Positions 1-59,907 of a stretch of DNA of 59,907 nucleotides are shown here, piece after piece. The stretch is from positions 1 through 59,907 of the IMG/VR virus record IMGVR_UViG_3300033141_002124; one strand, 5' to 3'. The stretch comes from a virus (lineage: Duplodnaviria; Caudoviricetes). The translations under genes and the position numbers were made by a program. Under the pieces are notes generated by a model, which did no database searches, was not told the origin of the DNA, and worked only from the letters and a program-made list of their open reading frames with translations. Position 1 is the stretch's first letter. Each line of letters begins with the position of its first letter.

Positions 1-1
1 A

Positions 2-394
2 TATCTTGGAGTTGCAGGAGTTATTATTGGTATTTTCTACTTACTTTATATCTTGATTTCAAGTTGGGGTCAAGCCGTTGTCAACAAATATCAACGTGGT
101 AAGAAAGTATGGTATATCGAACCATTAATATATCTTGTATGGTATCCTGTGAAATATTTGGCTCTTACAATTGCATTTATTGTTGTCAAGATTATTTGGA
201 TTCCCATCAAATTCATCTTCTATACTTTACTTTTCGAATGGTTTGCAAAGCCTATCGGTCTTTTCATTGGAAGAGGGTGTGTTAGTCTTTTCAAAGGCAT
301 TGTCGGAAGTACAGGTATCTTTGGTGAATACTTCGGAGCGAGTTACAGTGATTTCTGCCCGGGTCTCGAATGGGTTGATTTCGATGAAGAGTAA
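2..394 (+). CDS. Membrane protein, 5'-truncated by window edge
   Basis: Frame is open from base 2 (YLGVAGVIIGIFYLLYILISSWG...); several hydrophobic segments. Confidence 0.7.
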   Translation, partial: YLGVAGVIIGIFYLLYILISSWGQAVVNKYQRGKKVWYIEPLIYLVWYPVKYLALTIAFIVVKIIWIPIKFIFYTLLFEWFAKPIGLFIGRGCVSLFKGIVGSTGIFGEYFGASYSDFCPGLEWVDFDEE

Positions 395-419
395 TTATTA
401 ACATTAAAAGCAAAAAGTC

Positions 420-1019
420 ATGTATATATTTCTATTATCAATATTAGTTGTTTCATTCATATCCCTGTGTTTCTTCAAAAAAAGATTCTGGGAAAACAGA
501 TACTTAGTTTTATTAATAATTGGTGGTGTGGCACTTGTTGCCACTCTCACCACCAATTATGCTACTCGTGGTAGTCTTGGTACGAAGGTAGAAACCATTT
601 GGCAGAAGCCAATCCAAATGTTCGCAGTTAATGATTCGTTTATCGTAGACACTATACCAATTAGTATTGATGAAGAACTAAGTTTTATTGACCATCGTGC
701 TTATTCGAAAGACACTATCACACAAAAAACATGGACAACAATTCTAATTCATGGTAATAAACGTGAAGATTTGAGAAAAGTAGGATATTATTTAGAAGAT
801 AAAGCTAAATATAAGTATTTAGAACACGTTTATATTGCTCCAAGTGAATCTGATACCATTGCATATTTTACAAAAAAGAGATTGTATTACGACAATAAGC
901 CAAATAAATGGCTTGCCGATTTCAGTCTTCCACATATTAAAACCATTAAGTGTTTTTATATACCACCAACACAATATGCTGCATTACCTGATTCATTAAT
1001 AAGGGAACTTCCCTTCTAA
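420..1019 (+). CDS. Hypothetical membrane-anchored protein
   Basis: 199-aa ORF with two N-terminal hydrophobic helices; A-rich leader before ATG. Confidence 0.7.
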   Translation: MYIFLLSILVVSFISLCFFKKRFWENRYLVLLIIGGVALVATLTTNYATRGSLGTKVETIWQKPIQMFAVNDSFIVDTIPISIDEELSFIDHRAYSKDTITQKTWTTILIHGNKREDLRKVGYYLEDKAKYKYLEHVYIAPSESDTIAYFTKKRLYYDNKPNKWLADFSLPHIKTIKCFYIPPTQYAALPDSLIRELPF

Positions 1020-1029
1020 AACGAAAACC

Positions 1030-1275
1030 ATGAAAACGAACTTAGCAAAGATTCTCTGGAAAAAAGAGAAAATACATTGGAATAGAACAATGGGTGTATT
1101 TACCAAATTTAATAACTGGTTTGGTAAACTAACCTTTGGTCTTCTCATTGCCATTATTGGAACAATCGCACATTATTGTTTTGCACTGATGCACACCTTA
1201 TATGAAACGCTTTTATGGGTGTTCTTCAGAAAAGCATTTAAAGCGAATTTACAAAAATTAGCATTAAGAATATGA
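1030..1275 (+). CDS. Small hypothetical membrane protein
   Basis: 81 aa with central hydrophobic stretch; ATGA overlap with next gene. Confidence 0.6.
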   Translation: MKTNLAKILWKKEKIHWNRTMGVFTKFNNWFGKLTFGLLIAIIGTIAHYCFALMHTLYETLLWVFFRKAFKANLQKLALRI

Positions 1276-1790
1276 GTTTATTTGTAGTAGACGTAGAATC
1301 AGATGGTGGACTCCTTGGAGTCAATAGTATGGTGTGTTTTGGTGTAGTCAAATTGACCCCCGAACTCGACACCACTTTTTATGGGCAAACGAAACCTATT
1401 TCAAAACAATACGAACCCGAAGCACTTGCAGTAAGTGGGTTCAGTAGAAAAGAGCACGAGAAATTTGATGACCCAGCAATTGTTATGTTGGAGTTTGAGG
1501 CTTATCTGAAAGCCAATTCTAAGAATAGACCGATTCTGATTTCAGATAATAATGGTTATGATGCCAGTTGGATTAATTGGTACTTCCTCACGTATCTCGG
1601 TAAGAACCCATTCGGTTGGTCATCAAGACGAATCGGTGACCTTTACTGTGGAATGATGAAGGACACGTGGGCGGGATGGAAGAAACTCCGTACCACCAAA
1701 CATACACACCATCCTGTGGATGATGCTATGGGCAATGCAGAAGCACTGCTTAAAATGAAAGAAATGGGTTTAAAAATTGATACAAAATAA
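1272..1790 (+). CDS. DEDDh 3'-5' exonuclease (RNase AS/DnaQ-like)
   Basis: ExoI VVDVESDG, ExoII NNGYD, ExoIII HHPVDDA motifs. Confidence 0.85.
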   Translation: MSLFVVDVESDGGLLGVNSMVCFGVVKLTPELDTTFYGQTKPISKQYEPEALAVSGFSRKEHEKFDDPAIVMLEFEAYLKANSKNRPILISDNNGYDASWINWYFLTYLGKNPFGWSSRRIGDLYCGMMKDTWAGWKKLRTTKHTHHPVDDAMGNAEALLKMKEMGLKIDTK

Positions 1791-1796
1791 TTAACA

Positions 1797-2069
1797 ATGA
1801 ACAAAAATCATAATATATTTAGAGACATCCTATTTATATTTCCAGTAATGGGATATTATGCTCTGGAAGCATTACTCGTTGGAATAGTAATTTCTATTGT
1901 TTGGAAATTATTTCTGAGCAATTTTTTTGGCAACATCGGATATCTTCAAATCGTTACAATTTACTGGATTATAAAAATGTTGTTATTCAATGTATTTAAT
2001 TTAATAGCAGGTTTGAATTCTGCTGGTAGTAATATGCAAAAAGAATTTGAAGAAAATGAGATACAGTAA
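1797..2069 (+). CDS. Small membrane protein
   Basis: 90 aa, two hydrophobic segments, tight operon spacing. Confidence 0.65.
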   Translation: MNKNHNIFRDILFIFPVMGYYALEALLVGIVISIVWKLFLSNFFGNIGYLQIVTIYWIIKMLLFNVFNLIAGLNSAGSNMQKEFEENEIQ

Positions 2070-2274
2070 AGCAAACCCCAGACTAACAGTCAAATTTGTT
2101 GACAGTGACACCAATGAGATTCTTTTCGAAGTAAAAGACAGAACATGGATGAATGTATCTGAACTCCTGACCGATGGTGCTATCACCAACATCATGAAAA
2201 ACGAATGGAAAAACAGAGAACTACCTGATAACCTAATGGTGCTCGTAGTCGGTGAATTCCAATTAAAACAATAA
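2056..2274 (+). CDS. Hypothetical protein
   Basis: ATG at 2056 within ORF 2047..2274; fills operon gap. Confidence 0.6.
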   Translation: MRYSKANPRLTVKFVDSDTNEILFEVKDRTWMNVSELLTDGAITNIMKNEWKNRELPDNLMVLVVGEFQLKQ

Positions 2275-2277
2275 TTT

Positions 2278-2305
2278 TGTAACATTTTTCTCTGGTTTTC
2301 GTATA
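2278..2305 (+). promoter_or_regulatory. Putative ECF-sigma promoter TGTAAC-N16-CGTATA
   Basis: Matches generic ECF AAC(-35)/CGT(-10) pattern with 16-nt spacer; 25 nt upstream of ATG 2331. Confidence 0.45.
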
Positions 2306-2330
2306 ATCATTGAAACAAACAATAATTATT

Positions 2331-2873
2331 ATGAAAAAATTAATCGGATTATTCGCAATTTTGTTTATTACTACAGGGGTTTTCGGACAAAAATTTATTC
2401 GAGACCATTCGTTTATCAAAGCGACACCCACTGGAAATAACACTATTGAAGACGCAATCAATAGGACTAATATCAACTATACTGATTTTGATTGGATACA
2501 TTACGTCCATTTCATTCAGAATGACAGATTATTTTTGCTGTCTTATGAACCCAAAGAAAGGAGAATGTATGCTGGGTCTCGAAGTATCTACCTTTACAGT
2601 AAAGATATTAATGATGTCAGCAGTCCTTGGGAAGAAGCATCGGATGTCGTAATGACTAATCAGTGGATGAATGCTAATAATCATGATGAAGTCGATTTCT
2701 TCATATATAATGAAAACAAACACAATACCAGTGTTGGGAAAGTTGTTGTTAAGGATGATTGTGTCGAAATAACAATTGGTTGGGAAATGTGGTGTAATGG
2801 TAGACTCCAAATTAATGAACCAATAACAATAACGTTTACACCTGTAGGCAATAACATATATGCACATCAATAA
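2331..2873 (+). CDS. Secreted hypothetical protein
   Basis: Bacteroidota-style signal peptide MKKLIGLFAILFITTGVFG|Q from ATG 2331. Confidence 0.7.
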   Translation: MKKLIGLFAILFITTGVFGQKFIRDHSFIKATPTGNNTIEDAINRTNINYTDFDWIHYVHFIQNDRLFLLSYEPKERRMYAGSRSIYLYSKDINDVSSPWEEASDVVMTNQWMNANNHDEVDFFIYNENKHNTSVGKVVVKDDCVEITIGWEMWCNGRLQINEPITITFTPVGNNIYAHQ

Positions 2874-3310
2874 TGGCTGTCGTTGTCCCATACAAGGAAA
2901 CAAATGGTAGCGAGAGATTCAAGAAGTTTCTCGCTACTCCTTTTACAATCGACATCCTATACCCCGTTTTCGGAAATAAATCCAGAGACACCTTATTTGA
3001 TGAATGGCGGGGAAAAGATATGTTGAATGGTTGGTCTAAGTTTACCAGTGATGATTATACGTTGGAATTCTATCCAACCTATTATACCATAAAGAAAAAT
3101 AAACCAATTGATAGCATTAAATATATGTTGTCAATACCAGAAACAATTGATGATTTCATCAATGATATGAATAGATTTGGGGTTCTACTCTACTGGACAG
3201 ATTGGATTGACCAGAACTTCGAACCAAAAGAATATCTTCATGTTGATGAAATCAAAAATTATTGGATAAACCTACTCGCAAAAATGGGTAAGTCGCAAGA
3301 ATTATTATAA
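2873..3310 (+). CDS. Hypothetical protein
   Basis: 145-aa ORF, TAATG coupling to upstream gene. Confidence 0.7.
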   Translation: MAVVVPYKETNGSERFKKFLATPFTIDILYPVFGNKSRDTLFDEWRGKDMLNGWSKFTSDDYTLEFYPTYYTIKKNKPIDSIKYMLSIPETIDDFINDMNRFGVLLYWTDWIDQNFEPKEYLHVDEIKNYWINLLAKMGKSQELL

Positions 3311-3336
3311 TTCTTGCATATTTGTTTGTATTTACC

Positions 3337-3344
3337 TATATTTG
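3337..3344 (+). promoter_or_regulatory. Bacteroidota housekeeping -7 element (TATATTTG)
   Basis: TAnnTTTG consensus just upstream of ATG 3362, with TTG further upstream. Confidence 0.6.
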
Positions 3345-3361
3345 CAATTAATTAAAATACT

Positions 3362-4099
3362 ATGGAGAAACAGGATTTAAAACTGTGGAATAATATTACG
3401 TTTAAAACTCAAGGATATCGTAAGAATTTTGACCTTATAAACGACAACGAAAAATTCATTACCGAATACGAGGGAACTATTACCGAACTCAGAATTGGGG
3501 AACGTAAACCACCCCGTCCAATGGGAGAATATAGTTTTTCAGTTTGGAATATCGGGTTGGGTGAGAAGTTCGATGTTGATTTTAACAAATTACTTAAACA
3601 ACATGGTGCTGATGACCTATATAGTGAGTTGGTTGATATGATTAAGGAAGACGAAATTAATATAAAAAAATATAAAAAGATTGTGTTGGTTCAGACACTT
3701 GTATTAAGTAAAGAATATCGTAAACGTGGTGTTACCGAAGAGTTTGTTGAAATGCTTTACCGAGATTTTTATTGTGATGACGTTGCAGTTATCATGCTTG
3801 TTAAACCATATCAAGACAATTTACTTAATACAGAATATTTTAGACATAAAAAAGTGCTTGTCAGGGAAACATTGAAACCAGCCGATGCAATCGGTGTTTT
3901 AGCAACTGAATATTATTCATTAAATGAATTGTTAAGTAAGAATGATACCGAATTTAACGAATATAAGTTATTTGCTGTTGTTAATAAGTGTGGTTTTCAG
4001 AGACTTAACGGTTCACATCTCTTTCTTCTTTCACCTAAAAAAATTGAAGAAAGAATGGTTGAAAAACAAAACATCTCACAACAAGTTGAAACTGAGTGA
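3362..4099 (+). CDS. Putative GNAT-fold acetyltransferase
   Basis: Acetyl-CoA motif A-like LVLSKEYRKRGVTEE and downstream KCGF. Confidence 0.55.
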   Translation: MEKQDLKLWNNITFKTQGYRKNFDLINDNEKFITEYEGTITELRIGERKPPRPMGEYSFSVWNIGLGEKFDVDFNKLLKQHGADDLYSELVDMIKEDEINIKKYKKIVLVQTLVLSKEYRKRGVTEEFVEMLYRDFYCDDVAVIMLVKPYQDNLLNTEYFRHKKVLVRETLKPADAIGVLATEYYSLNELLSKNDTEFNEYKLFAVVNKCGFQRLNGSHLFLLSPKKIEERMVEKQNISQQVETE

Positions 4100-4120
4100 G
4101 TGGCATTTTTACAGAAAATT

Positions 4121-4130
4121 AGTATTTATA
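4121..4130 (+). promoter_or_regulatory. Conserved AGTATTTATA motif (putative late promoter)
   Basis: Same motif and orientation as upstream of many minus-strand genes; 11 nt before ATG 4142. Confidence 0.6.
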
Positions 4131-4141
4131 TACACGAAATA

Positions 4142-4321
4142 ATGAAAACTTATTTTAATATATTGAAATTATTAACAAGGGGGATGCCCCGAAAACGAAC
4201 TTCAGATGGTTTTAACCAACTGAACTTCACGATACCCAGAAAATTTAAATTTTCTGGGCATTTTCATTTAAATACCGTCTTAATTCCAGACGGTTGGCTG
4301 AAAGTTGCCGTGCGCAACTAA
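4142..4321 (+). CDS. Small hypothetical protein
   Basis: ATG 4142 in ORF 4100..4321, immediately after motif. Confidence 0.4.
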   Translation: MKTYFNILKLLTRGMPRKRTSDGFNQLNFTIPRKFKFSGHFHLNTVLIPDGWLKVAVRN

Positions 4322-4361
4322 TTGATTATCAGTCACAAATAATCTTATTAAATATAAATAT

Positions 4362-5249
4362 ATGAAAAAAACAAAAACTGTTATCGCAAAAGTTGCATTT
4401 ATTATTTTAGTAATATCTGCAATTTTTAGTATTGGTGGTGGTATGTCATCACCGATGCAAGCAAATAGTGATGGGGTTGGACGAACCCATAATTCACGAC
4501 TGCAATTCGAGAACATGGAGTTGAGGAAAGAGTATATTGAATTAGAAGAAAAATTAAAAAAAATGGAAGCCGTAGCAGCAGAAATTCAAGAATTTGATAA
4601 TGTTTTATATTCTCAGGTTCTTGGAGTGGATTATGACACCACAGGTTTCTATCTATATAGGAATGATAGTATTGATTTTGCTATCCAACATTATGATACC
4701 ATTTTTAGTGAAATTGACAACAGAACATTTTACGTAGCAGAAATGTTATCAACACAATTAGTGAAGTTACAGGAAACCTCGCATCTTTTTAAAAACAATA
4801 AGAATGCGATTCTTTACTATCCAACAATTTCACCTGTGAAGACCAAGGATTTCATTTGTATTAGTTCACCATATGGTTGGCGTGAACACCCAATTGAGAA
4901 GAAACCTTTGTTTCATGAAGGAATTGACATCAGTGCTAATATTGGGTCTGAAGTTTATTCAACAGCACAAGGACGTGTGGTGAAGATAATGTATTCGAAA
5001 TACGGGTATGGTAATAGAATCTTAATAAAACACGCATATGGATTTGAAACTCTTTATGCTCACTTGGATAACATCAAAATTAAAAATGGTCAATGGGTAC
5101 GAAAGAACCAATTAATTGGTACTGTTGGTAATACTGGTCGTAGTACAGGACCGCACTTGCATTATGAAATACATAAAAATGGTGAACCCAGAGACCCATT
5201 AGGATATTTTTTCACACATATGACGGATGAACTGTTGGCAATGAACTAA
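4362..5249 (+). CDS. M23 family peptidoglycan endopeptidase with N-terminal TM and coiled coil
   Basis: HEGID and HLHYEI zinc motifs, YGNRI...TLYAHL, GNTGRSTGPH. Confidence 0.92.
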   Translation: MKKTKTVIAKVAFIILVISAIFSIGGGMSSPMQANSDGVGRTHNSRLQFENMELRKEYIELEEKLKKMEAVAAEIQEFDNVLYSQVLGVDYDTTGFYLYRNDSIDFAIQHYDTIFSEIDNRTFYVAEMLSTQLVKLQETSHLFKNNKNAILYYPTISPVKTKDFICISSPYGWREHPIEKKPLFHEGIDISANIGSEVYSTAQGRVVKIMYSKYGYGNRILIKHAYGFETLYAHLDNIKIKNGQWVRKNQLIGTVGNTGRSTGPHLHYEIHKNGEPRDPLGYFFTHMTDELLAMN

Positions 5250-5257
5250 AATTTTAT

Positions 5258-5265
5258 TACATTTG
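5258..5265 (+). promoter_or_regulatory. Bacteroidota -7 element (TACATTTG)
   Basis: TAnnTTTG 4 nt before ATG 5270 (transcript would be nearly leaderless). Confidence 0.45.
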
Positions 5266-5269
5266 CTAC

Positions 5270-5584
5270 ATGAAAACATTTATTAGTACAGCACACGAAG
5301 AAGAAGATTCGAATAAAAGCAGGATATTTGGTGTCTTGCTCAATTCAGATGAAGACGGCAAGCGTGTAGATAGTCTGATTTACGTTTATCGTAACAACAG
5401 AAAGATGTATATATTCTTTAATACAATTATTGACATGAATGAGTTCTTATTATATGGTGATGGTAAGTTTCAAAGAGCATATATAAGTGAAGATGATTTT
5501 GACCAATATTGGGACGCACCACATATTGATGGAAAATTTACAGACCATCTTGTGTGGACAACAAAAACCACCCCTCAGAGTTGA
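5270..5584 (+). CDS. Hypothetical protein
   Basis: 104-aa ORF with own candidate promoter. Confidence 0.65.
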   Translation: MKTFISTAHEEEDSNKSRIFGVLLNSDEDGKRVDSLIYVYRNNRKMYIFFNTIIDMNEFLLYGDGKFQRAYISEDDFDQYWDAPHIDGKFTDHLVWTTKTTPQS

Positions 5585-5660
5585 TTTGAGGATATTCTGA
5601 GGAATATAAACAGAATTGTGTGGCAGAAGACCTTTTAAGTATTAAGTGTCTTAAAACGGC

Positions 5661-6602
5661 TTAAAACTTCCTTTTAGTTGGTTCGAATACTTCAATTCGG
5701 TTTGAATCAAACGCTGTTTTATACCCTTCGTCCCACCAAGCATTCATTTCTTCTTTATTAAAGATTAATGAATTTGCACTAAGTTTCCTTGGAAGCCAAT
5801 AAATTGTTACTTTAGCACCTTGTCTATTAAGTCTTTTTATCTTTTCATGAAAATAATAAAACTCAATATCGTGTCGCATCACATTAATAGTTGTATTAAT
5901 ATTTTCACTCAAATTATGAATTTTATTTCCTTCAAAAGCATCAATATTTTTTACTCTATGTAAAATAATATCAATTTCCTTATAACCTCTCATACTCAAT
6001 TGGTCAAGTCCAATTAAATCGGTTAATCCACCGTCACCCCATAAACCAACATGAAACTTCCCGTCACCATTTCGCCAACTTTTTTTTACCATTGAAGTAA
6101 AAAATGGTAGGTTTGCACTACACCATATCCAGTCTTTAAAATCCTCATATTCCTCATCCATTGAATTAAAGTAATGGATTTTAGATGGTACTTGTGCAAA
6201 ATTCTGTGTTCCTACAAGAACTTCCTTATTTTGATTCCGTAATTCATCAAATTGGTGTTGATTAAAATATTCATCAATCCTTTTTCTTAAAATGTGGGAA
6301 GTATATATTGTTTTCTGACCTAACAATAATGTCATCAATACTGGTAGTTTTCTGATTCTACCTTTTTTTGTGAATGGTTTTCCTTTATACCAACACCCAT
6401 CATAAACATCACAATTATCTGCTGTGATATATGCTGTTCTCAAATATTCCCATTCTCTTAAAGCAGTGTGTGGTGCTAAAAGACTTCCTGTTGAAACACC
6501 AATCACGGTATCATAATCACCATCAATTCTTTCAAGTGTTCCACCACCATACGCACCCCAAGCACCGCCTCCTGAAATTAAACATGCTTTTTTAATTGCC
6601 AT
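5661..6602 (-). CDS. Patatin-like phospholipase
   Basis: GGGAWG oxyanion loop, GVSTG nucleophile elbow, DGG catalytic Asp motif. Confidence 0.9.
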   Translation of the reverse strand: MAIKKACLISGGGAWGAYGGGTLERIDGDYDTVIGVSTGSLLAPHTALREWEYLRTAYITADNCDVYDGCWYKGKPFTKKGRIRKLPVLMTLLLGQKTIYTSHILRKRIDEYFNQHQFDELRNQNKEVLVGTQNFAQVPSKIHYFNSMDEEYEDFKDWIWCSANLPFFTSMVKKSWRNGDGKFHVGLWGDGGLTDLIGLDQLSMRGYKEIDIILHRVKNIDAFEGNKIHNLSENINTTINVMRHDIEFYYFHEKIKRLNRQGAKVTIYWLPRKLSANSLIFNKEEMNAWWDEGYKTAFDSNRIEVFEPTKRKF

Positions 6603-6614
6603 AATCACATTTTA

Positions 6615-6623
6615 TATAAATAG
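6615..6623 (-). promoter_or_regulatory. Late-type motif variant CTATTTATA
   Basis: Upstream of patatin start, directly downstream of a terminator. Confidence 0.5.
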
Positions 6624-6655
6624 AAAAAAAGGGTAAAACAAACGTCTTACCCTTT
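6624..6655 (-). terminator. Rho-independent terminator
   Basis: AAAGGGTAA...TTACCCTTT stem with T-tract on minus strand after 6678..7457. Confidence 0.7.
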
Positions 6656-6677
6656 CAAATAATCAATAAAAATGAAA

Positions 6678-7457
6678 TTACAATTGTCTCAACCCATTCA
6701 TTAACTGAATAACAAGATTCGTTTGAGTTGCGGATTGCAACGATACAAACTCCAATGCTTTTTCACTATCCTCATTTACAATTTCCCAATACTGTCTTGA
6801 TACTTCATCAAGGGGTAATAAATCCACTGTTTTTTTCAATCCCATAAAATCGGCAATCAACATTAATGGCATTCTATCGTATCCATTAAATTTCCAAACA
6901 TCAACAGTATCAATCACACCAGACTCCCAAGGTTTGATTCCAAGACTTCTTTTAAGAATCAACGGAATACCTTTTTCTAATTTGTCTTTATGTTGTATAC
7001 ATTTTTTAATTAAAAGCGGTATGTCGTAACTTATTATATTATGTCCACAAAGGATTGGAAAGAATTGTGGTGTTGATTGAATTGCTTCAGTTGATATCAT
7101 ATATAATTCTTCTAAGAAAGTTGACAAAACAATATACTCGTCTTCATTAATGATTTTCTTCATATAACGTTTGAGTGTGTTGTTTTCATTATAAACCCTT
7201 GCATATGTTATTGCAACAATCTCATTGAATTCAGGATACTTTACTGCGTTTTGCTCATATACCGTTTGTGCTTTAGTATCTTCAGGATATTCATTATTAT
7301 GCTTATTCTTCGCCAGATACTCCCAACGTTCAAACATTGCTTTATTTTCTTTTTTTAGTTGTTCAAGTGTGGGGAATGTGAGAACGGTTTTAGAATTGAA
7401 GAAAAGCATTTCGTGTATGCCTTGTGCGTTAAAAACGTCATCGAATAGTTGTGCCAT
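6678..7457 (-). CDS. PolB-related 3'-5' exonuclease-like protein, catalytic residues degenerate
   Basis: GHNIISYDIPLL and IDTVDVWKF resemble the DNA_pol_B_exo2 family; ExoI reads FFNSKT instead of FDIET. Confidence 0.65.
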   Translation of the reverse strand: MAQLFDDVFNAQGIHEMLFFNSKTVLTFPTLEQLKKENKAMFERWEYLAKNKHNNEYPEDTKAQTVYEQNAVKYPEFNEIVAITYARVYNENNTLKRYMKKIINEDEYIVLSTFLEELYMISTEAIQSTPQFFPILCGHNIISYDIPLLIKKCIQHKDKLEKGIPLILKRSLGIKPWESGVIDTVDVWKFNGYDRMPLMLIADFMGLKKTVDLLPLDEVSRQYWEIVNEDSEKALEFVSLQSATQTNLVIQLMNGLRQL

Positions 7458-7473
7458 TGTAGATTATTTTATA

Positions 7474-7481
7474 CAAACATA
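7474..7481 (-). promoter_or_regulatory. Bacteroidota -7 element (TATGTTTG)
   Basis: TAnnTTTG on minus strand upstream of ATG 7457. Confidence 0.5.
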
Positions 7482-7488
7482 GTTAAAA

Positions 7489-7818
7489 TTATTCAATATT
7501 GAAAATAAAATGTAAAAATTTTACAATTGCTGGTCTTTTTTCTTCCCTGACTTCATCATAGATGTTCTGAACATCTTCGAGAGTATATGATTTTAATTCA
7601 TCTTCTTCGTAGATATCACCAGCGTGCTTTAAAATGTATGGAATTATTTTGACTTGGGTGAGTTTCTTTCTTTTCTTTTTCTTGTCAATTTCCTTTATAA
7701 ATTGACCACCCATTTCCTCGAAATCTAATGCTGTATTTTTCTTGTTTCTTTCAGCATCTTCTTCAAGGTGCTTATTGTAAGCAAGAACACTCATGTCATT
7801 GTCTTCATCAATAGGCAT
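7489..7818 (-). CDS. Hypothetical protein
   Basis: About 110-aa ORF in operon. Confidence 0.65.
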   Translation of the reverse strand: MPIDEDNDMSVLAYNKHLEEDAERNKKNTALDFEEMGGQFIKEIDKKKKRKKLTQVKIIPYILKHAGDIYEEDELKSYTLEDVQNIYDEVREEKRPAIVKFLHFIFNIE

Positions 7819-7820
7819 CA

Positions 7821-8384
7821 CTAATTTTCTTTAATTGATTCAATGTCTTCGGTTTCTTCGGTAACAGTACTGTGAGATTTTTTCTCAGCATCTTTTTTGG
7901 GTGTTCGAGGTGCTCTTGGCTTCCTTATTTGTTTGGGTTTATCAGCAGTAGCCTTGGGAGCAGCAGGTTTTGATTCATCCAAAGTTTTATCGAAATTATC
8001 ATTGTTTTTCTTAAATGAGTTTTCCTTTAATTCATCGAGTTCCTGATAAAACTTCTTGGCTTCTTCTTCCAAAATACCTTTCATTTCTTGCATTTTGTTA
8101 GTAAATTGCTTTTCTTTTTCAGCAATTTTTTCATTGGTTTTGATAATTACTTCGACAAAAGTAATTAAGTCATCAACATAAATATCGTTTTTCTTTGGGA
8201 AAACTCTAATTAATTTACCAATATCATTTTCCATAACGACTTCACAATCAATATTACTGTTTTCATCGAAAACCCATGATATGGGTAATCCCATCTCAAG
8301 TTCCCACCAACCTTCAACAGTATTTCTCGTAAAAGAAGTTATGTAGCCGTTTGTGGGTTCTAATTGTTTTTCAATTGGTTTCAT
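7821..8384 (-). CDS. Hypothetical coiled-coil protein with Lys/Pro-rich tail
   Basis: 187 aa; charged helical middle; KPRAPRTPKK tail. Confidence 0.7.
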   Translation of the reverse strand: MKPIEKQLEPTNGYITSFTRNTVEGWWELEMGLPISWVFDENSNIDCEVVMENDIGKLIRVFPKKNDIYVDDLITFVEVIIKTNEKIAEKEKQFTNKMQEMKGILEEEAKKFYQELDELKENSFKKNNDNFDKTLDESKPAAPKATADKPKQIRKPRAPRTPKKDAEKKSHSTVTEETEDIESIKEN

Positions 8385-8582
8385 TTATCCAAAAATATAT
8401 GTGAAAAAAACTGCAATGGACATCCAAAGCAATATTCTTTCGGTTTTACTTAATAAAAATTTTGTCTCGTTTTTTAATTTAAACCTACCATACGTTTTTA
8501 TGATTAAGTTACTGAAAACATAAATCATAAAAACGATGGAAGAGATAAATAAAAACTGATATATTTCAGTTATTAATGTCAT
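8385..8582 (-). CDS. Small two-TM membrane protein
   Basis: 65 aa, two hydrophobic helices. Confidence 0.6.
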   Translation of the reverse strand: MTLITEIYQFLFISSIVFMIYVFSNLIIKTYGRFKLKNETKFLLSKTERILLWMSIAVFFTYIFG

Positions 8583-8585
8583 CAA

Positions 8586-8897
8586 TTATTCTCCATGACT
8601 TTGCCCCTTATGAACATTTCCTGCTGGCTTCTGTGCTGCTGGAGCAGGTACAGGAGCAGGTGCTGCCTTTGGTGCGCCTTCTTGTGTTGGAGCAGGTACT
8701 GCTGGCTCTTGGAAATATTGGTCAACCAATCCAAGTTTTGCATTGGTAATTGCAAGGGTTTCAAGTTCAAGATTCATTGAATCGATTTTTGTTCTATAAC
8801 TCATATTTGGTTCTTGTGCCAAACGCACTAATTCAAGTTCTGCGTAAAATTTTTCGTTGTTTAACTTGTTAATAAGGTCAAGTTTTAAATTTGCCAT
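8586..8897 (-). CDS. Hypothetical protein with Pro/Ala-rich C-terminus
   Basis: 103 aa; PAVPAP...APAPVPAPAA linker. Confidence 0.7.
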   Translation of the reverse strand: MANLKLDLINKLNNEKFYAELELVRLAQEPNMSYRTKIDSMNLELETLAITNAKLGLVDQYFQEPAVPAPTQEGAPKAAPAPVPAPAAQKPAGNVHKGQSHGE

Positions 8898-8959
8898 AAT
8901 TGTTTCTTCTTTTTAAATAAAATAATTTTCTTATAATTGTTAAGTATAACTTGTTGTTA

Positions 8960-8998
8960 TATATATGGTAATACGAGTGTAAATTAAAAATCTTGAAT
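8960..8998 (-). promoter_or_regulatory. Putative phage/ECF promoter TTCAAG-N16-CGTATTACCATATAT
   Basis: Near-identical bipartite copy at 47095-47133 with the same spacing. Confidence 0.6.
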
Positions 8999-9022
8999 TA
9001 AATGGAAAATTTTTTATATTAT

Positions 9023-9451
9023 TTAAACAATCTCAAGAATATTTTTTTCGAGATTAATTGATTTGTCATATATATTATAAATTTCGATGAGGATATTTAT
9101 TAAATTTTTGTTCCTTTGTTTATCGATTTCAAAAATATTCTTCCAGAATTTTTCAAAATGTTGAAAACTGGTATCCTGATTATTCGTTGTTTTATAAAAT
9201 TGATGGTAGTAATATGCGTAATAATATTTTTTTAATTCTTCATTATTTGTGAAATCCAGACCTTCTTCAAGAAATTCATCACAAACTTTTTTAAAACACC
9301 ATTTAAAATGGTTGTAAATGTCTTGGTCAGCACTAAGTGTTTCTTTATCAATATAGTATTTGTGAATATAGAATAGCAGGGTTAGGGCGAAATCTCTATA
9401 AATTTCAACCCTATCCTTAACAATACTATGTTTCTTTTCACTTGTTCTCAT
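9023..9451 (-). CDS. Hypothetical protein (aromatic-rich)
   Basis: 142-aa ORF directly downstream of amidase. Confidence 0.65.
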   Translation of the reverse strand: MRTSEKKHSIVKDRVEIYRDFALTLLFYIHKYYIDKETLSADQDIYNHFKWCFKKVCDEFLEEGLDFTNNEELKKYYYAYYYHQFYKTTNNQDTSFQHFEKFWKNIFEIDKQRNKNLINILIEIYNIYDKSINLEKNILEIV

Positions 9452-9454
9452 TTT

Positions 9455-10198
9455 TTATTTCAACGACTTCAACATTTCAACTAACTCAGGTTGTGGATGA
9501 CAATCACTCTTATCTTTTCTATAACTAACATGTGTCCAAACACCTTCTTCACCATTCATTGCATTTTCACTATAATCCCACATATCTTCTTTGTAATCAA
9601 GAGGAATTTTATATCTTCCATTCCAATAAACAAGTAACTGTCTTACTGTTTCAATCTGAGCATCTGTATATTTTTCAAATCCATAGAAACCACGGAAACC
9701 CTGTTCGTAAACCTGAACATTTTGAATCGGTGCTACTCTGGTATTTGCCACCATTTTCTTGAGACCTTTATCCCATTTTGCTGGATACCATAAACGATTG
9801 GTTCTAACTAACCCACCCCAAGCATCGATTTCAATACCAATAGTTTCTTGATTTAATTTTTTATTATTTGAAGTTTTCAATCCAAGATGATACGCCCAAT
9901 ATTTACTACCGAAACACTGGTAAATTTTACCATCCCAACCAACTATAATTGCAGTTCCTACTCTGTCAGCAGTTTGTCTCCACCAAGCAATATCACCATT
10001 AACACCTTGTCCACTAACAGTGTGATGAAGAACGATTTGTTTTTTATCATATGATTCCCTGATGTATTGATTTTCAGGGAGAGTAACACTTATGATTTCT
10101 TTAAGATTTAATTTCTTTAAAACCTTCTGTTCTTTCAGCAATTCTTTTTTGGCTGTTGCGGGAGTGACTGGTTTATTGAATATTTTCATGATACACAT
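9455..10198 (-). CDS. N-acetylmuramoyl-L-alanine amidase (Amidase_2), probable endolysin
   Basis: IVLHHT, AYHLG, N..TIGIEI, WTH....K.DC.P motifs. Confidence 0.88.
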   Translation of the reverse strand: MCIMKIFNKPVTPATAKKELLKEQKVLKKLNLKEIISVTLPENQYIRESYDKKQIVLHHTVSGQGVNGDIAWWRQTADRVGTAIIVGWDGKIYQCFGSKYWAYHLGLKTSNNKKLNQETIGIEIDAWGGLVRTNRLWYPAKWDKGLKKMVANTRVAPIQNVQVYEQGFRGFYGFEKYTDAQIETVRQLLVYWNGRYKIPLDYKEDMWDYSENAMNGEEGVWTHVSYRKDKSDCHPQPELVEMLKSLK

Positions 10199-10202
10199 TT
10201 TC

Positions 10203-10213
10203 TAATAAATACT
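10203..10213 (-). promoter_or_regulatory. Late-type motif AGTATTTATTA
   Basis: Upstream of amidase start. Confidence 0.55.
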
Positions 10214-10223
10214 ATATTAAATA

Positions 10224-10257
10224 AAAACGGGGTGCTGTACTTACAACACCCCGTTTT
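10224..10257 (-). terminator. Rho-independent terminator
   Basis: AAAACGGGGTG...CACCCCGTTTT inverted repeat. Confidence 0.8.
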
Positions 10258-10274
10258 AACTGACAATATCCTAA

Positions 10275-10643
10275 TTATGGATAAAATTTTCTCACAAGTG
10301 TATTATATTCTGATTTCGATATCCCCAATATTTTCTGAACTCTTTTAAGTCTGCGATTATTAAGAAGTACAGCACTTAATAAATAAAAAACAAGTATTGC
10401 AAGTATAATCGAATAAATGATTGTTGGTATTGCAATGAACGTCCATGATGCATTGAATACTGTTCCAAAGAAACCCAAAAGGAATAGACCAAGTAAAATG
10501 AATGTCAAGTGATTACGAAGACTCATATATTCTTTCTCAGTTTCTTTCGAGAAATACTTAAATGCAAATTTAATCCAACCACTTGGAAGATGCTTTTTAT
10601 AGGCAGTATCAAATTGTCTCTTAGTTACTTTAGTTTCTGCCAT
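10275..10643 (-). CDS. Two-TM membrane protein (holin candidate)
   Basis: Two TM helices, basic C-terminus, adjacent to amidase. Confidence 0.5.
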   Translation of the reverse strand: MAETKVTKRQFDTAYKKHLPSGWIKFAFKYFSKETEKEYMSLRNHLTFILLGLFLLGFFGTVFNASWTFIAIPTIIYSIILAILVFYLLSAVLLNNRRLKRVQKILGISKSEYNTLVRKFYP

Positions 10644-13600
10644 TAGAATTTACGATTTTTCTTTACGTTCTTAGTATCAATATATGCTTCTGGTTTGTAA
10701 CCAAGTAAGTGCTTCATTTTATCCATTTGCTCGTTCATAACAGGCTTTTCTTCTTTCACTTTGCCTTCGTTAAGATTTTGAGCAGGAGTCTGAACAACAA
10801 AAACTTGTTTTCCATCAGTATAGAACTTATCCCTGTTAATTGTGCTAACAACACCTTCATTAACAACAACTTTCTTATCAACAGTCTTACTCATGTAAGT
10901 GTTTCCAAGACCAGCAAAACTTAGTTTCATGGCTTCGTCAATTTTTTCGACTTCCTTTACTTCATTCAATCTGAATTCAATTAAACGTCTCTTACCAAGA
11001 ATATCGATATATCTACCAGTAATCATTGATTCAGCAAGTTTTACATTGCTCCCAAGACCCATTCTTTCGTTCCAAGCAACTTTATCACCTTTTTTCTTAA
11101 CATTCTTATCGAATTGAACTTTTTCAATTCCATCATCAATTGGTTGACTGTCTTTATCATACATAGGCGCATCTTTCTTGAATTCCTTCTGCTTCTCACC
11201 CATCTCAAAGAATTCGCCTTGGTCTGCTTCCATACGGTCAACGAAACGGTCAGCAGGTTCGTTATCATAATTAAGACTATGTTGTCCGTTACGATAAAGA
11301 TTAACTTCTTCTTGTTCCTTTGTTGTTAGGTTACGCTTTGGAATTTGGTCACCATCTTTATTGGTGCTATCACCAACATTTTTAAGTGCTTCATCACCTT
11401 CCATATCGGCAGTTTCGATTTCCTGTTTTTCAATATCCATGCCGAGTTTCTGAGGGTCTTTTGGAACATCCGTTTGTTGGTCTTTCCATTGTAATTCTTT
11501 TTCAACATCAATGATTTCTTTAGTCCCACTGTGTTGTAAGTCTTTTTTGAAATTCTTTGGGTTCTCGCTTCTTAGACGGTCACCTTGAATCATTGAAGGT
11601 GTTTTTTTATCTTCTGCCATTATTTTAAGTTTATCATGGTGAATTGAAAATGCTTCCAATTCATTATTTATTTCTTCAAGCAATTTAATATCAGATTCAT
11701 TTAATCCACTTGTTTGTTGTGCACCCATTGGTACTTCGCTGCTCATGTCGCCAGTTGCTTGTGACTTGTTCGACATTGATGTTCCATTATTTTGTATCAT
11801 AGTTTGCATATCTTCTTTAATATTATTTTCATTAATGTTAAATTCTTCTCTCCATCTTGCATAGTCATATACTAAGTCATGACCAAATTTATATACACCG
11901 ATGTCAATTTTACCATTAGGATACTTAGCGTTAACAAATTGCCATCTGTCACCACCCATTTCAAATTCATTTTCACCACTTCTATCAGATACATACTCAA
12001 CAGTATCATGAAGGCTTAGAAATTCGTTAACCATTTCAGGTTGATTCATCATATTTTCAGGTTTATGCCCCATTTGTCTCATAATTCCTTCTAATGTTTG
12101 ATAAACTTTTTGAATTTGTTGGTTATCCATCAACGGAATGTTGTTCCTAAAACGTTCGGTTTTCTGTGGGTCATAATTAGGACCTGAATTAGCGATACTA
12201 TACATTTTAACGAGATATTCAACATCAGGTTGTCCTAAATTTTCATCAACATGGTCGGGAAGACCTTTATGTTTTGTGCTTGCAAAATCTTCAAGGTCTT
12301 TCTCTGACATACCAGCAGCAATTTTCTTAATAGTATCACTTGCTTCACCATCTAATTCACCTTTTTTATATGCATATGCCATACCCATAAGTTGCTGTTG
12401 TGATTTTGATTTTGCCTCTTCTTGAAGACGTTCTGGTTGACTATGTTTGGCAAGAACAGTACCACTAATATTTTCATTACCAGTTTTAAATGGAGAAACT
12501 ACTTTTCCACCCTTATAGAATGGTTTTTTCACTTCTTTATTTGGACTTGGTTTTGCTATTGCACTACTCACGTTTTTACCAGAAGGCAAATGCTTGCCGT
12601 AGGCACGTTTTTCTTGACCCGGTAATGATATCCTTACTGTGTCTAAATCTTTAAGTTCCTTATCGGTATCAAGTTGTTTTGTAACGTTTTTAATATCGTC
12701 TTTAAAACCAAGTGGAGTATCGTAATAACCGCTACCATCACCTTGTGAGATTGATGAACTTTCAGTAAGTTCATTAAACATTACTTCAAACCCACTTGGG
12801 TCAATGAGATAATTTGATGATTTGTTTCCAATGGTTTCAGCGAGTGCAAAACCAGTTGAAATTGGTTTTGCTTTAGGGTCAACTTTCTTCTTTTTCTTTT
12901 TTCCTTTAAAGTCACCACTTAAGTCGCCCTTACTACTGAATGCAGCTGGTCCTGCATAACCAACATATCCAGCAGCACCACCAGCACTACCAGCACTTGT
13001 CGATTCTTGCATACCATTTAGTACATCAAGATTATACCCAATCCCTTCAAGTTCAGCTTTAAGGTCAGCATACTCTTCAGGACTTGCTTGACGACTTTCT
13101 TTCGCATAATCAGGATGAGCAGCACTGTGTTGTCCAATGTGTGAATATGCAGTACGATATTCTCCATTATGAATTTCTTCTGGAAAATAAGCAAATAAGT
13201 CAGGGTCTTTAGGGTCTCGTGTATTAACCAAGAAAACCACTTTTGTTTGATTACTATCGATTTCTTCTCCAATAACAGATTCATTCTCTGTCGGTTCTAA
13301 TTTTGCAAGACCAGATTGACTCATTTTTTTCTCTCCTTGTTTTTTTAATTGATTAATCCCTGATTTATCACGTCTTTTCTTTTCCTTGGGTATCGCCATT
13401 TTATATTTCTGTAAATATTTTGGACTATTCAGTACATAATCATTGAATATCATATTTTGAATAGTTTCATTATAATGATAACCATATTTTTCTTCACCAT
13501 TCTCAGACATTTCTTCATAGACAGCAGATAATTTAGGGTCACTAAATACCAATGATTCCATTTTAGCCAGACTAAAAATCTTTTTCTTCAGCGACTGTTC

Positions 13601-13750
13601 CACTTCACTTAACATACTATTGACTTCATTTAAATTGCTTTCACGAATAGCGGGAGCATTAGTTTTAATCATAGTTTTTTTAAAGTCTTTCTCAAACTTT
13701 ACTGATTGAGGACTTATAGGGTCTTTATGTGTTGGTTTAATTGTTGCCAT
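10643..13750 (-). CDS. Large modular putative virion head protein with DUF3008-like segment
   Basis: 1035 aa; many (I/L/V/M)-x-E motifs; AKSKSQQQLMGMAYAYKKG...LEDFASTKHKGLP resembles DUF3008. Confidence 0.7.
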   Translation of the reverse strand: MATIKPTHKDPISPQSVKFEKDFKKTMIKTNAPAIRESNLNEVNSMLSEVEQSLKKKIFSLAKMESLVFSDPKLSAVYEEMSENGEEKYGYHYNETIQNMIFNDYVLNSPKYLQKYKMAIPKEKKRRDKSGINQLKKQGEKKMSQSGLAKLEPTENESVIGEEIDSNQTKVVFLVNTRDPKDPDLFAYFPEEIHNGEYRTAYSHIGQHSAAHPDYAKESRQASPEEYADLKAELEGIGYNLDVLNGMQESTSAGSAGGAAGYVGYAGPAAFSSKGDLSGDFKGKKKKKKVDPKAKPISTGFALAETIGNKSSNYLIDPSGFEVMFNELTESSSISQGDGSGYYDTPLGFKDDIKNVTKQLDTDKELKDLDTVRISLPGQEKRAYGKHLPSGKNVSSAIAKPSPNKEVKKPFYKGGKVVSPFKTGNENISGTVLAKHSQPERLQEEAKSKSQQQLMGMAYAYKKGELDGEASDTIKKIAAGMSEKDLEDFASTKHKGLPDHVDENLGQPDVEYLVKMYSIANSGPNYDPQKTERFRNNIPLMDNQQIQKVYQTLEGIMRQMGHKPENMMNQPEMVNEFLSLHDTVEYVSDRSGENEFEMGGDRWQFVNAKYPNGKIDIGVYKFGHDLVYDYARWREEFNINENNIKEDMQTMIQNNGTSMSNKSQATGDMSSEVPMGAQQTSGLNESDIKLLEEINNELEAFSIHHDKLKIMAEDKKTPSMIQGDRLRSENPKNFKKDLQHSGTKEIIDVEKELQWKDQQTDVPKDPQKLGMDIEKQEIETADMEGDEALKNVGDSTNKDGDQIPKRNLTTKEQEEVNLYRNGQHSLNYDNEPADRFVDRMEADQGEFFEMGEKQKEFKKDAPMYDKDSQPIDDGIEKVQFDKNVKKKGDKVAWNERMGLGSNVKLAESMITGRYIDILGKRRLIEFRLNEVKEVEKIDEAMKLSFAGLGNTYMSKTVDKKVVVNEGVVSTINRDKFYTDGKQVFVVQTPAQNLNEGKVKEEKPVMNEQMDKMKHLLGYKPEAYIDTKNVKKNRKF

Positions 13751-13956
13751 TACCTAATATCGGTTTTCCAAAAATCTCTTTTCTGCCATAACACCTTATA
13801 AACAGCCTCGATAGCATTCTTAAGTGTTGAAATCAATTCATTCCTTGTTTGACTACCTGATTTAGCCATAATTTTCTTAATTTCCTTATCCAGAGAATCA
13901 TTAACGAATTTAGTTATCTCGTCATTAACAATCTGTTTAACATCTTGTTTATTCAT
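13750..13956 (-). CDS. Small putative virion protein
   Basis: 68 aa, QIVNDEITKF motif; late motif upstream; coupled to 1035-aa gene. Confidence 0.65.
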   Translation of the reverse strand: MNKQDVKQIVNDEITKFVNDSLDKEIKKIMAKSGSQTRNELISTLKNAIEAVYKVLWQKRDFWKTDIR

Positions 13957-13975
13957 ATTGTGCTTGTCAGTTGTT

Positions 13976-13985
13976 TATAAATACT
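13976..13985 (-). promoter_or_regulatory. Late-type motif AGTATTTATA
   Basis: Exact motif 19 nt upstream of ATG 13956. Confidence 0.65.
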
Positions 13986-14012
13986 TAACGAATACAAAAA
14001 ATTGACTTAATG

Positions 14013-14041
14013 AAAAAAAGCGCATAAGTTTAATTATGCGC
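14013..14041 (-). terminator. Rho-independent terminator
   Basis: GCGCATAA/TTATGCGC stem plus T-tract on minus strand. Confidence 0.7.
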
Positions 14042-14081
14042 CTTGTTACTATATTAAACAGTCCACCTCTTAGGGTGTATA

Positions 14082-14870
14082 TTATTTCATTAATAAATAT
14101 GTACCACCAGCACCCACAACAACACCACCTGCAACAAATCCTACAACCTTTCCGTTCTTAGTAAACCATTGACCAACCTTCTGCCAACCAGTTGGATTAA
14201 TCACTTCTTTATCGAGTCTGGGAATTGCATAACTATTAATATCATAAGTCTTAAAATACTTATTTGAATTACTAACACTAAACTCGATAGGATAGCCTTC
14301 TTTCTTCTTATTTTTCCAATGGAATTCCACAAATTGTGTGTTTGGCATCATTAAATAATTAAATAATATTGTTGGTTTCAATTTAGAACTTGCTGCCATT
14401 GCTTTCCCAATTTGAATATCGTAAACCAGAAATTCTGTGGTATCAGTAAATGTGATTGTGCTATCTTCTGGGTTAACGGCAACAAATCCAGCACCTTTTA
14501 ATGAATCAATAATTACACGTGCATCAATAAGTGCTGCTGTAATTATTGTATTCTCCTTATCTGCTGCCTTTACACGTGCCAATAATTCTTGTTGAGAAGC
14601 AGTTAGGTCATCACGTATCTTCTCCAAGTCCTTTACTGTGGTCTGTAACGTTAGTTTTTCAGCAACCACTTCACCATATTGATTCTTCGTGAAAGTAACT
14701 GTGTCGATTAAAGCATTCTTCAGTTTGACTTCAGTTTGGTATTTATTTTTCCATTCCTTGACATTATTACGTTGAATCGAAATGAATATTCCACCAACTA
14801 ATAATAATAAAATCGCCAAAGCAATCGCCCAACGATTATTTTTTGCTAAGAATTCCAATATACCTTTCAT
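14082..14870 (-). CDS. Membrane-anchored coiled-coil protein (spanin-like candidate)
   Basis: N-terminal TM, long coiled coil, C-terminal Gly-rich hydrophobic tail. Confidence 0.55.
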   Translation of the reverse strand: MKGILEFLAKNNRWAIALAILLLLVGGIFISIQRNNVKEWKNKYQTEVKLKNALIDTVTFTKNQYGEVVAEKLTLQTTVKDLEKIRDDLTASQQELLARVKAADKENTIITAALIDARVIIDSLKGAGFVAVNPEDSTITFTDTTEFLVYDIQIGKAMAASSKLKPTILFNYLMMPNTQFVEFHWKNKKKEGYPIEFSVSNSNKYFKTYDINSYAIPRLDKEVINPTGWQKVGQWFTKNGKVVGFVAGGVVVGAGGTYLLMK

Positions 14871-14875
14871 AATTT

Positions 14876-15694
14876 TTATTTTTCGTCATTTGTTGCACTA
14901 TTGGCAGTCATGACATTATCTCGCCAATATTTATAGAAGCTATCGAAATACGATTCGATTCTACCTGTAATTTCTTCATTTTCTGGATTGTCTGGTGAAA
15001 AATCTTCGAGATAATTGAACTCAACCCCCGATGTACTTTCATCTGGTGTTACTTTATAAATGAATTGAATAACACCGTCAATTGTCCCACCCCAGAAAAT
15101 TAAATTATCATAAATTTCCAAATCAATTAATTTGATACTGACGTTCATGTCATTGAAAAAGTTTCTGAATTTTTCTTCTTCAATACTTTGGTCGTAAACA
15201 GTTTCTTTATTTTCAACATTTTCACTTACAACTCTACTAAATTTAGTTAACATGCTGTGAAAATAATTCTGCACATCTTCACCAGTAACATCCAATCCTT
15301 TAACATTTTTAAGATATTCTGCGATTAAATCTCGTGCTGATGAAAGAGCTAATTGTAATACACCAGAAGGTTTAAAATTAACTCTTTTAATTTTCAAGAA
15401 ATTTTCATATGCTTGCGCCAGTTTATTAAATTCTAAATCAGCAGCCAAACTATTATATCTTGATTTAATTAATTCTTCACCAGTTAGATTTGAAGTGTCT
15501 CTGGGTTCAACAACACGTTCATTTACGTTCTCATTGATGCTGCGAGTAATTTTTAACATATCACGCATATTAAGGTCTTTCTTTGGTTCTTGAGATTCGT
15601 TTGCAACAAAACCACCTTTACGAACCCTTTTCATGAATTCCCTCATTTGAATAGGTGAAGTTTTACTATTTATGTCATTTTCTTTGTTGTCCAT
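14876..15694 (-). CDS. Putative virion head protein
   Basis: 272 aa; ANES/INEN/VSEN motifs; late motif upstream. Confidence 0.6.
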   Translation of the reverse strand: MDNKENDINSKTSPIQMREFMKRVRKGGFVANESQEPKKDLNMRDMLKITRSINENVNERVVEPRDTSNLTGEELIKSRYNSLAADLEFNKLAQAYENFLKIKRVNFKPSGVLQLALSSARDLIAEYLKNVKGLDVTGEDVQNYFHSMLTKFSRVVSENVENKETVYDQSIEEEKFRNFFNDMNVSIKLIDLEIYDNLIFWGGTIDGVIQFIYKVTPDESTSGVEFNYLEDFSPDNPENEEITGRIESYFDSFYKYWRDNVMTANSATNDEK

Positions 15695-15704
15695 GTTTTT
15701 TTAA

Positions 15705-15713
15705 TATAAATAC
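15705..15713 (-). promoter_or_regulatory. Late-type motif GTATTTATA
   Basis: 10 nt upstream of ATG 15694. Confidence 0.65.
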
Positions 15714-15720
15714 AAATTAT

Positions 15721-16338
15721 TTAGTCAAGCATTTCATGACGTTCTTCAACCAACTTATCGAGCAGTTCTTCGAGCCATTTCCAGCAATTCTTTTTATCGG
15801 CATCTGTGATTCTCGCTTCCTTTTCTTCTTCCTTACTAAGTTCACTGTTTTGGTATGCGTGCCAATCATATTTCCCGCTATCACTTTCACCCTTCACGAG
15901 TTTATTTCCTGCTTCAACTGGTGGAATTAGAATGTATTTATGTCCACTACCAATTAAATCACCATTTTCATTCCCCACATCCCAAACAAATTCAGGATTT
16001 TTAGCGTACTTGTTACTAATAAGTCCATAGTTGTGAGTGAATTCGATTCTGAAATAAATCACACCCATTTCCCAATCACCACCAGCAACATGCATATCAA
16101 CATTGAATTCGTCCTTAACAGGTTGGTCTTTTCTTAGCATTACATTAGCGAAAAAAGTTTTCTTTCCAACACTTTCATCGTTTTCAAAATCAAAATTAAT
16201 ACGTTGAAATTCCTGACCTCGTGTTTTCGGGTCAAGCCAAGCGTCTTCCTGAACCGAGTTATAATCAAATATCTCTTGCTTCTTATCTCGATTGATTACA
16301 GAGAGTTCTTCGTTAATTATTTGAACGATTCTATTCAT
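15721..16338 (-). CDS. Hypothetical putative virion protein
   Basis: N-terminal QIINEEL motif; late motif upstream. Confidence 0.6.
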   Translation of the reverse strand: MNRIVQIINEELSVINRDKKQEIFDYNSVQEDAWLDPKTRGQEFQRINFDFENDESVGKKTFFANVMLRKDQPVKDEFNVDMHVAGGDWEMGVIYFRIEFTHNYGLISNKYAKNPEFVWDVGNENGDLIGSGHKYILIPPVEAGNKLVKGESDSGKYDWHAYQNSELSKEEEKEARITDADKKNCWKWLEELLDKLVEERHEMLD

Positions 16339-16341
16339 ATT

Positions 16342-16351
16342 TATAAATACT
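16342..16351 (-). promoter_or_regulatory. Late-type motif AGTATTTATA
   Basis: 3 nt upstream of ATG 16338. Confidence 0.6.
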
Positions 16352-16965
16352 TAAGTAATATCGTTATTCAACATTTTGTCTAATCGGGATATCTCAAGTA
16401 ATGCGTTCATATCACTACTGTCTTCAATATAGTTGCCCCTGAATACAATTCCCCTAAATTTATTGGTTTGTTTATGATAATGATTAAATTCCATAAATTT
16501 TTTAGGAATATTGTGTTTCTCACATAATTCACCACATAATAATATTAAACTTTTCAGTTGCACATCAGGAAAACTTTCCCAAAAATCATAACCAAGCCAT
16601 TCTCTTTCAACAACATTTTCTTCCTCACAAACCTCATTCAACCAGTTGATATGCTTGCCATTTGCAATTTGAAATACAGCACCCATATTTTCTAATACGA
16701 TTGATATACTGCATTTATCCCCTTCTTTAATACCAAGAAAGTCGGTATGATATTTATCATCATAATGTTGATATACATTACCATCACGACTAATTGTATA
16801 TGTGTTCCATTTCTTAGTTCTACCATAATCCTTATGTTGGAGTCTGGTAATATGATGATTATCTTTCCTAAGACTCACTCCAATAACAATCTGGGTCTTA
16901 GCACTTTTCGTCTTATAACGATTCTCTTGTTTTATTTTATATGTTTCCCTGTCTATGTGCATCAT
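16351..16965 (-). CDS. Amidase_2-like protein lacking Zn ligands
   Basis: Parallels 9455..10198 (QIV, DG.VYQ.Y, SISIVLEN, Q...L..L), but HHT is replaced by GVS and WTH by FRG. Confidence 0.65.
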   Translation of the reverse strand: MMHIDRETYKIKQENRYKTKSAKTQIVIGVSLRKDNHHITRLQHKDYGRTKKWNTYTISRDGNVYQHYDDKYHTDFLGIKEGDKCSISIVLENMGAVFQIANGKHINWLNEVCEEENVVEREWLGYDFWESFPDVQLKSLILLCGELCEKHNIPKKFMEFNHYHKQTNKFRGIVFRGNYIEDSSDMNALLEISRLDKMLNNDIT

Positions 16966-17488
16966 AATTCATGTAAATCACTTCTACATTGCCTTCACGT
17001 AAAATAGTTTTAGCTCTTTTAAATTTTTCACCCCATTTAGGGTCATCCCAATCTGGTTCTTTGTCACAGAACACCCTTTTAATTCCTGCCTGAACAATAA
17101 ATCCTGAACACTGGTCGCACGGACACCAATTAATATACATGTCACATCCCAATGTACTCTTACCTTGTCTTGCTGCATTAAATATTGCATTGGGTTCTGC
17201 GTGAATGAACCAATTATATTTTTCTGGTCTTTCGTGTCTTTCGGGAGCATCATCATTACATCCTCTTGGTAATCCATTAAAACCAGTTGTTACAATCTCT
17301 CTACCATTAACAATAAGGCAACCAACTTTACTTGATTGGTCTTTCGACCATTGTGCTACTTCAAGGTCAGCTATTCTCATGAAACGCAAATCCCATTTCG
17401 TTATGATGTAAGGAGAAACATACACATAATTGGTTTCTCTTTTTGCTTCTTTACCAACAATACTGTTTTTAATTATTTCAGTTTCCAT
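16937..17488 (-). CDS. dCMP deaminase
   Basis: SKD...KVG, GFNG.PRG, HAE.NA, PCxxC zinc motifs. Confidence 0.92.
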   Translation of the reverse strand: METEIIKNSIVGKEAKRETNYVYVSPYIITKWDLRFMRIADLEVAQWSKDQSSKVGCLIVNGREIVTTGFNGLPRGCNDDAPERHERPEKYNWFIHAEPNAIFNAARQGKSTLGCDMYINWCPCDQCSGFIVQAGIKRVFCDKEPDWDDPKWGEKFKRAKTILREGNVEVIYMNYDAHRQGNI

Positions 17489-17637
17489 AATCTATCTTTT
17501 TTCAATTTTTCTGCTTGTTCAATTAATTCTTCAATTTCTTCAATGTCATACTTATCATCAACATCGAGTTCAGCAAGCTCATTAACAATTGTTAATGCTT
17601 TTTTAATTAAGTCCGCTTTTTGTTCGTTTTCAGTCAT
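17473..17637 (-). CDS. Small acidic hypothetical protein (54 aa, not in ORF track)
   Basis: Read manually: MTENEQKADLIKKAL...DRLWKLK*; fills the gap with overlapping starts/stops. Confidence 0.6.
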   Translation of the reverse strand: MTENEQKADLIKKALTIVNELAELDVDDKYDIEEIEELIEQAEKLKKDRLWKLK

Positions 17638-18788
17638 TATTTAATATTTTCAAGTACACGATATGAGTCGTCATAATTATCGACCAACTCAAGTGCTTCA
17701 CTAAATGTCACATTAATTAATCTACGCTTACCATGTGTCGTAAAGATAGATAATCTATCCATGTCACGCAAGAACTCTTCAACAAATTTATTGGAGTTCT
17801 GTATATTTGTTTTATCAGCAACCGCTTCCTTCAGTATCAACCCACTCATAACCTTATCACCAGTGGTAAGTTCACCATCATTAAAAACAAATGTTACAAG
17901 TGCTTTATACCTATCTTTTTTCTGATACATTTTCTCAAACTTCTCTTGATTAATCATATATAGGGTGTATTCGTAATATTCTCGGAAATACAATCCACCG
18001 ATAATAAGAACTTCATTGAAACAAACAATGATGATAAATAGAAAAATGTTTTTGCTGTCCTCGGTTTCATTATCTGATTTAGTTTCAGCGAATTCAACAT
18101 TATAATCACCAATCTTCTGTTGTAGTTTGGCATTAATAACATCAATCTTTGCATCATTTTCCCTGATAAGTTCGGTGTTTTTATCAATATTGTCTTGATA
18201 CTCTTTCCTAATTGTTCTATAAGTAACAGGTGTTTCAGCAAGTTTTTCACGTAAATCTGTACTAACCGCCCTTAAAGATATGTTATCAATAACATATGGT
18301 TGTTTCTGTATATCATAAATTGATACAAGACTGTCAGATTTTGATATCACTTCGGTCTGCACAATAGCATTTTTTATCGAACTCGTGCTTGCAAGATTCT
18401 TTGAACCACTAATCGATAAGTAGAAACTCAGTACAACAATCGCAATTGAGGTAACCGACCACCCGAATATCTTAAAGTTTAATTTTCTTTTATTGATTAC
18501 GTAATCATTACTGAAATTTCGAATCAAATATCTTTTAATAATTTCAAATATTGATAGAATCATTAGTGTTAGACCACCCGCAAGTACTAATGCACCTGTT
18601 CCAGTGATGAAGTTCAATGTTATTGCTTTCAATAGTGCTGGGTAAACTAAGAAGAATGCGAAGAAAATGGAACTAATATTTCCAAGAAACGAAAAATTCC
18701 ATAACCATTTATCCAGTCCCTTATTGTTACCTTCAAAATCTTTGGTTTCGATTTTGTGTCTTAATTTGTCATATTTTTTTGTATCCAT
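17637..18788 (-). CDS. Multi-pass membrane protein with coiled coil
   Basis: Three N-terminal TMs, coiled coil, fourth TM; ATG 18788. Confidence 0.7.
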   Translation of the reverse strand: MDTKKYDKLRHKIETKDFEGNNKGLDKWLWNFSFLGNISSIFFAFFLVYPALLKAITLNFITGTGALVLAGGLTLMILSIFEIIKRYLIRNFSNDYVINKRKLNFKIFGWSVTSIAIVVLSFYLSISGSKNLASTSSIKNAIVQTEVISKSDSLVSIYDIQKQPYVIDNISLRAVSTDLREKLAETPVTYRTIRKEYQDNIDKNTELIRENDAKIDVINAKLQQKIGDYNVEFAETKSDNETEDSKNIFLFIIIVCFNEVLIIGGLYFREYYEYTLYMINQEKFEKMYQKKDRYKALVTFVFNDGELTTGDKVMSGLILKEAVADKTNIQNSNKFVEEFLRDMDRLSIFTTHGKRRLINVTFSEALELVDNYDDSYRVLENIK

Positions 18789-18800
18789 ACGTATTTTTAC

Positions 18801-18815
18801 TTTCAAATAAATACT
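18801..18815 (-). promoter_or_regulatory. Late-type motif variant AGTATTTATTTGAAA
   Basis: Same 15-mer occurs at 45653-45667. Confidence 0.5.
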
Positions 18816-18827
18816 GAAAAATATGTT

Positions 18828-21800
18828 TTATTCAATTGTTAATGATGATATACCGTTCTCGTCTAACTGTACCTGAATCAAATAATCAGGGTTAATTTCA
18901 ATGAGTTGTTCAACCACCAAGACCTTCTTCATCTTCAATTTGATTAGTTGTAGAATCTCTTTGAATTCATCAATTGCATTTGAATCTAACTTACCCATGA
19001 CCTCATCCAATAAGAAGATTGATGGTTTTGCTTTAACATTGATTTGATTAAGTGCAAACTTCAATACAACACTACTGAAAGTTCTTTCTTTACCACTGGC
19101 ACTGATACAATCAATAATGGCTTCAGGTCTATCATAATAAACCAACTTGGGTCTGAGGTCGTTTACATCAAGCCAGACCTTAAATGGTGCTACACTAAGT
19201 ATATTTTCCAACGTAATATTGATTTTCGGTATAATATGATTACTTAACATCTGTCTTGGAATACCGTCACGATGCACGCATTTCTTATAAAGTGCCATAA
19301 CACTATCCTGATACTCCTGAACCTTGAACTCTTCAATTAATAATTTATTACCCATTATTCTGGTTTCTTTCTCTCCAATAGATGTTTTTCTAATAAACAC
19401 ATTTTCTTTTTCATCTTCTTCTTCGACTTCAAGAATTTCAATCTTTCCTTTAGCTGCTTTGATTCCCTTTTCAATTCTCTGATTCTCTTCAATCTGCTTC
19501 AAACTATTTTCATGTCTGGTAATCTTTTGTTCCAGAATATCGATTTTCAATTGTTCATTATCAATCAGCGTTGGGACTTGATTAAGTTCGATTTGAAGTG
19601 TATTGCGTCTATCAACATCATTCTTTTCGTTGGTAAGAACACCAATATCTTTCAGAACCGCTTCCATCTCTAAATCAAGTTTGGTGATTTCCCCATTTAT
19701 TGTCACAACATTATCATCACATTTCTTTATAGCTGATTTCCAATCAGTATCAATATCATGTTGATATTCCTTCATTTCCTTGGCGAAAGCAAACATCTTA
19801 ACTTCTTTTTCCTTAACAGAATTTGTTATATGGTCTTGATGTTCTTTCTTATCGATTACTTGACCACATTCGGGACAATTTTTACTGTTCTTCAGTTTAG
19901 CTATTTCATCTTTCAGATTTCCACCATCCCTTTTCGCAGTATGAATCCTACCTTTAAGAAGTTCGATTTTGTGTTGGAAATCTGCTTTCTTTCTTTCCTC
20001 TTCTTTTATTGCAAATTTCTTTTCATAAACCTTTTGTTTATGTTCGTCACGCTTTATAATGAGATTATTTAGTTTTACTTCATCATAACTTTCTCTTAAC
20101 TCACCAATACTTTGCTGTAGAACCATCTTACGTGCCTTAATTTCAACGATTCTCTTCTTATGGTCACTTATGTCAAGTCTGGCTTCATCTACGTCCAGAT
20201 TGTAGATTTCATCGTCTATTTGATAGAGTTTCTTTGTAAGTGTTTCAATATACTCACGACCAGTTTGAATTCTGCCTTGGATATCAGGTAATTTCGTACC
20301 TTCTATTTCGGTAATTTCGCTTTGAAGTGTTGTAATTTCCTGAGTTAATGTTGCATTCTGAGTCGTTGTGAATTCAATGTTACAACTCACACGTGTTTTT
20401 TCATTCGCACGCTTCTGATATACTTTAAGACCTTCAAGTTTTTTATCAAAGATATCCAATCCACTATCATATAATAATGAATCAATAAAAACTGCCATAT
20501 CATTAGATAAATTCTGATTCAATGTATCTGAAGTCGTCATGACGATTCGCATGAAATTATCATATGTACCAATAATACCTTCGATTTTCTTTTGGGTTTT
20601 AGTTCGTCTGTCACCATCGAGTTTATCCAAGCAGTTATCATCAGTCATTTCATCATCAGGATTATTGAGAACGTAATAACTCAAGGAAGTCGGTGCTCCA
20701 TTAATTGTCCCATCTCGCTTTCTCTCGATTTTAGTAGCTTTCTTAATTCCATAATATTCACCATTGGCTTCCAATACCATGTAGGCTTCACATGAAGTCG
20801 CATCATTTCTATTATTGACGAAACGTTTATCACCAAATTTCATACGGTTTTCGGTTTCCAATGTTTTACCGAATAACAAATACGAAATGAGTTTCATAAT
20901 GGTGGTTTTACCAGCAGTATTTGCACCGTTTATTTGGAAAATACCATCAGTCTTTCGCCAATCAACATCAAGCTCACCATAAGACATGAAGTTCTTTCCA
21001 CCAAATTTAATAACATCCCATTCGATATTCTGGTCTTCAGGAACATCAATTTCATTTAAGATTTCTTCATCCAAAGCAATGATGTCATTCATTAATTGTT
21101 CATCAGTCCCAATTCTTTCCAAATAGTCCTTAAATATTTCTTGCTGAACAGCAGCATCAGTCACATTTTCTAACGTAATATTTTCATTAACATCTACGTC
21201 TTCTGATTCAATGAATTCGTTTTTATGAGAAATTGTGAGATTTTTATGTTCCTTAAATAAGTAACCTTTGGTGTAGTCAATAAGTTTTCGTTCATTTTCT
21301 TTGGTACGTGTTTGTGGTAGCGTACCCCAGACAAATCTGAGTTTCATATATTTAGTTGGATTCTCTACCTCAAAATCCAAATCATCAAAATCAGTATATG
21401 GTGTTATTTTAATATTCTTAAAACTATAATTATTAGGTATTTCAATTTCAGCAGTAGTCTGCTTAATTATATCCCAAAGCAAATAACCATGAAAAGCATC
21501 ATCACCCTCTGATACGTCTTGTGAAATAAGAGACCCACAATATGCTTTCTTATTATCTTTATCAAGGTATTGCATTCTATGAATATCTCCGAAGAACGAA
21601 TATGTACCTTTGAAGTCACTGATTTTATAATATGACTTGCTTTTCATTTCGAAATCAGTGGTTGACATGCAACCAGTAATAGGGTCATGGAAAAGGTCAA
21701 TATTAACTCTGGCATCCTGTCCTTGATAAGCAAGAAGTTTCTTACCTTCCTTAGTTTTCCAAGGGTTATTGTTTTTCTCACCATGATGCCAAACTGCCCA

Positions 21801-22169
21801 AGTCACGTTTTCATCAACATAAAAACCTGTCTTATCATAATATTCAACATCAATATCACCAAGCGTTTCAACAATCGCTTTAATACTATCCACACGTTTG
21901 AGATTTTTCTTACGACAATCATGATTACCTCTGGTTGTTCGTACAGGAGCGATTGTAGCCAATTCTTTAAGGAAATTGTGAGCCATGATTAATTGCTCAC
22001 CCTGTAAGTCAAGATAGTCATGAACAAGGTCACCAACAATTATAATTCTATCAGGTTTTTGTTTCTTTAAAGATGTGATTAATCTTTTAAATACTTGTTG
22101 ATATTCTTCATTTCTTGTAGGTGTTTTTCGTATGTGAATATCTGCGAGATGCGCAATTGTTTTAATCAT
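18828..22169 (-). CDS. Fused SbcD/Mre11 nuclease - SbcC/Rad50 ATPase (gp47-gp46-like)
   Basis: N-terminal DIH, GD, GNHD, GDIH phosphoesterase motifs; Walker A GANTAGKTT; Zn hook CPECG; signature SGKE; Walker B LLDE. Confidence 0.92.
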   Translation of the reverse strand: MIKTIAHLADIHIRKTPTRNEEYQQVFKRLITSLKKQKPDRIIIVGDLVHDYLDLQGEQLIMAHNFLKELATIAPVRTTRGNHDCRKKNLKRVDSIKAIVETLGDIDVEYYDKTGFYVDENVTWAVWHHGEKNNNPWKTKEGKKLLAYQGQDARVNIDLFHDPITGCMSTTDFEMKSKSYYKISDFKGTYSFFGDIHRMQYLDKDNKKAYCGSLISQDVSEGDDAFHGYLLWDIIKQTTAEIEIPNNYSFKNIKITPYTDFDDLDFEVENPTKYMKLRFVWGTLPQTRTKENERKLIDYTKGYLFKEHKNLTISHKNEFIESEDVDVNENITLENVTDAAVQQEIFKDYLERIGTDEQLMNDIIALDEEILNEIDVPEDQNIEWDVIKFGGKNFMSYGELDVDWRKTDGIFQINGANTAGKTTIMKLISYLLFGKTLETENRMKFGDKRFVNNRNDATSCEAYMVLEANGEYYGIKKATKIERKRDGTINGAPTSLSYYVLNNPDDEMTDDNCLDKLDGDRRTKTQKKIEGIIGTYDNFMRIVMTTSDTLNQNLSNDMAVFIDSLLYDSGLDIFDKKLEGLKVYQKRANEKTRVSCNIEFTTTQNATLTQEITTLQSEITEIEGTKLPDIQGRIQTGREYIETLTKKLYQIDDEIYNLDVDEARLDISDHKKRIVEIKARKMVLQQSIGELRESYDEVKLNNLIIKRDEHKQKVYEKKFAIKEEERKKADFQHKIELLKGRIHTAKRDGGNLKDEIAKLKNSKNCPECGQVIDKKEHQDHITNSVKEKEVKMFAFAKEMKEYQHDIDTDWKSAIKKCDDNVVTINGEITKLDLEMEAVLKDIGVLTNEKNDVDRRNTLQIELNQVPTLIDNEQLKIDILEQKITRHENSLKQIEENQRIEKGIKAAKGKIEILEVEEEDEKENVFIRKTSIGEKETRIMGNKLLIEEFKVQEYQDSVMALYKKCVHRDGIPRQMLSNHIIPKINITLENILSVAPFKVWLDVNDLRPKLVYYDRPEAIIDCISASGKERTFSSVVLKFALNQINVKAKPSIFLLDEVMGKLDSNAIDEFKEILQLIKLKMKKVLVVEQLIEINPDYLIQVQLDENGISSLTIE

Positions 22170-22183
22170 TCAAAAATTTTTTA

Positions 22184-22191
22184 CAAATATA
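22184..22191 (-). promoter_or_regulatory. Bacteroidota -7 element (TATATTTG)
   Basis: Upstream of ATG 22169, with TTGCA further upstream. Confidence 0.6.
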
Positions 22192-22228
22192 TCTAAAACT
22201 ACCATGAAATGCAAGAGTTTTTAGAAAT

Positions 22229-22272
22229 TGTCATTCTGTCATTTTTAATTAAAAATATCTGACATTTTGACT
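22229..22272. promoter_or_regulatory. Inverted operator/enhancer TGTCA-N3-TGTCA ... TGACA-N3-TGACT
   Basis: Two pairs of TGTCA half-sites flank the palindrome TTTTTAATTAAAAA, upstream of the sigma54-like box. Confidence 0.55.
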
Positions 22273-22284
22273 TGTTAATCACTA

Positions 22285-22300
22285 TGGCACATTATTCGCA
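22285..22300 (+). promoter_or_regulatory. Sigma54-type -24/-12 promoter TGGCAC-N5-TCGCA
   Basis: GG-N10-GC spacing exact; one mismatch to TGGCAC-N5-TTGCW; 41 nt before hsp20. Confidence 0.7.
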
Positions 22301-22341
22301 ATACATGTGGAAAATAACGTTAAATTTAAATAAATAGAATT

Positions 22342-22749
22342 ATGTATAAAATTAGATTAGGAAATCCAACACACGAATTTATGAAAATCTTCGATGAATT
22401 TTTTGATGAATCATTTGATATCACATCCAGAAAGTGCCCAGCACATGATGTAATTGAGAACGATGATGAATTCGTCATTGAGATGGAATTGGCTGGAGTT
22501 AAGAAAGATGATGTTAGTATTGATACCGAAGACGGGACGCTAACCATTGAAACCGAGCGCAAAAAGGATGAAACCAAAAAATATAGGCGCAATGAAATGT
22601 ATGTTGGTAAATATAAGAGGTCATTTATTCTTCCAGATAATGTTAGTACTGAAGAAATTAAAGCATCAATGGAAGACGGTATATTAACAGTAACAATTCC
22701 CAAGACTGTTGATGAAACCAAAAAGAAAAAACAAATCGTGATTAAGTAA
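22342..22749 (+). CDS. hsp20: Small heat shock protein (Hsp20/alpha-crystallin)
   Basis: DVIE...ELAGVKKDD, Y.RSF.LP, IKASMEDGILTVTIPK. Confidence 0.95.
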   Translation: MYKIRLGNPTHEFMKIFDEFFDESFDITSRKCPAHDVIENDDEFVIEMELAGVKKDDVSIDTEDGTLTIETERKKDETKKYRRNEMYVGKYKRSFILPDNVSTEEIKASMEDGILTVTIPKTVDETKKKKQIVIK

Positions 22750-22765
22750 CATTAAAAGTCCGAAA

Positions 22766-22798
22766 CAAAAAGAGGTCACAAATTGTGACCTCTTTTTT
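22766..22798. terminator. Bidirectional Rho-independent terminator
   Basis: AAAAAGAGGTCACA-AAT-TGTGACCTCTTTTT between convergent genes. Confidence 0.88.
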
Positions 22799-24195
22799 TA
22801 TGCTTGCGGTTCTTGAGTTTGTTGTGATTGTCCCATGCTGGCTTTAGCTGCTTGGAACTCGTCATCATATTTATCGATTTGTTTAAGGATAAAGTTACTC
22901 ACAGTACTAATTGTTGAAATATTTTCTTTAATTAACTGCTTACTATTCAAACCACCTTGTGCTTGCCATAATGCCATGTATGTTGGGTGATGGTCTGCTG
23001 GTAAACCAAAGTGTTTACAAAGTGTTGCAGAAACGGTTTCTGCCTGTATTTCCTTAATTTGTTTTATTTGTCCATAATTTAATTGACCTTTGGCTTCAAA
23101 ATATTTCTGTGCTCTATCATAAAAACGACCACCTTTTTGATGTAACATATCATGTGCCCATTCATGAAAAATTGTTGAGGCAGCACCACTTCCACTTGCA
23201 TCAGCACTAACATTTATTTGACCCTTCCTACTCCAACCACCCTCACCTGCCGTTGCTGGGTCTTGCGTTACCCTAATACCCATTGCTTCAAGACTTTTCT
23301 TAGCAATACTGAACAATGCCACAGCATCTGCTCTTTCATCATTACTACCTTTCCAAAGCGGTTCATCGGGAATCGGGTCACCTGTAGTATCAGCAATATC
23401 GAAAACCACACATGGTTTAAAACCAATATGCTTAATGTCTTTTCTGGTTCTAATCGCATCCATCTTACCACTATCCATTCTCTCCTGACCATTCTGAACT
23501 CTTTTAACATACTCTCTATCTGACCTTTGCTGGTCTAAAGTGTATTCAGCCAGTTTCCCACTTCTGGGATTACGATAAAATTTATTTCCACAGTTAATTG
23601 TTATTGCTTTATTTAAATCAACAACAGTTCTATTAAAATCTTTTTTCCATTTATTTTTACCAGCAACTTTAGTTGCATTAGGATTTTGTAAATAAATAAA
23701 CATGATGTTATTGAAACTGTATTGGTGAAATTTGCTTGAGAAATTTAAGAATTTCTGGAGTTCAGCAGTTGCTGCTCTTTCATCGGTTGCATTGGCAATG
23801 TCATCAATATATTGCTCCAGATTTGATTCGAGTTCGGTTTTGGTTTTAAGAGGAATATCTGCCCCCTGTACCTCGGCTTTAAATCCTTCGAGTTGATTGA
23901 GAAAATCCTCAAGGTCACCAGTTTGACCACCTTGTGTTTCTAATTCTTTGTTGATTTCTTTTAATTTATCAACCATTGGTTTCGTTAATTTATTCCCAAA
24001 TACCCACCACTCTTTGCCGTTCCATTTAAATCCGAGAGGACCCAACTTACTGGCGACTTTCTTGGTTTCCATGTTTTGGTCAGACACTACTATATAACGA
24101 GTATATGGATTATGAGGTGGTTTCTTACCCTTAAGTTCTTGTTTTTCAAGATTAACGTATTCAAAGATATTTTCTTTACCCATTGTTTCAAGCAT
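22798..24195 (-). CDS. ArdC-like protein (ssDNA-binding N domain plus zincin-like HExxH domain)
   Basis: FHQYSFNN...LQNP.AT.VAG..W; VFDIADT.G; HEWAH; E.QAE.VS..LC..FG. Confidence 0.8.
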   Translation of the reverse strand: MLETMGKENIFEYVNLEKQELKGKKPPHNPYTRYIVVSDQNMETKKVASKLGPLGFKWNGKEWWVFGNKLTKPMVDKLKEINKELETQGGQTGDLEDFLNQLEGFKAEVQGADIPLKTKTELESNLEQYIDDIANATDERAATAELQKFLNFSSKFHQYSFNNIMFIYLQNPNATKVAGKNKWKKDFNRTVVDLNKAITINCGNKFYRNPRSGKLAEYTLDQQRSDREYVKRVQNGQERMDSGKMDAIRTRKDIKHIGFKPCVVFDIADTTGDPIPDEPLWKGSNDERADAVALFSIAKKSLEAMGIRVTQDPATAGEGGWSRKGQINVSADASGSGAASTIFHEWAHDMLHQKGGRFYDRAQKYFEAKGQLNYGQIKQIKEIQAETVSATLCKHFGLPADHHPTYMALWQAQGGLNSKQLIKENISTISTVSNFILKQIDKYDDEFQAAKASMGQSQQTQEPQA

Positions 24196-24199
24196 TTTT

Positions 24200-24209
24200 T
24201 ATAAATACT
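24200..24209 (-). promoter_or_regulatory. Late-type motif AGTATTTATA
   Basis: Immediately upstream of ArdC-like gene. Confidence 0.65.
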
Positions 24210-24213
24210 TGAA

Positions 24214-24852
24214 TTATTCGTAAATTATCTCTGGATTATTCTTTTTTAGTTTAGTCTTTATATAATTAACTTTATTACTGATTGTAGAACTCGTGACATT
24301 AAACTCGTTTCCGATTTCGTTATAACTATAACCTTGCACATATTTCATGTCAAGTAACGTAAAATCTTCTGGTGATAACTGGTCTGATATAAAATTAATT
24401 GAACTACAGTTCTCAAATTCGGAATCTGTACCACAATTAGTAGTTGTATATGAACCACTACCATTAATCGCTCCAGTATTGGTTGAAGTAATGAAACTAT
24501 TATCACAAGTAATATCTGCTCCTGTTGTTGAATATGAGTACACACAATTAGTATTGCTTCCCGTAAGAGTAATTGTTGTGTTTCTCCATTTATCAATCAT
24601 GTGATTCTTCGCAACACTAAAAACCCATGACCTGAATTTTGATTTGGTTTTATCAAATGTCTCTAAATTCATGAATACCTTAATCATGATTTCCGACACA
24701 TCATCTTCAAGGTCATAATAAATAGAGTACTTATTCTTTAAAAAATTTCTAACAGATTGTTTATATTTTTCGTATAGTATTTCCTGCGCTTGTTGATTTC
24801 CATTCAGGATACTTTGAATCAGGTCTATATCTTCCTGTATATTTCTTATCAT
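24214..24852 (-). CDS. ECF-type RNA polymerase sigma factor
   Basis: Region 2 EDDVSEIMIKVF...KFRSWVFSVAKNHMID; region 4 GYSYNEIGNEFNVTSSTI. Confidence 0.85.
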   Translation of the reverse strand: MIRNIQEDIDLIQSILNGNQQAQEILYEKYKQSVRNFLKNKYSIYYDLEDDVSEIMIKVFMNLETFDKTKSKFRSWVFSVAKNHMIDKWRNTTITLTGSNTNCVYSYSTTGADITCDNSFITSTNTGAINGSGSYTTTNCGTDSEFENCSSINFISDQLSPEDFTLLDMKYVQGYSYNEIGNEFNVTSSTISNKVNYIKTKLKKNNPEIIYE

Positions 24853-25852
24853 ATGGTTTTTGTAACTTTTGAATAAAGTAATCATCGATAATCAAACCCC
24901 TTGCACTATATAAACACTTTATTACTTCATCAATTCCTTGATTCTTACGAAGTTCATCAAGGTCTTCCTTGGTGGGGAGCTTAACAATCTTAACCCTTTC
25001 TTCACAGCCAATATAAATAGTGTTTAAAATATAATATAACTCAACACTATTTTTATAGGCATCAGGGTCTAATAAAACAACGACATCTGGTTTTAATTCT
25101 TTCAGTTTTAAAAACAATGTGGTCGAGAGCGTTTTCCCCAACATCGGAATGATGTTGACAGGAAAACTGAGCATCTCAAACGCACCTTCAACAAGGTATA
25201 CAGTAGAATCCCAATTTACAAGACCTTCATTAAAAATAATTGCGTCTTTATCTGCAACAGGATTGAGATAAGGCAATTTCTTTTTTAATTTAAAGTCATT
25301 TCCATAATATCTACCAACAAAATAATTAACTTCACCCTGTGCATCGAATGACGGGATGATTATTCTGTTAGCGTATTTTCCAGTAGTACAAAAACCAAGC
25401 CGATATCTTAAAATAATGTCTCGACTTATTTTTCTTTCAGTAACAAGATAACTATATGCTTCAAAATGTTCAGGATTACTTACATCCATTTGAGAGAAAT
25501 AAATCATTTCTTCAGGTAATTTAACCTGAACATATTCTTTTTCGTCTTCATCAAAAACGTAATCCTGAAAAATTCCAGCATATGATTTATACATTTCATA
25601 GTCAGCATGACCACCAAATGTCCTTACAAGTCTTCCCAGAGACCCACTAAATCTGGGTTCTTCACACTTCCAACACCTAAACATACGTTTAGCAGTATTA
25701 ATTTCCAAATTAAATCTACCATCTGGATAACTAAGACCTTCTCGTTCCTGACAACGTGGACAATTAACCTGCAATTGTTCGCTTTGCAGGTAACCGTTAA
25801 CATCACCAAATATGTTTTGGATTATGGAATGAAATTCTTGTCCTTTAATCAT
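24761..25852 (-). CDS. DNA primase (Zn-binding plus TOPRIM)
   Basis: CPRC...CWKC, RIIIP, YLN, LVEG, LDPDA. Confidence 0.88.
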   Translation of the reverse strand: MIKGQEFHSIIQNIFGDVNGYLQSEQLQVNCPRCQEREGLSYPDGRFNLEINTAKRMFRCWKCEEPRFSGSLGRLVRTFGGHADYEMYKSYAGIFQDYVFDEDEKEYVQVKLPEEMIYFSQMDVSNPEHFEAYSYLVTERKISRDIILRYRLGFCTTGKYANRIIIPSFDAQGEVNYFVGRYYGNDFKLKKKLPYLNPVADKDAIIFNEGLVNWDSTVYLVEGAFEMLSFPVNIIPMLGKTLSTTLFLKLKELKPDVVVLLDPDAYKNSVELYYILNTIYIGCEERVKIVKLPTKEDLDELRKNQGIDEVIKCLYSARGLIIDDYFIQKLQKPYDKKYTGRYRPDSKYPEWKSTSAGNTIRKI

Positions 25853-25856
25853 GAAG

Positions 25857-25864
25857 CAAATATA
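25857..25864 (-). promoter_or_regulatory. Bacteroidota -7 element (TATATTTG)
   Basis: 4 nt upstream of primase ATG. Confidence 0.55.
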
Positions 25865-25870
25865 TAAAAA

Positions 25871-25903
25871 AATTGCCTTAAAACAAAGAGTTTTAAGGCA
25901 ATT
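25871..25903 (-). terminator. Rho-independent terminator
   Basis: Perfect 14-bp stem AATTGCCTTAAAAC/GTTTTAAGGCAATT, T-tract on minus strand. Confidence 0.8.
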
Positions 25904-25906
25904 AAA

Positions 25907-26062
25907 TTATTGGTCAATCCATTTATATAAGTCATTTGGGTGTCCATGTGGTTTATTAACCACCCTTTTCTGCTTCTTCCCACAACGTTTACACGTGCGT
26001 TTCGAAGGCATCCAAGTGAAATTATAACTCCATTTGTGCCCCAACAACCAACACCAGTTCAT
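25907..26062 (-). CDS. Small Zn-binding protein (DUF1660-like; 51 aa, not in ORF track)
   Basis: Read manually: MNWCWLLGHKWEY...TCKRCGKK...WIDQ*. Confidence 0.65.
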   Translation of the reverse strand: MNWCWLLGHKWSYNFTWMPSKRTCKRCGKKQKRVVNKPHGHPNDLYKWIDQ

Positions 26063-26064
26063 TA

Positions 26065-26613
26065 TTAATATCTTTTATGCTGCTCTAAAAACGGGAAAAA
26101 TTTAATCATGCGATTGAGGAAACCGGGCGTATAGATTCTAAAATTACCTATACCACGATTATCAACACCCATTTTGACGAAATTTTCTTGTAATTCATTG
26201 AAGAGGTCAACAACCAGTTTGGATACATTACCATCATTCGAACCACCACTTGCTTTAAGTGTTTGGTTTTCAATCTTAACCACATCCAATTCAGCAGTTA
26301 AGGCTTCATTTTTCTGATTAAGTAATGTAACTTGTTCTTCAAGCCATTCAACACCTTTAGGTTCTTCAGGGGTTGGTGTTTCATCGAGCACAAGAAGGTC
26401 ATCCTTTTTTTCGAGAGTAACAATTGGAGAATCCTTAAGTAATTCTTTAACTGTTTCTTTTGCTTTAAGGTCTCTTTCTTCTTTAGCAGTGAGTTTCTTA
26501 ACAGCAGGTTTCTTTGCTGCTGGTTTTCTTGTCGTTTTCTTTGCTGCTGGTTTTTTAGCAGCAGGTTTTTTTGTGGTTTTTGCTAAACCAACTACATCAT
26601 TTTTTGTTGCCAT
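26065..26613 (-). CDS. Protein with histone-H1-like KKPAA repeats and coiled coil
   Basis: KKPAAKKPAAKKTTRKPAAKKPAVKK N-terminus. Confidence 0.7.
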   Translation of the reverse strand: MATKNDVVGLAKTTKKPAAKKPAAKKTTRKPAAKKPAVKKLTAKEERDLKAKETVKELLKDSPIVTLEKKDDLLVLDETPTPEEPKGVEWLEEQVTLLNQKNEALTAELDVVKIENQTLKASGGSNDGNVSKLVVDLFNELQENFVKMGVDNRGIGNFRIYTPGFLNRMIKFFPFLEQHKRY

Positions 26614-26614
26614 A

Positions 26615-28099
26615 TTAGTCAATTATTAAATTTGTATTTAAATGAGCGACCAAGCCAAATTCGAAGTTCCAAACGAAACCATCTGCTGCTTTCACTGAAC
26701 CAACGTATCCTTTTTTGTGATGCCATTCTTCAGTACCAGTCAAACTTGACAAATACCTGATGGTAACACCTAAGTCTTCATTTAAAAGTCTTGATTTATT
26801 TATATCATATTGCACGGTTCTCTTCCTATGAATATGTCCAAGATGCCATTCATGGAATTTTGTTACACTCCACAGTGGTTTGGATTGAATATCGGTAGCC
26901 ATTAACATTGGAAGACTTGCTTCTTTTTCTTCACTACCATGAGTGAGTCCAAGTAATAGATTACCGTAATCATAATATTTTCTTGGTGACGCATGATTAT
27001 CAATGCTTATTGTTGGGTCATCTTTGAACCATGCTTCCAGATAACTACCCAAGTAGTAACTGCGTTCGAAGTCGTGGTTACCGGGGATGACCACTATGTC
27101 AATCGGAACACCAGCTTGTTTCATTAAATTAATTGCATCAACAAGTAATCGTGTACCAACTTTAAATGTCTTCTGCCATCTCAAATCTTCGTCTTGTTGA
27201 GTTCCCTTGGTTGTGGTATTCTCCATAGTATCACTATTAAAGAAATCGTTTCCAACGGGGAATAATATTCTTTCATAATTAAAACCACTTGCGTTTTGCA
27301 TGAGTTTTTCAATTGAAGTTAAGAAACGTTTACGTGCGATTTTAACATCGTAGTTCTCAAAAGTTTCACCACCCCATGCAAGTTTACCAATATGTAGGTC
27401 AAAGACACTGATTTCCAAGAGATTTTGTTCTTTGGTTTCTTGTGGTCTTTCTGGTGTCCAATCATATACAGGTGGTTCATAACCATTAATCATTTCTTGG
27501 AATATCTCACCAATCATTCTTTCCCTGACAACTTTCATGTCACGTTCCAAACGTGCTTTCACTTGCCAGTTTTGATAGGTTTTAACCACCCACTCACCAA
27601 ATTCCTGAACCTTCATTGTCACATCCCATTTATTGACAATATGAGAACTTACTTTCCAAACCTCAGTATCTACTTCAGTTGCAGCGAGTAATTGGTCAAG
27701 TGTTCTTACGTGGTCTTTTGGGTAGTGACTGCTACCAATCCACTCATATTCGGCTTCGTTGGCATTCTTTTGATTGAAAGTCTCTCTATTTCCTCCTTTT
27801 GGTAAGTCTTTGGGTTTATTAGGTTCTGATTTTTCTTCTGATTTTGAAGGTTCAATAAATCCCTTCATATTAATATAATTTTGATACGGATTTTGGAACA
27901 TGTTATAAAGGTTGATGTCCAGTTCACCATCATTAAACTTCTGATAAATCATCGCCTTCATATTCTTAACATAAGTGTCGGAAAATCCACATTTTACACT
28001 TGCTTCCTTTACCGACACTTGATTTTTTATTGCGTATTGTATGATTTCAACAGCATTCTCAATTCTTTTCTGTATTGATTTACTTCGTTTTTTTGTCAT
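26615..28099 (-). CDS. Calcineurin-like metallophosphoesterase with N-terminal HTH-like region
   Basis: DLHIG, GND, GNHD, THG, GHIH motifs; N-terminal SVKEASVKCGFSDTYV. Confidence 0.85.
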   Translation of the reverse strand: MTKKRSKSIQKRIENAVEIIQYAIKNQVSVKEASVKCGFSDTYVKNMKAMIYQKFNDGELDINLYNMFQNPYQNYINMKGFIEPSKSEEKSEPNKPKDLPKGGNRETFNQKNANEAEYEWIGSSHYPKDHVRTLDQLLAATEVDTEVWKVSSHIVNKWDVTMKVQEFGEWVVKTYQNWQVKARLERDMKVVRERMIGEIFQEMINGYEPPVYDWTPERPQETKEQNLLEISVFDLHIGKLAWGGETFENYDVKIARKRFLTSIEKLMQNASGFNYERILFPVGNDFFNSDTMENTTTKGTQQDEDLRWQKTFKVGTRLLVDAINLMKQAGVPIDIVVIPGNHDFERSYYLGSYLEAWFKDDPTISIDNHASPRKYYDYGNLLLGLTHGSEEKEASLPMLMATDIQSKPLWSVTKFHEWHLGHIHRKRTVQYDINKSRLLNEDLGVTIRYLSSLTGTEEWHHKKGYVGSVKAADGFVWNFEFGLVAHLNTNLIID

Positions 28100-28175
28100 T
28101 ATTTAAAATAGTTAGATTAAATTATTCAGATATTTTTGTCAAAACTATAACAAATATATCACAAACACAAGGGTT

Positions 28176-28484
28176 TTATATAAATACATTACCATTTTTT
28201 TTCAAAATGACAAAATTTTCTTCGATTTGCTTACAATCTGAAAGAAAGGAAACTTCTTGACTAATTGATATATCGAACCATTCACCTTCTTTTTTCATGT
28301 GTGAATATCTACGCTGTAACGCTCTCTCAACTTTGTGAGCATACTCCGATTGATAAGATTCAATGAGTTTTAATTCGGAAGAATTTCCCGTTTGTAATTG
28401 TGCAACTCTTTTCTTGGGATGTTTAGATACACCTATTTTATAATAACCGTCTTCCAACGATTGAATTAAATAAATATGTTTCAT
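28176..28484 (-). CDS. GIY-YIG (T5orf172/MUG113-like) protein
   Basis: IYLI...YKIGVS..P.KR..QLQTGN...E..L...GEWF. Confidence 0.85.
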   Translation of the reverse strand: MKHIYLIQSLEDGYYKIGVSKHPKKRVAQLQTGNSSELKLIESYQSEYAHKVERALQRRYSHMKKEGEWFDISISQEVSFLSDCKQIEENFVILKKNGNVFI

Positions 28485-29092
28485 TAAATTATTTCCAACT
28501 TCTTTAGTCCTGCAAATCCAACGGCATAACTATCTGACATATCAAAACACATTGGTTTAGGTGTTTCACCATCTTTCTTAAAAAACCAAGGAATTTGCGG
28601 TTCTAAGTTACAAACTTTTTCCCAGATATACAACTTCTTTTCTTTTCTGTACTCAAGTGGGAAGCTAAGTGTCTCTTTTCTTTCACCTTTTACATAGCTG
28701 ACCTTAACCAATTCATCACAAAATAGTTTACGACTTTCGTATACACTAATTTTCATAGGATACATACCAAAAACAGAATATAGAATGTATCTACAAATAC
28801 CATTAAAACCAAACAGAAGTGAAACAGTGTTGGCGTTATTACTACCACCAAGAGGTTCTTCCACTATGACGTGCTCAACTATTCCATTATGTACATTAAG
28901 TACATGTTCTTTATAATCGAGAACATATTTCTTAAAAATCTCGGCTTTATATATGTCCCTGTTTTCAACAGGAGTATTTTTATCGGTTTTTAATTCAAGA
29001 TGTTTGAGTTCAATGAGTTTCCCCTTATCATCCCATAACGCCATGCCGATATTTGTTGTACTAATGTCTAATGACCAAATGTATTTCAACAT
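28484..29092 (-). CDS. RuvC-like Holliday junction resolvase
   Basis: LDISTTNIG, IVEEP, DMSDSYAVG acidic motifs. Confidence 0.8.
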   Translation of the reverse strand: MLKYIWSLDISTTNIGMALWDDKGKLIELKHLELKTDKNTPVENRDIYKAEIFKKYVLDYKEHVLNVHNGIVEHVIVEEPLGGSNNANTVSLLFGFNGICRYILYSVFGMYPMKISVYESRKLFCDELVKVSYVKGERKETLSFPLEYRKEKKLYIWEKVCNLEPQIPWFFKKDGETPKPMCFDMSDSYAVGFAGLKKLEII

Positions 29093-29098
29093 AACTAA

Positions 29099-29314
29099 TT
29101 ATTTATGCAATTCTTCGTAATTTATTGTTTTAGATTCTTCAATCATGGTCTGAATCTTTTTAGGATTGGTGAGATATAATGAAATCAAATTTTCAAGCAC
29201 ACCACCAATTTTCAAACTTTTACCTTTACATAACAACTTGAACCTACCATGTAGTTCTCCATCAATAATAACTGATTTGGGTTTTGTTACTATGGGTATC
29301 TCTATATTATTCAT
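29099..29314 (-). CDS. Small ribbon-helix-helix-like DNA-binding protein
   Basis: KSVIIDGELHGRFKLLC...KIGGVLENLI pattern. Confidence 0.55.
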   Translation of the reverse strand: MNNIEIPIVTKPKSVIIDGELHGRFKLLCKGKSLKIGGVLENLISLYLTNPKKIQTMIEESKTINYEELHK

Positions 29315-29342
29315 ATCTGTAATAATTTATTTTCTTAATTTA

Positions 29343-29353
29343 TAATAAATACT
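29343..29353 (-). promoter_or_regulatory. Late-type motif AGTATTTATTA
   Basis: Upstream of 29314. Confidence 0.5.
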
Positions 29354-29385
29354 AAGAAATTATAAAAAATTATAGATTTTTATGA

Positions 29386-29931
29386 TTATTTCGAATAAAG
29401 AAGATGATTTAGTTCTTTCAGAACTTTGTTTTGTGTGCTAAGTGCTTGAATTTCATAGGGTCTCTCATGATATGGTGTAGATAATAACAATATGGTATCA
29501 CCTTGATATATCATAGCCAATGAATCTTGAATAGGGATTAAATCACCGATTTCCATTTGATTTAAATGGATTAATTCATGTGATAGAAAATTCTTCACTG
29601 AAGTGGGTAAACCACCTTTTTTTAAAAAGATATTATATGAATGATTTACGAACGGATTCTTCTGAATAAAGCCAGCGACATCAAGTTCATCAGTACCATA
29701 ATCTCTGGGTGAATAATAAATATTGAGATTAACAGTATCATAATCATATATCTTATTTAAAATGATTTTCGAATAAATGTCAGCATTCTTGTGTTCGGTA
29801 TAATTGATAACAACTAAAGTATCTGGGTATTCATAGACGTTCACATTTCTTTCTCTACGCACTAACAAAATAATGGTAATGAGAATTGCGAGAGCAACAA
29901 CTCCAATAATTATAAATTTTTTGTTTTTCAT
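29386..29931 (-). CDS. Membrane-anchored zincin metallopeptidase
   Basis: N-terminal TM; HELIH with downstream PYEIQA. Confidence 0.7.
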   Translation of the reverse strand: MKNKKFIIIGVVALAILITIILLVRRERNVNVYEYPDTLVVINYTEHKNADIYSKIILNKIYDYDTVNLNIYYSPRDYGTDELDVAGFIQKNPFVNHSYNIFLKKGGLPTSVKNFLSHELIHLNQMEIGDLIPIQDSLAMIYQGDTILLLSTPYHERPYEIQALSTQNKVLKELNHLLYSK

Positions 29932-29932
29932 T

Positions 29933-30700
29933 TTAAAAATCTAAAGCGAATACAATTGTTCTGGCAATCGTTGCATCTTTGGCTACAGGGTCATTCAGTT
30001 TAGCAATTGCAACCAAATTTTTATTACTATCATATATACCAATCTCACTAATATAAACGGTTTCAAGACCATCCCAAGTTTTATTTGAACTTGAATTGAA
30101 TTCATTTAATGGTAAATTAATACTGATATCGGTTGTATAAACATCAGCTTTGATTTCGGTTTTAACATTACCGAAGAAAAAAGTTGCATCACCAAAAACC
30201 AGTTCCTCTTCTTGACTACTTGATGGATAATTTATGTAATCGAGATTATATGGCATGAACACAGATACGTTATCATACAATAAAAACGATATTTTGAAAA
30301 CAACTGTTGTAAGTTTGGCAGCAGTTAGAAAGAAAGTATCACCACTACTATACCCTGTTACTTGAGGCGTGATATCTATTTGTTTCCATGCTGTTGAATC
30401 TGGTTTAACATCATCAAAACTATCAAATGGTGTATTACTTACAATTTGCGTCAAGGCATGAATTTTATGTGCGGTATAACCTAATCCAAGAGGATTTGCG
30501 CCACCACCAACACTTGAAGCCAGAAATTTGAAATCATCGATATTCGGGAAATTTAAACTAACTTCCTGTACATATGGATTACCTGCACCCAAATTAATTT
30601 TCTTAATATAATTACAATGAATTGTTTGACTATAATCACCAGCAGTTAATCCTGTTGTTGGTAATAATATGTATGATATAAATACTGTGTTTCCGCTCAT
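29933..30700 (-). CDS. Putative baseplate/tail structural protein
   Basis: C-terminal ISEIGIYD...LVAIAKL..P..K typical of tail-collar/fibre-attachment domains; structural operon. Confidence 0.6.
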   Translation of the reverse strand: MSGNTVFISYILLPTTGLTAGDYSQTIHCNYIKKINLGAGNPYVQEVSLNFPNIDDFKFLASSVGGGANPLGLGYTAHKIHALTQIVSNTPFDSFDDVKPDSTAWKQIDITPQVTGYSSGDTFFLTAAKLTTVVFKISFLLYDNVSVFMPYNLDYINYPSSSQEEELVFGDATFFFGNVKTEIKADVYTTDISINLPLNEFNSSSNKTWDGLETVYISEIGIYDSNKNLVAIAKLNDPVAKDATIARTIVFALDF

Positions 30701-30711
30701 TATTTTAAATT

Positions 30712-32409
30712 TTAATCGTCATTACAAATGTAACCACTAAAACAATAACTATTCGTGTGATTAACACATGATAGAGTTGCTGGTTGAGTGCAGCTTCCGG
30801 GGTCTCCATAAACACTACATATTTCATATCCACCACTACATGGTAAACAATAATCATTAATATAGTCATACGCACAAATACTAAGTGCAACTTCACCATA
30901 TATTGCACCACCAACATCAACACCTCCAATGGCACTATAACCAGCATTAACTACGTTTGTAAGACATACTGTGCTACCAACACTGAACGGTATCCATCCA
31001 CTACAAAATGTACTTGATGTTCCACCTGATTCATAACAATAACATTGAGAATCAATACAAACAATAGTTGGGTCATGATTTACTGGTGTTGTCCAAATTA
31101 CTGATGATGTGGGGGTTGTAATTATTTCACCTGTACCAGCATAATAATCTGGAAGTGTCCAAGACCTATTTGATTTATATGACATAGCAAATAACAATTC
31201 TTGGTCTTCAATCACAAATATTTTTAAATCAGGAAACACCTTCCCAACAACAAATCCCTCGGAGTCTGCAAGGTCATAATAATAAAGATTGAGTCCAGCC
31301 AATAACTGTTGACCACCAATTGGTGATAATGTTGTACCAAGTGTCATTGTTGTAGATTTATGCCACATAATCGTTGGAATATCAAGTGTTGGTGTATTAT
31401 TAAGAAATCCTTCACCATACACATTTGCTGGACTACTATTCGTGTAATGAATCACGCCTAACTTCTTAAAGACTGGTGCTTGATTTTGGATATAAGATAC
31501 AAATCCACCTAATGTTCTATCATTAAATTGTGTATATTTTAAATTCCCTGCTTGTACACCTGCAATTTCCTCGGTAAAAATGATTGACATATTCCAGTAC
31601 GGAAAAACAATTGTTGGGCACTGACTGTTTTCGAGAAAACTTAACACACTTTCATCAAGATAGTCTGTTGATGACATATTAATTATAGTGTCGCCACTAA
31701 AAGTAATCTCGTTATAAAGAATCATTGCACCAGCCTTATATGGGTACGATGTTCCATTATTAAAATCAGGTAATTCCCTATCAATATAAACACTCATTCC
31801 CAAACCACTCGCCAAAGTATTAGTACCGGGTACAATTCCAGTTATCCTATAAAACAAGTGTGGTTTTGGTTCATTCACATTAACATCAAATCCTGTTGTA
31901 TCTTGATAATATGTCCATTTAACAAAAACAATATCACCAACAGCAGGTTCTTCTCCACTTGTACCATATGTTGGTGCTTTCTCCAGTTTTAAAACCGTAC
32001 CACCATTAAGTGTTGACATATCAATCATTACATCTGGTTGTTTCACATGATTACTATCAGTAATGTATTCGGTATTATTATTAGTGAAAAAACCCAAAGA
32101 CTCAACCTGATTTTCAACTTGATATTGCGCTGGATTTATTGGTGCAATATTATATGGGTCACCACTTACGTTTCTTGGAATAAATGATATTTGATTCCCA
32201 CTTTTATCGGCTGCTCTTAATATTGTTGAATCAAAAGCACTATACTCAGTATCAACAGCCTGAACCTCGGCATTAAATTTATAATCAATCTCACTATCTC
32301 CAATAGCATAGTATTTAAAATCCAACTCACCTCTTGATAGTAAATCTCTACCTTTTGAAGTTAGTTTGATATTTAATACAATCGGATTTTTTCTCTCAAT
32401 AAATGCCAT
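30712..32409 (-). CDS. Putative baseplate/tail structural protein with Cys-rich C-terminus
   Basis: N-terminal LT.KGR.LL....YYAIGDSEIDY; late motif upstream. Confidence 0.6.
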   Translation of the reverse strand: MAFIERKNPIVLNIKLTSKGRDLLSRGELDFKYYAIGDSEIDYKFNAEVQAVDTEYSAFDSTILRAADKSGNQISFIPRNVSGDPYNIAPINPAQYQVENQVESLGFFTNNNTEYITDSNHVKQPDVMIDMSTLNGGTVLKLEKAPTYGTSGEEPAVGDIVFVKWTYYQDTTGFDVNVNEPKPHLFYRITGIVPGTNTLASGLGMSVYIDRELPDFNNGTSYPYKAGAMILYNEITFSGDTIINMSSTDYLDESVLSFLENSQCPTIVFPYWNMSIIFTEEIAGVQAGNLKYTQFNDRTLGGFVSYIQNQAPVFKKLGVIHYTNSSPANVYGEGFLNNTPTLDIPTIMWHKSTTMTLGTTLSPIGGQQLLAGLNLYYYDLADSEGFVVGKVFPDLKIFVIEDQELLFAMSYKSNRSWTLPDYYAGTGEIITTPTSSVIWTTPVNHDPTIVCIDSQCYCYESGGTSSTFCSGWIPFSVGSTVCLTNVVNAGYSAIGGVDVGGAIYGEVALSICAYDYINDYCLPCSGGYEICSVYGDPGSCTQPATLSCVNHTNSYCFSGYICNDD

Positions 32410-32424
32410 TTAAATTCGCTTTTC

Positions 32425-32433
32425 TATAAATAC
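32425..32433 (-). promoter_or_regulatory. Late-type motif GTATTTATA
   Basis: 15 nt upstream of ATG 32409. Confidence 0.65.
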
Positions 32434-32441
32434 AATTAATT

Positions 32442-35400
32442 TTAAAACTCACCTGTTCCAGAAATCTCATAAAATACATCATGAGTGTCTGGGTCACCAT
32501 ATGTGATATTTGATGTTTGACTTGTAGTATACCATGTAGGAATACTTGCCCATCTCCAACGTTCATCTTTAACATGTTGATTACCATCAACCCACGCATA
32601 AATAGCATTAAATCTAAGCACATATGTTCCTGTTGTTGGGATACTCCAATCAACTTCTGCATGTTTTGTATATGGTGAAAATACCTGTGATTCAACTAAT
32701 GTAGTTCCATTATATAATTTAAGTGCACCACCAAATCCTGTATCAAATTCATCAACACCAGTCCAATCCAGTGAAACAGTGAAACCAAATTCTGGTGGTG
32801 GTGGTGCGCTACCAGTTACAACGGTTTCAACATCACCATAACCAGTTTTAATGTTCGTGTCAAGTGGATAAAGACCGTTTTCAATAAATGCTCTGTAATA
32901 AGTTAATGTATTTGGTAATAATCCACTTGCGTTCGCAGTAAAGGGACTACCTGTATTTCCAATGTGATAGTCTTTTTTAACTGTCGAATTTGTATTTGTT
33001 ATCGTAAGACTTCCTGCTTGTGACGCATTTTGTGTGTAAACCATACCATATCTTAATATGTTCGAAGGAGTGCCAGCAACATAAGTATTATGTGGAGTAT
33101 CAAAACCAGTTCCACTAAGTAACATAAGTGGATTAGTGTCTGTTGTTACACTATATGCGACAGCAGGTTCTGTACCTATCATTGCTGTCCTTGGACTACC
33201 ATAATATGCAGTTCCACCAACAACCATATATGCACGATATTCATAAGTTGAATTGTAATCAAGTCCAGTAAGATTTGAAACATTGAAGTAATTAACCGAA
33301 AGCGGTCCTGCTGCTGGTGAAGATGGTTGATATGACCAAGGAAGTGATGGGATTTTTCTATATTGTATCGCATAATTTGATATATCTTCATATCTTACAA
33401 TATCAATACCACCAATATGTAATAATTGATTACCAACCACAGTACCTATCTTTGTCTCAATACTTGGGTCTGGTAATGGTGCTTGGGGTGTTGTGAATGA
33501 ACGTATATTACCAGTAGCACCAGTTGAAAGTGATTCGATAAACGCACGATAATCATACCAAGTATCATAAGCCAGTCCATCTAACGTCATACTGAAATTA
33601 TTGACCGTAAGTGCAGGATTAGGTGGGATTGTCTTTGATATTCTTGTCCAATTATCTTCCATTGTTTCTATTTCAAAATCAATTCCTTCTAATAAGTTTT
33701 CTAATCCAATTGGAAGTGCGTTACCATATGGATAGTAAGGATATTTTAGTTTATAATCAATACCATATTCAATAACCTCATTCCATCCTATAATGTTTTC
33801 ACCACCAGTTGTAAAACTACCCAACACACCCTGTGTTGTTTCAACATACAGTTGTGTGGGTGGAGGTGGAGGTGCGGGTGTTTCTTGAGCAATACTAAAT
33901 GTAGCACCATCAGTACCAAAATATTGCATTAACGGATTACCCCTTTTATCTATTGTTATTGACCCATTAGCATATAAATTTACACCTCTTTTATACCAAT
34001 GCTTCTGTTTCGTAAAAATACTGTTTCTAATTAATAACCCACCTCTTCTCAATATAATTGTTGCCGACAATAATTGGTCAACAAATCTCTGGAAGAAAGC
34101 ATTATATTTACTCAGGAACGGATATAGGTTCTGGAACGTATATCCATTAGATTGTAATGGGTCGTCATCTGGAAGAAGTGCTCTTTCCAAATATGTTTCA
34201 TATAATTTCAATATTGTTGGATACCAACCACCTTTAAAATCGGTAACAACTTTTCTATTTCTAACGTTTACCATTTTCCTCTGAACCAATTCGAGGAATT
34301 CCAAAAACGATAATTCACTAATATCACCAAGTCCAAACACATCATTTATAACTGGATTAAATGCTCCTGCTCCACCAACAATATAATATGCACTAATTAC
34401 AGTACCAAATCTAAGTCCTCTTGGTAAGAAAATCTCGTATGGATTCTGCACATTAACGTTATAATCAGTAATTGGTTCTAAAGCGATTCCATCAACTAAA
34501 AATTTAACATCACTTGCTTGATTTACTCTGTAATTAAGTTTATATACGTATTTGTTTGCGCTATTATTGAAATAAATCTTACTACTATTAAAACTATCGA
34601 TTCTAATTACTTCACTTCTTAAATTAATTTCATTCGTGTTCTCCACATGAAGATAAGAAATTTGCACATCGGGGTTCTGATTAAGATATGCAATAACATC
34701 TGGATTCTGAATAATAATTTGATTTGTTCCACCAGTCGAATTTGCTGGGTCAAGAATATAATCAGCAACGAATTGAGGCGTACCTTTAGTAAGTGCAATA
34801 CCGTTAATTGTTAATTGGACATCACCATGTGGAAAACTTGGTAACGGAATATATGTTCCTCCCAAAATTGCTTTAACACGTGTCACAATATAATCAACTG
34901 TCATTGTTAAACCAGTTAATGTTGTTGCACCTGAATTAGTAAATGTTACCTGAATCACGTCAGAAGGACGTGTTCCACCACTAAGTTCATATATTGTAAA
35001 ATATTTCCCATTTACTTCATAATCTGCTTGATATGTAATTCCTGATGTAGTTCCAGTAGTATTACCAGTTGAAGGAGCATTTAATAAAATTCCATTATAT
35101 CTTACTTCAAAATTACCCTGATGATTATAATCAAAAGGTAGTGAGAATGTATTACCTGTTTGTGGTAATGATGAAATGTTAACATATGAATATGGTAATG
35201 TGTATCCACTTGAGTTGGCAGCAAAATCTTTTTGAATATATTCATAAACATCATATTCAATACCACGTGCAGTATCAAGTGAAATATCGACTTCTTTGGT
35301 ATTAATCACCAATTTACTGTCTTCTTGATAATATTGTGGTGTTGTACTGTGAATTCTTGTAGTTGCTCCACTTTGTTCCCATGATTTCTTATTATCGGGT

Positions 35401-37067
35401 GTTTGTTTAAGATTGAACCCAGCCATACGAAATACATCGAGATATGCCTGACCACTATCACTATTACCACTGAGTTGAAAATAGAAATCATTGGTTTCCA
35501 ATGGTGCAACAGGATATCCTTCGGTATCATACGGTAATGAATTTGAAGGAAAATCAGCTTGTGCGAGAGATACGGTATTTGGATTAATCTTACCATCTAC
35601 GGTATATACGTATTCTGTGATGTTAATGAAAGGTTCTGGAATACCAATTAACAAGAACATTGATTTTATTGCTTGACGAGTACCTTTTGATTTCCAAAAA
35701 TAACTTGTGTTATTAATAATTCTTCTCCAGAGTTCAATATCAATTTCTGCTGGTAAGATATTCTCATTTAAATTTCTTTCCGTATCATCTACAGTTAAAA
35801 ATCCTTCAACTAATTCACTTTCATTCACCAACGAAAAATAATCCCAACCAAAGGTATTTGCCATATTCTTTATTAATTGGTCAGGTATGTTATTTAATTT
35901 ATTATATGTAACCTTATTAATGTTAACCAATGAATCAATAAACTGTCTGAGTTGGTCAAATTCTCTTCCATATAATCTCAGTAGTTTAGGTATTTTACCA
36001 TCATCAGTATAGTCATACATTTTAAGTGAATCAGGTGTTAAGAATCTTGCAATTAAATCAGTTTTTATTTTATCATATTTCTCAGCAATAGTCAATACAA
36101 TTTTCAAAAATCTTTGATATGTTGGTGTATTGACATCAATATTATATTTATCACTGGTTGTCCAGAGAATTTGCGAATCACTATAAATAATTTTACCGTC
36201 TTCAAGCTGTGTTGGGTTTTTTAAGGTGAACACAAATCCATCAGTATTATCTCTTTCTGAAACCATATTTTGTTCATAACTATTAAGGAATGCTCGGAAT
36301 TCTTCAAAAGTAACATTATTTGGTCTGATATGATAATCAATATTAGCAGTAGTTCCAGTTCCCATTAATGCAAAAGGATTGCCTTCGACCTGTAATTTCA
36401 AATGGTTATTCATTGAAATTGTTGTTCCAGTATAGTCAAGAGAACTATTTACAGTATTTCCAGTATAACCAACAATTATAAATAATGTATCTGGTTCAAG
36501 ACTCGACCAAATGACATACTTTTCATATGAATCATTTAAGTTTTTTAACTCATTATCATCAGGTATACTCGTATTACCATCATTAATAACTAAACCAAAG
36601 GTATTAATAGTTGACTCCGTTGGAACATAAAATGTCGAGACATTCGAAACAATATCATAGTTAAGTCCTTTATACGTTGGATTTCCACCTATTTCTTTTT
36701 GTGAATTAGCGAACAACGACCCCGGGTATGCCAAAATCACATTCTGAATACTTGTTCTAAGAAATTCATATGCCGACCCATATCTAACAAAAGTATTTAA
36801 ATCTGATTTATCGAGATTCAATACGGCATTTGTTGTATAGTCATGAATTATTTCAGACTGTATTTCTGAAACATTAAGTGTTTCTAATGTAACTGGACGA
36901 ACAAATGAACTCAAAGAATTGGTGTAATCAATAGTTACCTTATTATCAAAGTTCGTTGTAACGAAAAACTTTCCAAAAGAAAATATTGTATTGGATGGGG
37001 TATCATTAAAATACTCCCCATTTAAATTCCCATTAAGTTGTGTTTTTATTACTTTTACCTTTGCCAC
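32442..37067 (-). CDS. Large baseplate wedge/fibre protein with FN3-like C-terminal repeats
   Basis: 1541 aa; KSKGTRQAIKSMF (tail protein I/gp7-like); repeated L..(D/N)T.Y.YRA(F/Y) FN3 signatures. Confidence 0.7.
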   Translation of the reverse strand: MAKVKVIKTQLNGNLNGEYFNDTPSNTIFSFGKFFVTTNFDNKVTIDYTNSLSSFVRPVTLETLNVSEIQSEIIHDYTTNAVLNLDKSDLNTFVRYGSAYEFLRTSIQNVILAYPGSLFANSQKEIGGNPTYKGLNYDIVSNVSTFYVPTESTINTFGLVINDGNTSIPDDNELKNLNDSYEKYVIWSSLEPDTLFIIVGYTGNTVNSSLDYTGTTISMNNHLKLQVEGNPFALMGTGTTANIDYHIRPNNVTFEEFRAFLNSYEQNMVSERDNTDGFVFTLKNPTQLEDGKIIYSDSQILWTTSDKYNIDVNTPTYQRFLKIVLTIAEKYDKIKTDLIARFLTPDSLKMYDYTDDGKIPKLLRLYGREFDQLRQFIDSLVNINKVTYNKLNNIPDQLIKNMANTFGWDYFSLVNESELVEGFLTVDDTERNLNENILPAEIDIELWRRIINNTSYFWKSKGTRQAIKSMFLLIGIPEPFINITEYVYTVDGKINPNTVSLAQADFPSNSLPYDTEGYPVAPLETNDFYFQLSGNSDSGQAYLDVFRMAGFNLKQTPDNKKSWEQSGATTRIHSTTPQYYQEDSKLVINTKEVDISLDTARGIEYDVYEYIQKDFAANSSGYTLPYSYVNISSLPQTGNTFSLPFDYNHQGNFEVRYNGILLNAPSTGNTTGTTSGITYQADYEVNGKYFTIYELSGGTRPSDVIQVTFTNSGATTLTGLTMTVDYIVTRVKAILGGTYIPLPSFPHGDVQLTINGIALTKGTPQFVADYILDPANSTGGTNQIIIQNPDVIAYLNQNPDVQISYLHVENTNEINLRSEVIRIDSFNSSKIYFNNSANKYVYKLNYRVNQASDVKFLVDGIALEPITDYNVNVQNPYEIFLPRGLRFGTVISAYYIVGGAGAFNPVINDVFGLGDISELSFLEFLELVQRKMVNVRNRKVVTDFKGGWYPTILKLYETYLERALLPDDDPLQSNGYTFQNLYPFLSKYNAFFQRFVDQLLSATIILRRGGLLIRNSIFTKQKHWYKRGVNLYANGSITIDKRGNPLMQYFGTDGATFSIAQETPAPPPPPTQLYVETTQGVLGSFTTGGENIIGWNEVIEYGIDYKLKYPYYPYGNALPIGLENLLEGIDFEIETMEDNWTRISKTIPPNPALTVNNFSMTLDGLAYDTWYDYRAFIESLSTGATGNIRSFTTPQAPLPDPSIETKIGTVVGNQLLHIGGIDIVRYEDISNYAIQYRKIPSLPWSYQPSSPAAGPLSVNYFNVSNLTGLDYNSTYEYRAYMVVGGTAYYGSPRTAMIGTEPAVAYSVTTDTNPLMLLSGTGFDTPHNTYVAGTPSNILRYGMVYTQNASQAGSLTITNTNSTVKKDYHIGNTGSPFTANASGLLPNTLTYYRAFIENGLYPLDTNIKTGYGDVETVVTGSAPPPPEFGFTVSLDWTGVDEFDTGFGGALKLYNGTTLVESQVFSPYTKHAEVDWSIPTTGTYVLRFNAIYAWVDGNQHVKDERWRWASIPTWYTTSQTSNITYGDPDTHDVFYEISGTGEF

Positions 37068-37081
37068 AGTTTACGATTTAC

Positions 37082-37090
37082 TATAAATAC
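37082..37090 (-). promoter_or_regulatory. Late-type motif GTATTTATA
   Basis: 14 nt upstream of GTG 37067. Confidence 0.65.
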
Positions 37091-37101
37091 GATAAAAAGA
37101 A

Positions 37102-37128
37102 AAATCCCAATCCTTTAGATTGGGATTT
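37102..37128 (-). terminator. Rho-independent terminator
   Basis: AAATCCCAATC/GATTGGGATTT 11-bp stem. Confidence 0.8.
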
Positions 37129-37148
37129 CTTTATTTTAATTAAAATAA

Positions 37149-38054
37149 TTATTCGACCTCGCTCGTGATGTCATCGAAGTCTTGAGTTTCATCGATATTT
37201 GTTCGTTTTTCTTTAACTTCATACAATGGAACATTCCCAACACTTTCTTTAATTTCATAAATATTAAATTGTTTAGTTATCACTCTATTTTCATCATAAT
37301 AAGTAAGAACACCGTTATCAACATCCTTAATTTGTTCACCAGCCACATAGTTAGTCAACGTATCGATTGTATTCTGAACCATATCGACTTCAATTACGAC
37401 TGGAGAAAAGAATGTGTTTGAAATAATTATCATTTGGTCAGGGTTACCAATAAAAGGACTGGCATTTGGTTTTACATCGCTTGAACTGCTTGGAGTTAAT
37501 TGTACGAAAAGCAATGTGCCAGTATCGTCAAATCGATATCTAATTGCTTTTTGACTTGTATTACCAACGTTCTCACTAACTGGAACTACCTTATTTGATG
37601 TTACCACGTACCTTACAACATTTCTTATTTTGGTATTGGTTGTCGCATCGATGTATTCGATACGATAACCTTGCAATGCGTTATTTGCTCTTAATTCTTC
37701 AGGTATTTGATTGATGTCAAGTATAATCCCCTTAACACTTGGAAGTGATGATAAAACACTACAATCAACAATTGTCGTATTAACCTTTTTCGGCTTTAGA
37801 TAAATAGTATATATACCCAATTGCCCAAAAACTGTTGCTGGTAGTCTTAAATTATATAGACCCTCTAAAAGATTTTCATCACCAAGAATTTGTTCGTCAT
37901 CAGGTAAATAATTATATGATAGAATCTCAGATGAATTTAACTTATAAATGTTACTATTTGTTGTTTCCCTGTTAGGTGTATAGTTATAATAAACATCGAT
38001 ATCATCAACGCTTACATCTGCGGGTCTTGTCGTGCCATAAATTCCTACTGCCAT
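37149..38054 (-). CDS. Putative structural protein
   Basis: 301 aa, beta-rich composition, in baseplate operon. Confidence 0.6.
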   Translation of the reverse strand: MAVGIYGTTRPADVSVDDIDVYYNYTPNRETTNSNIYKLNSSEILSYNYLPDDEQILGDENLLEGLYNLRLPATVFGQLGIYTIYLKPKKVNTTIVDCSVLSSLPSVKGIILDINQIPEELRANNALQGYRIEYIDATTNTKIRNVVRYVVTSNKVVPVSENVGNTSQKAIRYRFDDTGTLLFVQLTPSSSSDVKPNASPFIGNPDQMIIISNTFFSPVVIEVDMVQNTIDTLTNYVAGEQIKDVDNGVLTYYDENRVITKQFNIYEIKESVGNVPLYEVKEKRTNIDETQDFDDITSEVE

Positions 38055-38055
38055 C

Positions 38056-38490
38056 TTATGTGTTATTTATAATATTAAAATATTTTCCACCAGCATATGT
38101 TGTCAAATCAACTAAATTTCTAATATACTCCAACCTATAATTTTTGTCAAATGCCGATAATTCGCCTCTGGTTATAAATACATCATCAATAATTTTCGGA
38201 TTACTTATTATTTTACTCTTATCAGGATTTTTTATATATTGTTCATCAATAAAATTTCCAGTGTTATCTGGTGAGTATTCGAAAGTCGTTATTGTTCCTT
38301 CAAGAGTAACATCATTATATTTGATACCACCAAGATAATAAACAACATCTTGAATAACTGGTGAGTTTGGATAATCAACACCGTCAGTGGTCCAATTTCC
38401 ACCACTAACATATTGGTCTGTGAAACCCGTTGCTACGGTATATTTACGCAACTCTGGTAACCTACTATTATTTGTTGTACCCGTTATCAT
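38056..38490 (-). CDS. Putative structural protein
   Basis: 144 aa in baseplate operon. Confidence 0.55.
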   Translation of the reverse strand: MITGTTNNSRLPELRKYTVATGFTDQYVSGGNWTTDGVDYPNSPVIQDVVYYLGGIKYNDVTLEGTITTFEYSPDNTGNFIDEQYIKNPDKSKIISNPKIIDDVFITRGELSAFDKNYRLEYIRNLVDLTTYAGGKYFNIINNT

Positions 38491-39338
38491 TATACTACAA
38501 TTTTATTTAAAACTTCTCCTTCATATTGTCGAACCAGTTTTTCTTGCTCTGGGAAATCTTTAATTATTTTTGCTTTCATTGCTTCAATATATCTTGGAAC
38601 ATATTTTGATTTGGAAACCATATGAGTGTAGTTCCTCATATTCCCAACTTTTTCCTGTCCATATTGTTGTACCAAGTCATATGGTAATATTTCATAAACA
38701 TTGAGTTTATTTTTTAGGGCAGTTAAATGAATACTAACTTCTTCCAAAATCATTGGATTATCGATTTCAATTTCCCCCTTTTTTATTCCAGCCTCTAATT
38801 TAGCAACGGTTTCTAAATACATTTTCTTTGCCTTGAATTTATGTCCACTCACACCACCAAATGCATATCTATTATCATATTCGTCCATTGTAATGATATT
38901 GTTGTCAGCCAAGAACTTAGCATTCTTTTTGATGTATTCAACAACAAGGTCTTTAACCCAACCAGTTGGTGGACTATAATTTTGAATTATTACATCATAT
39001 TCTTTCTTTTTAATGAATTCACCAAAAATATCAGCAAAAATAAAGACATCAGGGTCAACATGAATGCACCCGCCTCTAACGGCTTTCATAGCATCAACTT
39101 TATATGCACCCCACAACTCAAAATCATAACTACTTTCAACTATCTTAGTTTCTTCATATGGAATATATTTAATAAATGTATCATGTGCCTTCTGATTACA
39201 TATCATTGTGACATGCCCATAATATCTATTCAATGTTAAATAACTCAGTAAAAACGAATAGAAATTCAAATAAACATTGGTGTCACTCACATACGGACTA
39301 CCCTCATCAAATTGCGCAAAACTTTGTATTATCTTCAT
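38490..39338 (-). CDS. Putative GT-A glycosyltransferase (DUF6734-like)
   Basis: MKIIQSF...LS.LT...YG.V, W...K, CIHVDPDVFI (DxD), MILEE. Confidence 0.65.
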   Translation of the reverse strand: MKIIQSFAQFDEGSPYVSDTNVYLNFYSFLLSYLTLNRYYGHVTMICNQKAHDTFIKYIPYEETKIVESSYDFELWGAYKVDAMKAVRGGCIHVDPDVFIFADIFGEFIKKKEYDVIIQNYSPPTGWVKDLVVEYIKKNAKFLADNNIITMDEYDNRYAFGGVSGHKFKAKKMYLETVAKLEAGIKKGEIEIDNPMILEEVSIHLTALKNKLNVYEILPYDLVQQYGQEKVGNMRNYTHMVSKSKYVPRYIEAMKAKIIKDFPEQEKLVRQYEGEVLNKIVV

Positions 39339-39826
39339 TTCAATTTATGATTATTATAAATATTAATTTTATCATTAATTTTATCTGTAAATTTATTGTA
39401 ACTATCACCATAAATTTCTTTTAATGTTTTTTCAATATATTTATCGGTAACATCATAATCAATAGAATTTTCATTCAAAACATTTCCATCATAAATATAT
39501 TCTTCTTTAAAACCAACAAATGATTTTAGAATCTCAAAATTATTTAATAACAAAAATGGTTCTTTTTGGGAAAAAATAACTTTATTTTTAAACGCCCTAA
39601 AACTACTATATTTTACTAATTCACAATTAAATGGAAATAATGTTGATACTATTCTATACGCACTAATATCAACATATATTTTTATGTTATTGGTGATGTT
39701 AGTGTTTACCATTAATATACTATATATTAATCTATTCATCTTTTTTTTCATATCGTTTATATCACGACAATATTTAACATAATAATGATTAAAAGGAAAT
39801 ATATATATGATTTTAATGTTGTTCAT
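39335..39826 (-). CDS. Divergent, possibly degenerate DUF6734-like protein
   Basis: SIL...IKIYVD, KNKVIFSQKEPFLLL parallel to the GT but DxD absent; very AT-rich. Confidence 0.4.
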   Translation of the reverse strand: MNNIKIIYIFPFNHYYVKYCRDINDMKKKMNRLIYSILMVNTNITNNIKIYVDISAYRIVSTLFPFNCELVKYSSFRAFKNKVIFSQKEPFLLLNNFEILKSFVGFKEEYIYDGNVLNENSIDYDVTDKYIEKTLKEIYGDSYNKFTDKINDKINIYNNHKLK

Positions 39827-40299
39827 AAATCCAAAATACTTTTATATATCATTATTTTTTTTAGATGTTTGAATATTCTATGATAATGTTGACCATCACT
39901 AATATTTTGTTTTTCAAATTTTGCGACCACATCCATCAACATATTATATCTACCAATTGGCGATGCGTGGAATATCTTATGATTATTATAAGTTCCCTCA
40001 CAATAATCATAAGATATTTCACTGAAGATATCGAGAATTAAATTATCATTTAAAATCATTTGGTTCTGCTTATATTCTGATAACTGAAATAAAGATGATT
40101 GAACATTAAAATGAGATTCAATCTTTTTTAATGTACTAATATCCATAATATTAATATCAATATCATGGATATCGTAATTAAAATTAATGCCAGCAAAATT
40201 AAAATAATCTGAAATTGAACCACCATAGTAAAATTCACCATACTCAGTGATTTCTGATAAAATGTTCATGTGTCTATTTATCTGTTCATTAATTTTCAT
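39823..40299 (-). CDS. Putative Pol-beta-type nucleotidyltransferase
   Basis: GGS...DIHDIDI and LDIF acidic motifs. Confidence 0.55.
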   Translation of the reverse strand: MKINEQINRHMNILSEITEYGEFYYGGSISDYFNFAGINFNYDIHDIDINIMDISTLKKIESHFNVQSSLFQLSEYKQNQMILNDNLILDIFSEISYDYCEGTYNNHKIFHASPIGRYNMLMDVVAKFEKQNISDGQHYHRIFKHLKKIMIYKSILDL

Positions 40300-40300
40300 A

Positions 40301-40804
40301 TTAATCGTATGATATTGTTACAAAACCCCTGCTAATACCAGTATTATTAAAATCGGCACTATCAAAAAAACCACCATTCTCTACCTGAATGGTTAACATA
40401 GTCCACGTAGGAAATATCCAACTGCCTTTACCAATAGAATACCAAGGAGCACTACTTGCACTCCCACCTCGCTGCGTACCCATATCATACCATAGAGTTC
40501 CTGCATCATTTCTCACAATAACACTAACGCTTCTTACTTGTTCAGGTTCAATAATTGTCCCAAATATATCTGGAGGTATTGGTTCTTCAAATAATGCAAT
40601 GCTTTTAAATTGTACGTAACTCATATCCCATCCACTCGTCATTTCATATACACGAGTTTTAAGATTACCACCGCCACTTAATAATTCGGCTTTAAAATTA
40701 GCAACCGTAATGTTTTTGTAACTACTTCCAGATTTACCATATGCAATTAAATCGGTATCTGAAGGCGTTCCTTCTTGTAATTCAAATAATTTCTTGTCTG
40801 CCAT
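40301..40804 (-). CDS. Putative tail fibre/accessory structural protein
   Basis: N-terminal MADKKLFEL...TP..TDLI...YKNITVANF resembles phage fibre N-termini. Confidence 0.5.
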   Translation of the reverse strand: MADKKLFELQEGTPSDTDLIAYGKSGSSYKNITVANFKAELLSGGGNLKTRVYEMTSGWDMSYVQFKSIALFEEPIPPDIFGTIIEPEQVRSVSVIVRNDAGTLWYDMGTQRGGSASSAPWYSIGKGSWIFPTWTMLTIQVENGGFFDSADFNNTGISRGFVTISYD

Positions 40805-40809
40805 ATCAT

Positions 40810-41073
40810 TTAATATAAAAATTTATCACCATTATTATCAACAAATACATTACCTTCACTATCCACCAAATAAAATGTTTCTGATGGTGGAACAGGTGGT
40901 ACTGGTGGAATTGGTTCACTGTATGCATCCATAAATCCTAAGTCATGACCAACCTGTTTCAACCCGATTTTAACGTAATAAATAACACTTAAATCGGGTA
41001 TTATAATAGTACCACCAGTAATTGTTGTTCCAGTGGTTACTGCTTGTAATATTGTCTTTTTCAGTACTTCCAT
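40810..41073 (-). CDS. Small structural protein
   Basis: 87 aa; Pro-rich linker and terminal YLVDSEGNVFVDNNGDKFL. Confidence 0.55.
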   Translation of the reverse strand: MEVLKKTILQAVTTGTTITGGTIIIPDLSVIYYVKIGLKQVGHDLGFMDAYSEPIPPVPPVPPSETFYLVDSEGNVFVDNNGDKFLY

Positions 41074-42920
41074 TAAGTAACATTCTTTCTCAATAATACT
41101 TTAATATCTTTTTCAGGATATTTGATTTCGAACATCGAATCCTGAGTTGAATAAATCGTATTATTCTCAATCTTTATTTCACCAGTGCTGGTATTTGTAA
41201 TTCCTTGTGCAATACTGTTAGTTGAATATTGGTCACCGACTTTATTAAATACCTTAATTCCAATAATATTTATCACACCATTGGCTTCCAGAATTTGCTT
41301 TTCTAATCTCCCAAGAAAAATGTCTTGATTCATTTCATGTGTGTCGATATCAAGATACTCAGTAACGAGTGAAATAACACTGTTTGCAATTTGATTATCT
41401 GCTGTATTCTCAACATATACATCGATTTCGAACGCCAAATTATATATCTTACCGTCTTTAATTTCAACATAATCATTAACCATCCTATATTGTGTCAGGT
41501 ATTCAGCAATATTTGTTTTTAATAATGAGTTACTGGTATTTGATAACTTACCGTCTTCACCAATACCCAATATTGAAATCAAAACTTTATTGTTTATTTT
41601 AAAAGCGTTCGCACGATATGGAGAACCATACTCCCCGGGCATTTTATAAACCTGTAACAAATAATCGGTAAGTGTCACATCTCTATTTTGACTGGCAAAA
41701 TTATATTTAATTAATTGTCTGATTTGTTCCGTACTTAAACCATCGTTTCCACCAATTGCTGGAATCGGGTTCGTTGTTTGTAAACTTCTTTGAACTTGTT
41801 GATTAATATCTTGACGAGAACCATTTACTTTTAAAGTATATGAACCAAGTTGTGTTAGAACATCTGAACCAATGTTAGAAGCAATCCCACCACCAGTTCT
41901 ATATTTAACAAATAACGTATAATTTGCTTGGAGTTTTTCACCCAATGCTGTGTTATTTAAAAAATTTTCAAGGAAATAACGATTACTAACACCTTCTTTC
42001 AAGAAACCATCTCGAAAAGCATTAACATCACTATCACCAGAACCAAATGTTAATTTACAAAAACCTTTAGGAGTATATTCCTTTATAAATTTTTTCGTAA
42101 TATCAACCCATCTCGCTGCTTTGATATTATTTGTTGTGGTATTTGCACTTGAACTCAAACCATCTTCAATGAAGACACGTTGCTGCGCCAGATAATCAAC
42201 TTCAAAATATCTACTATTAAAATCATTAAAATCTCCAGTGTCTGGATTTGTTGTATAATTAGTACCTTCTAAAAGTATAATACTTTCAATTTCCAACACA
42301 TCTGGGTCTGGTAATGTTATTGCAAAAAATGGTATCACATCGGTTGTGCTAATAATCTTCTTATAGATGCTTGTGCCTCCATTTATAACCACTTCTCTTT
42401 TTGTTATAGTATATGACTCAGGAATTCCGTTAGTGTTCAGATTTGGAATAATACTACGATTAGGGTCACCAAGACTACTAACAAGGGATTTCCAGTCAAT
42501 ATTTTGTTGTATTTCAAATATCTTACCACCACCAAGAACTTGTGCACCTGCTTCTAAAACAGGATAATATGTGGCATCTGGGGTATTCCCAAGTACTGGA
42601 ACAATAACACTAAAATCAACAACAGTAACACTTGGTCTACGAGCAGGAATATTGAATCCCATGTTTTTTGCAATGTTTAAAATACTCGCCCTTTGTTGTG
42701 CATATTGTAATTGAGTCTCTTGAAATGCTCTATCGGTGTTAACACTAAGATTATTACTTACACCAGCATTTAGGTCGATAAGCATTGCACCAACACTTGA
42801 ATCAGTGAAATCACTAAGGACTTCGGGATACATTTGTCTGATTAATGCAATTAGGTCTGTTCTAATTTCTCCGAAAGTTCTGCTTCCGTATTGAACTACA
42901 TTTGTCGTTTCTGTTGCCAT
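41073..42920 (-). CDS. Baseplate wedge protein (T4 gp6 / baseplate J-like)
   Basis: RTF.EIR..L, DF..SS.G..LIDL.A, AQ.R.SI..IA..MG, Y..GGG..SN, GG.D, QNR.VT..DY. Confidence 0.85.
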   Translation of the reverse strand: MATETTNVVQYGSRTFGEIRTDLIALIRQMYPEVLSDFTDSSVGAMLIDLNAGVSNNLSVNTDRAFQETQLQYAQQRASILNIAKNMGFNIPARRPSVTVVDFSVIVPVLGNTPDATYYPVLEAGAQVLGGGKIFEIQQNIDWKSLVSSLGDPNRSIIPNLNTNGIPESYTITKREVVINGGTSIYKKIISTTDVIPFFAITLPDPDVLEIESIILLEGTNYTTNPDTGDFNDFNSRYFEVDYLAQQRVFIEDGLSSSANTTTNNIKAARWVDITKKFIKEYTPKGFCKLTFGSGDSDVNAFRDGFLKEGVSNRYFLENFLNNTALGEKLQANYTLFVKYRTGGGIASNIGSDVLTQLGSYTLKVNGSRQDINQQVQRSLQTTNPIPAIGGNDGLSTEQIRQLIKYNFASQNRDVTLTDYLLQVYKMPGEYGSPYRANAFKINNKVLISILGIGEDGKLSNTSNSLLKTNIAEYLTQYRMVNDYVEIKDGKIYNLAFEIDVYVENTADNQIANSVISLVTEYLDIDTHEMNQDIFLGRLEKQILEANGVINIIGIKVFNKVGDQYSTNSIAQGITNTSTGEIKIENNTIYSTQDSMFEIKYPEKDIKVLLRKNVT

Positions 42921-42930
42921 GTTTTATATT

Positions 42931-43329
42931 TTAAAAATTTAAATCAATATTACCTTGTTCCGTTAATGAACCCTCAGTATATACAAATTGAACACTCACA
43001 TTTAATTGAGTTTCAGGTATTGGTTGACCATCCTCAGTTTCATTCCAATTAAAACGTACTGAAGTAATTTTAACTTCTGGAATATATAATGCCACTGTGT
43101 TTCTAATCTCTTCTTCAACATCAGTTGCAGTTAATTGGTCGTTAGGTTCAAATATATATTTCAATAAATTTGTACCGTAATCTGACTCATAATATCTCTG
43201 ACCTTTTTGGGTTAATAGAAGTAACAATAAGTTAGAACTGTATGAATCTTTACTTACCTGATTCATTTGAATAAAACTTCTTGTTTCGTTATCGTCTTTA
43301 AACGGAAATGTGATATTATACGAATTCAT
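42931..43329 (-). CDS. Baseplate gp25-like (GPW/gp25) protein
   Basis: NL..LLLT.KG.R.....YGT.L...IFEP; ATG 43329; precedes gp6-like gene. Confidence 0.85.
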   Translation of the reverse strand: MNSYNITFPFKDDNETRSFIQMNQVSKDSYSSNLLLLLLTQKGQRYYESDYGTNLLKYIFEPNDQLTATDVEEEIRNTVALYIPEVKITSVRFNWNETEDGQPIPETQLNVSVQFVYTEGSLTEQGNIDLNF

Positions 43330-43343
43330 TATTATTGATTTCC

Positions 43344-43353
43344 TATAAATACT
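43344..43353 (-). promoter_or_regulatory. Late-type motif AGTATTTATA
   Basis: 14 nt upstream of ATG 43329, heading the baseplate operon. Confidence 0.7.
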
Positions 43354-43361
43354 TATAAACA

Positions 43362-43395
43362 AAAAAATCCCGACAAATTACTGTCGGGATTTTTT
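43362..43395 (-). terminator. Rho-independent terminator
   Basis: AAAAAATCCCGACA/TGTCGGGATTTTTT stem. Confidence 0.85.
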
Positions 43396-43414
43396 AATTA
43401 ACACTTATAATCTA

Positions 43415-43876
43415 TCAGACCTTCGCTTTTCTACCACGCTTACCTTTTGTAATAGCTCTCTCTTCATCTTCTCGCTGTTTCTTTTCATCAAAAAGACTCT
43501 TAATTGACTCATGTAATTTAATTATTGATTCATGCCCATATTTCTGAAGTACACCAGTGTACGTATTGAAATTAGGTTTGTCTAATGAAACAGCATCGCT
43601 TTCACTTACACTAACCCCAGCAAGACATTCAATAATTGCCGTTTCCTGCATATCAACAGGAAGTGCTTCAAGAACCTCTTCATTGAAGACAATTGCAAAA
43701 TTCACGCCTTCAGTAAGAACTTCCACCACATCATTTGATTTGGTTATTTTATAAAGTTCCTTCTGTTTTTCATTACAGAGAACTTCAAACTGAATCCAAT
43801 GTGGAATACTTGTTTTGTTTCTTATCTCTTCAAAGAGATTTACTACGTCCTCAGACGCTCTTTCAATTTTTGCCAT
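43415..43876 (-). CDS. Hypothetical protein, possibly a degenerate phage metallopeptidase
   Basis: AIVFNEEVLEALP..Q..AIIECLAG recalls phage metallopeptidase spacing but lacks HExxH. Confidence 0.55.
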   Translation of the reverse strand: MAKIERASEDVVNLFEEIRNKTSIPHWIQFEVLCNEKQKELYKITKSNDVVEVLTEGVNFAIVFNEEVLEALPVDMQETAIIECLAGVSVSESDAVSLDKPNFNTYTGVLQKYGHESIIKLHESIKSLFDEKKQREDEERAITKGKRGRKAKV

Positions 43877-43888
43877 AAATAATTGTTT

Positions 43889-44341
43889 TTAATTAATAAT
43901 AGATTTATATTTCGATTTAATTTCTTCGATTTTCAGATTCAGGTCACCGAATATCGGGTCTTCTGTTTCAAATTCTTTCTTGAATTTGGCATCGAGTTCA
44001 TCAGTGAAACTGAACATGTCTTCAATACTTAATTTAACCATGTCCTCGATTTCAACAAGAGTTGCAATTTGTGCATTAACTGCATCCAATTTTTTAAATT
44101 GTGTCATTTTCTTCTCATATTCGGTATTGGCTTCAACTACTTTTTCTTCACTAACTGGTTCAACCAATTCTTCACCTTGACGCTTCTCAAGGGTTTCTTG
44201 TAGCTTCTCAATATCAGCAGGAGTGGCTTCACCAATTTTAGTATCAGCCAATTCATTTATTTCAAGTATTTTTTTCGCAGCTTCGGAATTAAATTCTCCC
44301 TCATCGGCTGCTTTCTTCAGATTATCTAAAAAATTTGTCAT
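43889..44341 (-). CDS. Acidic coiled-coil hypothetical protein
   Basis: 150-aa ORF. Confidence 0.7.
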   Translation of the reverse strand: MTNFLDNLKKAADEGEFNSEAAKKILEINELADTKIGEATPADIEKLQETLEKRQGEELVEPVSEEKVVEANTEYEKKMTQFKKLDAVNAQIATLVEIEDMVKLSIEDMFSFTDELDAKFKKEFETEDPIFGDLNLKIEEIKSKYKSIIN

Positions 44342-44352
44342 TTCATATAGTT

Positions 44353-45264
44353 TTAACGTGGCGCACCTACGGTCTGCATTTCAATTCCTTCGAACTTCAG
44401 AACTTCATGGGTGTCATTATAATTTATTCTTTTAACATATTTATTGATTCCAAATCCAATTAATTCACCATATTCATCATTAATGAATACAGAATTAATA
44501 TCGATAATTTCTTTAAAAATATCAGATTCTTCATCAAACTCTGTTGTTTTGAACTTCAAAGGTACAAAAAATTCTAATTGTCTGTACTCAAAACCAATTT
44601 TTTTTATGTGAAGAAATTCACTTAATTCCTCAATCTTATTTATTGCGTCCTTGTTTTCACGAAGAACATTAATTGGAAACTTGAATTGTTTTGATTTCTT
44701 TTCCATATCAACAACCTCATATTCATCAAGAGTTCCTTCTTTTTTCTCAACAACATCCATCACTTTAGCCAAACCAACTTCAATTGGGTTATTATTGAAA
44801 ATATACATTATCTCCAAATCATCGTCCTTTGTTCGTCTTTCTTCGAATTCCAAAGCCAATACCTCACCAATGGTTTTACCAGCATGTTTGTGTTTGTCGT
44901 CAAAGAAACCATAGTGTTCATATCGTCTACCATGTGGGTCTTTCATACCATAACTCGTACCATATTTATCGGCAGCAACAGCCATTTGACGTGGCGTTGC
45001 TGTCCTGATAAATTTATCTGCTTTCTTTAGAACTTCATAATATTCCTGAACATATTTCTCATCAGTTTGTCCAGCATAGAATTTCTCAAGTAACTGATTA
45101 CGGCTACGCATTCTCTGCGTATGATTATTTCTTTCATTACCATCATTTGGGTCACATTTTAGAATTTCAGTCTCGGTATTAAATAATGCAATACCAATAG
45201 CAAGTCCTAACATATGTAGTTTAAGATAAATCCAAAGGACTATATTTAGAAAGAATTTTTTCAT
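44353..45264 (-). CDS. Hypothetical protein with hydrophobic N-terminus
   Basis: 303-aa ORF. Confidence 0.7.
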   Translation of the reverse strand: MKKFFLNIVLWIYLKLHMLGLAIGIALFNTETEILKCDPNDGNERNNHTQRMRSRNQLLEKFYAGQTDEKYVQEYYEVLKKADKFIRTATPRQMAVAADKYGTSYGMKDPHGRRYEHYGFFDDKHKHAGKTIGEVLALEFEERRTKDDDLEIMYIFNNNPIEVGLAKVMDVVEKKEGTLDEYEVVDMEKKSKQFKFPINVLRENKDAINKIEELSEFLHIKKIGFEYRQLEFFVPLKFKTTEFDEESDIFKEIIDINSVFINDEYGELIGFGINKYVKRINYNDTHEVLKFEGIEMQTVGAPR

Positions 45265-45626
45265 TAATTATTACGAACCTTTTCTTGAACCTCTTGCAAT
45301 AAATCTGATTTTTTCTTAACCGTTTCTTGGAGACTGTTAACTAATTTATCTTTCTTAGCATATGCTTTATCTTTCTCATCATAATGCTTTTCAATTACTT
45401 TCTGAAGTGATTTAAGAAGTTCATCATCAAATTGTTCTTGTTTCAACATCTCGGCTTTAGCAACGGTTTTAGCAACCATCTTTGCAGATTTATATATTGC
45501 AATTTCTATTTCTTTTGCTCGTGAATTAGTGTGTTGATTGCCGATATGACTACCAACAATTAATTTAATCATTTTTCGTCTTTTATGGTTAATTAACCAT
45601 ATTTTAATTTGTTTAAATAAATTCAT
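45264..45626 (-). CDS. Hypothetical protein
   Basis: 120-aa ORF coupled to downstream gene. Confidence 0.65.
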   Translation of the reverse strand: MNLFKQIKIWLINHKRRKMIKLIVGSHIGNQHTNSRAKEIEIAIYKSAKMVAKTVAKAEMLKQEQFDDELLKSLQKVIEKHYDEKDKAYAKKDKLVNSLQETVKKKSDLLQEVQEKVRNN

Positions 45627-45652
45627 AATTTCTCGGTTTTTGTGTATAGTTA

Positions 45653-45667
45653 TTTCAAATAAATACT
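45653..45667 (-). promoter_or_regulatory. Late-type motif variant AGTATTTATTTGAAA
   Basis: Same 15-mer as 18801-18815. Confidence 0.5.
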
Positions 45668-45678
45668 CACGATTTCAA

Positions 45679-47061
45679 TTATTGAATTTGTAACCCCTTC
45701 ATGACCACAGATTTATAGAATTCTGCACGCTTTGCAGTCACGTTTTCAAGGTTATAATCTTCCTTAAAATCTTCATATAATTGTTCACCTAAACGCTTAC
45801 GTAAATCGGCATCTAATATCAACTGTTTCAAGTACTTCTTCCAGTATTTATGTGAATTTTTCTTATTCGGAATCAACACACAATTCTCCATGTGTCTGCC
45901 GTCTATATTATATGGTGGAATGTCACTACAAACAATAGGAAGTTTTCTTGTCCAGCATTCAACTTGTTTCAAGTTTGACTTCATTCTATTAAACTCATTA
46001 TCTGCAAGTGGAGCAAGCACAATATCTGTTTCATTCAAAACACCAGCATATGTGTTGGCTTTCTGTGTCCAACGTCTACCAAAATTACCTTCTCCATCGT
46101 ATTTCACGTCTCTCTCAAAGTTTAACAACCATTGCAAGTAATCAGGATTTTCAATAAGCCTATGATTATCAGTTAAAATCTTTTCATAAACAAGATATAC
46201 ACTTTCTTCAGATTTAATGTCACGTTGTTTACTATCAAATACCTTATCTCTATACTTGTCTTTCAATTCCTGTGAAATTCTTGGGATTTGGTCAACATCA
46301 CCCCTCGATTTATTAATTGCTTTCACCACTTCATGTGTCCACAATCCCTTCTTTTCGAGTTCAGTTCTGAAATCCTGATTGAAAGTAATATCTGTTGTAC
46401 TACCTTCGGTGTCCCAACCAGCGATTGTAATTTTGAATTTTCCTCTGGTCTCTGGATTACCATTCAATACATTTATCACGCCTTCAAGTTGTTGAACATC
46501 GACCATGTGAGAACTACCCGCCATATAAGTAATTCTAACAAGACCATCTGGGTCTGGTTTCCAGTTGTTTTGAAATTGTTTCATCCACTTAGGGTCAACA
46601 CTATTATATAATACCTCAATATTGTCTTTACCAGTTACTTTACGAATCTCAGATGCAAATAAATCAGTTGTAGTTGTAACGTAATCAGCAATTTTCATGT
46701 TCTCAATAATTGGAACATCCAATTTCTTTTCCAAACTCATGTTGTAAAATGGATGAAGTCTGTGGAGTTTCCAATAGTCATCAATATCCATAATAAGAAT
46801 AGTTCCAGATTTTCTTAATTCTTCTGCCAGTTTCAACATTTGTGCTGTTTCACCTAAAAACTGACGGTGATAATGGATTATGTGAAATGATTTTAAATAT
46901 TCAACAATATTAGGGTCATTGAAATCCAATTGTGGATTTATTTCAACATAAAATTCGTCTGAGTGATTTCTTTCCAGTTCTTGTGCTGGGGTTTGAGTCC
47001 TGAAGTAGTTTACTCCTGCTCCATCAAGGTTGTAGAATAAAATTCTAATTTTACCGTCCAT
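45679..47061 (-). CDS. GT-B (GT4-like) glycosyltransferase
   Basis: G..YFR..P, DIDD, AD.VTTTT, NSVD, DI.LAPL..NEFN..KSNLK..E, P.VCS. Confidence 0.88.
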   Translation of the reverse strand: MDGKIRILFYNLDGAGVNYFRTQTPAQELERNHSDEFYVEINPQLDFNDPNIVEYLKSFHIIHYHRQFLGETAQMLKLAEELRKSGTILIMDIDDYWKLHRLHPFYNMSLEKKLDVPIIENMKIADYVTTTTDLFASEIRKVTGKDNIEVLYNSVDPKWMKQFQNNWKPDPDGLVRITYMAGSSHMVDVQQLEGVINVLNGNPETRGKFKITIAGWDTEGSTTDITFNQDFRTELEKKGLWTHEVVKAINKSRGDVDQIPRISQELKDKYRDKVFDSKQRDIKSEESVYLVYEKILTDNHRLIENPDYLQWLLNFERDVKYDGEGNFGRRWTQKANTYAGVLNETDIVLAPLADNEFNRMKSNLKQVECWTRKLPIVCSDIPPYNIDGRHMENCVLIPNKKNSHKYWKKYLKQLILDADLRKRLGEQLYEDFKEDYNLENVTAKRAEFYKSVVMKGLQIQ

Positions 47062-47094
47062 ATATTTTTATAATTAATTATAATTATTATCGTC

Positions 47095-47133
47095 TATATA
47101 TGGTTATACGGTATTCGTTAAGAAATCTTGAAT
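47095..47133 (-). promoter_or_regulatory. Putative phage/ECF promoter TTCAAG-N16-CGTATAACCATATAT
   Basis: Second copy of the element at 8960-8998. Confidence 0.6.
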
Positions 47134-47140
47134 AATAAAC

Positions 47141-47169
47141 AAAAAAAGCCAACATTTCTGCTGGCTTTT
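47141..47169 (-). terminator. Rho-independent terminator
   Basis: AAAAGCCA...TGGCTTTT stem with T-tract on minus strand. Confidence 0.7.
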
Positions 47170-47189
47170 AAATAACATGAGTGTTACTA

Positions 47190-47570
47190 TTATTCTTTAA
47201 CTGTCTTTTTTCTTGTTGTCGTTTTCTTTTCTGGAATTACTGTTTCTTTCTTTTCAGCAACCACAGGCTCTTTTTTAGTTACAGATTTCTTTGCTGCTTT
47301 AGGTTTGCGTGGTGCTTTAGGTTTTGCTTTTTCCATTGATTTCTTCAATTCAGCAGGACTGACTTCAACAATATCAATCAATTTTTTTATTCTCAATCTA
47401 TGTACCGATAATGGTAATGATTGAACTGTTAAGAATACGCTCTCACTTGGTTTCAATGCAATTATCTTTCTCGTTCTGTTATCAACATATTCAATATTAG
47501 CGATTGAATTAAATTTTGGGTCACGTTTCCCAACAAGATTTGTTATGTTTGTTATTTTATATGTGTTCAT
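47190..47570 (-). CDS. Hypothetical protein with Lys-rich tail
   Basis: 126 aa; KAKPKAPRKPKAAKK...KKTTTRKK. Confidence 0.7.
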   Translation of the reverse strand: MNTYKITNITNLVGKRDPKFNSIANIEYVDNRTRKIIALKPSESVFLTVQSLPLSVHRLRIKKLIDIVEVSPAELKKSMEKAKPKAPRKPKAAKKSVTKKEPVVAEKKETVIPEKKTTTRKKTVKE

Positions 47571-47576
47571 ATCTAA

Positions 47577-48392
47577 TTATTTTAGTCCTTGAATTATTGA
47601 GTTACCGTATTTAATACCGTCATAACCCATTTTCATTGCTTTTTCGGCAACAGCTTTAGTTTTAATATTAATTGCATCAGTACTATGTTCTGAAGACAAT
47701 TTTTCAAAATTTATGTTTGGAAACCAAGATTTAGCCAATATATCCACAGGGTCTTGTCCGTCTTTATATGTAACACCTAAAGAATTGGTATCCATAAGAT
47801 TTTCAAAATCAATTTCATATTTATCGTAGCCTTCAACTGGTTTCAATGTAAAGAAATTCCCAACAACAGAATTCTCCTTAATTGGATTCTTTCTATATCC
47901 AACTATGGTCTTCTGATTTTTTGATGGACTCTCAGTTTGAAGTGCTGTGTTATCTTCTTCCAATGAATTTAGAAACTGGTTTTCATCATCTCCGTAAAAG
48001 TTTATAGTATCCTGTACCTGAACCTCTTCCAATCCCTGTGATTGTTCATACTCATAGATGTCCTGAATTTTATTTAAAACTCTACAAGCATCTTTATGGT
48101 TCATATTCATCATGATACATTTAATTGGAATCTCGTCAAGTAATGCACGAACCATTCTATGATGACCATCCAATACTTGCATGTCAGAGCTAATCCAAAT
48201 CGGATTCATGTCATCAACATCGACACCACCGACATCATCACTAAAAACAATTCCTTGTAATGGTGATAAATCATTTGGGTCAACTTCGACATTGGTATAA
48301 TTCACACCCTCATCATCAAGTTTTTGAAGCACGACATCATAAGGTGCATGCACTTGTGGTAAAAATTGTGGTTTATATCTCATGTCAATCAT
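47577..48392 (-). CDS. ParB/Srx-like domain plus possible ADP-ribosyltransferase-like C-terminal domain
   Basis: L.PLQ...PIWIS...VLDGHHR; C-terminal GNFFT...GYDGIKY. Confidence 0.65.
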   Translation of the reverse strand: MIDMRYKPQFLPQVHAPYDVVLQKLDDEGVNYTNVEVDPNDLSPLQGIVFSDDVGGVDVDDMNPIWISSDMQVLDGHHRMVRALLDEIPIKCIMMNMNHKDACRVLNKIQDIYEYEQSQGLEEVQVQDTINFYGDDENQFLNSLEEDNTALQTESPSKNQKTIVGYRKNPIKENSVVGNFFTLKPVEGYDKYEIDFENLMDTNSLGVTYKDGQDPVDILAKSWFPNINFEKLSSEHSTDAINIKTKAVAEKAMKMGYDGIKYGNSIIQGLK

Positions 48393-48404
48393 ATTGAAAT
48401 TTAT

Positions 48405-48414
48405 TATAAATACT
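48405..48414 (-). promoter_or_regulatory. Late-type motif AGTATTTATA
   Basis: 12 nt upstream of ATG 48392. Confidence 0.65.
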
Positions 48415-48415
48415 G

Positions 48416-49009
48416 TTATTTAAATTTTATGATTTCCTCTTGAATGATATTCAATAATTTATTTGTTGAATTGAAATTAACCACACCTTCACCGATAAGT
48501 GGACGAATACTACCCTTATCAACAAAATTCAATGTGTAGGTCACATCATCAGATAACTTGTTTTTGATTTTGGTGTACTCAGCAATCTTTTCAGCATTCC
48601 TATCCATGAAATCATCATACACAACAATCTCTTTCAAATCTTGATTATAATTCTCGATTCTCAATATAATATCACCTTTATCTTCACGACCTCTTTTCGT
48701 AATAAGGTCATCGACAGTAATTCCATTCAGTTTTAAAATATTTTCAAGTTCAGGACGCAGTTTCTCCATACGAGAAGTCAGAATAATCGTACTGGTATCA
48801 GGGTCAGCCATGTCTGTTTGAAGTTTTGCAAGAATGTTTGGGAATGGTTTGATTTCAAATACATCGGTGTCAAGACTTTCTCTGCGCCCCCACCATCCAA
48901 CGTGTGGATATGGTTGACCCATTTTCTCTTCCCATTGTACTTTTCCTGTTTCTGGTTCTGGGGAATCAATTAGTGTTCCATCAAAATCATATACTGCCAA
49001 TCTTTTCAT
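48416..49009 (-). CDS. HAD-superfamily phosphatase (Swiss-army-knife RNA-repair-like)
   Basis: YDFDGTL.DSP, GWW, LTSR, K, YDD motifs. Confidence 0.8.
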   Translation of the reverse strand: MKRLAVYDFDGTLIDSPEPETGKVQWEEKMGQPYPHVGWWGRRESLDTDVFEIKPFPNILAKLQTDMADPDTSTIILTSRMEKLRPELENILKLNGITVDDLITKRGREDKGDIILRIENYNQDLKEIVVYDDFMDRNAEKIAEYTKIKNKLSDDVTYTLNFVDKGSIRPLIGEGVVNFNSTNKLLNIIQEEIIKFK

Positions 49010-49010
49010 G

Positions 49011-49517
49011 CTATTTGTATATTGTTGTCATTATAAATTGTTCGATATCAGAGAATGGTACAATAACCACCATATCTCTTCGACCCATTCTTTTATATCT
49101 ATGATATGCTATTTCAGAAAGGTCATCTGGTTTAAGGAACACATAACCAGTTGGATTTACTATTTTGCTTTCAACAAACTCCTTTATTTTCACTCTATGA
49201 ATTAAATCAAATCGGTCTTCTCTTTCAAAGGCAATCGCATGCGCTTTTCCTTTTATCCAACCATCTTTACCATTAACTGCTTGAAATTCAATCCAAGTAA
49301 GTCCATCCTTATGACTTTCCTTATATCCTTTTACATCAACACGTGCAAACTTACCATGACCTTTACTCATCTTAACATCCCAATGTTCATGCCTGTCTTG
49401 ATAATTTGTTGGTCTTATACATCGGTATCCATCACGTGTCGCTAATTCTATGAAATAATCTTCGACCTTTAAACCATCAGCATACATTTGTTCTTGTAAT
49501 TCATGAATAGTTGCCAT
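49011..49517 (-). CDS. PD-(D/E)XK nuclease-like protein
   Basis: E..F...D..EHWD...VDVKG...WIEF..V.GK.GW. Confidence 0.7.
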   Translation of the reverse strand: MATIHELQEQMYADGLKVEDYFIELATRDGYRCIRPTNYQDRHEHWDVKMSKGHGKFARVDVKGYKESHKDGLTWIEFQAVNGKDGWIKGKAHAIAFEREDRFDLIHRVKIKEFVESKIVNPTGYVFLKPDDLSEIAYHRYKRMGRRDMVVIVPFSDIEQFIMTTIYK

Positions 49518-49520
49518 AAC

Positions 49521-52500
49521 TTATTCTTCACTTACTTTTCCAGTTAAATTCAATGGAAACCCAAGAGGCTTCCAGTCTTTCAGTTTATTTGACATAAATG
49601 GTTTACCACCATCGGCACGATTAACAGCAATTGTTATGTGTGGTTTTGGATTATTAGAATGATAACCTTCAACACCAACTGCCATAACCAGTTCGTCCAT
49701 CGCATAATCAATCACTCTCAACGAAATCTCAATGTTCTTCTCCATATCTTCCTGCGCATCACTACCGTTTTCAAGTGCACCCATCATTATTGTCATGTGA
49801 TGTGCAACAACTTCCCAACCTTCAGGTATCATCGGACTTAAAACCTTAAGTAAACTGGCTCTTGATTTATCATCAAGAACAACTGCGCTATAACTCACTC
49901 TTTTCACTTCTTCTTCTCCTAATAAATTTCTATCTGTTAATGCCCAATATAATTCTTTCCTTAATTTTTCATCAACACTGAAGTCTTCATAATTATTCTG
50001 AAGAAATTCCAGTACTGATTCATGTGATGCATCATGATATCCACTATCTTTCCCACCTTGATTATTCCATTTATCGTATTCCTTAACAAAAAAATCAATA
50101 GTTACTTGCTTTCCATTGACATTCCATGTCTTTGGTTGTATACCATCGTAATTAGGGTATCCTTCTTGAATTTCCTTATCTTTCTCTCTCACCAAAGATA
50201 GTAATTCTTCTCGGTCATTCCTAACATTATCACTATAAACTTTAATTAATAATGATTTCAACATATCACCAATTTCCCTACCTTGTAATCCCATACTCAT
50301 TAAAACGTTTCCATCAATAGCGAGTTCACCAAAATCTTTTGGATATTTTCCAGTCAACAATTCCTGTGCTGCTCTTTTTATTGGTTCAGGTAAAATCTCA
50401 CTGTTTAATGTATTTGGTAAAATCTTGAAGATGTTATGTGCAAGAGTTCTTGCTGTAACATTATCTATATTATCATCGGCTTGAAATGCTTGTTGAAATG
50501 CTTTTAATTCTTTATATGTATCAATATCACATTTCAGTTTCGATTTACAATATTCCGCAATGTCTTGAACAAGATGATGTGCTGTAAGCCAAAGAAATTC
50601 TCCCATTGTTTTAACAACATTCCATTCTTTACCCATATATAAACCACCATCACCGTTAAATATTTGTGGGGTAAGTCCTAAATCTTTAAGTAAATACGCT
50701 CCTTCAAACGCATTACCTTTCTTAACAATTTTATCAAACTCAATTAATATCCTTTCAGGTGGAATTTCTTTAATTCGACCTGCATTCTTTTTAATCATTT
50801 CTCTGGTCTCGTCATCAATCTTGAAACCAAAACGTGCAGCGAATTGAACAGCACGTAACATTCTCAAAGGGTCATCACTAAATGCTTCTGGATTAACGAT
50901 ACGAATAATTTTATTTTTAAGGTCTTCTTGACCACCAAAAGGGTCAATTATATTACCATCAATATCTTTAGCAATCGCATTAATCGTAAAATCCCTGCGT
51001 TCCAAATCTTTTTCAAGTGGAAGTTCGTGGTCTGATGACACATCAAATCCTTTATGACCACCTTCACCAGTCGCTTTTTCAGTTCTTGGAATCGCCACAT
51101 CAATTTCTTCTGATGCACCTTGTGGCTTAAATTTTAACACACCAAATTGTTTACCCACTGCGTCAACTTTTCCATATTTTGACATGAGTGTACCTAACTT
51201 ATCCATTGGAATGCCTGTCACAAGAATATCAAGGTCTTTACTTTCTTTACCTAAAAACTCATCACGTACAGCACCACCAACGCTAAATATCTTACCGCCA
51301 AGTTGTTCGACCTCTTCTTTAAAAGGTAAGTCTTGTAATGACATTATATTCTCATTCATATCGGGTACAAGACTACTAAAATATTCTGAGACTTCCAAAT
51401 CATCTTCATTCACAGAACCAAATTCCAAATTATTAATGTCGCCTTGATTACAAGCAACACTGGTATTACCCAAACCTGCAAGCTGACATTTCCTCTTTAC
51501 TTTAACGGTTTTTGAACCAGTACCAAAAGATTTGTCTCTTTCGATTAATGCGTTATCACCATTAATCTTATTATCATAATATGTATATAATCTTCTCGTT
51601 AATTTTTTCTTATTATCAGCATTCAAATTTCGAATAAATTCTCCATTAAATGGTTTATTATGCTCTATTGAATCTTGAAACAATTTTGAAATGAAAACAT
51701 TAAAGTCTGAATATTTTTCATATCTTTTTTTATTAGCATGTATATTTTTTAATCCTTCGAGATAATATGCATTATATTCTTCATCTCTATTATAATATGA
51801 ATCGTTTGATGATTTGTAGGTATCACTATATTTAGTATCATCCAGATAATGGACAAATTCGTGGACAAATGTATCTTCGTTCACCCAAGATGCAAATCTA
51901 ATTCGGGCAAAATGTATATCCGATTCGACATTTTGTTTTGGTGGTTCGTCACTAAATGATTGTCGCTTCTCTAATATAAAAAAACAAAGTGTTTTTGTTT
52001 TAGGGTCAAAAAATGCCCTATTATTTTTCATTAAAGGAAAAAATGCTATTTGTAAATCAATTATACTTATTTGGTTTATATTAAATCCGACACCACTAAA
52101 CATTCTTTCACCATTCGTAGTATTGAATTCAAGTTCAATACTTTCAAATTTAATGTTATTAATATTCTCTTTAATTTTCTTATATAAATTCTTCCCTAAA
52201 TTAGTGGTCTTTATATCAGAACCAAAATCTTCTCCTAACATATATTCGTCATCGGTTGCATCTCCTTTAACATGATTATATTCAAGGTCTTCATACATCG
52301 CAACATTAGCATCGAGGTCATTATTAATGCTTGGTGAAGTATCGTTGGTATTGTAAGGGGGAAAACCGTCTTGTCCAACATCACTATCTGTACTGAATTT
52401 AGCACTACCGTCTTCATCTACTTCGACACCCATTTTTTCAGCACCATGAGGTTGCATAAAAAAATCTGTAAATCCAACATCAAAGAATCCAATTACTCCA

Positions 52501-54812
52501 CTTGGTTTATATCCAAGATTTTCTGGATTATAAAAATCATAACTATCAATCCCATGTTCTCTGAGTTCTTCAACGATTCTTAAAATACTAAAAAAGAATT
52601 CTCCGTCTTGACTGTTCTTTTTAAAATAGTTATCAACTTTACTTTTATCAATTGCGTCATCATTATATTGATGACCATCCAAATATGAATCCAATGCTTC
52701 TTTATAATCGGTATCAAATATATTCTTGAAAACGTAATCAAGTCTGTCATACATTCGTTTAAAATTGGCTTCATCGGGAACGAGTTTTTCTAAAATAATC
52801 GCATATGTTTTCCATTCTCCCTCTGGTATGTTTTCTGGGGTTACCTCAAACACACGATAAACATCTGCAATATATTTAAGTTTTTTACCAACCAGTTTCA
52901 GATTCTCATAAGCCTCACTATTATCTTTTGTGATTTTCAATACTTTATTATCCCCAATATCGTATGCAACACCAATTGTACCATGTCCAAGATATTTAGG
53001 TTCTTGAATACCTAACTTAGTTGTAATTCTATTAGCAATTCTATCCGCTTTATCTCTTGGGTAATCTTCTTCGAGTTGTTCTTCAGTAATGTTTTCAGGT
53101 AATTGAATAACATCATCATCACCAATATTTGGTTCATCAACACCATAATAACCACCAGTGTCAAAGAATTTTAAAACACCGTCTTTATATCCAAGATTTC
53201 TTTTTTCAACATAGTCTTTTGATTTAATTCCATATCCCAATAATTCTTTGCGAATATTTAAAATACCAACAAGAAACTCATATGCTGCTTGCCTATCGGT
53301 TTGACTAACATTTGCTGCTGGATTATCAGTCAATACATGTTTTGCTATTTCAAGCATCTGATTATAATCAAATCTCTTAGGAATTCTTATTGAAGATAAA
53401 ATATCAGTATATCCCATTCCTGCTGGTTGAATTTTCTCTATATCATCATCAAATTTTCTGAATTTCTCAAGTGGTTTCTCATTAACATTTTCTTGCATAA
53501 TAACAAAAATAGATTTATTTGTAGCTGTATCAAGAACCTTATATAAATTAAAAATTGTTGCAATGTTTTGTGGTCTTACTCTCAATAATTTTGATGCAGC
53601 ATCAGCTTCACTAACATCCGTAGTTAATTTCATTACGAGATTATCATTTATTTGATAAGCAAAACCATTCGCACCACCACCAATATATTTTGGTTGTGTC
53701 AGACTTAATTTATTGGCAATCTCTCTCGCCAATTCATCAGCATAATTTCTATCAGTTAATGTATCGGGGTCAACAGCAGGTATATCTTCATTAATAACAT
53801 AGCTTTCACTTAATAATGGGTCTCTATTATAGAATCCTCGTCTAATAAGATATTCTTGTAACTTCAATAAGTTCCCGTAAAACTGTTCTTTATTATCTAC
53901 GTGATTCAGTGTTTCTCTTATGTTATTTACACATTCATGGAAACTATCAGCCAGTACAGAAATACCTTCCACTGATTTGTTAGGATATTTATCACGTTTC
54001 GAAACCAGATTAACGAAACCTTCATTAATAACTGCATTACTATTATCACCACCATCACTAACACTGTAAGGCATTTGTGCCCACATACCTGTTCTAATGT
54101 CTTGTCCACCACCAGCATCGCTTAATATGTCATCATTACCATCAGCATAATTGTAGAGTTCATACATCTGATATCTATTCCTCTTCTTTCTATCAGGACT
54201 ATAATGGGTATCATAAACTTCATCATTAAGACCGTAATCAGTTAAAACAATTGCTGGTTGTCCATCACGAAGAACCTCACCATAACTACTTGGTCTTCCC
54301 ATATCACCAGCATTTTGACCGTAATTGGCTATAAAATTACTTAAATCTTGTGCAAACTCGTTCTCGTAAAGAAACTCTTCTTCTTCACGAGTTATGTAGT
54401 TCTCTTCAAATCTTTTATTTTGTCCTTTACTTTGTACTTCATAATTTATTAAAAAATATCCCAATATATCGAGATTCGGAATTTCTGTTAATTCTTCAAT
54501 TCGTTTCTTTGTAACTTTTTTTGCCTTTTCCGCAATCAACCAAGTGTCATCATCTGCACTATCAAATACTTCAGTTACGATATGTTGAGTATCACGATAA
54601 TAACCAGCACCTGCTTCAGCACCATTCTGTGCAACGCCTTTGGCGTTCATTGCAAGTTTTAGTACCTTCTCACCATCAATATCATACACTCTTCTGCCAG
54701 TACCACTACCAATTCTTGGTAATCTTTCATCGGCATATCTCATCCTACCAGCATAGGAATTTATATTCAGAAATTCTGGTAAGAAATTTTGTTTAAATTC
54801 ATCATAAGTCAT
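49521..54812 (-). CDS. Multidomain polyprotein: 3 protein-kinase-like domains, zincin, CCA-adding/poly(A)-pol nucleotidyltransferase, 2H phosphoesterase
   Basis: Kinase motif sets IGSGTG/VLK/DYG, IGGGANG/VMK/NLG/DTG, LGHGTIG/VLK/NLG/DVG; HEFVH; VGGAVRD-DLD-RRDFTINA-DPLRMLRA; HHMT and PHIT. Confidence 0.88.
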   Translation of the reverse strand: MTYDEFKQNFLPEFLNINSYAGRMRYADERLPRIGSGTGRRVYDIDGEKVLKLAMNAKGVAQNGAEAGAGYYRDTQHIVTEVFDSADDDTWLIAEKAKKVTKKRIEELTEIPNLDILGYFLINYEVQSKGQNKRFEENYITREEEEFLYENEFAQDLSNFIANYGQNAGDMGRPSSYGEVLRDGQPAIVLTDYGLNDEVYDTHYSPDRKKRNRYQMYELYNYADGNDDILSDAGGGQDIRTGMWAQMPYSVSDGGDNSNAVINEGFVNLVSKRDKYPNKSVEGISVLADSFHECVNNIRETLNHVDNKEQFYGNLLKLQEYLIRRGFYNRDPLLSESYVINEDIPAVDPDTLTDRNYADELAREIANKLSLTQPKYIGGGANGFAYQINDNLVMKLTTDVSEADAASKLLRVRPQNIATIFNLYKVLDTATNKSIFVIMQENVNEKPLEKFRKFDDDIEKIQPAGMGYTDILSSIRIPKRFDYNQMLEIAKHVLTDNPAANVSQTDRQAAYEFLVGILNIRKELLGYGIKSKDYVEKRNLGYKDGVLKFFDTGGYYGVDEPNIGDDDVIQLPENITEEQLEEDYPRDKADRIANRITTKLGIQEPKYLGHGTIGVAYDIGDNKVLKITKDNSEAYENLKLVGKKLKYIADVYRVFEVTPENIPEGEWKTYAIILEKLVPDEANFKRMYDRLDYVFKNIFDTDYKEALDSYLDGHQYNDDAIDKSKVDNYFKKNSQDGEFFFSILRIVEELREHGIDSYDFYNPENLGYKPSGVIGFFDVGFTDFFMQPHGAEKMGVEVDEDGSAKFSTDSDVGQDGFPPYNTNDTSPSINNDLDANVAMYEDLEYNHVKGDATDDEYMLGEDFGSDIKTTNLGKNLYKKIKENINNIKFESIELEFNTTNGERMFSGVGFNINQISIIDLQIAFFPLMKNNRAFFDPKTKTLCFFILEKRQSFSDEPPKQNVESDIHFARIRFASWVNEDTFVHEFVHYLDDTKYSDTYKSSNDSYYNRDEEYNAYYLEGLKNIHANKKRYEKYSDFNVFISKLFQDSIEHNKPFNGEFIRNLNADNKKKLTRRLYTYYDNKINGDNALIERDKSFGTGSKTVKVKRKCQLAGLGNTSVACNQGDINNLEFGSVNEDDLEVSEYFSSLVPDMNENIMSLQDLPFKEEVEQLGGKIFSVGGAVRDEFLGKESKDLDILVTGIPMDKLGTLMSKYGKVDAVGKQFGVLKFKPQGASEEIDVAIPRTEKATGEGGHKGFDVSSDHELPLEKDLERRDFTINAIAKDIDGNIIDPFGGQEDLKNKIIRIVNPEAFSDDPLRMLRAVQFAARFGFKIDDETREMIKKNAGRIKEIPPERILIEFDKIVKKGNAFEGAYLLKDLGLTPQIFNGDGGLYMGKEWNVVKTMGEFLWLTAHHLVQDIAEYCKSKLKCDIDTYKELKAFQQAFQADDNIDNVTARTLAHNIFKILPNTLNSEILPEPIKRAAQELLTGKYPKDFGELAIDGNVLMSMGLQGREIGDMLKSLLIKVYSDNVRNDREELLSLVREKDKEIQEGYPNYDGIQPKTWNVNGKQVTIDFFVKEYDKWNNQGGKDSGYHDASHESVLEFLQNNYEDFSVDEKLRKELYWALTDRNLLGEEEVKRVSYSAVVLDDKSRASLLKVLSPMIPEGWEVVAHHMTIMMGALENGSDAQEDMEKNIEISLRVIDYAMDELVMAVGVEGYHSNNPKPHITIAVNRADGGKPFMSNKLKDWKPLGFPLNLTGKVSEE

Positions 54813-54831
54813 ATTACGAATATATTATATT

Positions 54832-54840
54832 CATAAATAC
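54832..54840 (-). promoter_or_regulatory. Late-type motif variant GTATTTATG
   Basis: 19 nt upstream of polyprotein ATG, after a hairpin at about 54856-54881. Confidence 0.55.
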
Positions 54841-54871
54841 AGAATTAATAGGAAAAAAAGCGGAATGATTA

Positions 54872-55585
54872 TTACGCTTTTACTTTGCTTTTATCTCGGA
54901 TTTCTTTAATTGTTTCAATAACCACAGATTTGATTAAATCTTTGTTCTCATTTAAAACTTCTTGAATTCTTTCAATGGCATACATTTCAATTATCGTACC
55001 CTTGATAGCTTCTTCAAAGACAGTACCAAGATTTTCATCAAGATAACCATGAACAACATTTTTCACATTTTCAACCAATGCTACTTCATTTATTTGCATT
55101 GTTGCACCAGCAGGTGCTGCAACAGTAGGTGAGCCAGCAGGTGCTGAAGTCAAATATTGTGTTCCGTTATAATTTACAGCAGGTGGGGTTTCTCCAGCAG
55201 GAGCATTACCTTGAAAATTACTAATACTTTCAGCAAGAGTTTGTTTTCTTTTCTTTTCAAGGTCAGCAAATAACTGTTCATCTCTTTCAGGTGATGGTGC
55301 TGCAACTGTGGGGGTTGCAACTGCCGTAGGTGCAGTTTCGTTAACAGTATGCACTTTGACACCACCATGTTTCTCAGCAACTTTATTTTCAACGACTTTA
55401 ATTAGTGTGCTTGCAGGATTCTCTTGTCCTGATTTAAGTGAGGCTTGTAAACCATGAAGGAAAACATCTCGTGGTGCTACACCTGTGCCAACAGATTCAC
55501 CTAATTGTGAAGGGATGATATTTCGATTTTGTTTCTCCTTATGGATTTCATCCTTCAATTTATTTAAGTCAAGTTTCTTTGCCAT
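54872..55585 (-). CDS. Putative virion head/core protein
   Basis: LGES, VNET, LAES, INE motifs with Ala/Pro linkers; late motif upstream. Confidence 0.6.
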   Translation of the reverse strand: MAKKLDLNKLKDEIHKEKQNRNIIPSQLGESVGTGVAPRDVFLHGLQASLKSGQENPASTLIKVVENKVAEKHGGVKVHTVNETAPTAVATPTVAAPSPERDEQLFADLEKKRKQTLAESISNFQGNAPAGETPPAVNYNGTQYLTSAPAGSPTVAAPAGATMQINEVALVENVKNVVHGYLDENLGTVFEEAIKGTIIEMYAIERIQEVLNENKDLIKSVVIETIKEIRDKSKVKA

Positions 55586-55608
55586 TATTATAATTTTTTA
55601 TATTTTTT

Positions 55609-55618
55609 TATAAATACT
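55609..55618 (-). promoter_or_regulatory. Late-type motif AGTATTTATA
   Basis: Upstream of ATG 55585. Confidence 0.65.
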
Positions 55619-55621
55619 CTG

Positions 55622-56578
55622 TTATTTGAAAAAAGTCATCTTTTTATGTGGAATTGATGGAGCATTTGTTTCTTTTATTTCTGGTTCTGGTTGATTTGCA
55701 GCGTCTTGTGCCTTCATTCTTAAATCTCTCTGTGTTTTATTTTTCGCATCATTGAAGAATTTATCATCAGCAGGTGCATTTTTTTTAACCAGACTATCGT
55801 ATAAATACGGTAATGACCCAACAATTGCATTATCGGGTATATTTTGTTTATCCTTATCTTTTGCCAACATTAATTGAAAGTTATTCTTGTCATCAATAAC
55901 AACCAGATAATTTCCATGAGCAGTTTTTTGTACTCGACTTGCAACATCTCGTAATTTAACGACATCATCAGCAGTAATTTGTTTACTATTCTTATTACCT
56001 CTTCTAATACTATCCCATTTTTCTTTGTCTCGGTCTGCTCTTGAAACCTTGTCAATTTCTTGGTCTTTATCGTATTTCATGTCGAAATCAGGTTCTGTTT
56101 TCGTTGAAACATATGCCTTAACACTTGTCATATCGTCATCATCACCTTCATGATAACCGGGCGGTATCATCGGAAGACCGTTTTTATCATTAAATTTTTT
56201 ACCAGTTGGATATATTTTTGAAATCTTGTCTACGTTGAACATTCTCCAACCCGGTTTCGCACCCTCACGGTCACTCCAATAGTCATGACCCATACTATCT
56301 GGACGGGTTGCTCTATTACTGAAATGCCAACTATTTTTTGCATTGTCTTGCCATGCTCTGAGAACTATATGTCCAGCAGCATTTGTGCCAAGCACATATG
56401 GTCTCACCGTGCGATAACCAGTTGCATTTTTACCTTCTTCATTATCACCATCGTAATAAAGATAAATCCACTCATGATTGTTAATCGCATCAACAATACC
56501 ACTTTCGCCAACGCCTTCAGTAAGAAGATGACGAAAATTTTTTATGTTTTCGAATAATATTTTTAGTTCGCTTTTCAT
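55622..56578 (-). CDS. WYL-domain protein
   Basis: I..AI....IYLYY...R.VRPY.LG...LRAW...GWRMFNVDKI. Confidence 0.75.
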   Translation of the reverse strand: MKSELKILFENIKNFRHLLTEGVGESGIVDAINNHEWIYLYYDGDNEEGKNATGYRTVRPYVLGTNAAGHIVLRAWQDNAKNSWHFSNRATRPDSMGHDYWSDREGAKPGWRMFNVDKISKIYPTGKKFNDKNGLPMIPPGYHEGDDDDMTSVKAYVSTKTEPDFDMKYDKDQEIDKVSRADRDKEKWDSIRRGNKNSKQITADDVVKLRDVASRVQKTAHGNYLVVIDDKNNFQLMLAKDKDKQNIPDNAIVGSLPYLYDSLVKKNAPADDKFFNDAKNKTQRDLRMKAQDAANQPEPEIKETNAPSIPHKKMTFFK

Positions 56579-57159
56579 TATACTCTATCACTTCCAGCAC
56601 AATATTCATTCCCGGGGGTGTAAAGATTAGCATTCTTTGCAATTGAACAACCTCTGCTTGCAAAATCAATACATGTACCAGCTTGTTCACCCTGTTCTGG
56701 TTCTCTACCTTTATCATCTCCGTCTGCAATTGTATCACCATGCCCGGGGAGATATTGATTATTTGGAGTGTAACCATCAGCATTTTTTGACATTAATTTA
56801 TTTCTCATTTCAATGTCTTTATTAGTTCCAATTGAACCACCTTGTGCTTCAGGGTCTCTACCTTTACAATCACCATCAGAGATAGTGTCTTCGTGACTCG
56901 GACCGTACTCATCTCCATAAGTATAACCATCGGCATTCCTTGCCATTAATTTATTTCTTGTTTCGATATCGATATTAGTTCCAATTGTACCACCATCTCT
57001 TTCAGGGTCTCTACCTCTATTGTCACCATCAGAAATTGTATCTGGGGTTGTAGGAAGATATTCCTTACCGGGTATGTATCCATCAGCGTTTTTTGCTATT
57101 GAACACTTTCTGAAATCGGCACTACTTGCTAATAATCTGCTGCTTTCTTCGTCTGCCAT
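56578..57159 (-). CDS. Tandem-repeat protein (3+ copies of an approximately 51-aa unit)
   Basis: Unit (K/R)NADGY..G.EY.P...DTISDGD.KGRDPE..GG.IGTN.DIE.RNKLM. Confidence 0.8.
   Translation of the reverse strand: MADEESSRLLASSADFRKCSIAKNADGYIPGKEYLPTTPDTISDGDNRGRDPERDGGTIGTNIDIETRNKLMARNADGYTYGDEYGPSHEDTISDGDCKGRDPEAQGGSIGTNKDIEMRNKLMSKNADGYTPNNQYLPGHGDTIADGDDKGREPEQGEQAGTCIDFASRGCSIAKNANLYTPGNEYCAGSDRV
56600..57100 (-). repeat. Degenerate approximately 153-bp coding tandem repeat
   Basis: e.g. TTCAGGGTCTCTACCT, CATTAATTTATTTCT and ATTAGTTCCAATTG recur at a 153-bp period. Confidence 0.75.
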
Positions 57160-57191
57160 TTTGTTTGTTATTAATTTTTTCTGTTATTTCT

Positions 57192-57200
57192 TATAAATAC
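57192..57200 (-). promoter_or_regulatory. Late-type motif GTATTTATA
   Basis: Upstream of ATG 57159. Confidence 0.6.
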
Positions 57201-57203
57201 AAA

Positions 57204-58001
57204 TTATTCATATTTTTTAAATACGAGTGTTATGTATTCAATTAAATGAGGAACGATATTAAGATATTCCATCTCACTTACATCATACCAACCATAATTA
57301 GTATTTTCATCATCAAGAGTAATGTCCGTTGGGTCATCCTCGTATCTGCAAGCAAATATGTGTTCAATACTATCAGCATGTCTTTCAATACTAAATGATT
57401 TGGTAAATTTCTTAAGTTCTAAACCAGTTTCTTCCTCAATTTCTCTTTCAACTGCTTGTTGTGGTGTTTCGCCTTTATCAATACCACCACCAACAAGACC
57501 CCATTTACTTGGCATCCAAGGTGCTTTCTCACCTCTTTTCAATAAAAGGATTTTATTATCTTTATTTACAATAACCGCAACACTATTTTTTTGTTTTTCT
57601 TTTTTCTCCTTTTTTTCGGCTTCATTCATCACATCATTATGTTGTCTATTCACATTAAATGCTTTCAAATCCGAAGTCATATCATTGGTTATATCACGTC
57701 TAACTTCTCTACTGGTTTTCACAGCATTTCTGTCTTGATTTAACGTGGTTTCAATAAACGCTTTCATTGGTTGACCACCAGCAAGTGTGAATTGTGTGTT
57801 ATCACCAGTTTGTGGATTAAAGTAGTCAAAATAATTCTTCAATCTCTTCATTGCTTGATAGGTGATAACACCGTTCTTAAGCATGAATTTAGCTCGTTTT
57901 ACGCCCTCTCCTTGCGGATTGGATACCAAGGCTGTCTGGATACCTTTTAACACGTCTGAGGGTATCCTATACGATTTATCATATAGTTCTTGGTTAGCCA
58001 T
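57204..58001 (-). CDS. Two-domain protein with C-terminal Nudix hydrolase
   Basis: Nudix box GGIDKGETPQQAVEREIEEETG; ILLLKR. Confidence 0.88.
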   Translation of the reverse strand: MANQELYDKSYRIPSDVLKGIQTALVSNPQGEGVKRAKFMLKNGVITYQAMKRLKNYFDYFNPQTGDNTQFTLAGGQPMKAFIETTLNQDRNAVKTSREVRRDITNDMTSDLKAFNVNRQHNDVMNEAEKKEKKEKQKNSVAVIVNKDNKILLLKRGEKAPWMPSKWGLVGGGIDKGETPQQAVEREIEEETGLELKKFTKSFSIERHADSIEHIFACRYEDDPTDITLDDENTNYGWYDVSEMEYLNIVPHLIEYITLVFKKYE

Positions 58002-58638
58002 TCTTTGTCTCCAATAAATTAATTAACTTATCAATATCCTTCTTCTCCAACTTATTAATTAAGCCAGCAATTTTTTCAAGTTTCTTTTCCCTCACTTCAC
58101 CATCATCAGACTTAATTGCCATTTCATCTTCTTTCCTATCGACCATCTTGTCTTCAACAACTTTACTTTCAGCAATATTCTCTTTGAATTGTTCATCAAG
58201 ATTTTTAAATTGTTCCTCGAAATGTTTTTCAATGACTTTAAGAATTTTTTCTGCCCACTCAACATTATATTTCATGGTTTCGTCACTGATTTCATTATCA
58301 GTTACATGTTTTCTATAATCAGACTTGATTCTTTTAGGATTTCTAAAATAATGACTGATGATGTCAATATATCTTTGATTCATAAGGTCAACCAAATCAT
58401 TTTCCAATTCGGCTTGACCCTGATTCTTTTCTTCGCCTTCCATAAACGGCATAAGTGTGAATCCAAAACGACCCAACATATCGTATCTAAATGGTTGAGT
58501 TCCTACTTTAGCGTTGTAGTCACTGGTATGTTTTGCTTGAGTATCTGCATTGGCATCCACAGCAGGTATACTATCACTCCCAATTAACTCTCCATTTCCA
58601 TCAATTATTTCGAGTAAATCTTTCTTTTTTAATTCCAT
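57994..58638 (-). CDS. Hypothetical putative virion protein
   Basis: 214 aa; LLEI, FMEG, IAES, VVED motifs; late motif upstream. Confidence 0.6.
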   Translation of the reverse strand: MELKKKDLLEIIDGNGELIGSDSIPAVDANADTQAKHTSDYNAKVGTQPFRYDMLGRFGFTLMPFMEGEEKNQGQAELENDLVDLMNQRYIDIISHYFRNPKRIKSDYRKHVTDNEISDETMKYNVEWAEKILKVIEKHFEEQFKNLDEQFKENIAESKVVEDKMVDRKEDEMAIKSDDGEVREKKLEKIAGLINKLEKKDIDKLINLLETKNG

Positions 58639-58653
58639 TATAGCATGTTTTCA

Positions 58654-58663
58654 TATAAATACT
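58654..58663 (-). promoter_or_regulatory. Late-type motif AGTATTTATA
   Basis: 15 nt upstream of ATG 58638. Confidence 0.65.
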
Positions 58664-58671
58664 TGATAATA

Positions 58672-59907
58672 TTAATATGAACCATCACCAACATCTAAAT
58701 ATTCGCTTGCTTGTTCATCAACTTCACTATCCCGTGTTGCCACATATGAATCAAATGCTCCTTTCGCTTCAGGAACATCAGTAAACAACTTATCCATAGT
58801 ATATACTAAATCGAGTTTGAATTGTTGTTTGAATTCAATGAAATACTTGGCGTGTTTCTTCTGTTGTGCCTCAAGAAAAACTTCTCTATCAGTCTTAGTA
58901 CCTAACTCACTACCTTCCAATTTCTCGATTTTCTTCTGGTTTTCTTCCCTCATCTTATCGAGTTCTAATTCAAGGTCGCTCTTTGGTATCTTAACATTCT
59001 CCCTAATAATTTGCATAAACACACCATTATACGACCCAACATGATATTCGCTACCATCTTTAATCAGTACCAAATCACCATCAACATACTCATCATTAAT
59101 TGATTTAATCAGTGCTTTGCCAGTTTCAATCATTTTCTGATTTAAGAAATCCAATGCTCCCTCATATATTTCATAATGAACCTTATAATCATCATACATT
59201 TTAAAACCATTCCAAACTTTTCTTGGGTCATATCCTGTTTTATTCCAAAAATCGACTTCTCTCTTCTCCAAATGCATGCTTTCATCGAAATCATCAAGGT
59301 CAAAACTCTTGAGTTCAAGTTCATCTTTTAATGGACTAAATTCAGCTTTCTGTAATTCACCCTTATGTTCACCTTTCTTTATGATTTTAACAACCATTCT
59401 TTCAGCGACTTCAGGTTCAAATGCCGAAAGTAGTGAGCCAATTTTCCTACTTGTATAACAAACCCTCTTATTAAAGGCATCAAGATATTTTTCGTAATTG
59501 TACGTGCCAGTCATTTCAGGATTTTCTTGCAGGTCTTCAGCACTAATTAAAGTAGAAGCCATTCTCATTTCGCCAGTTTCCTTATCTTTGATTTCCTTTG
59601 AATCACCGTGAGACTTAACATATCCAGTGTTGATATAATAAACAGTACTATCCAATTCGGGTTCTGGTGGCATATAGTTTATAATCAACTTCATTTTATC
59701 ATCAGGACTCAATTTCTCTTCATCACCCTGATAACCAATATCAAGTTTATGTTTCTCAAAAAGTTTAACAGCCTGTTCCTTACGTTTCTTAATTAAAAGT
59801 TCCATATGTGCTTGCATTCCCTTCTCTCTACCATTCTTATCTTTACCCCTGTTCTTATATGATTTAAGGGTTTGTTTTACCTTACTTTTACTGGCAATCT
59901 TTTTCAA
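58672..59907 (-). CDS. Probable family B DNA polymerase, C-terminal part (5'-truncated by window)
   Basis: KIASKSKVK..L..Y, QAHMEL, VYYINTG, YN..KYL..FNKRV resemble a PolB thumb; ORF runs off the edge. Confidence 0.6.
   Translation of the reverse strand: MKKIASKSKVKQTLKSYKNRGKDKNGREKGMQAHMELLIKKRKEQAVKLFEKHKLDIGYQGDEEKLSPDDKMKLIINYMPPEPELDSTVYYINTGYVKSHGDSKEIKDKETGEMRMASTLISAEDLQENPEMTGTYNYEKYLDAFNKRVCYTSRKIGSLLSAFEPEVAERMVVKIIKKGEHKGELQKAEFSPLKDELELKSFDLDDFDESMHLEKREVDFWNKTGYDPRKVWNGFKMYDDYKVHYEIYEGALDFLNQKMIETGKALIKSINDEYVDGDLVLIKDGSEYHVGSYNGVFMQIIRENVKIPKSDLELELDKMREENQKKIEKLEGSELGTKTDREVFLEAQQKKHAKYFIEFKQQFKLDLVYTMDKLFTDVPEAKGAFDSYVATRDSEVDEQASEYLDVGDGSY

Follow-up and report, generated by a model that had tools for sequence, protein, structure and literature searches.

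The gene, its modules, and its upstream region

The window, by which we mean the whole stretch of 59,907 nucleotides of viral DNA that was analyzed, contains an open reading frame (ORF) of 1763 aa on its minus strand (49521..54812). In this ORF three kinase-like modules (K1 to K3), a zincin-like module, a class II nucleotidyltransferase (NTase), and a 2H phosphoesterase are all joined in one polypeptide on a virus contig. The host genome of the ORF is AT-rich and is best explained as that of a jumbo phage, uncultivated and with a head of T4 type. The window represents only about 20% of a genome; there are no head genes within it, and Peptidase_S77 was not found in it, the controls being silent there too.

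The original prediction, made from the sequence, named these six enzymatic modules, and each of them was backed by one or more of the following: HMM and PDB matches, structure models with Foldseek, and conserved catalytic residues. HEFVH was found at aa 984, and each of the hydrophobic-x-Glu motifs that had been proposed to punctuate the linkers was located (VINEG at 261, LLSES at 333, VINED at 339, QLEED at 579, MLGED at 858, LIER at 1089, VNED at 977 and 1134, MNEN at 1152, IQEG at 1548, and LGEE at 1631). Beyond the six enzymes, aa 265-342 form a helical unit, aa 1092-1136 a 45-aa Cys module, and aa 1551-1633 an 83-aa module designated "mid"; two acidic segments are also conserved, although predicted to be disordered. 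The features are as follows (in a protein sequence a slash marks a putative cut).

54853..54880 (-): terminator-like hairpin, AAAGCG / 12-nt loop / CGCTTT, then a T run; overlaps the stop codon of the upstream gene
54832..54840 (-): promoter-like motif GTATTTATG, 1 mismatch from GTATTTATA; TATTTAT 27 nt before the ATG
54774..54812 (-): aa 1-13, conserved N-terminal peptide MTYDEFKQNFLPE, resembling the T4 IPIII capsid targeting sequence; ends L-P-E
54159..54773 (-): aa 14-218, kinase-like module K1 (model, Foldseek, conserved residues, phrog_4301)
54021..54158 (-): aa 219-264, conserved acidic segment (ADGNDDILSD...GMW), predicted disordered, between MYE218 and INE264
53787..54020 (-): aa 265-342, small helical module, then the LSE336 and INE342 sites
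53067..53786 (-): aa 343-582, kinase-like module K2; ends at LPE573 and LEE582
52413..53066 (-): aa 583-800, kinase-like module K3; ends at VDE800
52230..52412 (-): aa 801-861, second conserved disordered acidic segment; ends at MYE841 and LGE861
51540..52229 (-): aa 862-1091, zincin-like cassette, H984-E985-x-x-H988 ... E1012; ends at LIE1091
51405..51539 (-): aa 1092-1136, 45-aa basic Cys module (KCxLxGLGNTSxACNQGD); ends at VNE1136
51351..51404 (-): aa 1137-1154, linker with VSE1143 and MNE1154
50163..51350 (-): aa 1155-1550, predicted class II tRNA nucleotidyltransferase, CCA-adding type (HMM, PDB, motifs); ends IQE1550
49914..50162 (-): aa 1551-1633, "mid" module; ends at LGE1633
49524..49913 (-): aa 1634-1763, predicted 2H phosphoesterase, HxT 1672-1674 and 1725-1727; ends VSE1762/E

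A DNA search of a phage collection with the whole gene gave 0 matches. The protein search of the same collection with the full ORF matched 503 phage records, and among the matches listed all 40 of 40 were confined to the NTase part. When the N-terminal 870 aa were searched, only two Xanthomonas jumbo phages were matched, over K1. Pfam and NCBIfam searches of single modules returned nothing for K1 to K3, the zincin module, the 205-345 segment, or the mid module; HMM searches gave no family for the last of these, and there was no usable atlas match to it.

The DNA ahead of the gene has, as predicted, a copy of GTATTTATG, which differs at one position from GTATTTATA, a motif that is also found just upstream of a gp25-like baseplate gene. 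TATTTAT lies about 23 to 35 nt before the ATG (mostly at -27) in 11/11 related loci that hold the upstream flank. The window has 16 copies of GTATTTATA where 1.6 would be expected, and 15 of these copies are on the coding strand. A complete relative, G001, has 80 copies of the promoter motif against 27 of a control pattern. The G001 portal gene (two copies) and prohead protease gene are preceded by the motif, and the DNA-polymerase ORF is not. These results suggest a conserved promoter motif of late type. However, the motif is common and is also found ahead of an SbcD-like gene and the NUDIX operon, and therefore the assignment to the late class is tentative. A scan for sigma-70 promoters was not above shuffles (38 versus 29.9 +/- 5.6). 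The upstream hairpin was not listed by a terminator scan with a loop limit of 3-8 because its loop is 12 nt. Hairpins of different sequence, also with a T run, are found at the same place in at least four related loci (L002, L006, L007, and L008).

Predicted kinases and RNA-end enzymes

AlphaFold models were made of aa 1-865 and of the zincin module. The model of aa 1-865 has three folded units. JNK, p38, APH(2''), and MTR kinase (probability 0.98-1.00, E about 1e-4) were among its 15 Foldseek matches with E <= 0.001, all assigned to the whole model and not to a given unit. K1 has a Gly loop (G35/G37/G39), K52, D170, and D192, with Ser175 in place of the Asn of K2 and K3. The corresponding residues are K395, E402, D533, N539, and D551 in K2 and K626, E633, D759, N765, and D778 in K3. 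Conservation among relatives is nearly complete in K1 (K52 and D192 in 104/104, D170 in 103/104), in K2 (K395, N539, and D551 in 110/110, D533 in 108/110), and in K3 (K626, N765, and D778 in 110/110, D759 in 101/110). This evidence supports a predicted protein-kinase-like fold for K1 to K3. In the structure model the modules are truncated, stopping directly after DxG. Of the three, K2 and K3 form a paralogous pair (31% identity, E 6e-21), which K1 resembles only weakly. None of the three matched a Pfam or NCBIfam kinase HMM.

The NTase scored 83.4 bits with PF01743 (cut-off 23) and 52.6 bits with PF12627 (cut-off 22), and it matched CCA-adding enzymes in the PDB at E 2.4e-31. Its motifs are G1179, G1180, R1183, D1184, D1193, D1195, RRD 1272-1274, and DDxxR 1313-1317. 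No fewer than 112 of 113-114 relatives retain G1179, G1180, R1183, D1184, the RRD residues, D1313, D1314, and R1317. On these criteria the module is a predicted class II tRNA nucleotidyltransferase of the CCA-adding/poly(A) polymerase superfamily. Its top PDB and NCBIfam matches are CCA-adding enzymes, with all NCBIfam Cca equivalog scores below their cut-offs (163.9 versus 290).

The C-terminal module is a predicted 2H phosphoesterase. Both of its motifs are invariant in the aligned relatives (H1672-x-T1674 in 65/65, H1725-x-T1727 in 64/64). Its sole HMM match was tRNA_lig_CPD, at a sub-threshold 19.8 bits (cut-off 23), and the free-standing 2H ortholog in G001 was above that cut-off (24.2 bits versus 23). 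A likeness of the 2H module in the window to T4 Acb1 was rejected, as only a PHIT motif was common to it and T4 57B (E 0.062), with no match to the Acb1 HMM.

Junction motifs and exchangeable cassettes

At least 229 relatives of the protein were found, in uncultivated jumbo phages with T4-type heads. Comparison of domain content revealed that relatives differ by swapped-in cassettes: ART-PolyVal, GNAT, Acb1-like 2H, ParB, and NleE-like domains. Among 120 listed relatives there were 12 with ART-PolyVal (PF18760), 15 with GNAT (PF13508), 9 with Acb1, 2 with ParB, and 2 with NleE. These cassettes are typical counter-defence or host-modifying domains.

The proposal that hydrophobic-x-Glu is punctuation between modules was borne out by these relatives, because across the 120 the homology blocks begin and end at the motif. 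Family-wide counts, made without re-centring, showed that the last residue was Glu at 58% of 453 HSP ends (background 8.2%) and that position -2 was Ile, Leu, Val, or Met at 64% (background 23.7%), whereas position -1 varied. Of 335 HSP starts, 60% had one of the same four as first residue and 52% had Glu at position +2. When the 1763-aa protein was compared with 119 relatives, 40.6% of 737 internal HSP boundaries lay within 1 residue of the Glu of an [ILVM]xE, versus 8.6% of random positions. For nine control classes of tripeptide from which [ILVM]-x-E was excluded, the observed values did not differ, or differed little, from the respective nulls (highest observed, 8%), and the two all-inclusive classes were also somewhat enriched (..E, 0.50 versus 0.23; ..D, 0.38 versus 0.25). 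Because the relatives are akin to one another, these boundary counts are not independent events. The commonest homology break was E861, with 42 HSP ends. At the main junctions (218, 264, 573, 800, 861, 1136, 1633, and 1762) a hydrophobic P3 and a Glu at P1 are kept in 93-99% of 63-128 aligned relatives, and P2 varies.

Within the protein itself, the sites in aa 1-865 are in or adjoin low-confidence segments of the model (212-260, 336-342, 574-582, and 799-865). The expectation that the motif would be denser in linkers than in folded cores held in direction, but the difference was modest (9/131 low-pLDDT residues versus 21/734 core residues; Fisher P=0.027). Shuffling within linkers gave 2.1 expected motifs versus 6 observed (P=0.004). 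The comparative signal across the family is much stronger than this within-protein enrichment.

T4 gp21 is described as cleaving after L/I-X-E (PMC9026906). At the level of sequence, the junction preference is the specificity of T4 gp21. Shuffling of cassettes might also leave shared joints, in which case the tripeptides would be recombination footprints with no proteolytic role. Duplicated linker segments do flank cassettes; for example, the relative P0007 has q1137-1151 on either side of an insert, and P0041 and P0108 each carry a duplicated Cys module. However, P2 varies freely, and so does the choice of hydrophobic residue at P3. Therefore, what is conserved at the junctions is protein sequence, over just two positions, rather than DNA sequence, and we consider recombination footprints an unlikely explanation.

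The zincin-like module is one such cassette. H984, E985, H988, and E1012 are invariant in 56/56 aligned members of the zincin family. The model (pLDDT 91.7) has, in module numbering, a sheet, then a helix at 118-134 with HExxH, and then a helix at 149-165 with the Glu that would be the third ligand. By motif and by model the module is zincin-like, a predicted metallopeptidase. It belongs to a family of its own: Pfam and named-fold searches gave no match, a PDB profile search with the zincin alignment gave 0 matches, as did Foldseek of the model against the PDB at E <= 0.001, and Foldseek against BFVD returned uncharacterized phage proteins only. An atlas search found viral hypothetical clusters and a sub-threshold lead to LPD23 at 0.89.

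A predicted peptidase within the string raises the possibility of self-processing, as proposed for polyvalent proteins generally by Iyer et al. 2017 (PMC5512222), who describe processing as mainly by zincin peptidases, the main processing hub of their scheme, and not by a prohead protease at inter-module sites. The invariant HExxH...E and high-confidence fold are what would be expected of such an enzyme. However, at positions 979 and 985, in the HExxH region, just 2 relatives of the polyprotein aligned, and HExxH was kept in neither, whereas the junction motifs are present in nearly all relatives. The zincin module is a cassette that few relatives carry; members of its family are mostly free-standing proteins of 220-260 aa, and MPTase-PolyVal (PF18818) had no match in the window at E <= 10. 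Self-processing by the zincin-like module therefore appears very improbable.

Proposed delivery in the prohead and comparison with known systems

Candidate processing machinery was found in G001, a complete 349-kb relative that is syntenic around the polyprotein gene. Its head genes include Peptidase_S77 (30.9 bits, cut-off 27), which is a gp21-type prohead protease, Gp23 (E 5e-64), a T4-type capsid protein, and Portal_T4 (E 1.7e-63). The evidence for the protease comes from G001, whose polyvalent protein is just 55% identical to that of the window and whose polyprotein gene is split by a homing-endonuclease island. "MINE/S" as the maturation site of the G001 capsid protein stays a guess because the N-terminal region of that protein failed to align to T4 gp23 and its cleavage site.

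We consider that there is roughly an even chance (about 0.5) that the polyprotein is cut by the prohead protease and packaged. The string would consist of beads, each flanked by a conserved [I/L/V/M]-x-Glu tripeptide. K1, an acidic peptide, the helical unit, K2, and K3 would form a fixed N-terminal part, followed by exchangeable cassettes, here zincin-like, and then by a tRNA 3'-end repair pair made up of the CCA-type NTase and the 2H cyclic phosphodiesterase. Expressed from the late-type promoter, the polyprotein would enter the prohead, where the gp21-type protease would cleave after each junction Glu to yield free enzymes and small peptides. These pieces would enter the next host together with the DNA. 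In the new host the kinases might modify host proteins and the CCA/2H pair might heal damaged tRNA ends.

The N-terminal peptide, MTYDEFKQNFLPE, can be compared with the start of T4 IPIII, MKTYQEFIAE. Its E13 is Glu in 77/104 relatives. In the 16 relatives without K1, the protein begins 6-24 residues ahead of the next [ILMF]-x-E site, which aligns to E218. The pattern M-T-[YF]-x-E-F has one occurrence per genome in G000-G003, solely in the polyprotein gene. The possibility of a targeting peptide common to other genes was therefore rejected for these four genomes; no family of proteins shares the putative targeting peptide, in contrast to T4.

Several observations would suit a multi-enzyme that stays in the cytoplasm and is never packaged, functioning in RNA-end repair or host takeover as one chain or after trimming by some other protease, with [ILVM]-x-Glu merely a conserved module ending. 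For example, in the structure model the N-terminal helix (3-16) belongs to the K1 fold (pLDDT about 91). Homologs of K1 are free-standing genes in Xanthomonas jumbo phages such as Xoo-sp13, in a non-structural neighbourhood. The 2H of G001 is a free-standing 127-aa ORF that begins directly at the fold, without a propeptide, and thus at least the 2H enzyme can be made outside the polyprotein. The neighbours of the 1763-aa ORF are a NUDIX hydrolase and a weak match to HAD_SAK_1 (RNA-repair phosphatase), not head genes, and stand-alone CCA enzymes are common in phages. However, a two-position motif with a free P2, retained at 93-98% in linkers that are otherwise poorly conserved or disordered and flanking unrelated cassettes, is like a protease site and not like a structural cap. 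Furthermore, the sole known reader of this exact motif in T4-type phages is, as described in PMC9026906, the prohead protease, which acts inside proheads. A purely cytoplasmic role is a possibility to be taken seriously, although we regard it as less probable than packaging.

Prohead cleavage and packaging, if correct, might be extended to a plug-and-play string, in which any cassette set between two [I/L/V/M]-x-Glu sites would enter the prohead, be freed by the head protease, and be injected. The conserved N-terminal part would carry the cassettes into the prohead, the disordered acidic peptides and the Cys module would hold the string to scaffold or DNA, and a single hypervariable late locus would supply a changeable set of pre-made counter-defence enzymes. 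This extension is tentative. If true, it would explain the fast swapping of counter-defence enzymes at one locus in jumbo phages and would supply a natural rule by which foreign proteins could be loaded into large capsids. The class of polyvalent proteins is large and purely computational. On their processing and delivery this family offers a precise, testable answer: each module boundary carries a two-position motif that agrees with the specificity of a known protease, and the lineage encodes a protease of that type. The tRNA 3'-end repair pair and three minimal kinases join the candidates for pre-made infection proteins.

Among the closest known systems are the polyvalent proteins defined by Iyer et al. 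2017 (PMC5512222), and the original statement that no protein of such architecture had been described was too strong because that class has such domains. Those authors describe unrelated enzymatic domains in one phage polypeptide, including truncated kinases without the C-terminal subdomain, zincin, 2H, GNAT, ART, and ParB domains, with cassette-like variability, and they predict packaging and injection. The 1763-aa ORF likewise has several domains of disparate activity in one phage polypeptide, and its relatives carry the ART-PolyVal model itself. We consider its architecture and membership in the polyvalent class very probable. In contrast to that class, the kinase and zincin modules of the window had no match to the Kinase-PolyVal (PF18762, E <= 10) and MPTase-PolyVal models. 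"CCA" has 0 occurrences in the main text of PMC5512222, whereas the window has a predicted class II CCA-type NTase. The description of the class in that text mentions assemblin-like peptidase domains only as C-terminal fusions and does not include [ILVM]-x-Glu punctuation between modules or a role for the prohead protease. The literature search found no polyvalent protein that is cut by a prohead protease or that contains a CCA enzyme; related ones may appear among the architectures in the supplement to Iyer et al. 2017. The general concept is already published, and the apparent mode of cutting of the 1763-aa protein is, within the scope of that search, undescribed.

The internal proteins of T4 (IPI, IPII, IPIII, and Alt) provide the nearest parallel for packaging. 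Common features are T4-type head genes in the lineage, L/I-x-E specificity, an M-(K)-T-Y-x-E-F kind of N-terminus that finishes with hydrophobic-x-Glu, and hypervariable counter-defence cargo. However, the T4 proteins are small, have a single function, and are cut at their ends only, whereas here a 200-kDa chain would give about ten products. In T4 the targeting-type N-terminus is on several proteins, and here it is on one gene per genome. The ejection or inner-body proteins of phiKZ and SPN3US are also from jumbo phages, in which many head-internal proteins are cut after x-x-Glu by a relative of gp21 (gp175/gp245) (PMC9026906). Those phages belong to another lineage with another P3 preference, and no polyprotein of different enzymes is mentioned in the account of them in PMC9026906.

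For the C-terminal pair, bacterial multifunctional Cca and the CPDase domain of Trl1 are the relevant comparisons, in that a CCA-adding NTase is combined with the removal of 2',3'-cyclic or phosphate ends. The best HMM match of the 2H module in the window is tRNA_lig_CPD, which is a likeness to Trl1. The healing activity of E. coli Cca is in its HD domain, unlike the window protein, in which the predicted healing domain is 2H. T4 Acb1 (gene 57B), an anti-CBASS 2H phosphodiesterase, has a similar 2H fold with HxT motifs, and the cassettes of some relatives match the Acb1 model.

The polyvalent gene, its slot, and its neighbors

The polyvalent gene lies on a 59.9-kb virus contig that is estimated to represent ~20% of a genome. 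The G+C content along the window is 30-36%, and nearly all genes are on the minus strand. Three contigs on record carry an identical or near-identical copy of the polyvalent protein. The same six genes, in the same order, were found upstream at 11 of the 11 loci that hold the upstream flank, and most of six tested downstream genes were present at all 9 loci holding the downstream flank. Flanking genes were 45-88% identical across related loci. Judged from gene order, the polyvalent gene evidently occupies a fixed genomic slot.

The polyvalent gene and other genes of the window
49521-54812 (minus), polyvalent gene; single unbroken ORF, 1763 aa
48416-49009 (minus), 197 aa; weak matches to a polynucleotide-kinase PHROG and, at 21.4 bits against a cut-off of 25.6, to HAD_SAK_1, the 'Swiss Army Knife' phosphatase of RNA repair; at 9 loci, a conserved immediate downstream neighbor of the polyvalent gene
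56578-57159 (minus), 193 aa; internal repeat of ~50 aa, with residues 1-85, 66-139, and 117-193 matching one stretch of the relatives' shorter version
57204-58001 (minus), NUDIX hydrolase (PF00293, E 3.3e-20)
10643-13750 (minus), 1035 aa; sole match DUF3008 (aa 446-501, E 2.8e-11)
18828-22169 and 26615-28099 (minus), SbcC-like and SbcD-like pair (PHROG 77/35725 and 704)
30712-32409 (minus), 565 aa, and 32442-37067 (minus), 1541 aa; zero Pfam or PHROG matches
41073-43362 (minus), baseplate wedge genes, gp6-like (615 aa) and gp25-like (143 aa); closest cultivated relatives Flavobacterium phages and a Microcystis phage, 28% identity

A second match of the NUDIX part of 57204-58001 was to positions 516-630 of the 794-position profile of phrog_15528, a PHROG family labelled 'portal protein'; this suggests that fusions of portal and NUDIX exist elsewhere.

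Modules of the polyvalent protein and their exchange

The strong HMM matches in the 1763-aa protein all fell at aa 1176-1385, on the head and RNA-binding domains of a class II nucleotidyltransferase. Matches of this module to PHROG tRNA nucleotidyltransferase families and to solved CCA-adding enzymes (E 2.4e-31) further bear out the CCA-type nucleotidyltransferase of the original prediction. NCBIfam Cca models spanned aa 1163-1546 with scores below equivalog cut-offs, and the catalytic motifs were conserved in at least 112 of 113-114 relatives. The predicted 2H phosphoesterase was recovered in the last 130 aa, where two HxT motifs were invariant across 64-65 relatives; its match to tRNA_lig_CPD was sub-threshold, and the orthologue in a relative cleared the cut-off.

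Modelling of aa 1-865 with AlphaFold on the basis of 42 collinear relatives (mean pLDDT 77.6) gave folded units at ~1-205, 264-330, 355-572, and 586-797, with stretches of pLDDT below 50 between them. Foldseek matched the resulting model to MAP, aminoglycoside, and methylthioribose kinases (probability 0.98-1.00; the output does not specify the matched unit), in agreement with the three kinases first proposed, here delimited as the kinase-like modules K1 (aa 14-218), K2 (aa 343-582), and K3 (aa 583-800). K2 and K3 are paralogues, K1 has only the Gly-loop/Lys stretch in common with them, and each of the three ends directly after a DxG motif. The Kinase-PolyVal model did not match K1-K3.

A search of 1.84 billion representatives turned up 79 relatives of the zincin-like module with its HEFVH motif (aa 862-1091), most of them stand-alone proteins 220-260 aa long. 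No match was found in Pfam, PDB, or named viral folds. Both His and the Glu of HExxH, together with a Glu further downstream, were invariant in all 56 aligned members, and the model was confident (pLDDT 91.7) and had the helix-sheet-helix-helix order of zincins. Additional segments were absent from the original list.

Segments added to the polyvalent protein
aa 265-342, helical unit
aa 219-264 and 801-861, two acidic segments, conserved yet disordered
aa 1092-1136, basic 45-aa module with two near-invariant Cys
aa 1551-1633, 'mid' module of 83 aa

A word-indexed search returned at least 229 relatives of 969-3086 aa. Comparison of domain content, proposed as a check, revealed shared blocks and exchanged inserts. 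In the best 120 of the 229 relatives (987-2903 aa, contigs up to 366 kb), BLAST delineated a conserved N-terminal part of K1, helical unit, K2, and K3, with K1 or K2 sometimes missing, followed by the Cys, nucleotidyltransferase, 'mid', and 2H modules; precomputed Pfam placed the nucleotidyltransferase in 114 of these 120. Between the conserved blocks were unrelated inserts, which in relatives included ART-PolyVal, GNAT, Acb1-type 2H, ParB, and NleE models. Only two relatives aligned over the HExxH region and neither keeps the motif, which marks the zincin as a rare cassette in its own right.

Hydrophobic-x-Glu sites at module boundaries

All ten linker motifs quoted in the original prediction are present, and the observation of modules plus motifs is confirmed. 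The suggested enrichment of [ILVM]xE, the candidate prohead-protease site, in linkers proved real but modest, with a density of 6.9 per 100 residues where model confidence is low versus 2.9 in cores (P=0.027). Shuffling within linkers gave 2.1 expected sites versus 6 observed (P=0.004).

The comparative boundary signal is much stronger than this single-sequence enrichment. Among 737 internal boundaries of BLAST homology blocks on the query, 40.6% fell within one residue of an [ILVM]xE Glu, versus 8.6% of random positions, and nine control tripeptide classes excluding [ILVM]-x-E were at or near null values at the same boundaries. Block ends peaked at E861 (42), E1136/1137 (56), E573/574 (25), and E1550 (18); block starts peaked at 1089-1092 (66) and 1152-1156 (53). 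An all-against-all family comparison gave 27.8% versus 7.6% over 91,004 boundaries. Taken without re-centring, the 453 block ends with good support had Glu as the last residue in 58% and I/L/V/M at position -2 in 64%, with the middle residue free; 335 block starts showed blocks opening with hydrophobic-x-Glu. Since the proteins share ancestry, none of these boundary and site counts represents independent events. At sites 218, 264, 573, 800, 861, 1136, 1633, and 1762, 93-99% of relatives keep both the hydrophobic residue and Glu, and the residue between them is variable.

Expression, proposed packaging, and known systems

The window contains 16 copies of the motif GTATTTATA against an expectation of 1.6; 15 copies lie on the coding (minus) strand, and in most cases a start codon follows after 7-40 nt (example sites are 43344-43352, 55609-55617, 57192-57200, and 58654-58662). 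It also precedes the 1541-aa and 565-aa ORFs and lies 80 nt upstream of the SbcD-like gene. The polyvalent gene has GTATTTATG, whose TATTTAT core lies 27 nt from the ATG, with a terminator-like hairpin further upstream, and the promoter-like motif is conserved at 11 of 11 related loci. In G001, the complete 349-kb genome of a relative syntenic with the window, the motif (80 occurrences versus 27 for a control pattern) stands in two copies ahead of the portal gene and also precedes the gene for the prohead protease, whereas the DNA-polymerase ORF lacks it. This distribution would be compatible with a late promoter, the control being a single early-type gene and thus thin. GTATTTATA is the reverse complement, plus one base, of the T4 late -10 word, TATAAATA.

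G001 has T4-type capsid, portal, and prohead protease genes. The gp21-type protease gene (L013 1393-3294, minus) carries an intein-like insert of ~400 aa, which starts at the Cys after ...EADHPD, contains a LAGLIDADG-like block, ends ...HWTGN before S, and divides the Peptidase_S77 match in two. The adjoining scaffold-like protein is rich in V/I-x-E. According to the review PMC9026906, T4 gp21 cleaves after L/I-X-E, and the first ten residues of IPIII are the signal that sends proteins to the prohead interior: residues 4 and 7 matter for this targeting, and residues 8 and 10 matter for processing. IPIII starts MKTYQEFIAE; the polyvalent protein starts MTYDEFKQNFLPE, which is highly conserved in relatives. 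Relatives without K1 begin a few residues ahead of the hydrophobic-x-Glu aligned to E218. Two observations run counter to a simple targeting-peptide reading: the model places the N-terminal helix within K1, and this start has no counterpart in any other gene of the genomes compared (G000-G003).

A reverse-strand LAGLIDADG_3 gene (L012 13489-14493, E 1.4e-9), itself part of an island of 20% G+C, splits the G001 polyvalent gene into a 1163-aa ORF and one of ~1030 aa, and the second part has its own GTATTTATA. The 2H of G001 is a separate 127-aa ORF (L012 18409-18792) beginning at the fold, and Xanthomonas jumbo phages encode K1 homologues as genes of their own in a non-structural neighborhood. 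These free-standing forms indicate that the modules work as separate proteins. Separate action fits cleavage; it also shows that fusion is unnecessary for function, a point counted against packaging. A cleavage-and-packaging mechanism for the polyvalent protein is a plausible prediction, to which we assign a probability of about one half.

The original prediction knew of no described protein with such an architecture. Literature searches covering main texts yielded neither the three-kinase/CCA/2H arrangement nor any family whose modules are all delimited by sites of the prohead-protease type. The claim was too strong, as the broader concept is not new: the sections of PMC5512222 consulted already present packaged, injected multi-enzyme 'polyvalent proteins', and those of PMC7824862 review the CCA enzymes and 2H domains of jumbo phages. 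The kinases of the polyvalent proteins described in PMC5512222 are truncated as K1-K3 are here, just past the DxG motif.

Follow-up and report, generated by a model that had tools for sequence, protein, structure and literature searches.

Organization of the protein

The window, which is the whole stretch of 59,907 nucleotides that was analyzed, carries on its minus strand an ORF encoding 1763 residues (P0001, 49521..54812, as given by the ORF list and its translation). The region 52460–54740, in which an earlier note had seen three tandem, mutually divergent protein-kinase-like (PKL) domains, is coding on that strand inside this ORF, to which that note makes no reference, and corresponds to residues 25–785 of the protein. 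Residues 1–878 have homologues of up to 70% identity. All features described below lie on the minus strand.

The chain starts with unit 1 (residues 20–215, 54168..54755), a predicted minimal PKL domain delineated by AF2, Foldseek, VIA, profile, and conservation data. It is followed by L1 (residues 216–345, 53778..54167), which consists of a low-confidence linker (low pLDDT for residues 220–259) and a helical module (blocks 261–330 at pLDDT 89–97). This module has no family match in Pfam and was recognized by AF2 and by co-occurrence, since it comes after unit 1 in multidomain relatives. Two further predicted minimal PKL domains follow, namely unit 2 (residues 346–585, with the core at about 360–560; 53058..53777; AF2, VIA, and conservation) and its paralogue, unit 3 (residues 586–800, 52413..53057; BLASTP, VIA, and conservation).

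The acidic linker M1a (residues 801–880, 52173..52412) is conserved after the last kinase unit in 111 segments, including the query, and is placed behind the kinase units in almost every multidomain relative; its pI is 4.05 in the query, with a family median of 4.09. The rare region M1b (residues 881–1095, 51528..52172) contains the sequence HEFVH (HExxH) at residue 984. Among the homologues collected, it is common to only one other protein at a coverage of at least 75%, it has no Pfam match, and an atlas search with residues 870–1100 yielded only leads below 0.9 (LPD23 at 0.88 and Peptidase_M78 at 0.84). LNK (residues 1096–1160, 51333..51527) carries a conserved motif with the consensus, derived from 47 segments, GS..V.VKKKC.LGGLGNTS.ACNQGDI.NL, its Cys motif beginning at residue 1109; the motif occurs once in 139 of 246 proteins and twice in one.

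The domain that follows (residues 1161–1560, 50133..51332) is a CCA-adding enzyme or class II tRNA nucleotidyltransferase. Both the PolyA_pol head (Pfam, 2.2e-23, 83.4 bits, cut-off 23) and the RNA-binding domain (PolyA_pol_RNAbd, 3.9e-14, 52.6 bits against a cut-off of 22) are present, and the domain matches phrog_2244 at 3.5e-70. The NCBIfam CCA tRNA nucleotidyltransferase model aligns with residues 1163–1546 at 5.8e-48, with a score of 163.9 against an equivalog cut-off of 290, so that the domain may be either CCA-adding or A-adding. A conserved module, X (residues 1561–1640, 49893..50132; 55 segments including the query), connects this enzyme with the C-terminal 2H phosphoesterase-like domain (residues 1641–1763, 49524..49892). 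The latter carries two H-x-T motifs, HHMTIM at 1671 and PHITIA at 1724, and matches Pfam tRNA_lig_CPD at E 5.2e-4 (20 bits, under the 23-bit cut-off), while the 2H domains of homologues pass the cut-offs of 2_5_RNA_ligase2 or tRNA_lig_CPD.

One phage polypeptide thus combines the three kinase-like units with a CCA nucleotidyltransferase and a 2H-like domain; such an assembly of several unrelated catalytic domains is typical of polyvalent proteins. The best reading of the region is that it forms the N-terminal half of a 1763-residue polyvalent protein from a jumbo phage.

Fold of the kinase-like units

Structure prediction and a Foldseek search, which the earlier note had named among the ways to check its proposal, were run and returned the PKL fold for all three units, so that the proposal withstands the refutation by a non-PKL fold that the note had set; on the evidence of these models, a kinase-like fold is very probable. 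In the AF2 model containing unit 1 (pLDDT 87.4), the blocks for residues 1–200 are at 92–98, and the model of units 2 and 3 has a pLDDT of 91.7. For the latter model, Foldseek found 179 matches in the PDB at E<=1e-3, and the best 43 of the 179 are all MAP kinases or APH(2'')/APH(4). VIA ranks ULK4 (Z 10.3), PKR (9.4), BRAF (9.3), and Mps1 (9.3) at the top, and 49 of the 50 matches listed are named kinases or kinase-fold proteins. ULK4, PKR, and BRAF align with unit 2 over model residues 11–215, whereas unit 3 (model residues 231–441) is matched by the APH 4pdy (Z 7.8) and BSK8 (Z 7.5). Eukaryotic protein kinases are abundant in the PDB, so their top rank says little about the class of substrate.

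Kinase-fold proteins make up 45 of the 46 Foldseek matches and 48 of the 50 VIA matches listed for unit 1. They include APH(2''), ULK4, Rio, PRPK, ArkI, and SAICAR synthase, at Z 6.5–8.6. The top VIA match among those listed is the SAICAR synthase 3nua (Z 8.6 over 141 residues), and further SAICAR synthases are found among both the Foldseek and the VIA matches; none of the VIA scores is more than middling, and SAICAR synthase is level with the kinases. The best Z scores are thus 10.3 in unit 2, 7.8 in unit 3, and 7.7–8.6 in unit 1.

The units are only 200–240 residues long, and the full C-lobe of Hanks-type kinases, with its activation segment, APE motif, and helices F to I, was not found in them. 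Every structural alignment stops just after DxG, the matched chains ending just past DFG (PknB 3–161, Pim1 32–192, and BRAF 452–600 in the VIA search with units 2 and 3), which indicates that most of the usual C-lobe is absent, a loss that the earlier note did not record. In the models, each unit would thus keep an ATP-binding N-lobe, a helical insert, a catalytic loop, and a Mg-binding DxG, and would end just after the latter, with no activation segment and no helices F to I.

The model of units 2 and 3 (model residues 19–439) also aligns across both domains of the JAK and TYK2 pseudokinase–kinase pairs and of the EGFR-KDD (Z 7.5–8.0). The rmsd of 19–23 Å shows that the relative placement of the domains is different. 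These eukaryotic proteins are unrelated and have full C-lobes, and one of the JAK domains is a pseudokinase, whereas all three units keep the catalytic residues.

Active-site motifs and their conservation

All the kinase motifs that had been named in the earlier note were located, and the similarity of the units goes beyond chance. Unit 1 has a Ser at the position of the metal-binding Asn. In unit 1, the motifs are GSGTGR (35–40), VLK with Lys52, Glu66, Asp170, Ser175 (D+5), and Asp192-Tyr-Gly194. They are GGGANG (377–382), VMK with Lys395, Glu402, Asp533, Asn539 (D+6), and Asp551-Thr-Gly553 in unit 2, and GHGTIG (609–614), VLK with Lys626, Glu633, Asp759, Asn765 (D+6), and Asp778-Val-Gly780 in unit 3. 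At the catalytic Asp, unit 1 has the consensus G-D, and that of units 2 and 3 reads S-x-D.

Conservation was counted over 109, 44, and 91 homologous segments for units 1, 2, and 3, respectively. In unit 1, Lys52, Glu66, and Asp192 are present in all 109 segments and Asp170 in 108, whereas the Asn position is occupied by Ser in 95 and by Asn in 7. The key residues of this unit comprise, apart from these and Gly37, four that are atypical for kinases and yet invariant (Arg40, Asn56, Gln62, and Asn63, in 108–109 of 109). Units 2 and 3 carry the Lys, Glu, catalytic Asp, Asn, and DxG Asp in all or nearly all segments. Lys395, Glu402, Asp533, and Asn539 of unit 2 are found in 44 of 44 segments and Asp551 in 43; the counts in unit 3 are 91 of 91 for Lys626, 90 for Glu633, 89 for Asn765, 88 for Asp778, and 83 for Asp759, which is replaced by Glu in the remaining eight segments. 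That every unit has its Lys, Glu, catalytic Asp, and DxG Asp invariant, or nearly so, favors catalysis at the canonical site. All three keep these catalytic residues and, judging by sequence, are most likely active ATP-dependent kinases.

Relations among the units and detection in sequence searches

Units 2 and 3 share 31% identity over 211 columns (BLASTP, E 2e-22), and their profiles align with a probability of 100% (hhalign, E 2.5e-47). The profile of unit 1 aligns with that of unit 3 over 159 columns (E 7.3e-5, probability 62.5%), so that the G-loop, Lys, catalytic loop, and DxG coincide, and with that of unit 2 only in the G-loop and β3 (E 4.2e-4, probability 34%). Judged from these alignments, units 2 and 3 are clear paralogues and unit 1 is a remote relative, in agreement with the earlier assignment of unit 1 to another subtype. 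The suggestion that the array expanded by duplication is borne out as well, since units 2 and 3 arose in this way according to both BLASTP and hhalign and the number of units varies across 80 related loci (one unit in 30, two in 21, and three in 29). Arrays of one to five units exist among the relatives. In five full-length orthologues, the median identity is 46–48% for units 2 and 3, as against 64–66% for unit 1 and the CCA domain.

Current annotation gives these phage kinase-fold domains no label. Single-sequence searches of Pfam and NCBIfam with the whole protein and with each unit returned no kinase match, and in PHROGs unit 1 corresponds to phrog_4301 (E 2.8e-9), of unknown function and with no kinase label. 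The only hit of phmmer against PDB sequences was MCM10 (E 0.22). Against the PDB, the profile of unit 1 matched SteC (E 1.2e-4), which was the sole kinase found in the profile searches; ArkI was absent. The search with the alignment of units 2 and 3, which also gave SteC, matched the C-terminal half of unit 3 to penicillin-binding protein 2X (PBP2X, E 6.7e-4 to 0.025); this was taken as chance because no fold of that kind emerged from Foldseek or VIA. In two homologues, P0151 and P0103, a unit-3-like unit reaches the Pfam family APH, and that of P0103 also ABC1. In the phage collection, the DNA search gave only short matches to the CCA gene, and tblastn gave only two hypothetical proteins of Xanthomonas jumbo phages, for unit 1. 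A word-indexed protein search with unit 3 gave one fragment only.

Family and genome context

Searching a set reduced to a single representative of each 50%-identity cluster gave 2020 homologous proteins at E<=1e-3, with no kinase label among the homologues listed, and 446 stretches in IMG/VR encode relatives of unit 1 alone. Homologues are located on jumbo-phage contigs of up to 366 kb. The domains added in 26 long homologues include GNAT (in nine), ART-PolyVal (in three), and SAM lyase (in two), and a cytidylyltransferase is also found among such additions. Because GNAT, ART-PolyVal, and SAM lyase are swapped in by the homologues, the protein is regarded as polyvalent.

The order of kinases, CCA enzyme, and 2H domain is kept in 60 of the 80 related loci, either fused or in neighboring genes; the CCA enzyme shares the ORF of unit 1 in 35 of the 80, and another 25 loci encode it in an ORF of its own. 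In the distant homologues P0077, P0091, P0093, P0095, and P0096, the order is shuffled and a kinase unit still lies beside the CCA enzyme. Conversely, 14 of 16 solo unit-1 genes are without a CCA gene within the flanks examined. The next ORF downstream (48416–49009) weakly matches the HAD phosphatase of the "Swiss army knife" RNA-repair proteins (E 2.4e-4), and no tRNA genes were found in the window. Among five complete relatives, RNA_ligase is found in four, RNA_lig_T4_1 in three, RtcB in one, AAA_33 in three, and Tpt1 in none; two of the five have ATP-type RNA ligases and no match to the AAA_33 kinase, and the RNA ligase genes are far from the kinase/CCA locus. This picture of RNA-repair partners is mixed, neither supporting nor excluding a 5'-kinase role.

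Comparison with known kinases

The kinases of polyvalent proteins described by Iyer et al. 2017 (PMC5512222) in phages of Bacteroidetes and Verrucomicrobia, for which protein targets were proposed, resemble the units in having lost the C-terminal subdomain while keeping the residues for ATP binding and phosphotransfer. Both are found next to GNAT, ART, and 2H domains within very large multidomain proteins of phages, and both also occur as stand-alone copies. The corresponding Pfam family, Kinase-PolyVal (PF18762, cut-off 27 bits), gave no match to any of the three units at E<=10 and none in the record of the window or in the five complete relatives, with a single match among 46 homologues (E 0.024). 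As published, these kinases have a conserved His preceding the catalytic Asp, with an insert that separates the two, and a Gln in the N-lobe's final strand, whereas the consensus of the units is without both. The accessible text of Iyer et al. 2017 makes no mention of tandem arrays of two subtypes with a fixed CCA link, "CCA-adding" occurring in it zero times. We found no published description of an architecture combining kinase, tRNA nucleotidyltransferase, and 2H domains in phages, although the web supplements of that article may list such proteins.

The viral structure neighbors of units 2 and 3 are uncharacterized phage proteins, followed by T7-type "protein kinases" of Autographiviridae (E 8e-7 to 1e-4), which makes the latter the nearest annotated viral structures to these units. 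One of them, A0A7L7SMK1, is named as a homologue of the T7 kinase (T7K) in PMC13645617, where T7K is described as phosphorylating very broadly and disarming defenses. An atlas search gave as a lead a cluster with PF27024 (T7 kinase family) in 11% of its members. Like the units, T7K (gp0.7) is a phage-encoded kinase fold with no Pfam Pkinase match, and its N-lobe aligns weakly. The sequence relation is not significant: hhalign with the alignment of units 2 and 3 gives E 0.0078 with a probability of 5% (in unit 3), and unit 1 gives E 0.34. Moreover, the hallmark of T7K is a DPV motif (PMC13645617), whereas the units have D-Y-G, D-T-G, and D-V-G, and T7K consists of one kinase joined to a DNA-binding shut-off domain, in contrast to the triple array fused to tRNA enzymes seen here.

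SteC of Salmonella (8jbi), with OspG a kinase of the same kind, matches unit 1 in the G-loop and β3 (K-x-x-x-N-x-[KR]-G-I) and shares with the units a depleted C-lobe (PMC13395416). The match spans only about 50 residues, however, and SteC is absent from the best 50 structural matches. It also keeps a small C-lobe with helix F that is needed for activity, and a construct truncated after DGD is described as inactive (PMC13395416).

ArkI, an archaeal tRNA 2'-kinase (7vnx, 8yv5), is a 216-residue kinase-fold enzyme that phosphorylates U47 of tRNA and, like the units, is small and devoid of the peptide-binding subdomains, lacking VIII and X (PMC9095486). It also shares a genomic link to tRNA nucleotidyltransferase, fused in the protein described here and fused or adjacent in 60 of the 80 loci. 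No match to the units is seen at the sequence level.

Possible functions of the units

We consider it about an even chance (a probability near 0.5) that the units are active minimal protein kinases serving host takeover or counter-defense, with proteins among their substrates. Proteins of the host, and perhaps of the phage, would be phosphorylated at an early stage of infection, and the outcome could be takeover of the host or blunted defenses, by analogy with the T7 kinase and with the role suggested for polyvalent-protein kinases. The range of targets may have widened as units 2 and 3 duplicated and rapidly diverged, while the CCA-adding enzyme and the 2H phosphoesterase, present in the same polypeptide or encoded by the next genes in relatives, might deal with damaged tRNA ends or nucleotide signals. 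The elements that hold a peptide, namely the activation segment, P+1 loop, and helices F and G, are missing, which speaks against protein substrates; the inactivity of the truncated SteC, the Ser of unit 1 together with its top match to SAICAR synthase, and a link to a tRNA enzyme that fits an RNA substrate as well as mixed effectors also weigh against protein kinases.

The conserved link to the CCA enzyme and 2H domain lends some weight to RNA or small-molecule substrates, an alternative that had been raised from the start. The units might be RNA kinases acting on the 2'-OH or 5'-OH of tRNA, in cis with the CCA and 2H domains, and might repair, protect, or mark tRNA in the manner of ArkI, a reading that we regard as rather unlikely. 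Just short of that, we would place a phage machine for tRNA phosphorylation and repair, a viral counterpart of ArkI shielding or restoring tRNAs hit by host defense nucleases, with the duplicated units directed to different tRNAs or positions. The order of kinases, CCA enzyme, and 2H domain, the retention of a kinase unit beside the CCA enzyme in shuffled homologues, the operon of ArkI with a tRNA nucleotidyltransferase (PMC9095486), the HAD-phosphatase-like ORF downstream, and the two relatives with ATP-type RNA ligases and no AAA_33 are all consistent with an RNA substrate, as are the structural matches to TkArkI and Ark1 (Z 8.1, 6.7, and 6.5) and to the small RNA-linked kinase-fold proteins Rio1, Rio2, RIOK3, Bud32, and PRPK. 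In VIA, ArkI nevertheless does not score above ordinary protein kinases, the PDB when searched with profiles yielded SteC and not ArkI, and the HGQ and DFE motifs of ArkI (PMC9095486) are absent from the units, which have G-D or S-x-D and DxG in their place. The solo unit-1 genes without CCA, the remote RNA ligase genes, and the lack of Tpt1 in the five complete relatives argue in the same direction. The units are also acidic (pI 4.7–4.9, with family medians of 4.9–5.3), a weak argument, as the CCA domain is acidic too; net charge did not discriminate between the readings.

That the units are small-molecule kinases of the APH or choline-kinase type, directed against an immune nucleotide messenger or an antibiotic-like anti-phage compound beside a 2H domain that cleaves cyclic nucleotides, seems improbable. 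The top Foldseek and VIA matches of unit 1 include APH(2''), APH(4), methylthioribose kinase, two phosphotransferases (those for corramycin and capreomycin), and PsiK. APH(2'') and APH(4) match units 2 and 3 too, and APH is the one kinase family that two homologues reach in Pfam. The 2H domains of some homologues weakly match the anti-CBASS phosphodiesterase Acb1 (E 5e-5 to 6.5e-5, under the cut-off), and the 2H domains of polyvalent proteins have been proposed to counter nucleotide signaling (Iyer et al., PMC5512222). However, the helical substrate-binding subdomain that follows DFG in APH is missing, the match stopping close to residue 223 of the roughly 296 in APH; for units 2 and 3, protein kinases give higher scores (Z up to 10.3) than APH (8.1), and no candidate substrate is known. 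We give equally little credence to the idea that at least one unit, most likely unit 1, is not a phosphotransferase at all and serves as an ATPase, in AMPylation, in ligase chemistry resembling that of SAICAR synthase, or as an ATP-binding scaffold. Bud32 and Rio, small kinase-fold proteins, are mainly ATPases, and unit 1, with SAICAR synthase as its top match, Ser replacing the metal-binding Asn, and its atypical invariant residues, would suit such a role, as would the behavior of SteC truncated after DGD. On the other hand, all three units invariantly carry the Lys, Glu, catalytic Asp, and DxG Asp, the profile of unit 1 matches a true kinase, SteC, and no residue of the set, Asn included, is missing from units 2 and 3.

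Returning to minimal kinases with protein targets, this large and unlabeled family of jumbo-phage proteins probably helps the phage to take over or disarm its host, and the pool of phage kinase-fold domains is much larger than current annotation labels. The units lack the usual substrate-binding lobe and are tied to enzymes acting on tRNA ends and phosphodiesters. Should they be protein kinases, counter-defense by mass phosphorylation would extend to jumbo phages; should tRNA be the substrate, the units would represent the first RNA kinases with a protein-kinase fold in viruses. All three are compact, well-defined targets for expression and assay.

Concerning delivery, no match to MuF was found in the ORFs scanned. 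Baseplate genes are located on the same strand, with the gene for the protein about 6 kb upstream, and this proximity is the only hint that the protein might be packaged in the virion.

Organization of the Locus

The three kinase-like units are encoded within a single ORF on the minus strand (49521–54812, 1763 aa), residues 25–785 of which correspond to positions 52460–54740 of the window. Units 1, 2, and 3 occupy approximately residues 20–215, 346–585, and 586–800 and are followed by an acidic linker, a rare HExxH region, a short motif (LNK), a domain of CCA-adding tRNA nucleotidyltransferase type (CCA), a small conserved module (X), and a 2H phosphoesterase-like domain. The CCA domain matches PolyA_pol (2.2e-23) and an RNA-binding domain (3.9e-14) in Pfam, as well as a CCA enzyme in NCBIfam (5.8e-48, below the equivalog cut-off). 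The 2H domain has two H-x-T motifs and a match to Pfam tRNA_lig_CPD that is below the cut-off. The record comprises 59,907 bases with a GC content of about 33%, its completeness being estimated by CheckV at about 20%. Baseplate wedge proteins, a fused SbcD-SbcC-like nuclease, a primase, a sigma factor, and a NUDIX hydrolase are among the genes present, so the setting is that of a large tailed phage.

Fold of the Kinase-Like Units

No kinase match was found for the 1763-aa protein or for its separate units in Pfam, in NCBIfam, or by phmmer against PDB sequences, and PHROGs returned for unit 1 just phrog_4301, annotated as of unknown function. The folds were predicted from alignments of homologues, comprising residues 1–345 (46 rows) and residues 346–800 (50 rows). 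The first model has a pLDDT of 87.4, with blocks at 92–98 for residues 1–200, and the second a pLDDT of 91.7.

The model of units 2 and 3 gave 179 Foldseek matches in the PDB at E ≤ 1e-3, and all 43 that were listed are either JNK/p38 MAP kinases or aminoglycoside phosphotransferases. In a VIA-align comparison with 48,161 representative chains, 19 chains reached Z ≥ 8, and 49 of the best 50 are named kinase-fold proteins, the remaining one being an axoneme chain with no identity in its title. Unit 2 is closest to ULK4 (Z 10.3, rmsd 3.2, 140 residues aligned), with PKR (Z 9.4), BRAF, and Mps1 (both Z 9.3) among its further matches, and unit 3 matches the aminoglycoside phosphotransferase (APH) 4pdy (Z 7.8) and BSK8 (Z 7.5).

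The structural scores of unit 1 are lower, with 11 Foldseek matches at E ≤ 1e-3; 45 of the 46 matches listed are kinase-fold proteins. Over all chains the best VIA-align match is again ULK4 (Z 7.7), and 48 of the best 50 chains have the kinase fold. When the unit was re-scored against the top 1000 Foldseek chains, SAICAR synthase (3nua, Z 8.6) came first, followed by APH(2''), IRAK4, PKR, and PRPK. From the Z values of the model alone, the case for a kinase fold in unit 1 would be weak; it is made by adding to these values the motifs, the relationship to unit 3 at profile level described below, and a profile match to the minimal effector kinase SteC (E 1.2e-4). The earlier note had described three tandem, mutually divergent protein-kinase-like domains, and both the observation and the fold assignment hold, structure prediction, Foldseek, and VIA-align being in agreement and the matches almost wholly kinase-fold.

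In every alignment the matched range of the known chain ends a few residues past DFG (for example 3–161 in PknB, 32–192 in Pim1, and 452–600 in BRAF), and each unit is just 200–240 residues long. The units thus have neither an activation segment nor helices F to I. In both models a helical insert separates the hinge from the catalytic loop.

Catalytic Motifs and Relationship of the Units

Every motif previously read from the DNA is present in the translated sequence of the minus strand. Unit 1 has a Gly-rich loop (GSGTGR, residues 35–40), Lys52, Glu66, Asp170 followed by Ser175, and Asp192-Tyr-Gly. The equivalent residues are Lys395, Glu402, Asp533 with Asn539, and Asp551-Thr-Gly in unit 2, and Lys626, Glu633, Asp759 with Asn765, and Asp778-Val-Gly in unit 3. 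The resemblance noted between units 2 and 3 is that of paralogues, as judged from their sequences (31% identity, BLASTP E 2e-22) and family profiles (hhalign probability 100%, E 2.5e-47). Unit 1, which had been taken for a different subtype, is indeed a remote relative of unit 3: their profiles align over 159 columns (E 7.3e-5, probability 62.5%), from the G-loop to DxG with every motif in register, whereas the alignment with unit 2 is confined to the G-loop.

Conservation was assessed in segments of 151 homologous proteins that covered at least 80% of a unit (109, 44, and 91 segments for units 1, 2, and 3, query included). In unit 1, Lys52, Glu66, and Asp192 are present in all 109 segments and Asp170 in 108, while position 175 is Ser in 95 and Asn in seven; Arg40, Gln62, and Asn63 are also invariant, and Asn56 is found in 108. 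In unit 2, Lys395, Glu402, Asp533, and Asn539 are conserved in 44/44 and Asp551 in 43/44. In unit 3 the counts out of 91 are 91 for Lys626, 90 for Glu633, 89 for Asn765, and 88 for Asp778, with Asp759 retained in 83 and replaced by Glu in the remaining eight. To judge from these alignments, the active sites of all three units are strongly constrained, and none of the units looks like a dead pseudokinase. Among five full-length orthologues, the median identity is 46–48% in units 2 and 3, compared to 64–66% in unit 1 and the CCA domain.

Relatives and Domain Combinations

A full HMMER pass with residues 1–900 against 1.84 billion cluster representatives yielded 2020 homologues at E ≤ 1e-3, of which 935 reach 1e-10 and 174 reach 1e-30; the best 150 are modular recombinations of the same units. 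In five of these metagenomic proteins (P0102, P0111, P0103, P0125, and P0151), three to five kinase domains of unit 1 or unit 3 type stand in tandem. Pfam identified PolyA_pol in 19 of 26 long homologues, GNAT in nine, 2H families in eight, ART-PolyVal in three, SAM lyase in two, and a cytidylyltransferase in one. Relatives in which unit 1 is fused come from contigs as long as 366 kb, one of them labelled as a Bacteroidales bacterium; their source names are either "hypothetical" or "tRNA nucleotidyltransferase / GNAT / 2'-5' RNA ligase", and the precomputed Pfam column lists a kinase family for none.

A scan of IMG/VR with the unit 1 alignment found relatives encoded in 446 stretches, and 80 loci were annotated with HMMs built from our own units. 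Many of these loci are closely related, so the following counts do not represent independent events. CCA and unit 1 share an ORF in 35 of the 80 loci; in 25 CCA has a separate ORF, mostly directly downstream as the adjacent gene or genes, with a small 2H gene after it; and in 20 CCA is absent, 14 of these being solo unit 1 genes and three having an ORF that reaches the end of the retrieved DNA. Only two of 16 solo unit 1 genes have a CCA gene nearby. One kinase unit per ORF is present in 30 loci, two in 21, and three in 29. Among loci L005–L066 the gene set is found either as a single giant ORF, which reaches 2693 aa (3198 aa from stop to stop in L055), or divided into two or three ORFs. The divisions coincide with the same domain boundaries (kinases / CCA-X / 2H), so the joints at which the genes repeatedly fuse or split are fixed.

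The 1763-aa protein and its homologues fit the polyvalent protein as defined by Iyer et al. 2017 (PMC5512222), who also report that such proteins of Bacteroidetes and Verrucomicrobia phages contain kinase domains from which the C-terminal subdomain has been lost. The units are a new, large, unlabelled variant of these minimal kinases. Pfam Kinase-PolyVal (PF18762) has no match in the window record or in five complete relatives of 325–363 kb, and a single one among 46 homologues (E 0.024); the His and Gln features given by Iyer et al. are not seen in the consensus of the units. Here the minimal kinases form a triple array and are linked to both a CCA-adding enzyme and a 2H domain.

Possible Function of the Kinase Array

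The most likely reading, for which we consider the odds about even, is that units 1–3 are active minimal protein kinases acting on host proteins. Modification of these proteins would serve takeover or counter-defence, the range of targets would be broadened by duplication and by the quicker divergence of units 2 and 3, and the CCA and 2H enzymes of the same polypeptide would deal with tRNA damage or nucleotide signals. The closest annotated viral structures in BFVD are T7-type kinases (E 8e-7 to 1e-4), with uncharacterised phage proteins ranking ahead of them (E down to 1.9e-11). The profile likeness of T7 gp0.7 to the N-lobe of unit 3 (E 0.0078, probability 5%) and to unit 1 (E 0.34) is weak, and DxG stands in the units where T7 gp0.7 has the DPV motif described as its hallmark in PMC13645617. 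This reading has several caveats: the units lack the portions with which ordinary kinases bind peptides, SteC ending after its DGD motif is inactive (PMC13395416), unit 1 has Ser instead of Asn and is as similar to SAICAR synthase as to kinases, and the composition of the PDB makes protein kinases more likely to appear as top matches.

An unlikely alternative, though the least so of those considered, is that the units phosphorylate tRNA or other RNA together with the CCA enzyme. The archaeal tRNA 2'-kinase ArkI is a structural neighbour (Z 8.1 and 6.7) whose gene shares its operon with that of a tRNA nucleotidyltransferase (PMC9095486). The catalytic motifs of ArkI are nevertheless unlike those of the units, and it ranks no higher than ordinary kinases. 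Checks of the five complete relatives for RNA-repair partners had mixed results, and the net charge of the units does not tell the readings apart. Small-molecule kinases of the APH kind appear improbable; unit 3-like units reach Pfam APH in two of the 26 long homologues (P0151 and P0103), one of which also reaches ABC1. It is just as improbable that the kinase fold serves a non-kinase role, chiefly in unit 1.

Other Features of the Protein and the Window

The LNK motif (51393–51527, residues 1096–1140), which separates the kinase half from the remainder of the protein, has the very conserved pattern GS..V.VKKKC.LGGLGNTS.ACNQGDI.NL, which occurs once in 139 and twice in one of 246 proteins compared. 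It could act as a signal for processing or packaging, or form a small knot bridged by Cys residues. The preceding region (51528–52172, residues 881–1095) includes HEFVH at residue 984 and is shared at ≥ 75% coverage by one other protein of the collected set; it has no Pfam match, and the atlas provides at most leads (LPD23 0.88, Peptidase_M78 0.84). Cleavage of the polyprotein by this region, as a zincin-like peptidase, is possible.

The remaining features are also on the minus strand. The second ORF downstream of the 1763-aa gene (48416–49009, 197 aa) weakly matches, below the cut-off (E 2.4e-4), HAD_SAK_1, the HAD phosphatase of "Swiss army knife" RNA-repair proteins. A 193-aa ORF (56578–57159) is made of repeats of about 51 residues, NADGY..G..Y.P....DTI.DGD.KGRDPE..., seen in the DNA as a 153-nt tandem repeat (2.1 copies, 72% matches); a search for family matches found none. 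Another very large ORF (32442–37067, 1541 aa) matches no Pfam or PHROGs family, and the sole matches of a 1035-aa ORF (10643–13750), around residues 428–503, are to DUF3008 and PHROGs of unknown function. The NUDIX hydrolase (57204–58001) has a 130-residue N-terminal extension, and a patatin-like phospholipase (5661–6608) and a dCMP/cytidine deaminase (16937–17488) are also encoded. SbcD/Mre11-like and SbcC/Rad50-like proteins are as a rule products of two genes; in the window, a 1113-aa ORF (18828–22169) fuses the calcineurin-like phosphoesterase of the former to the ATPase of the latter.
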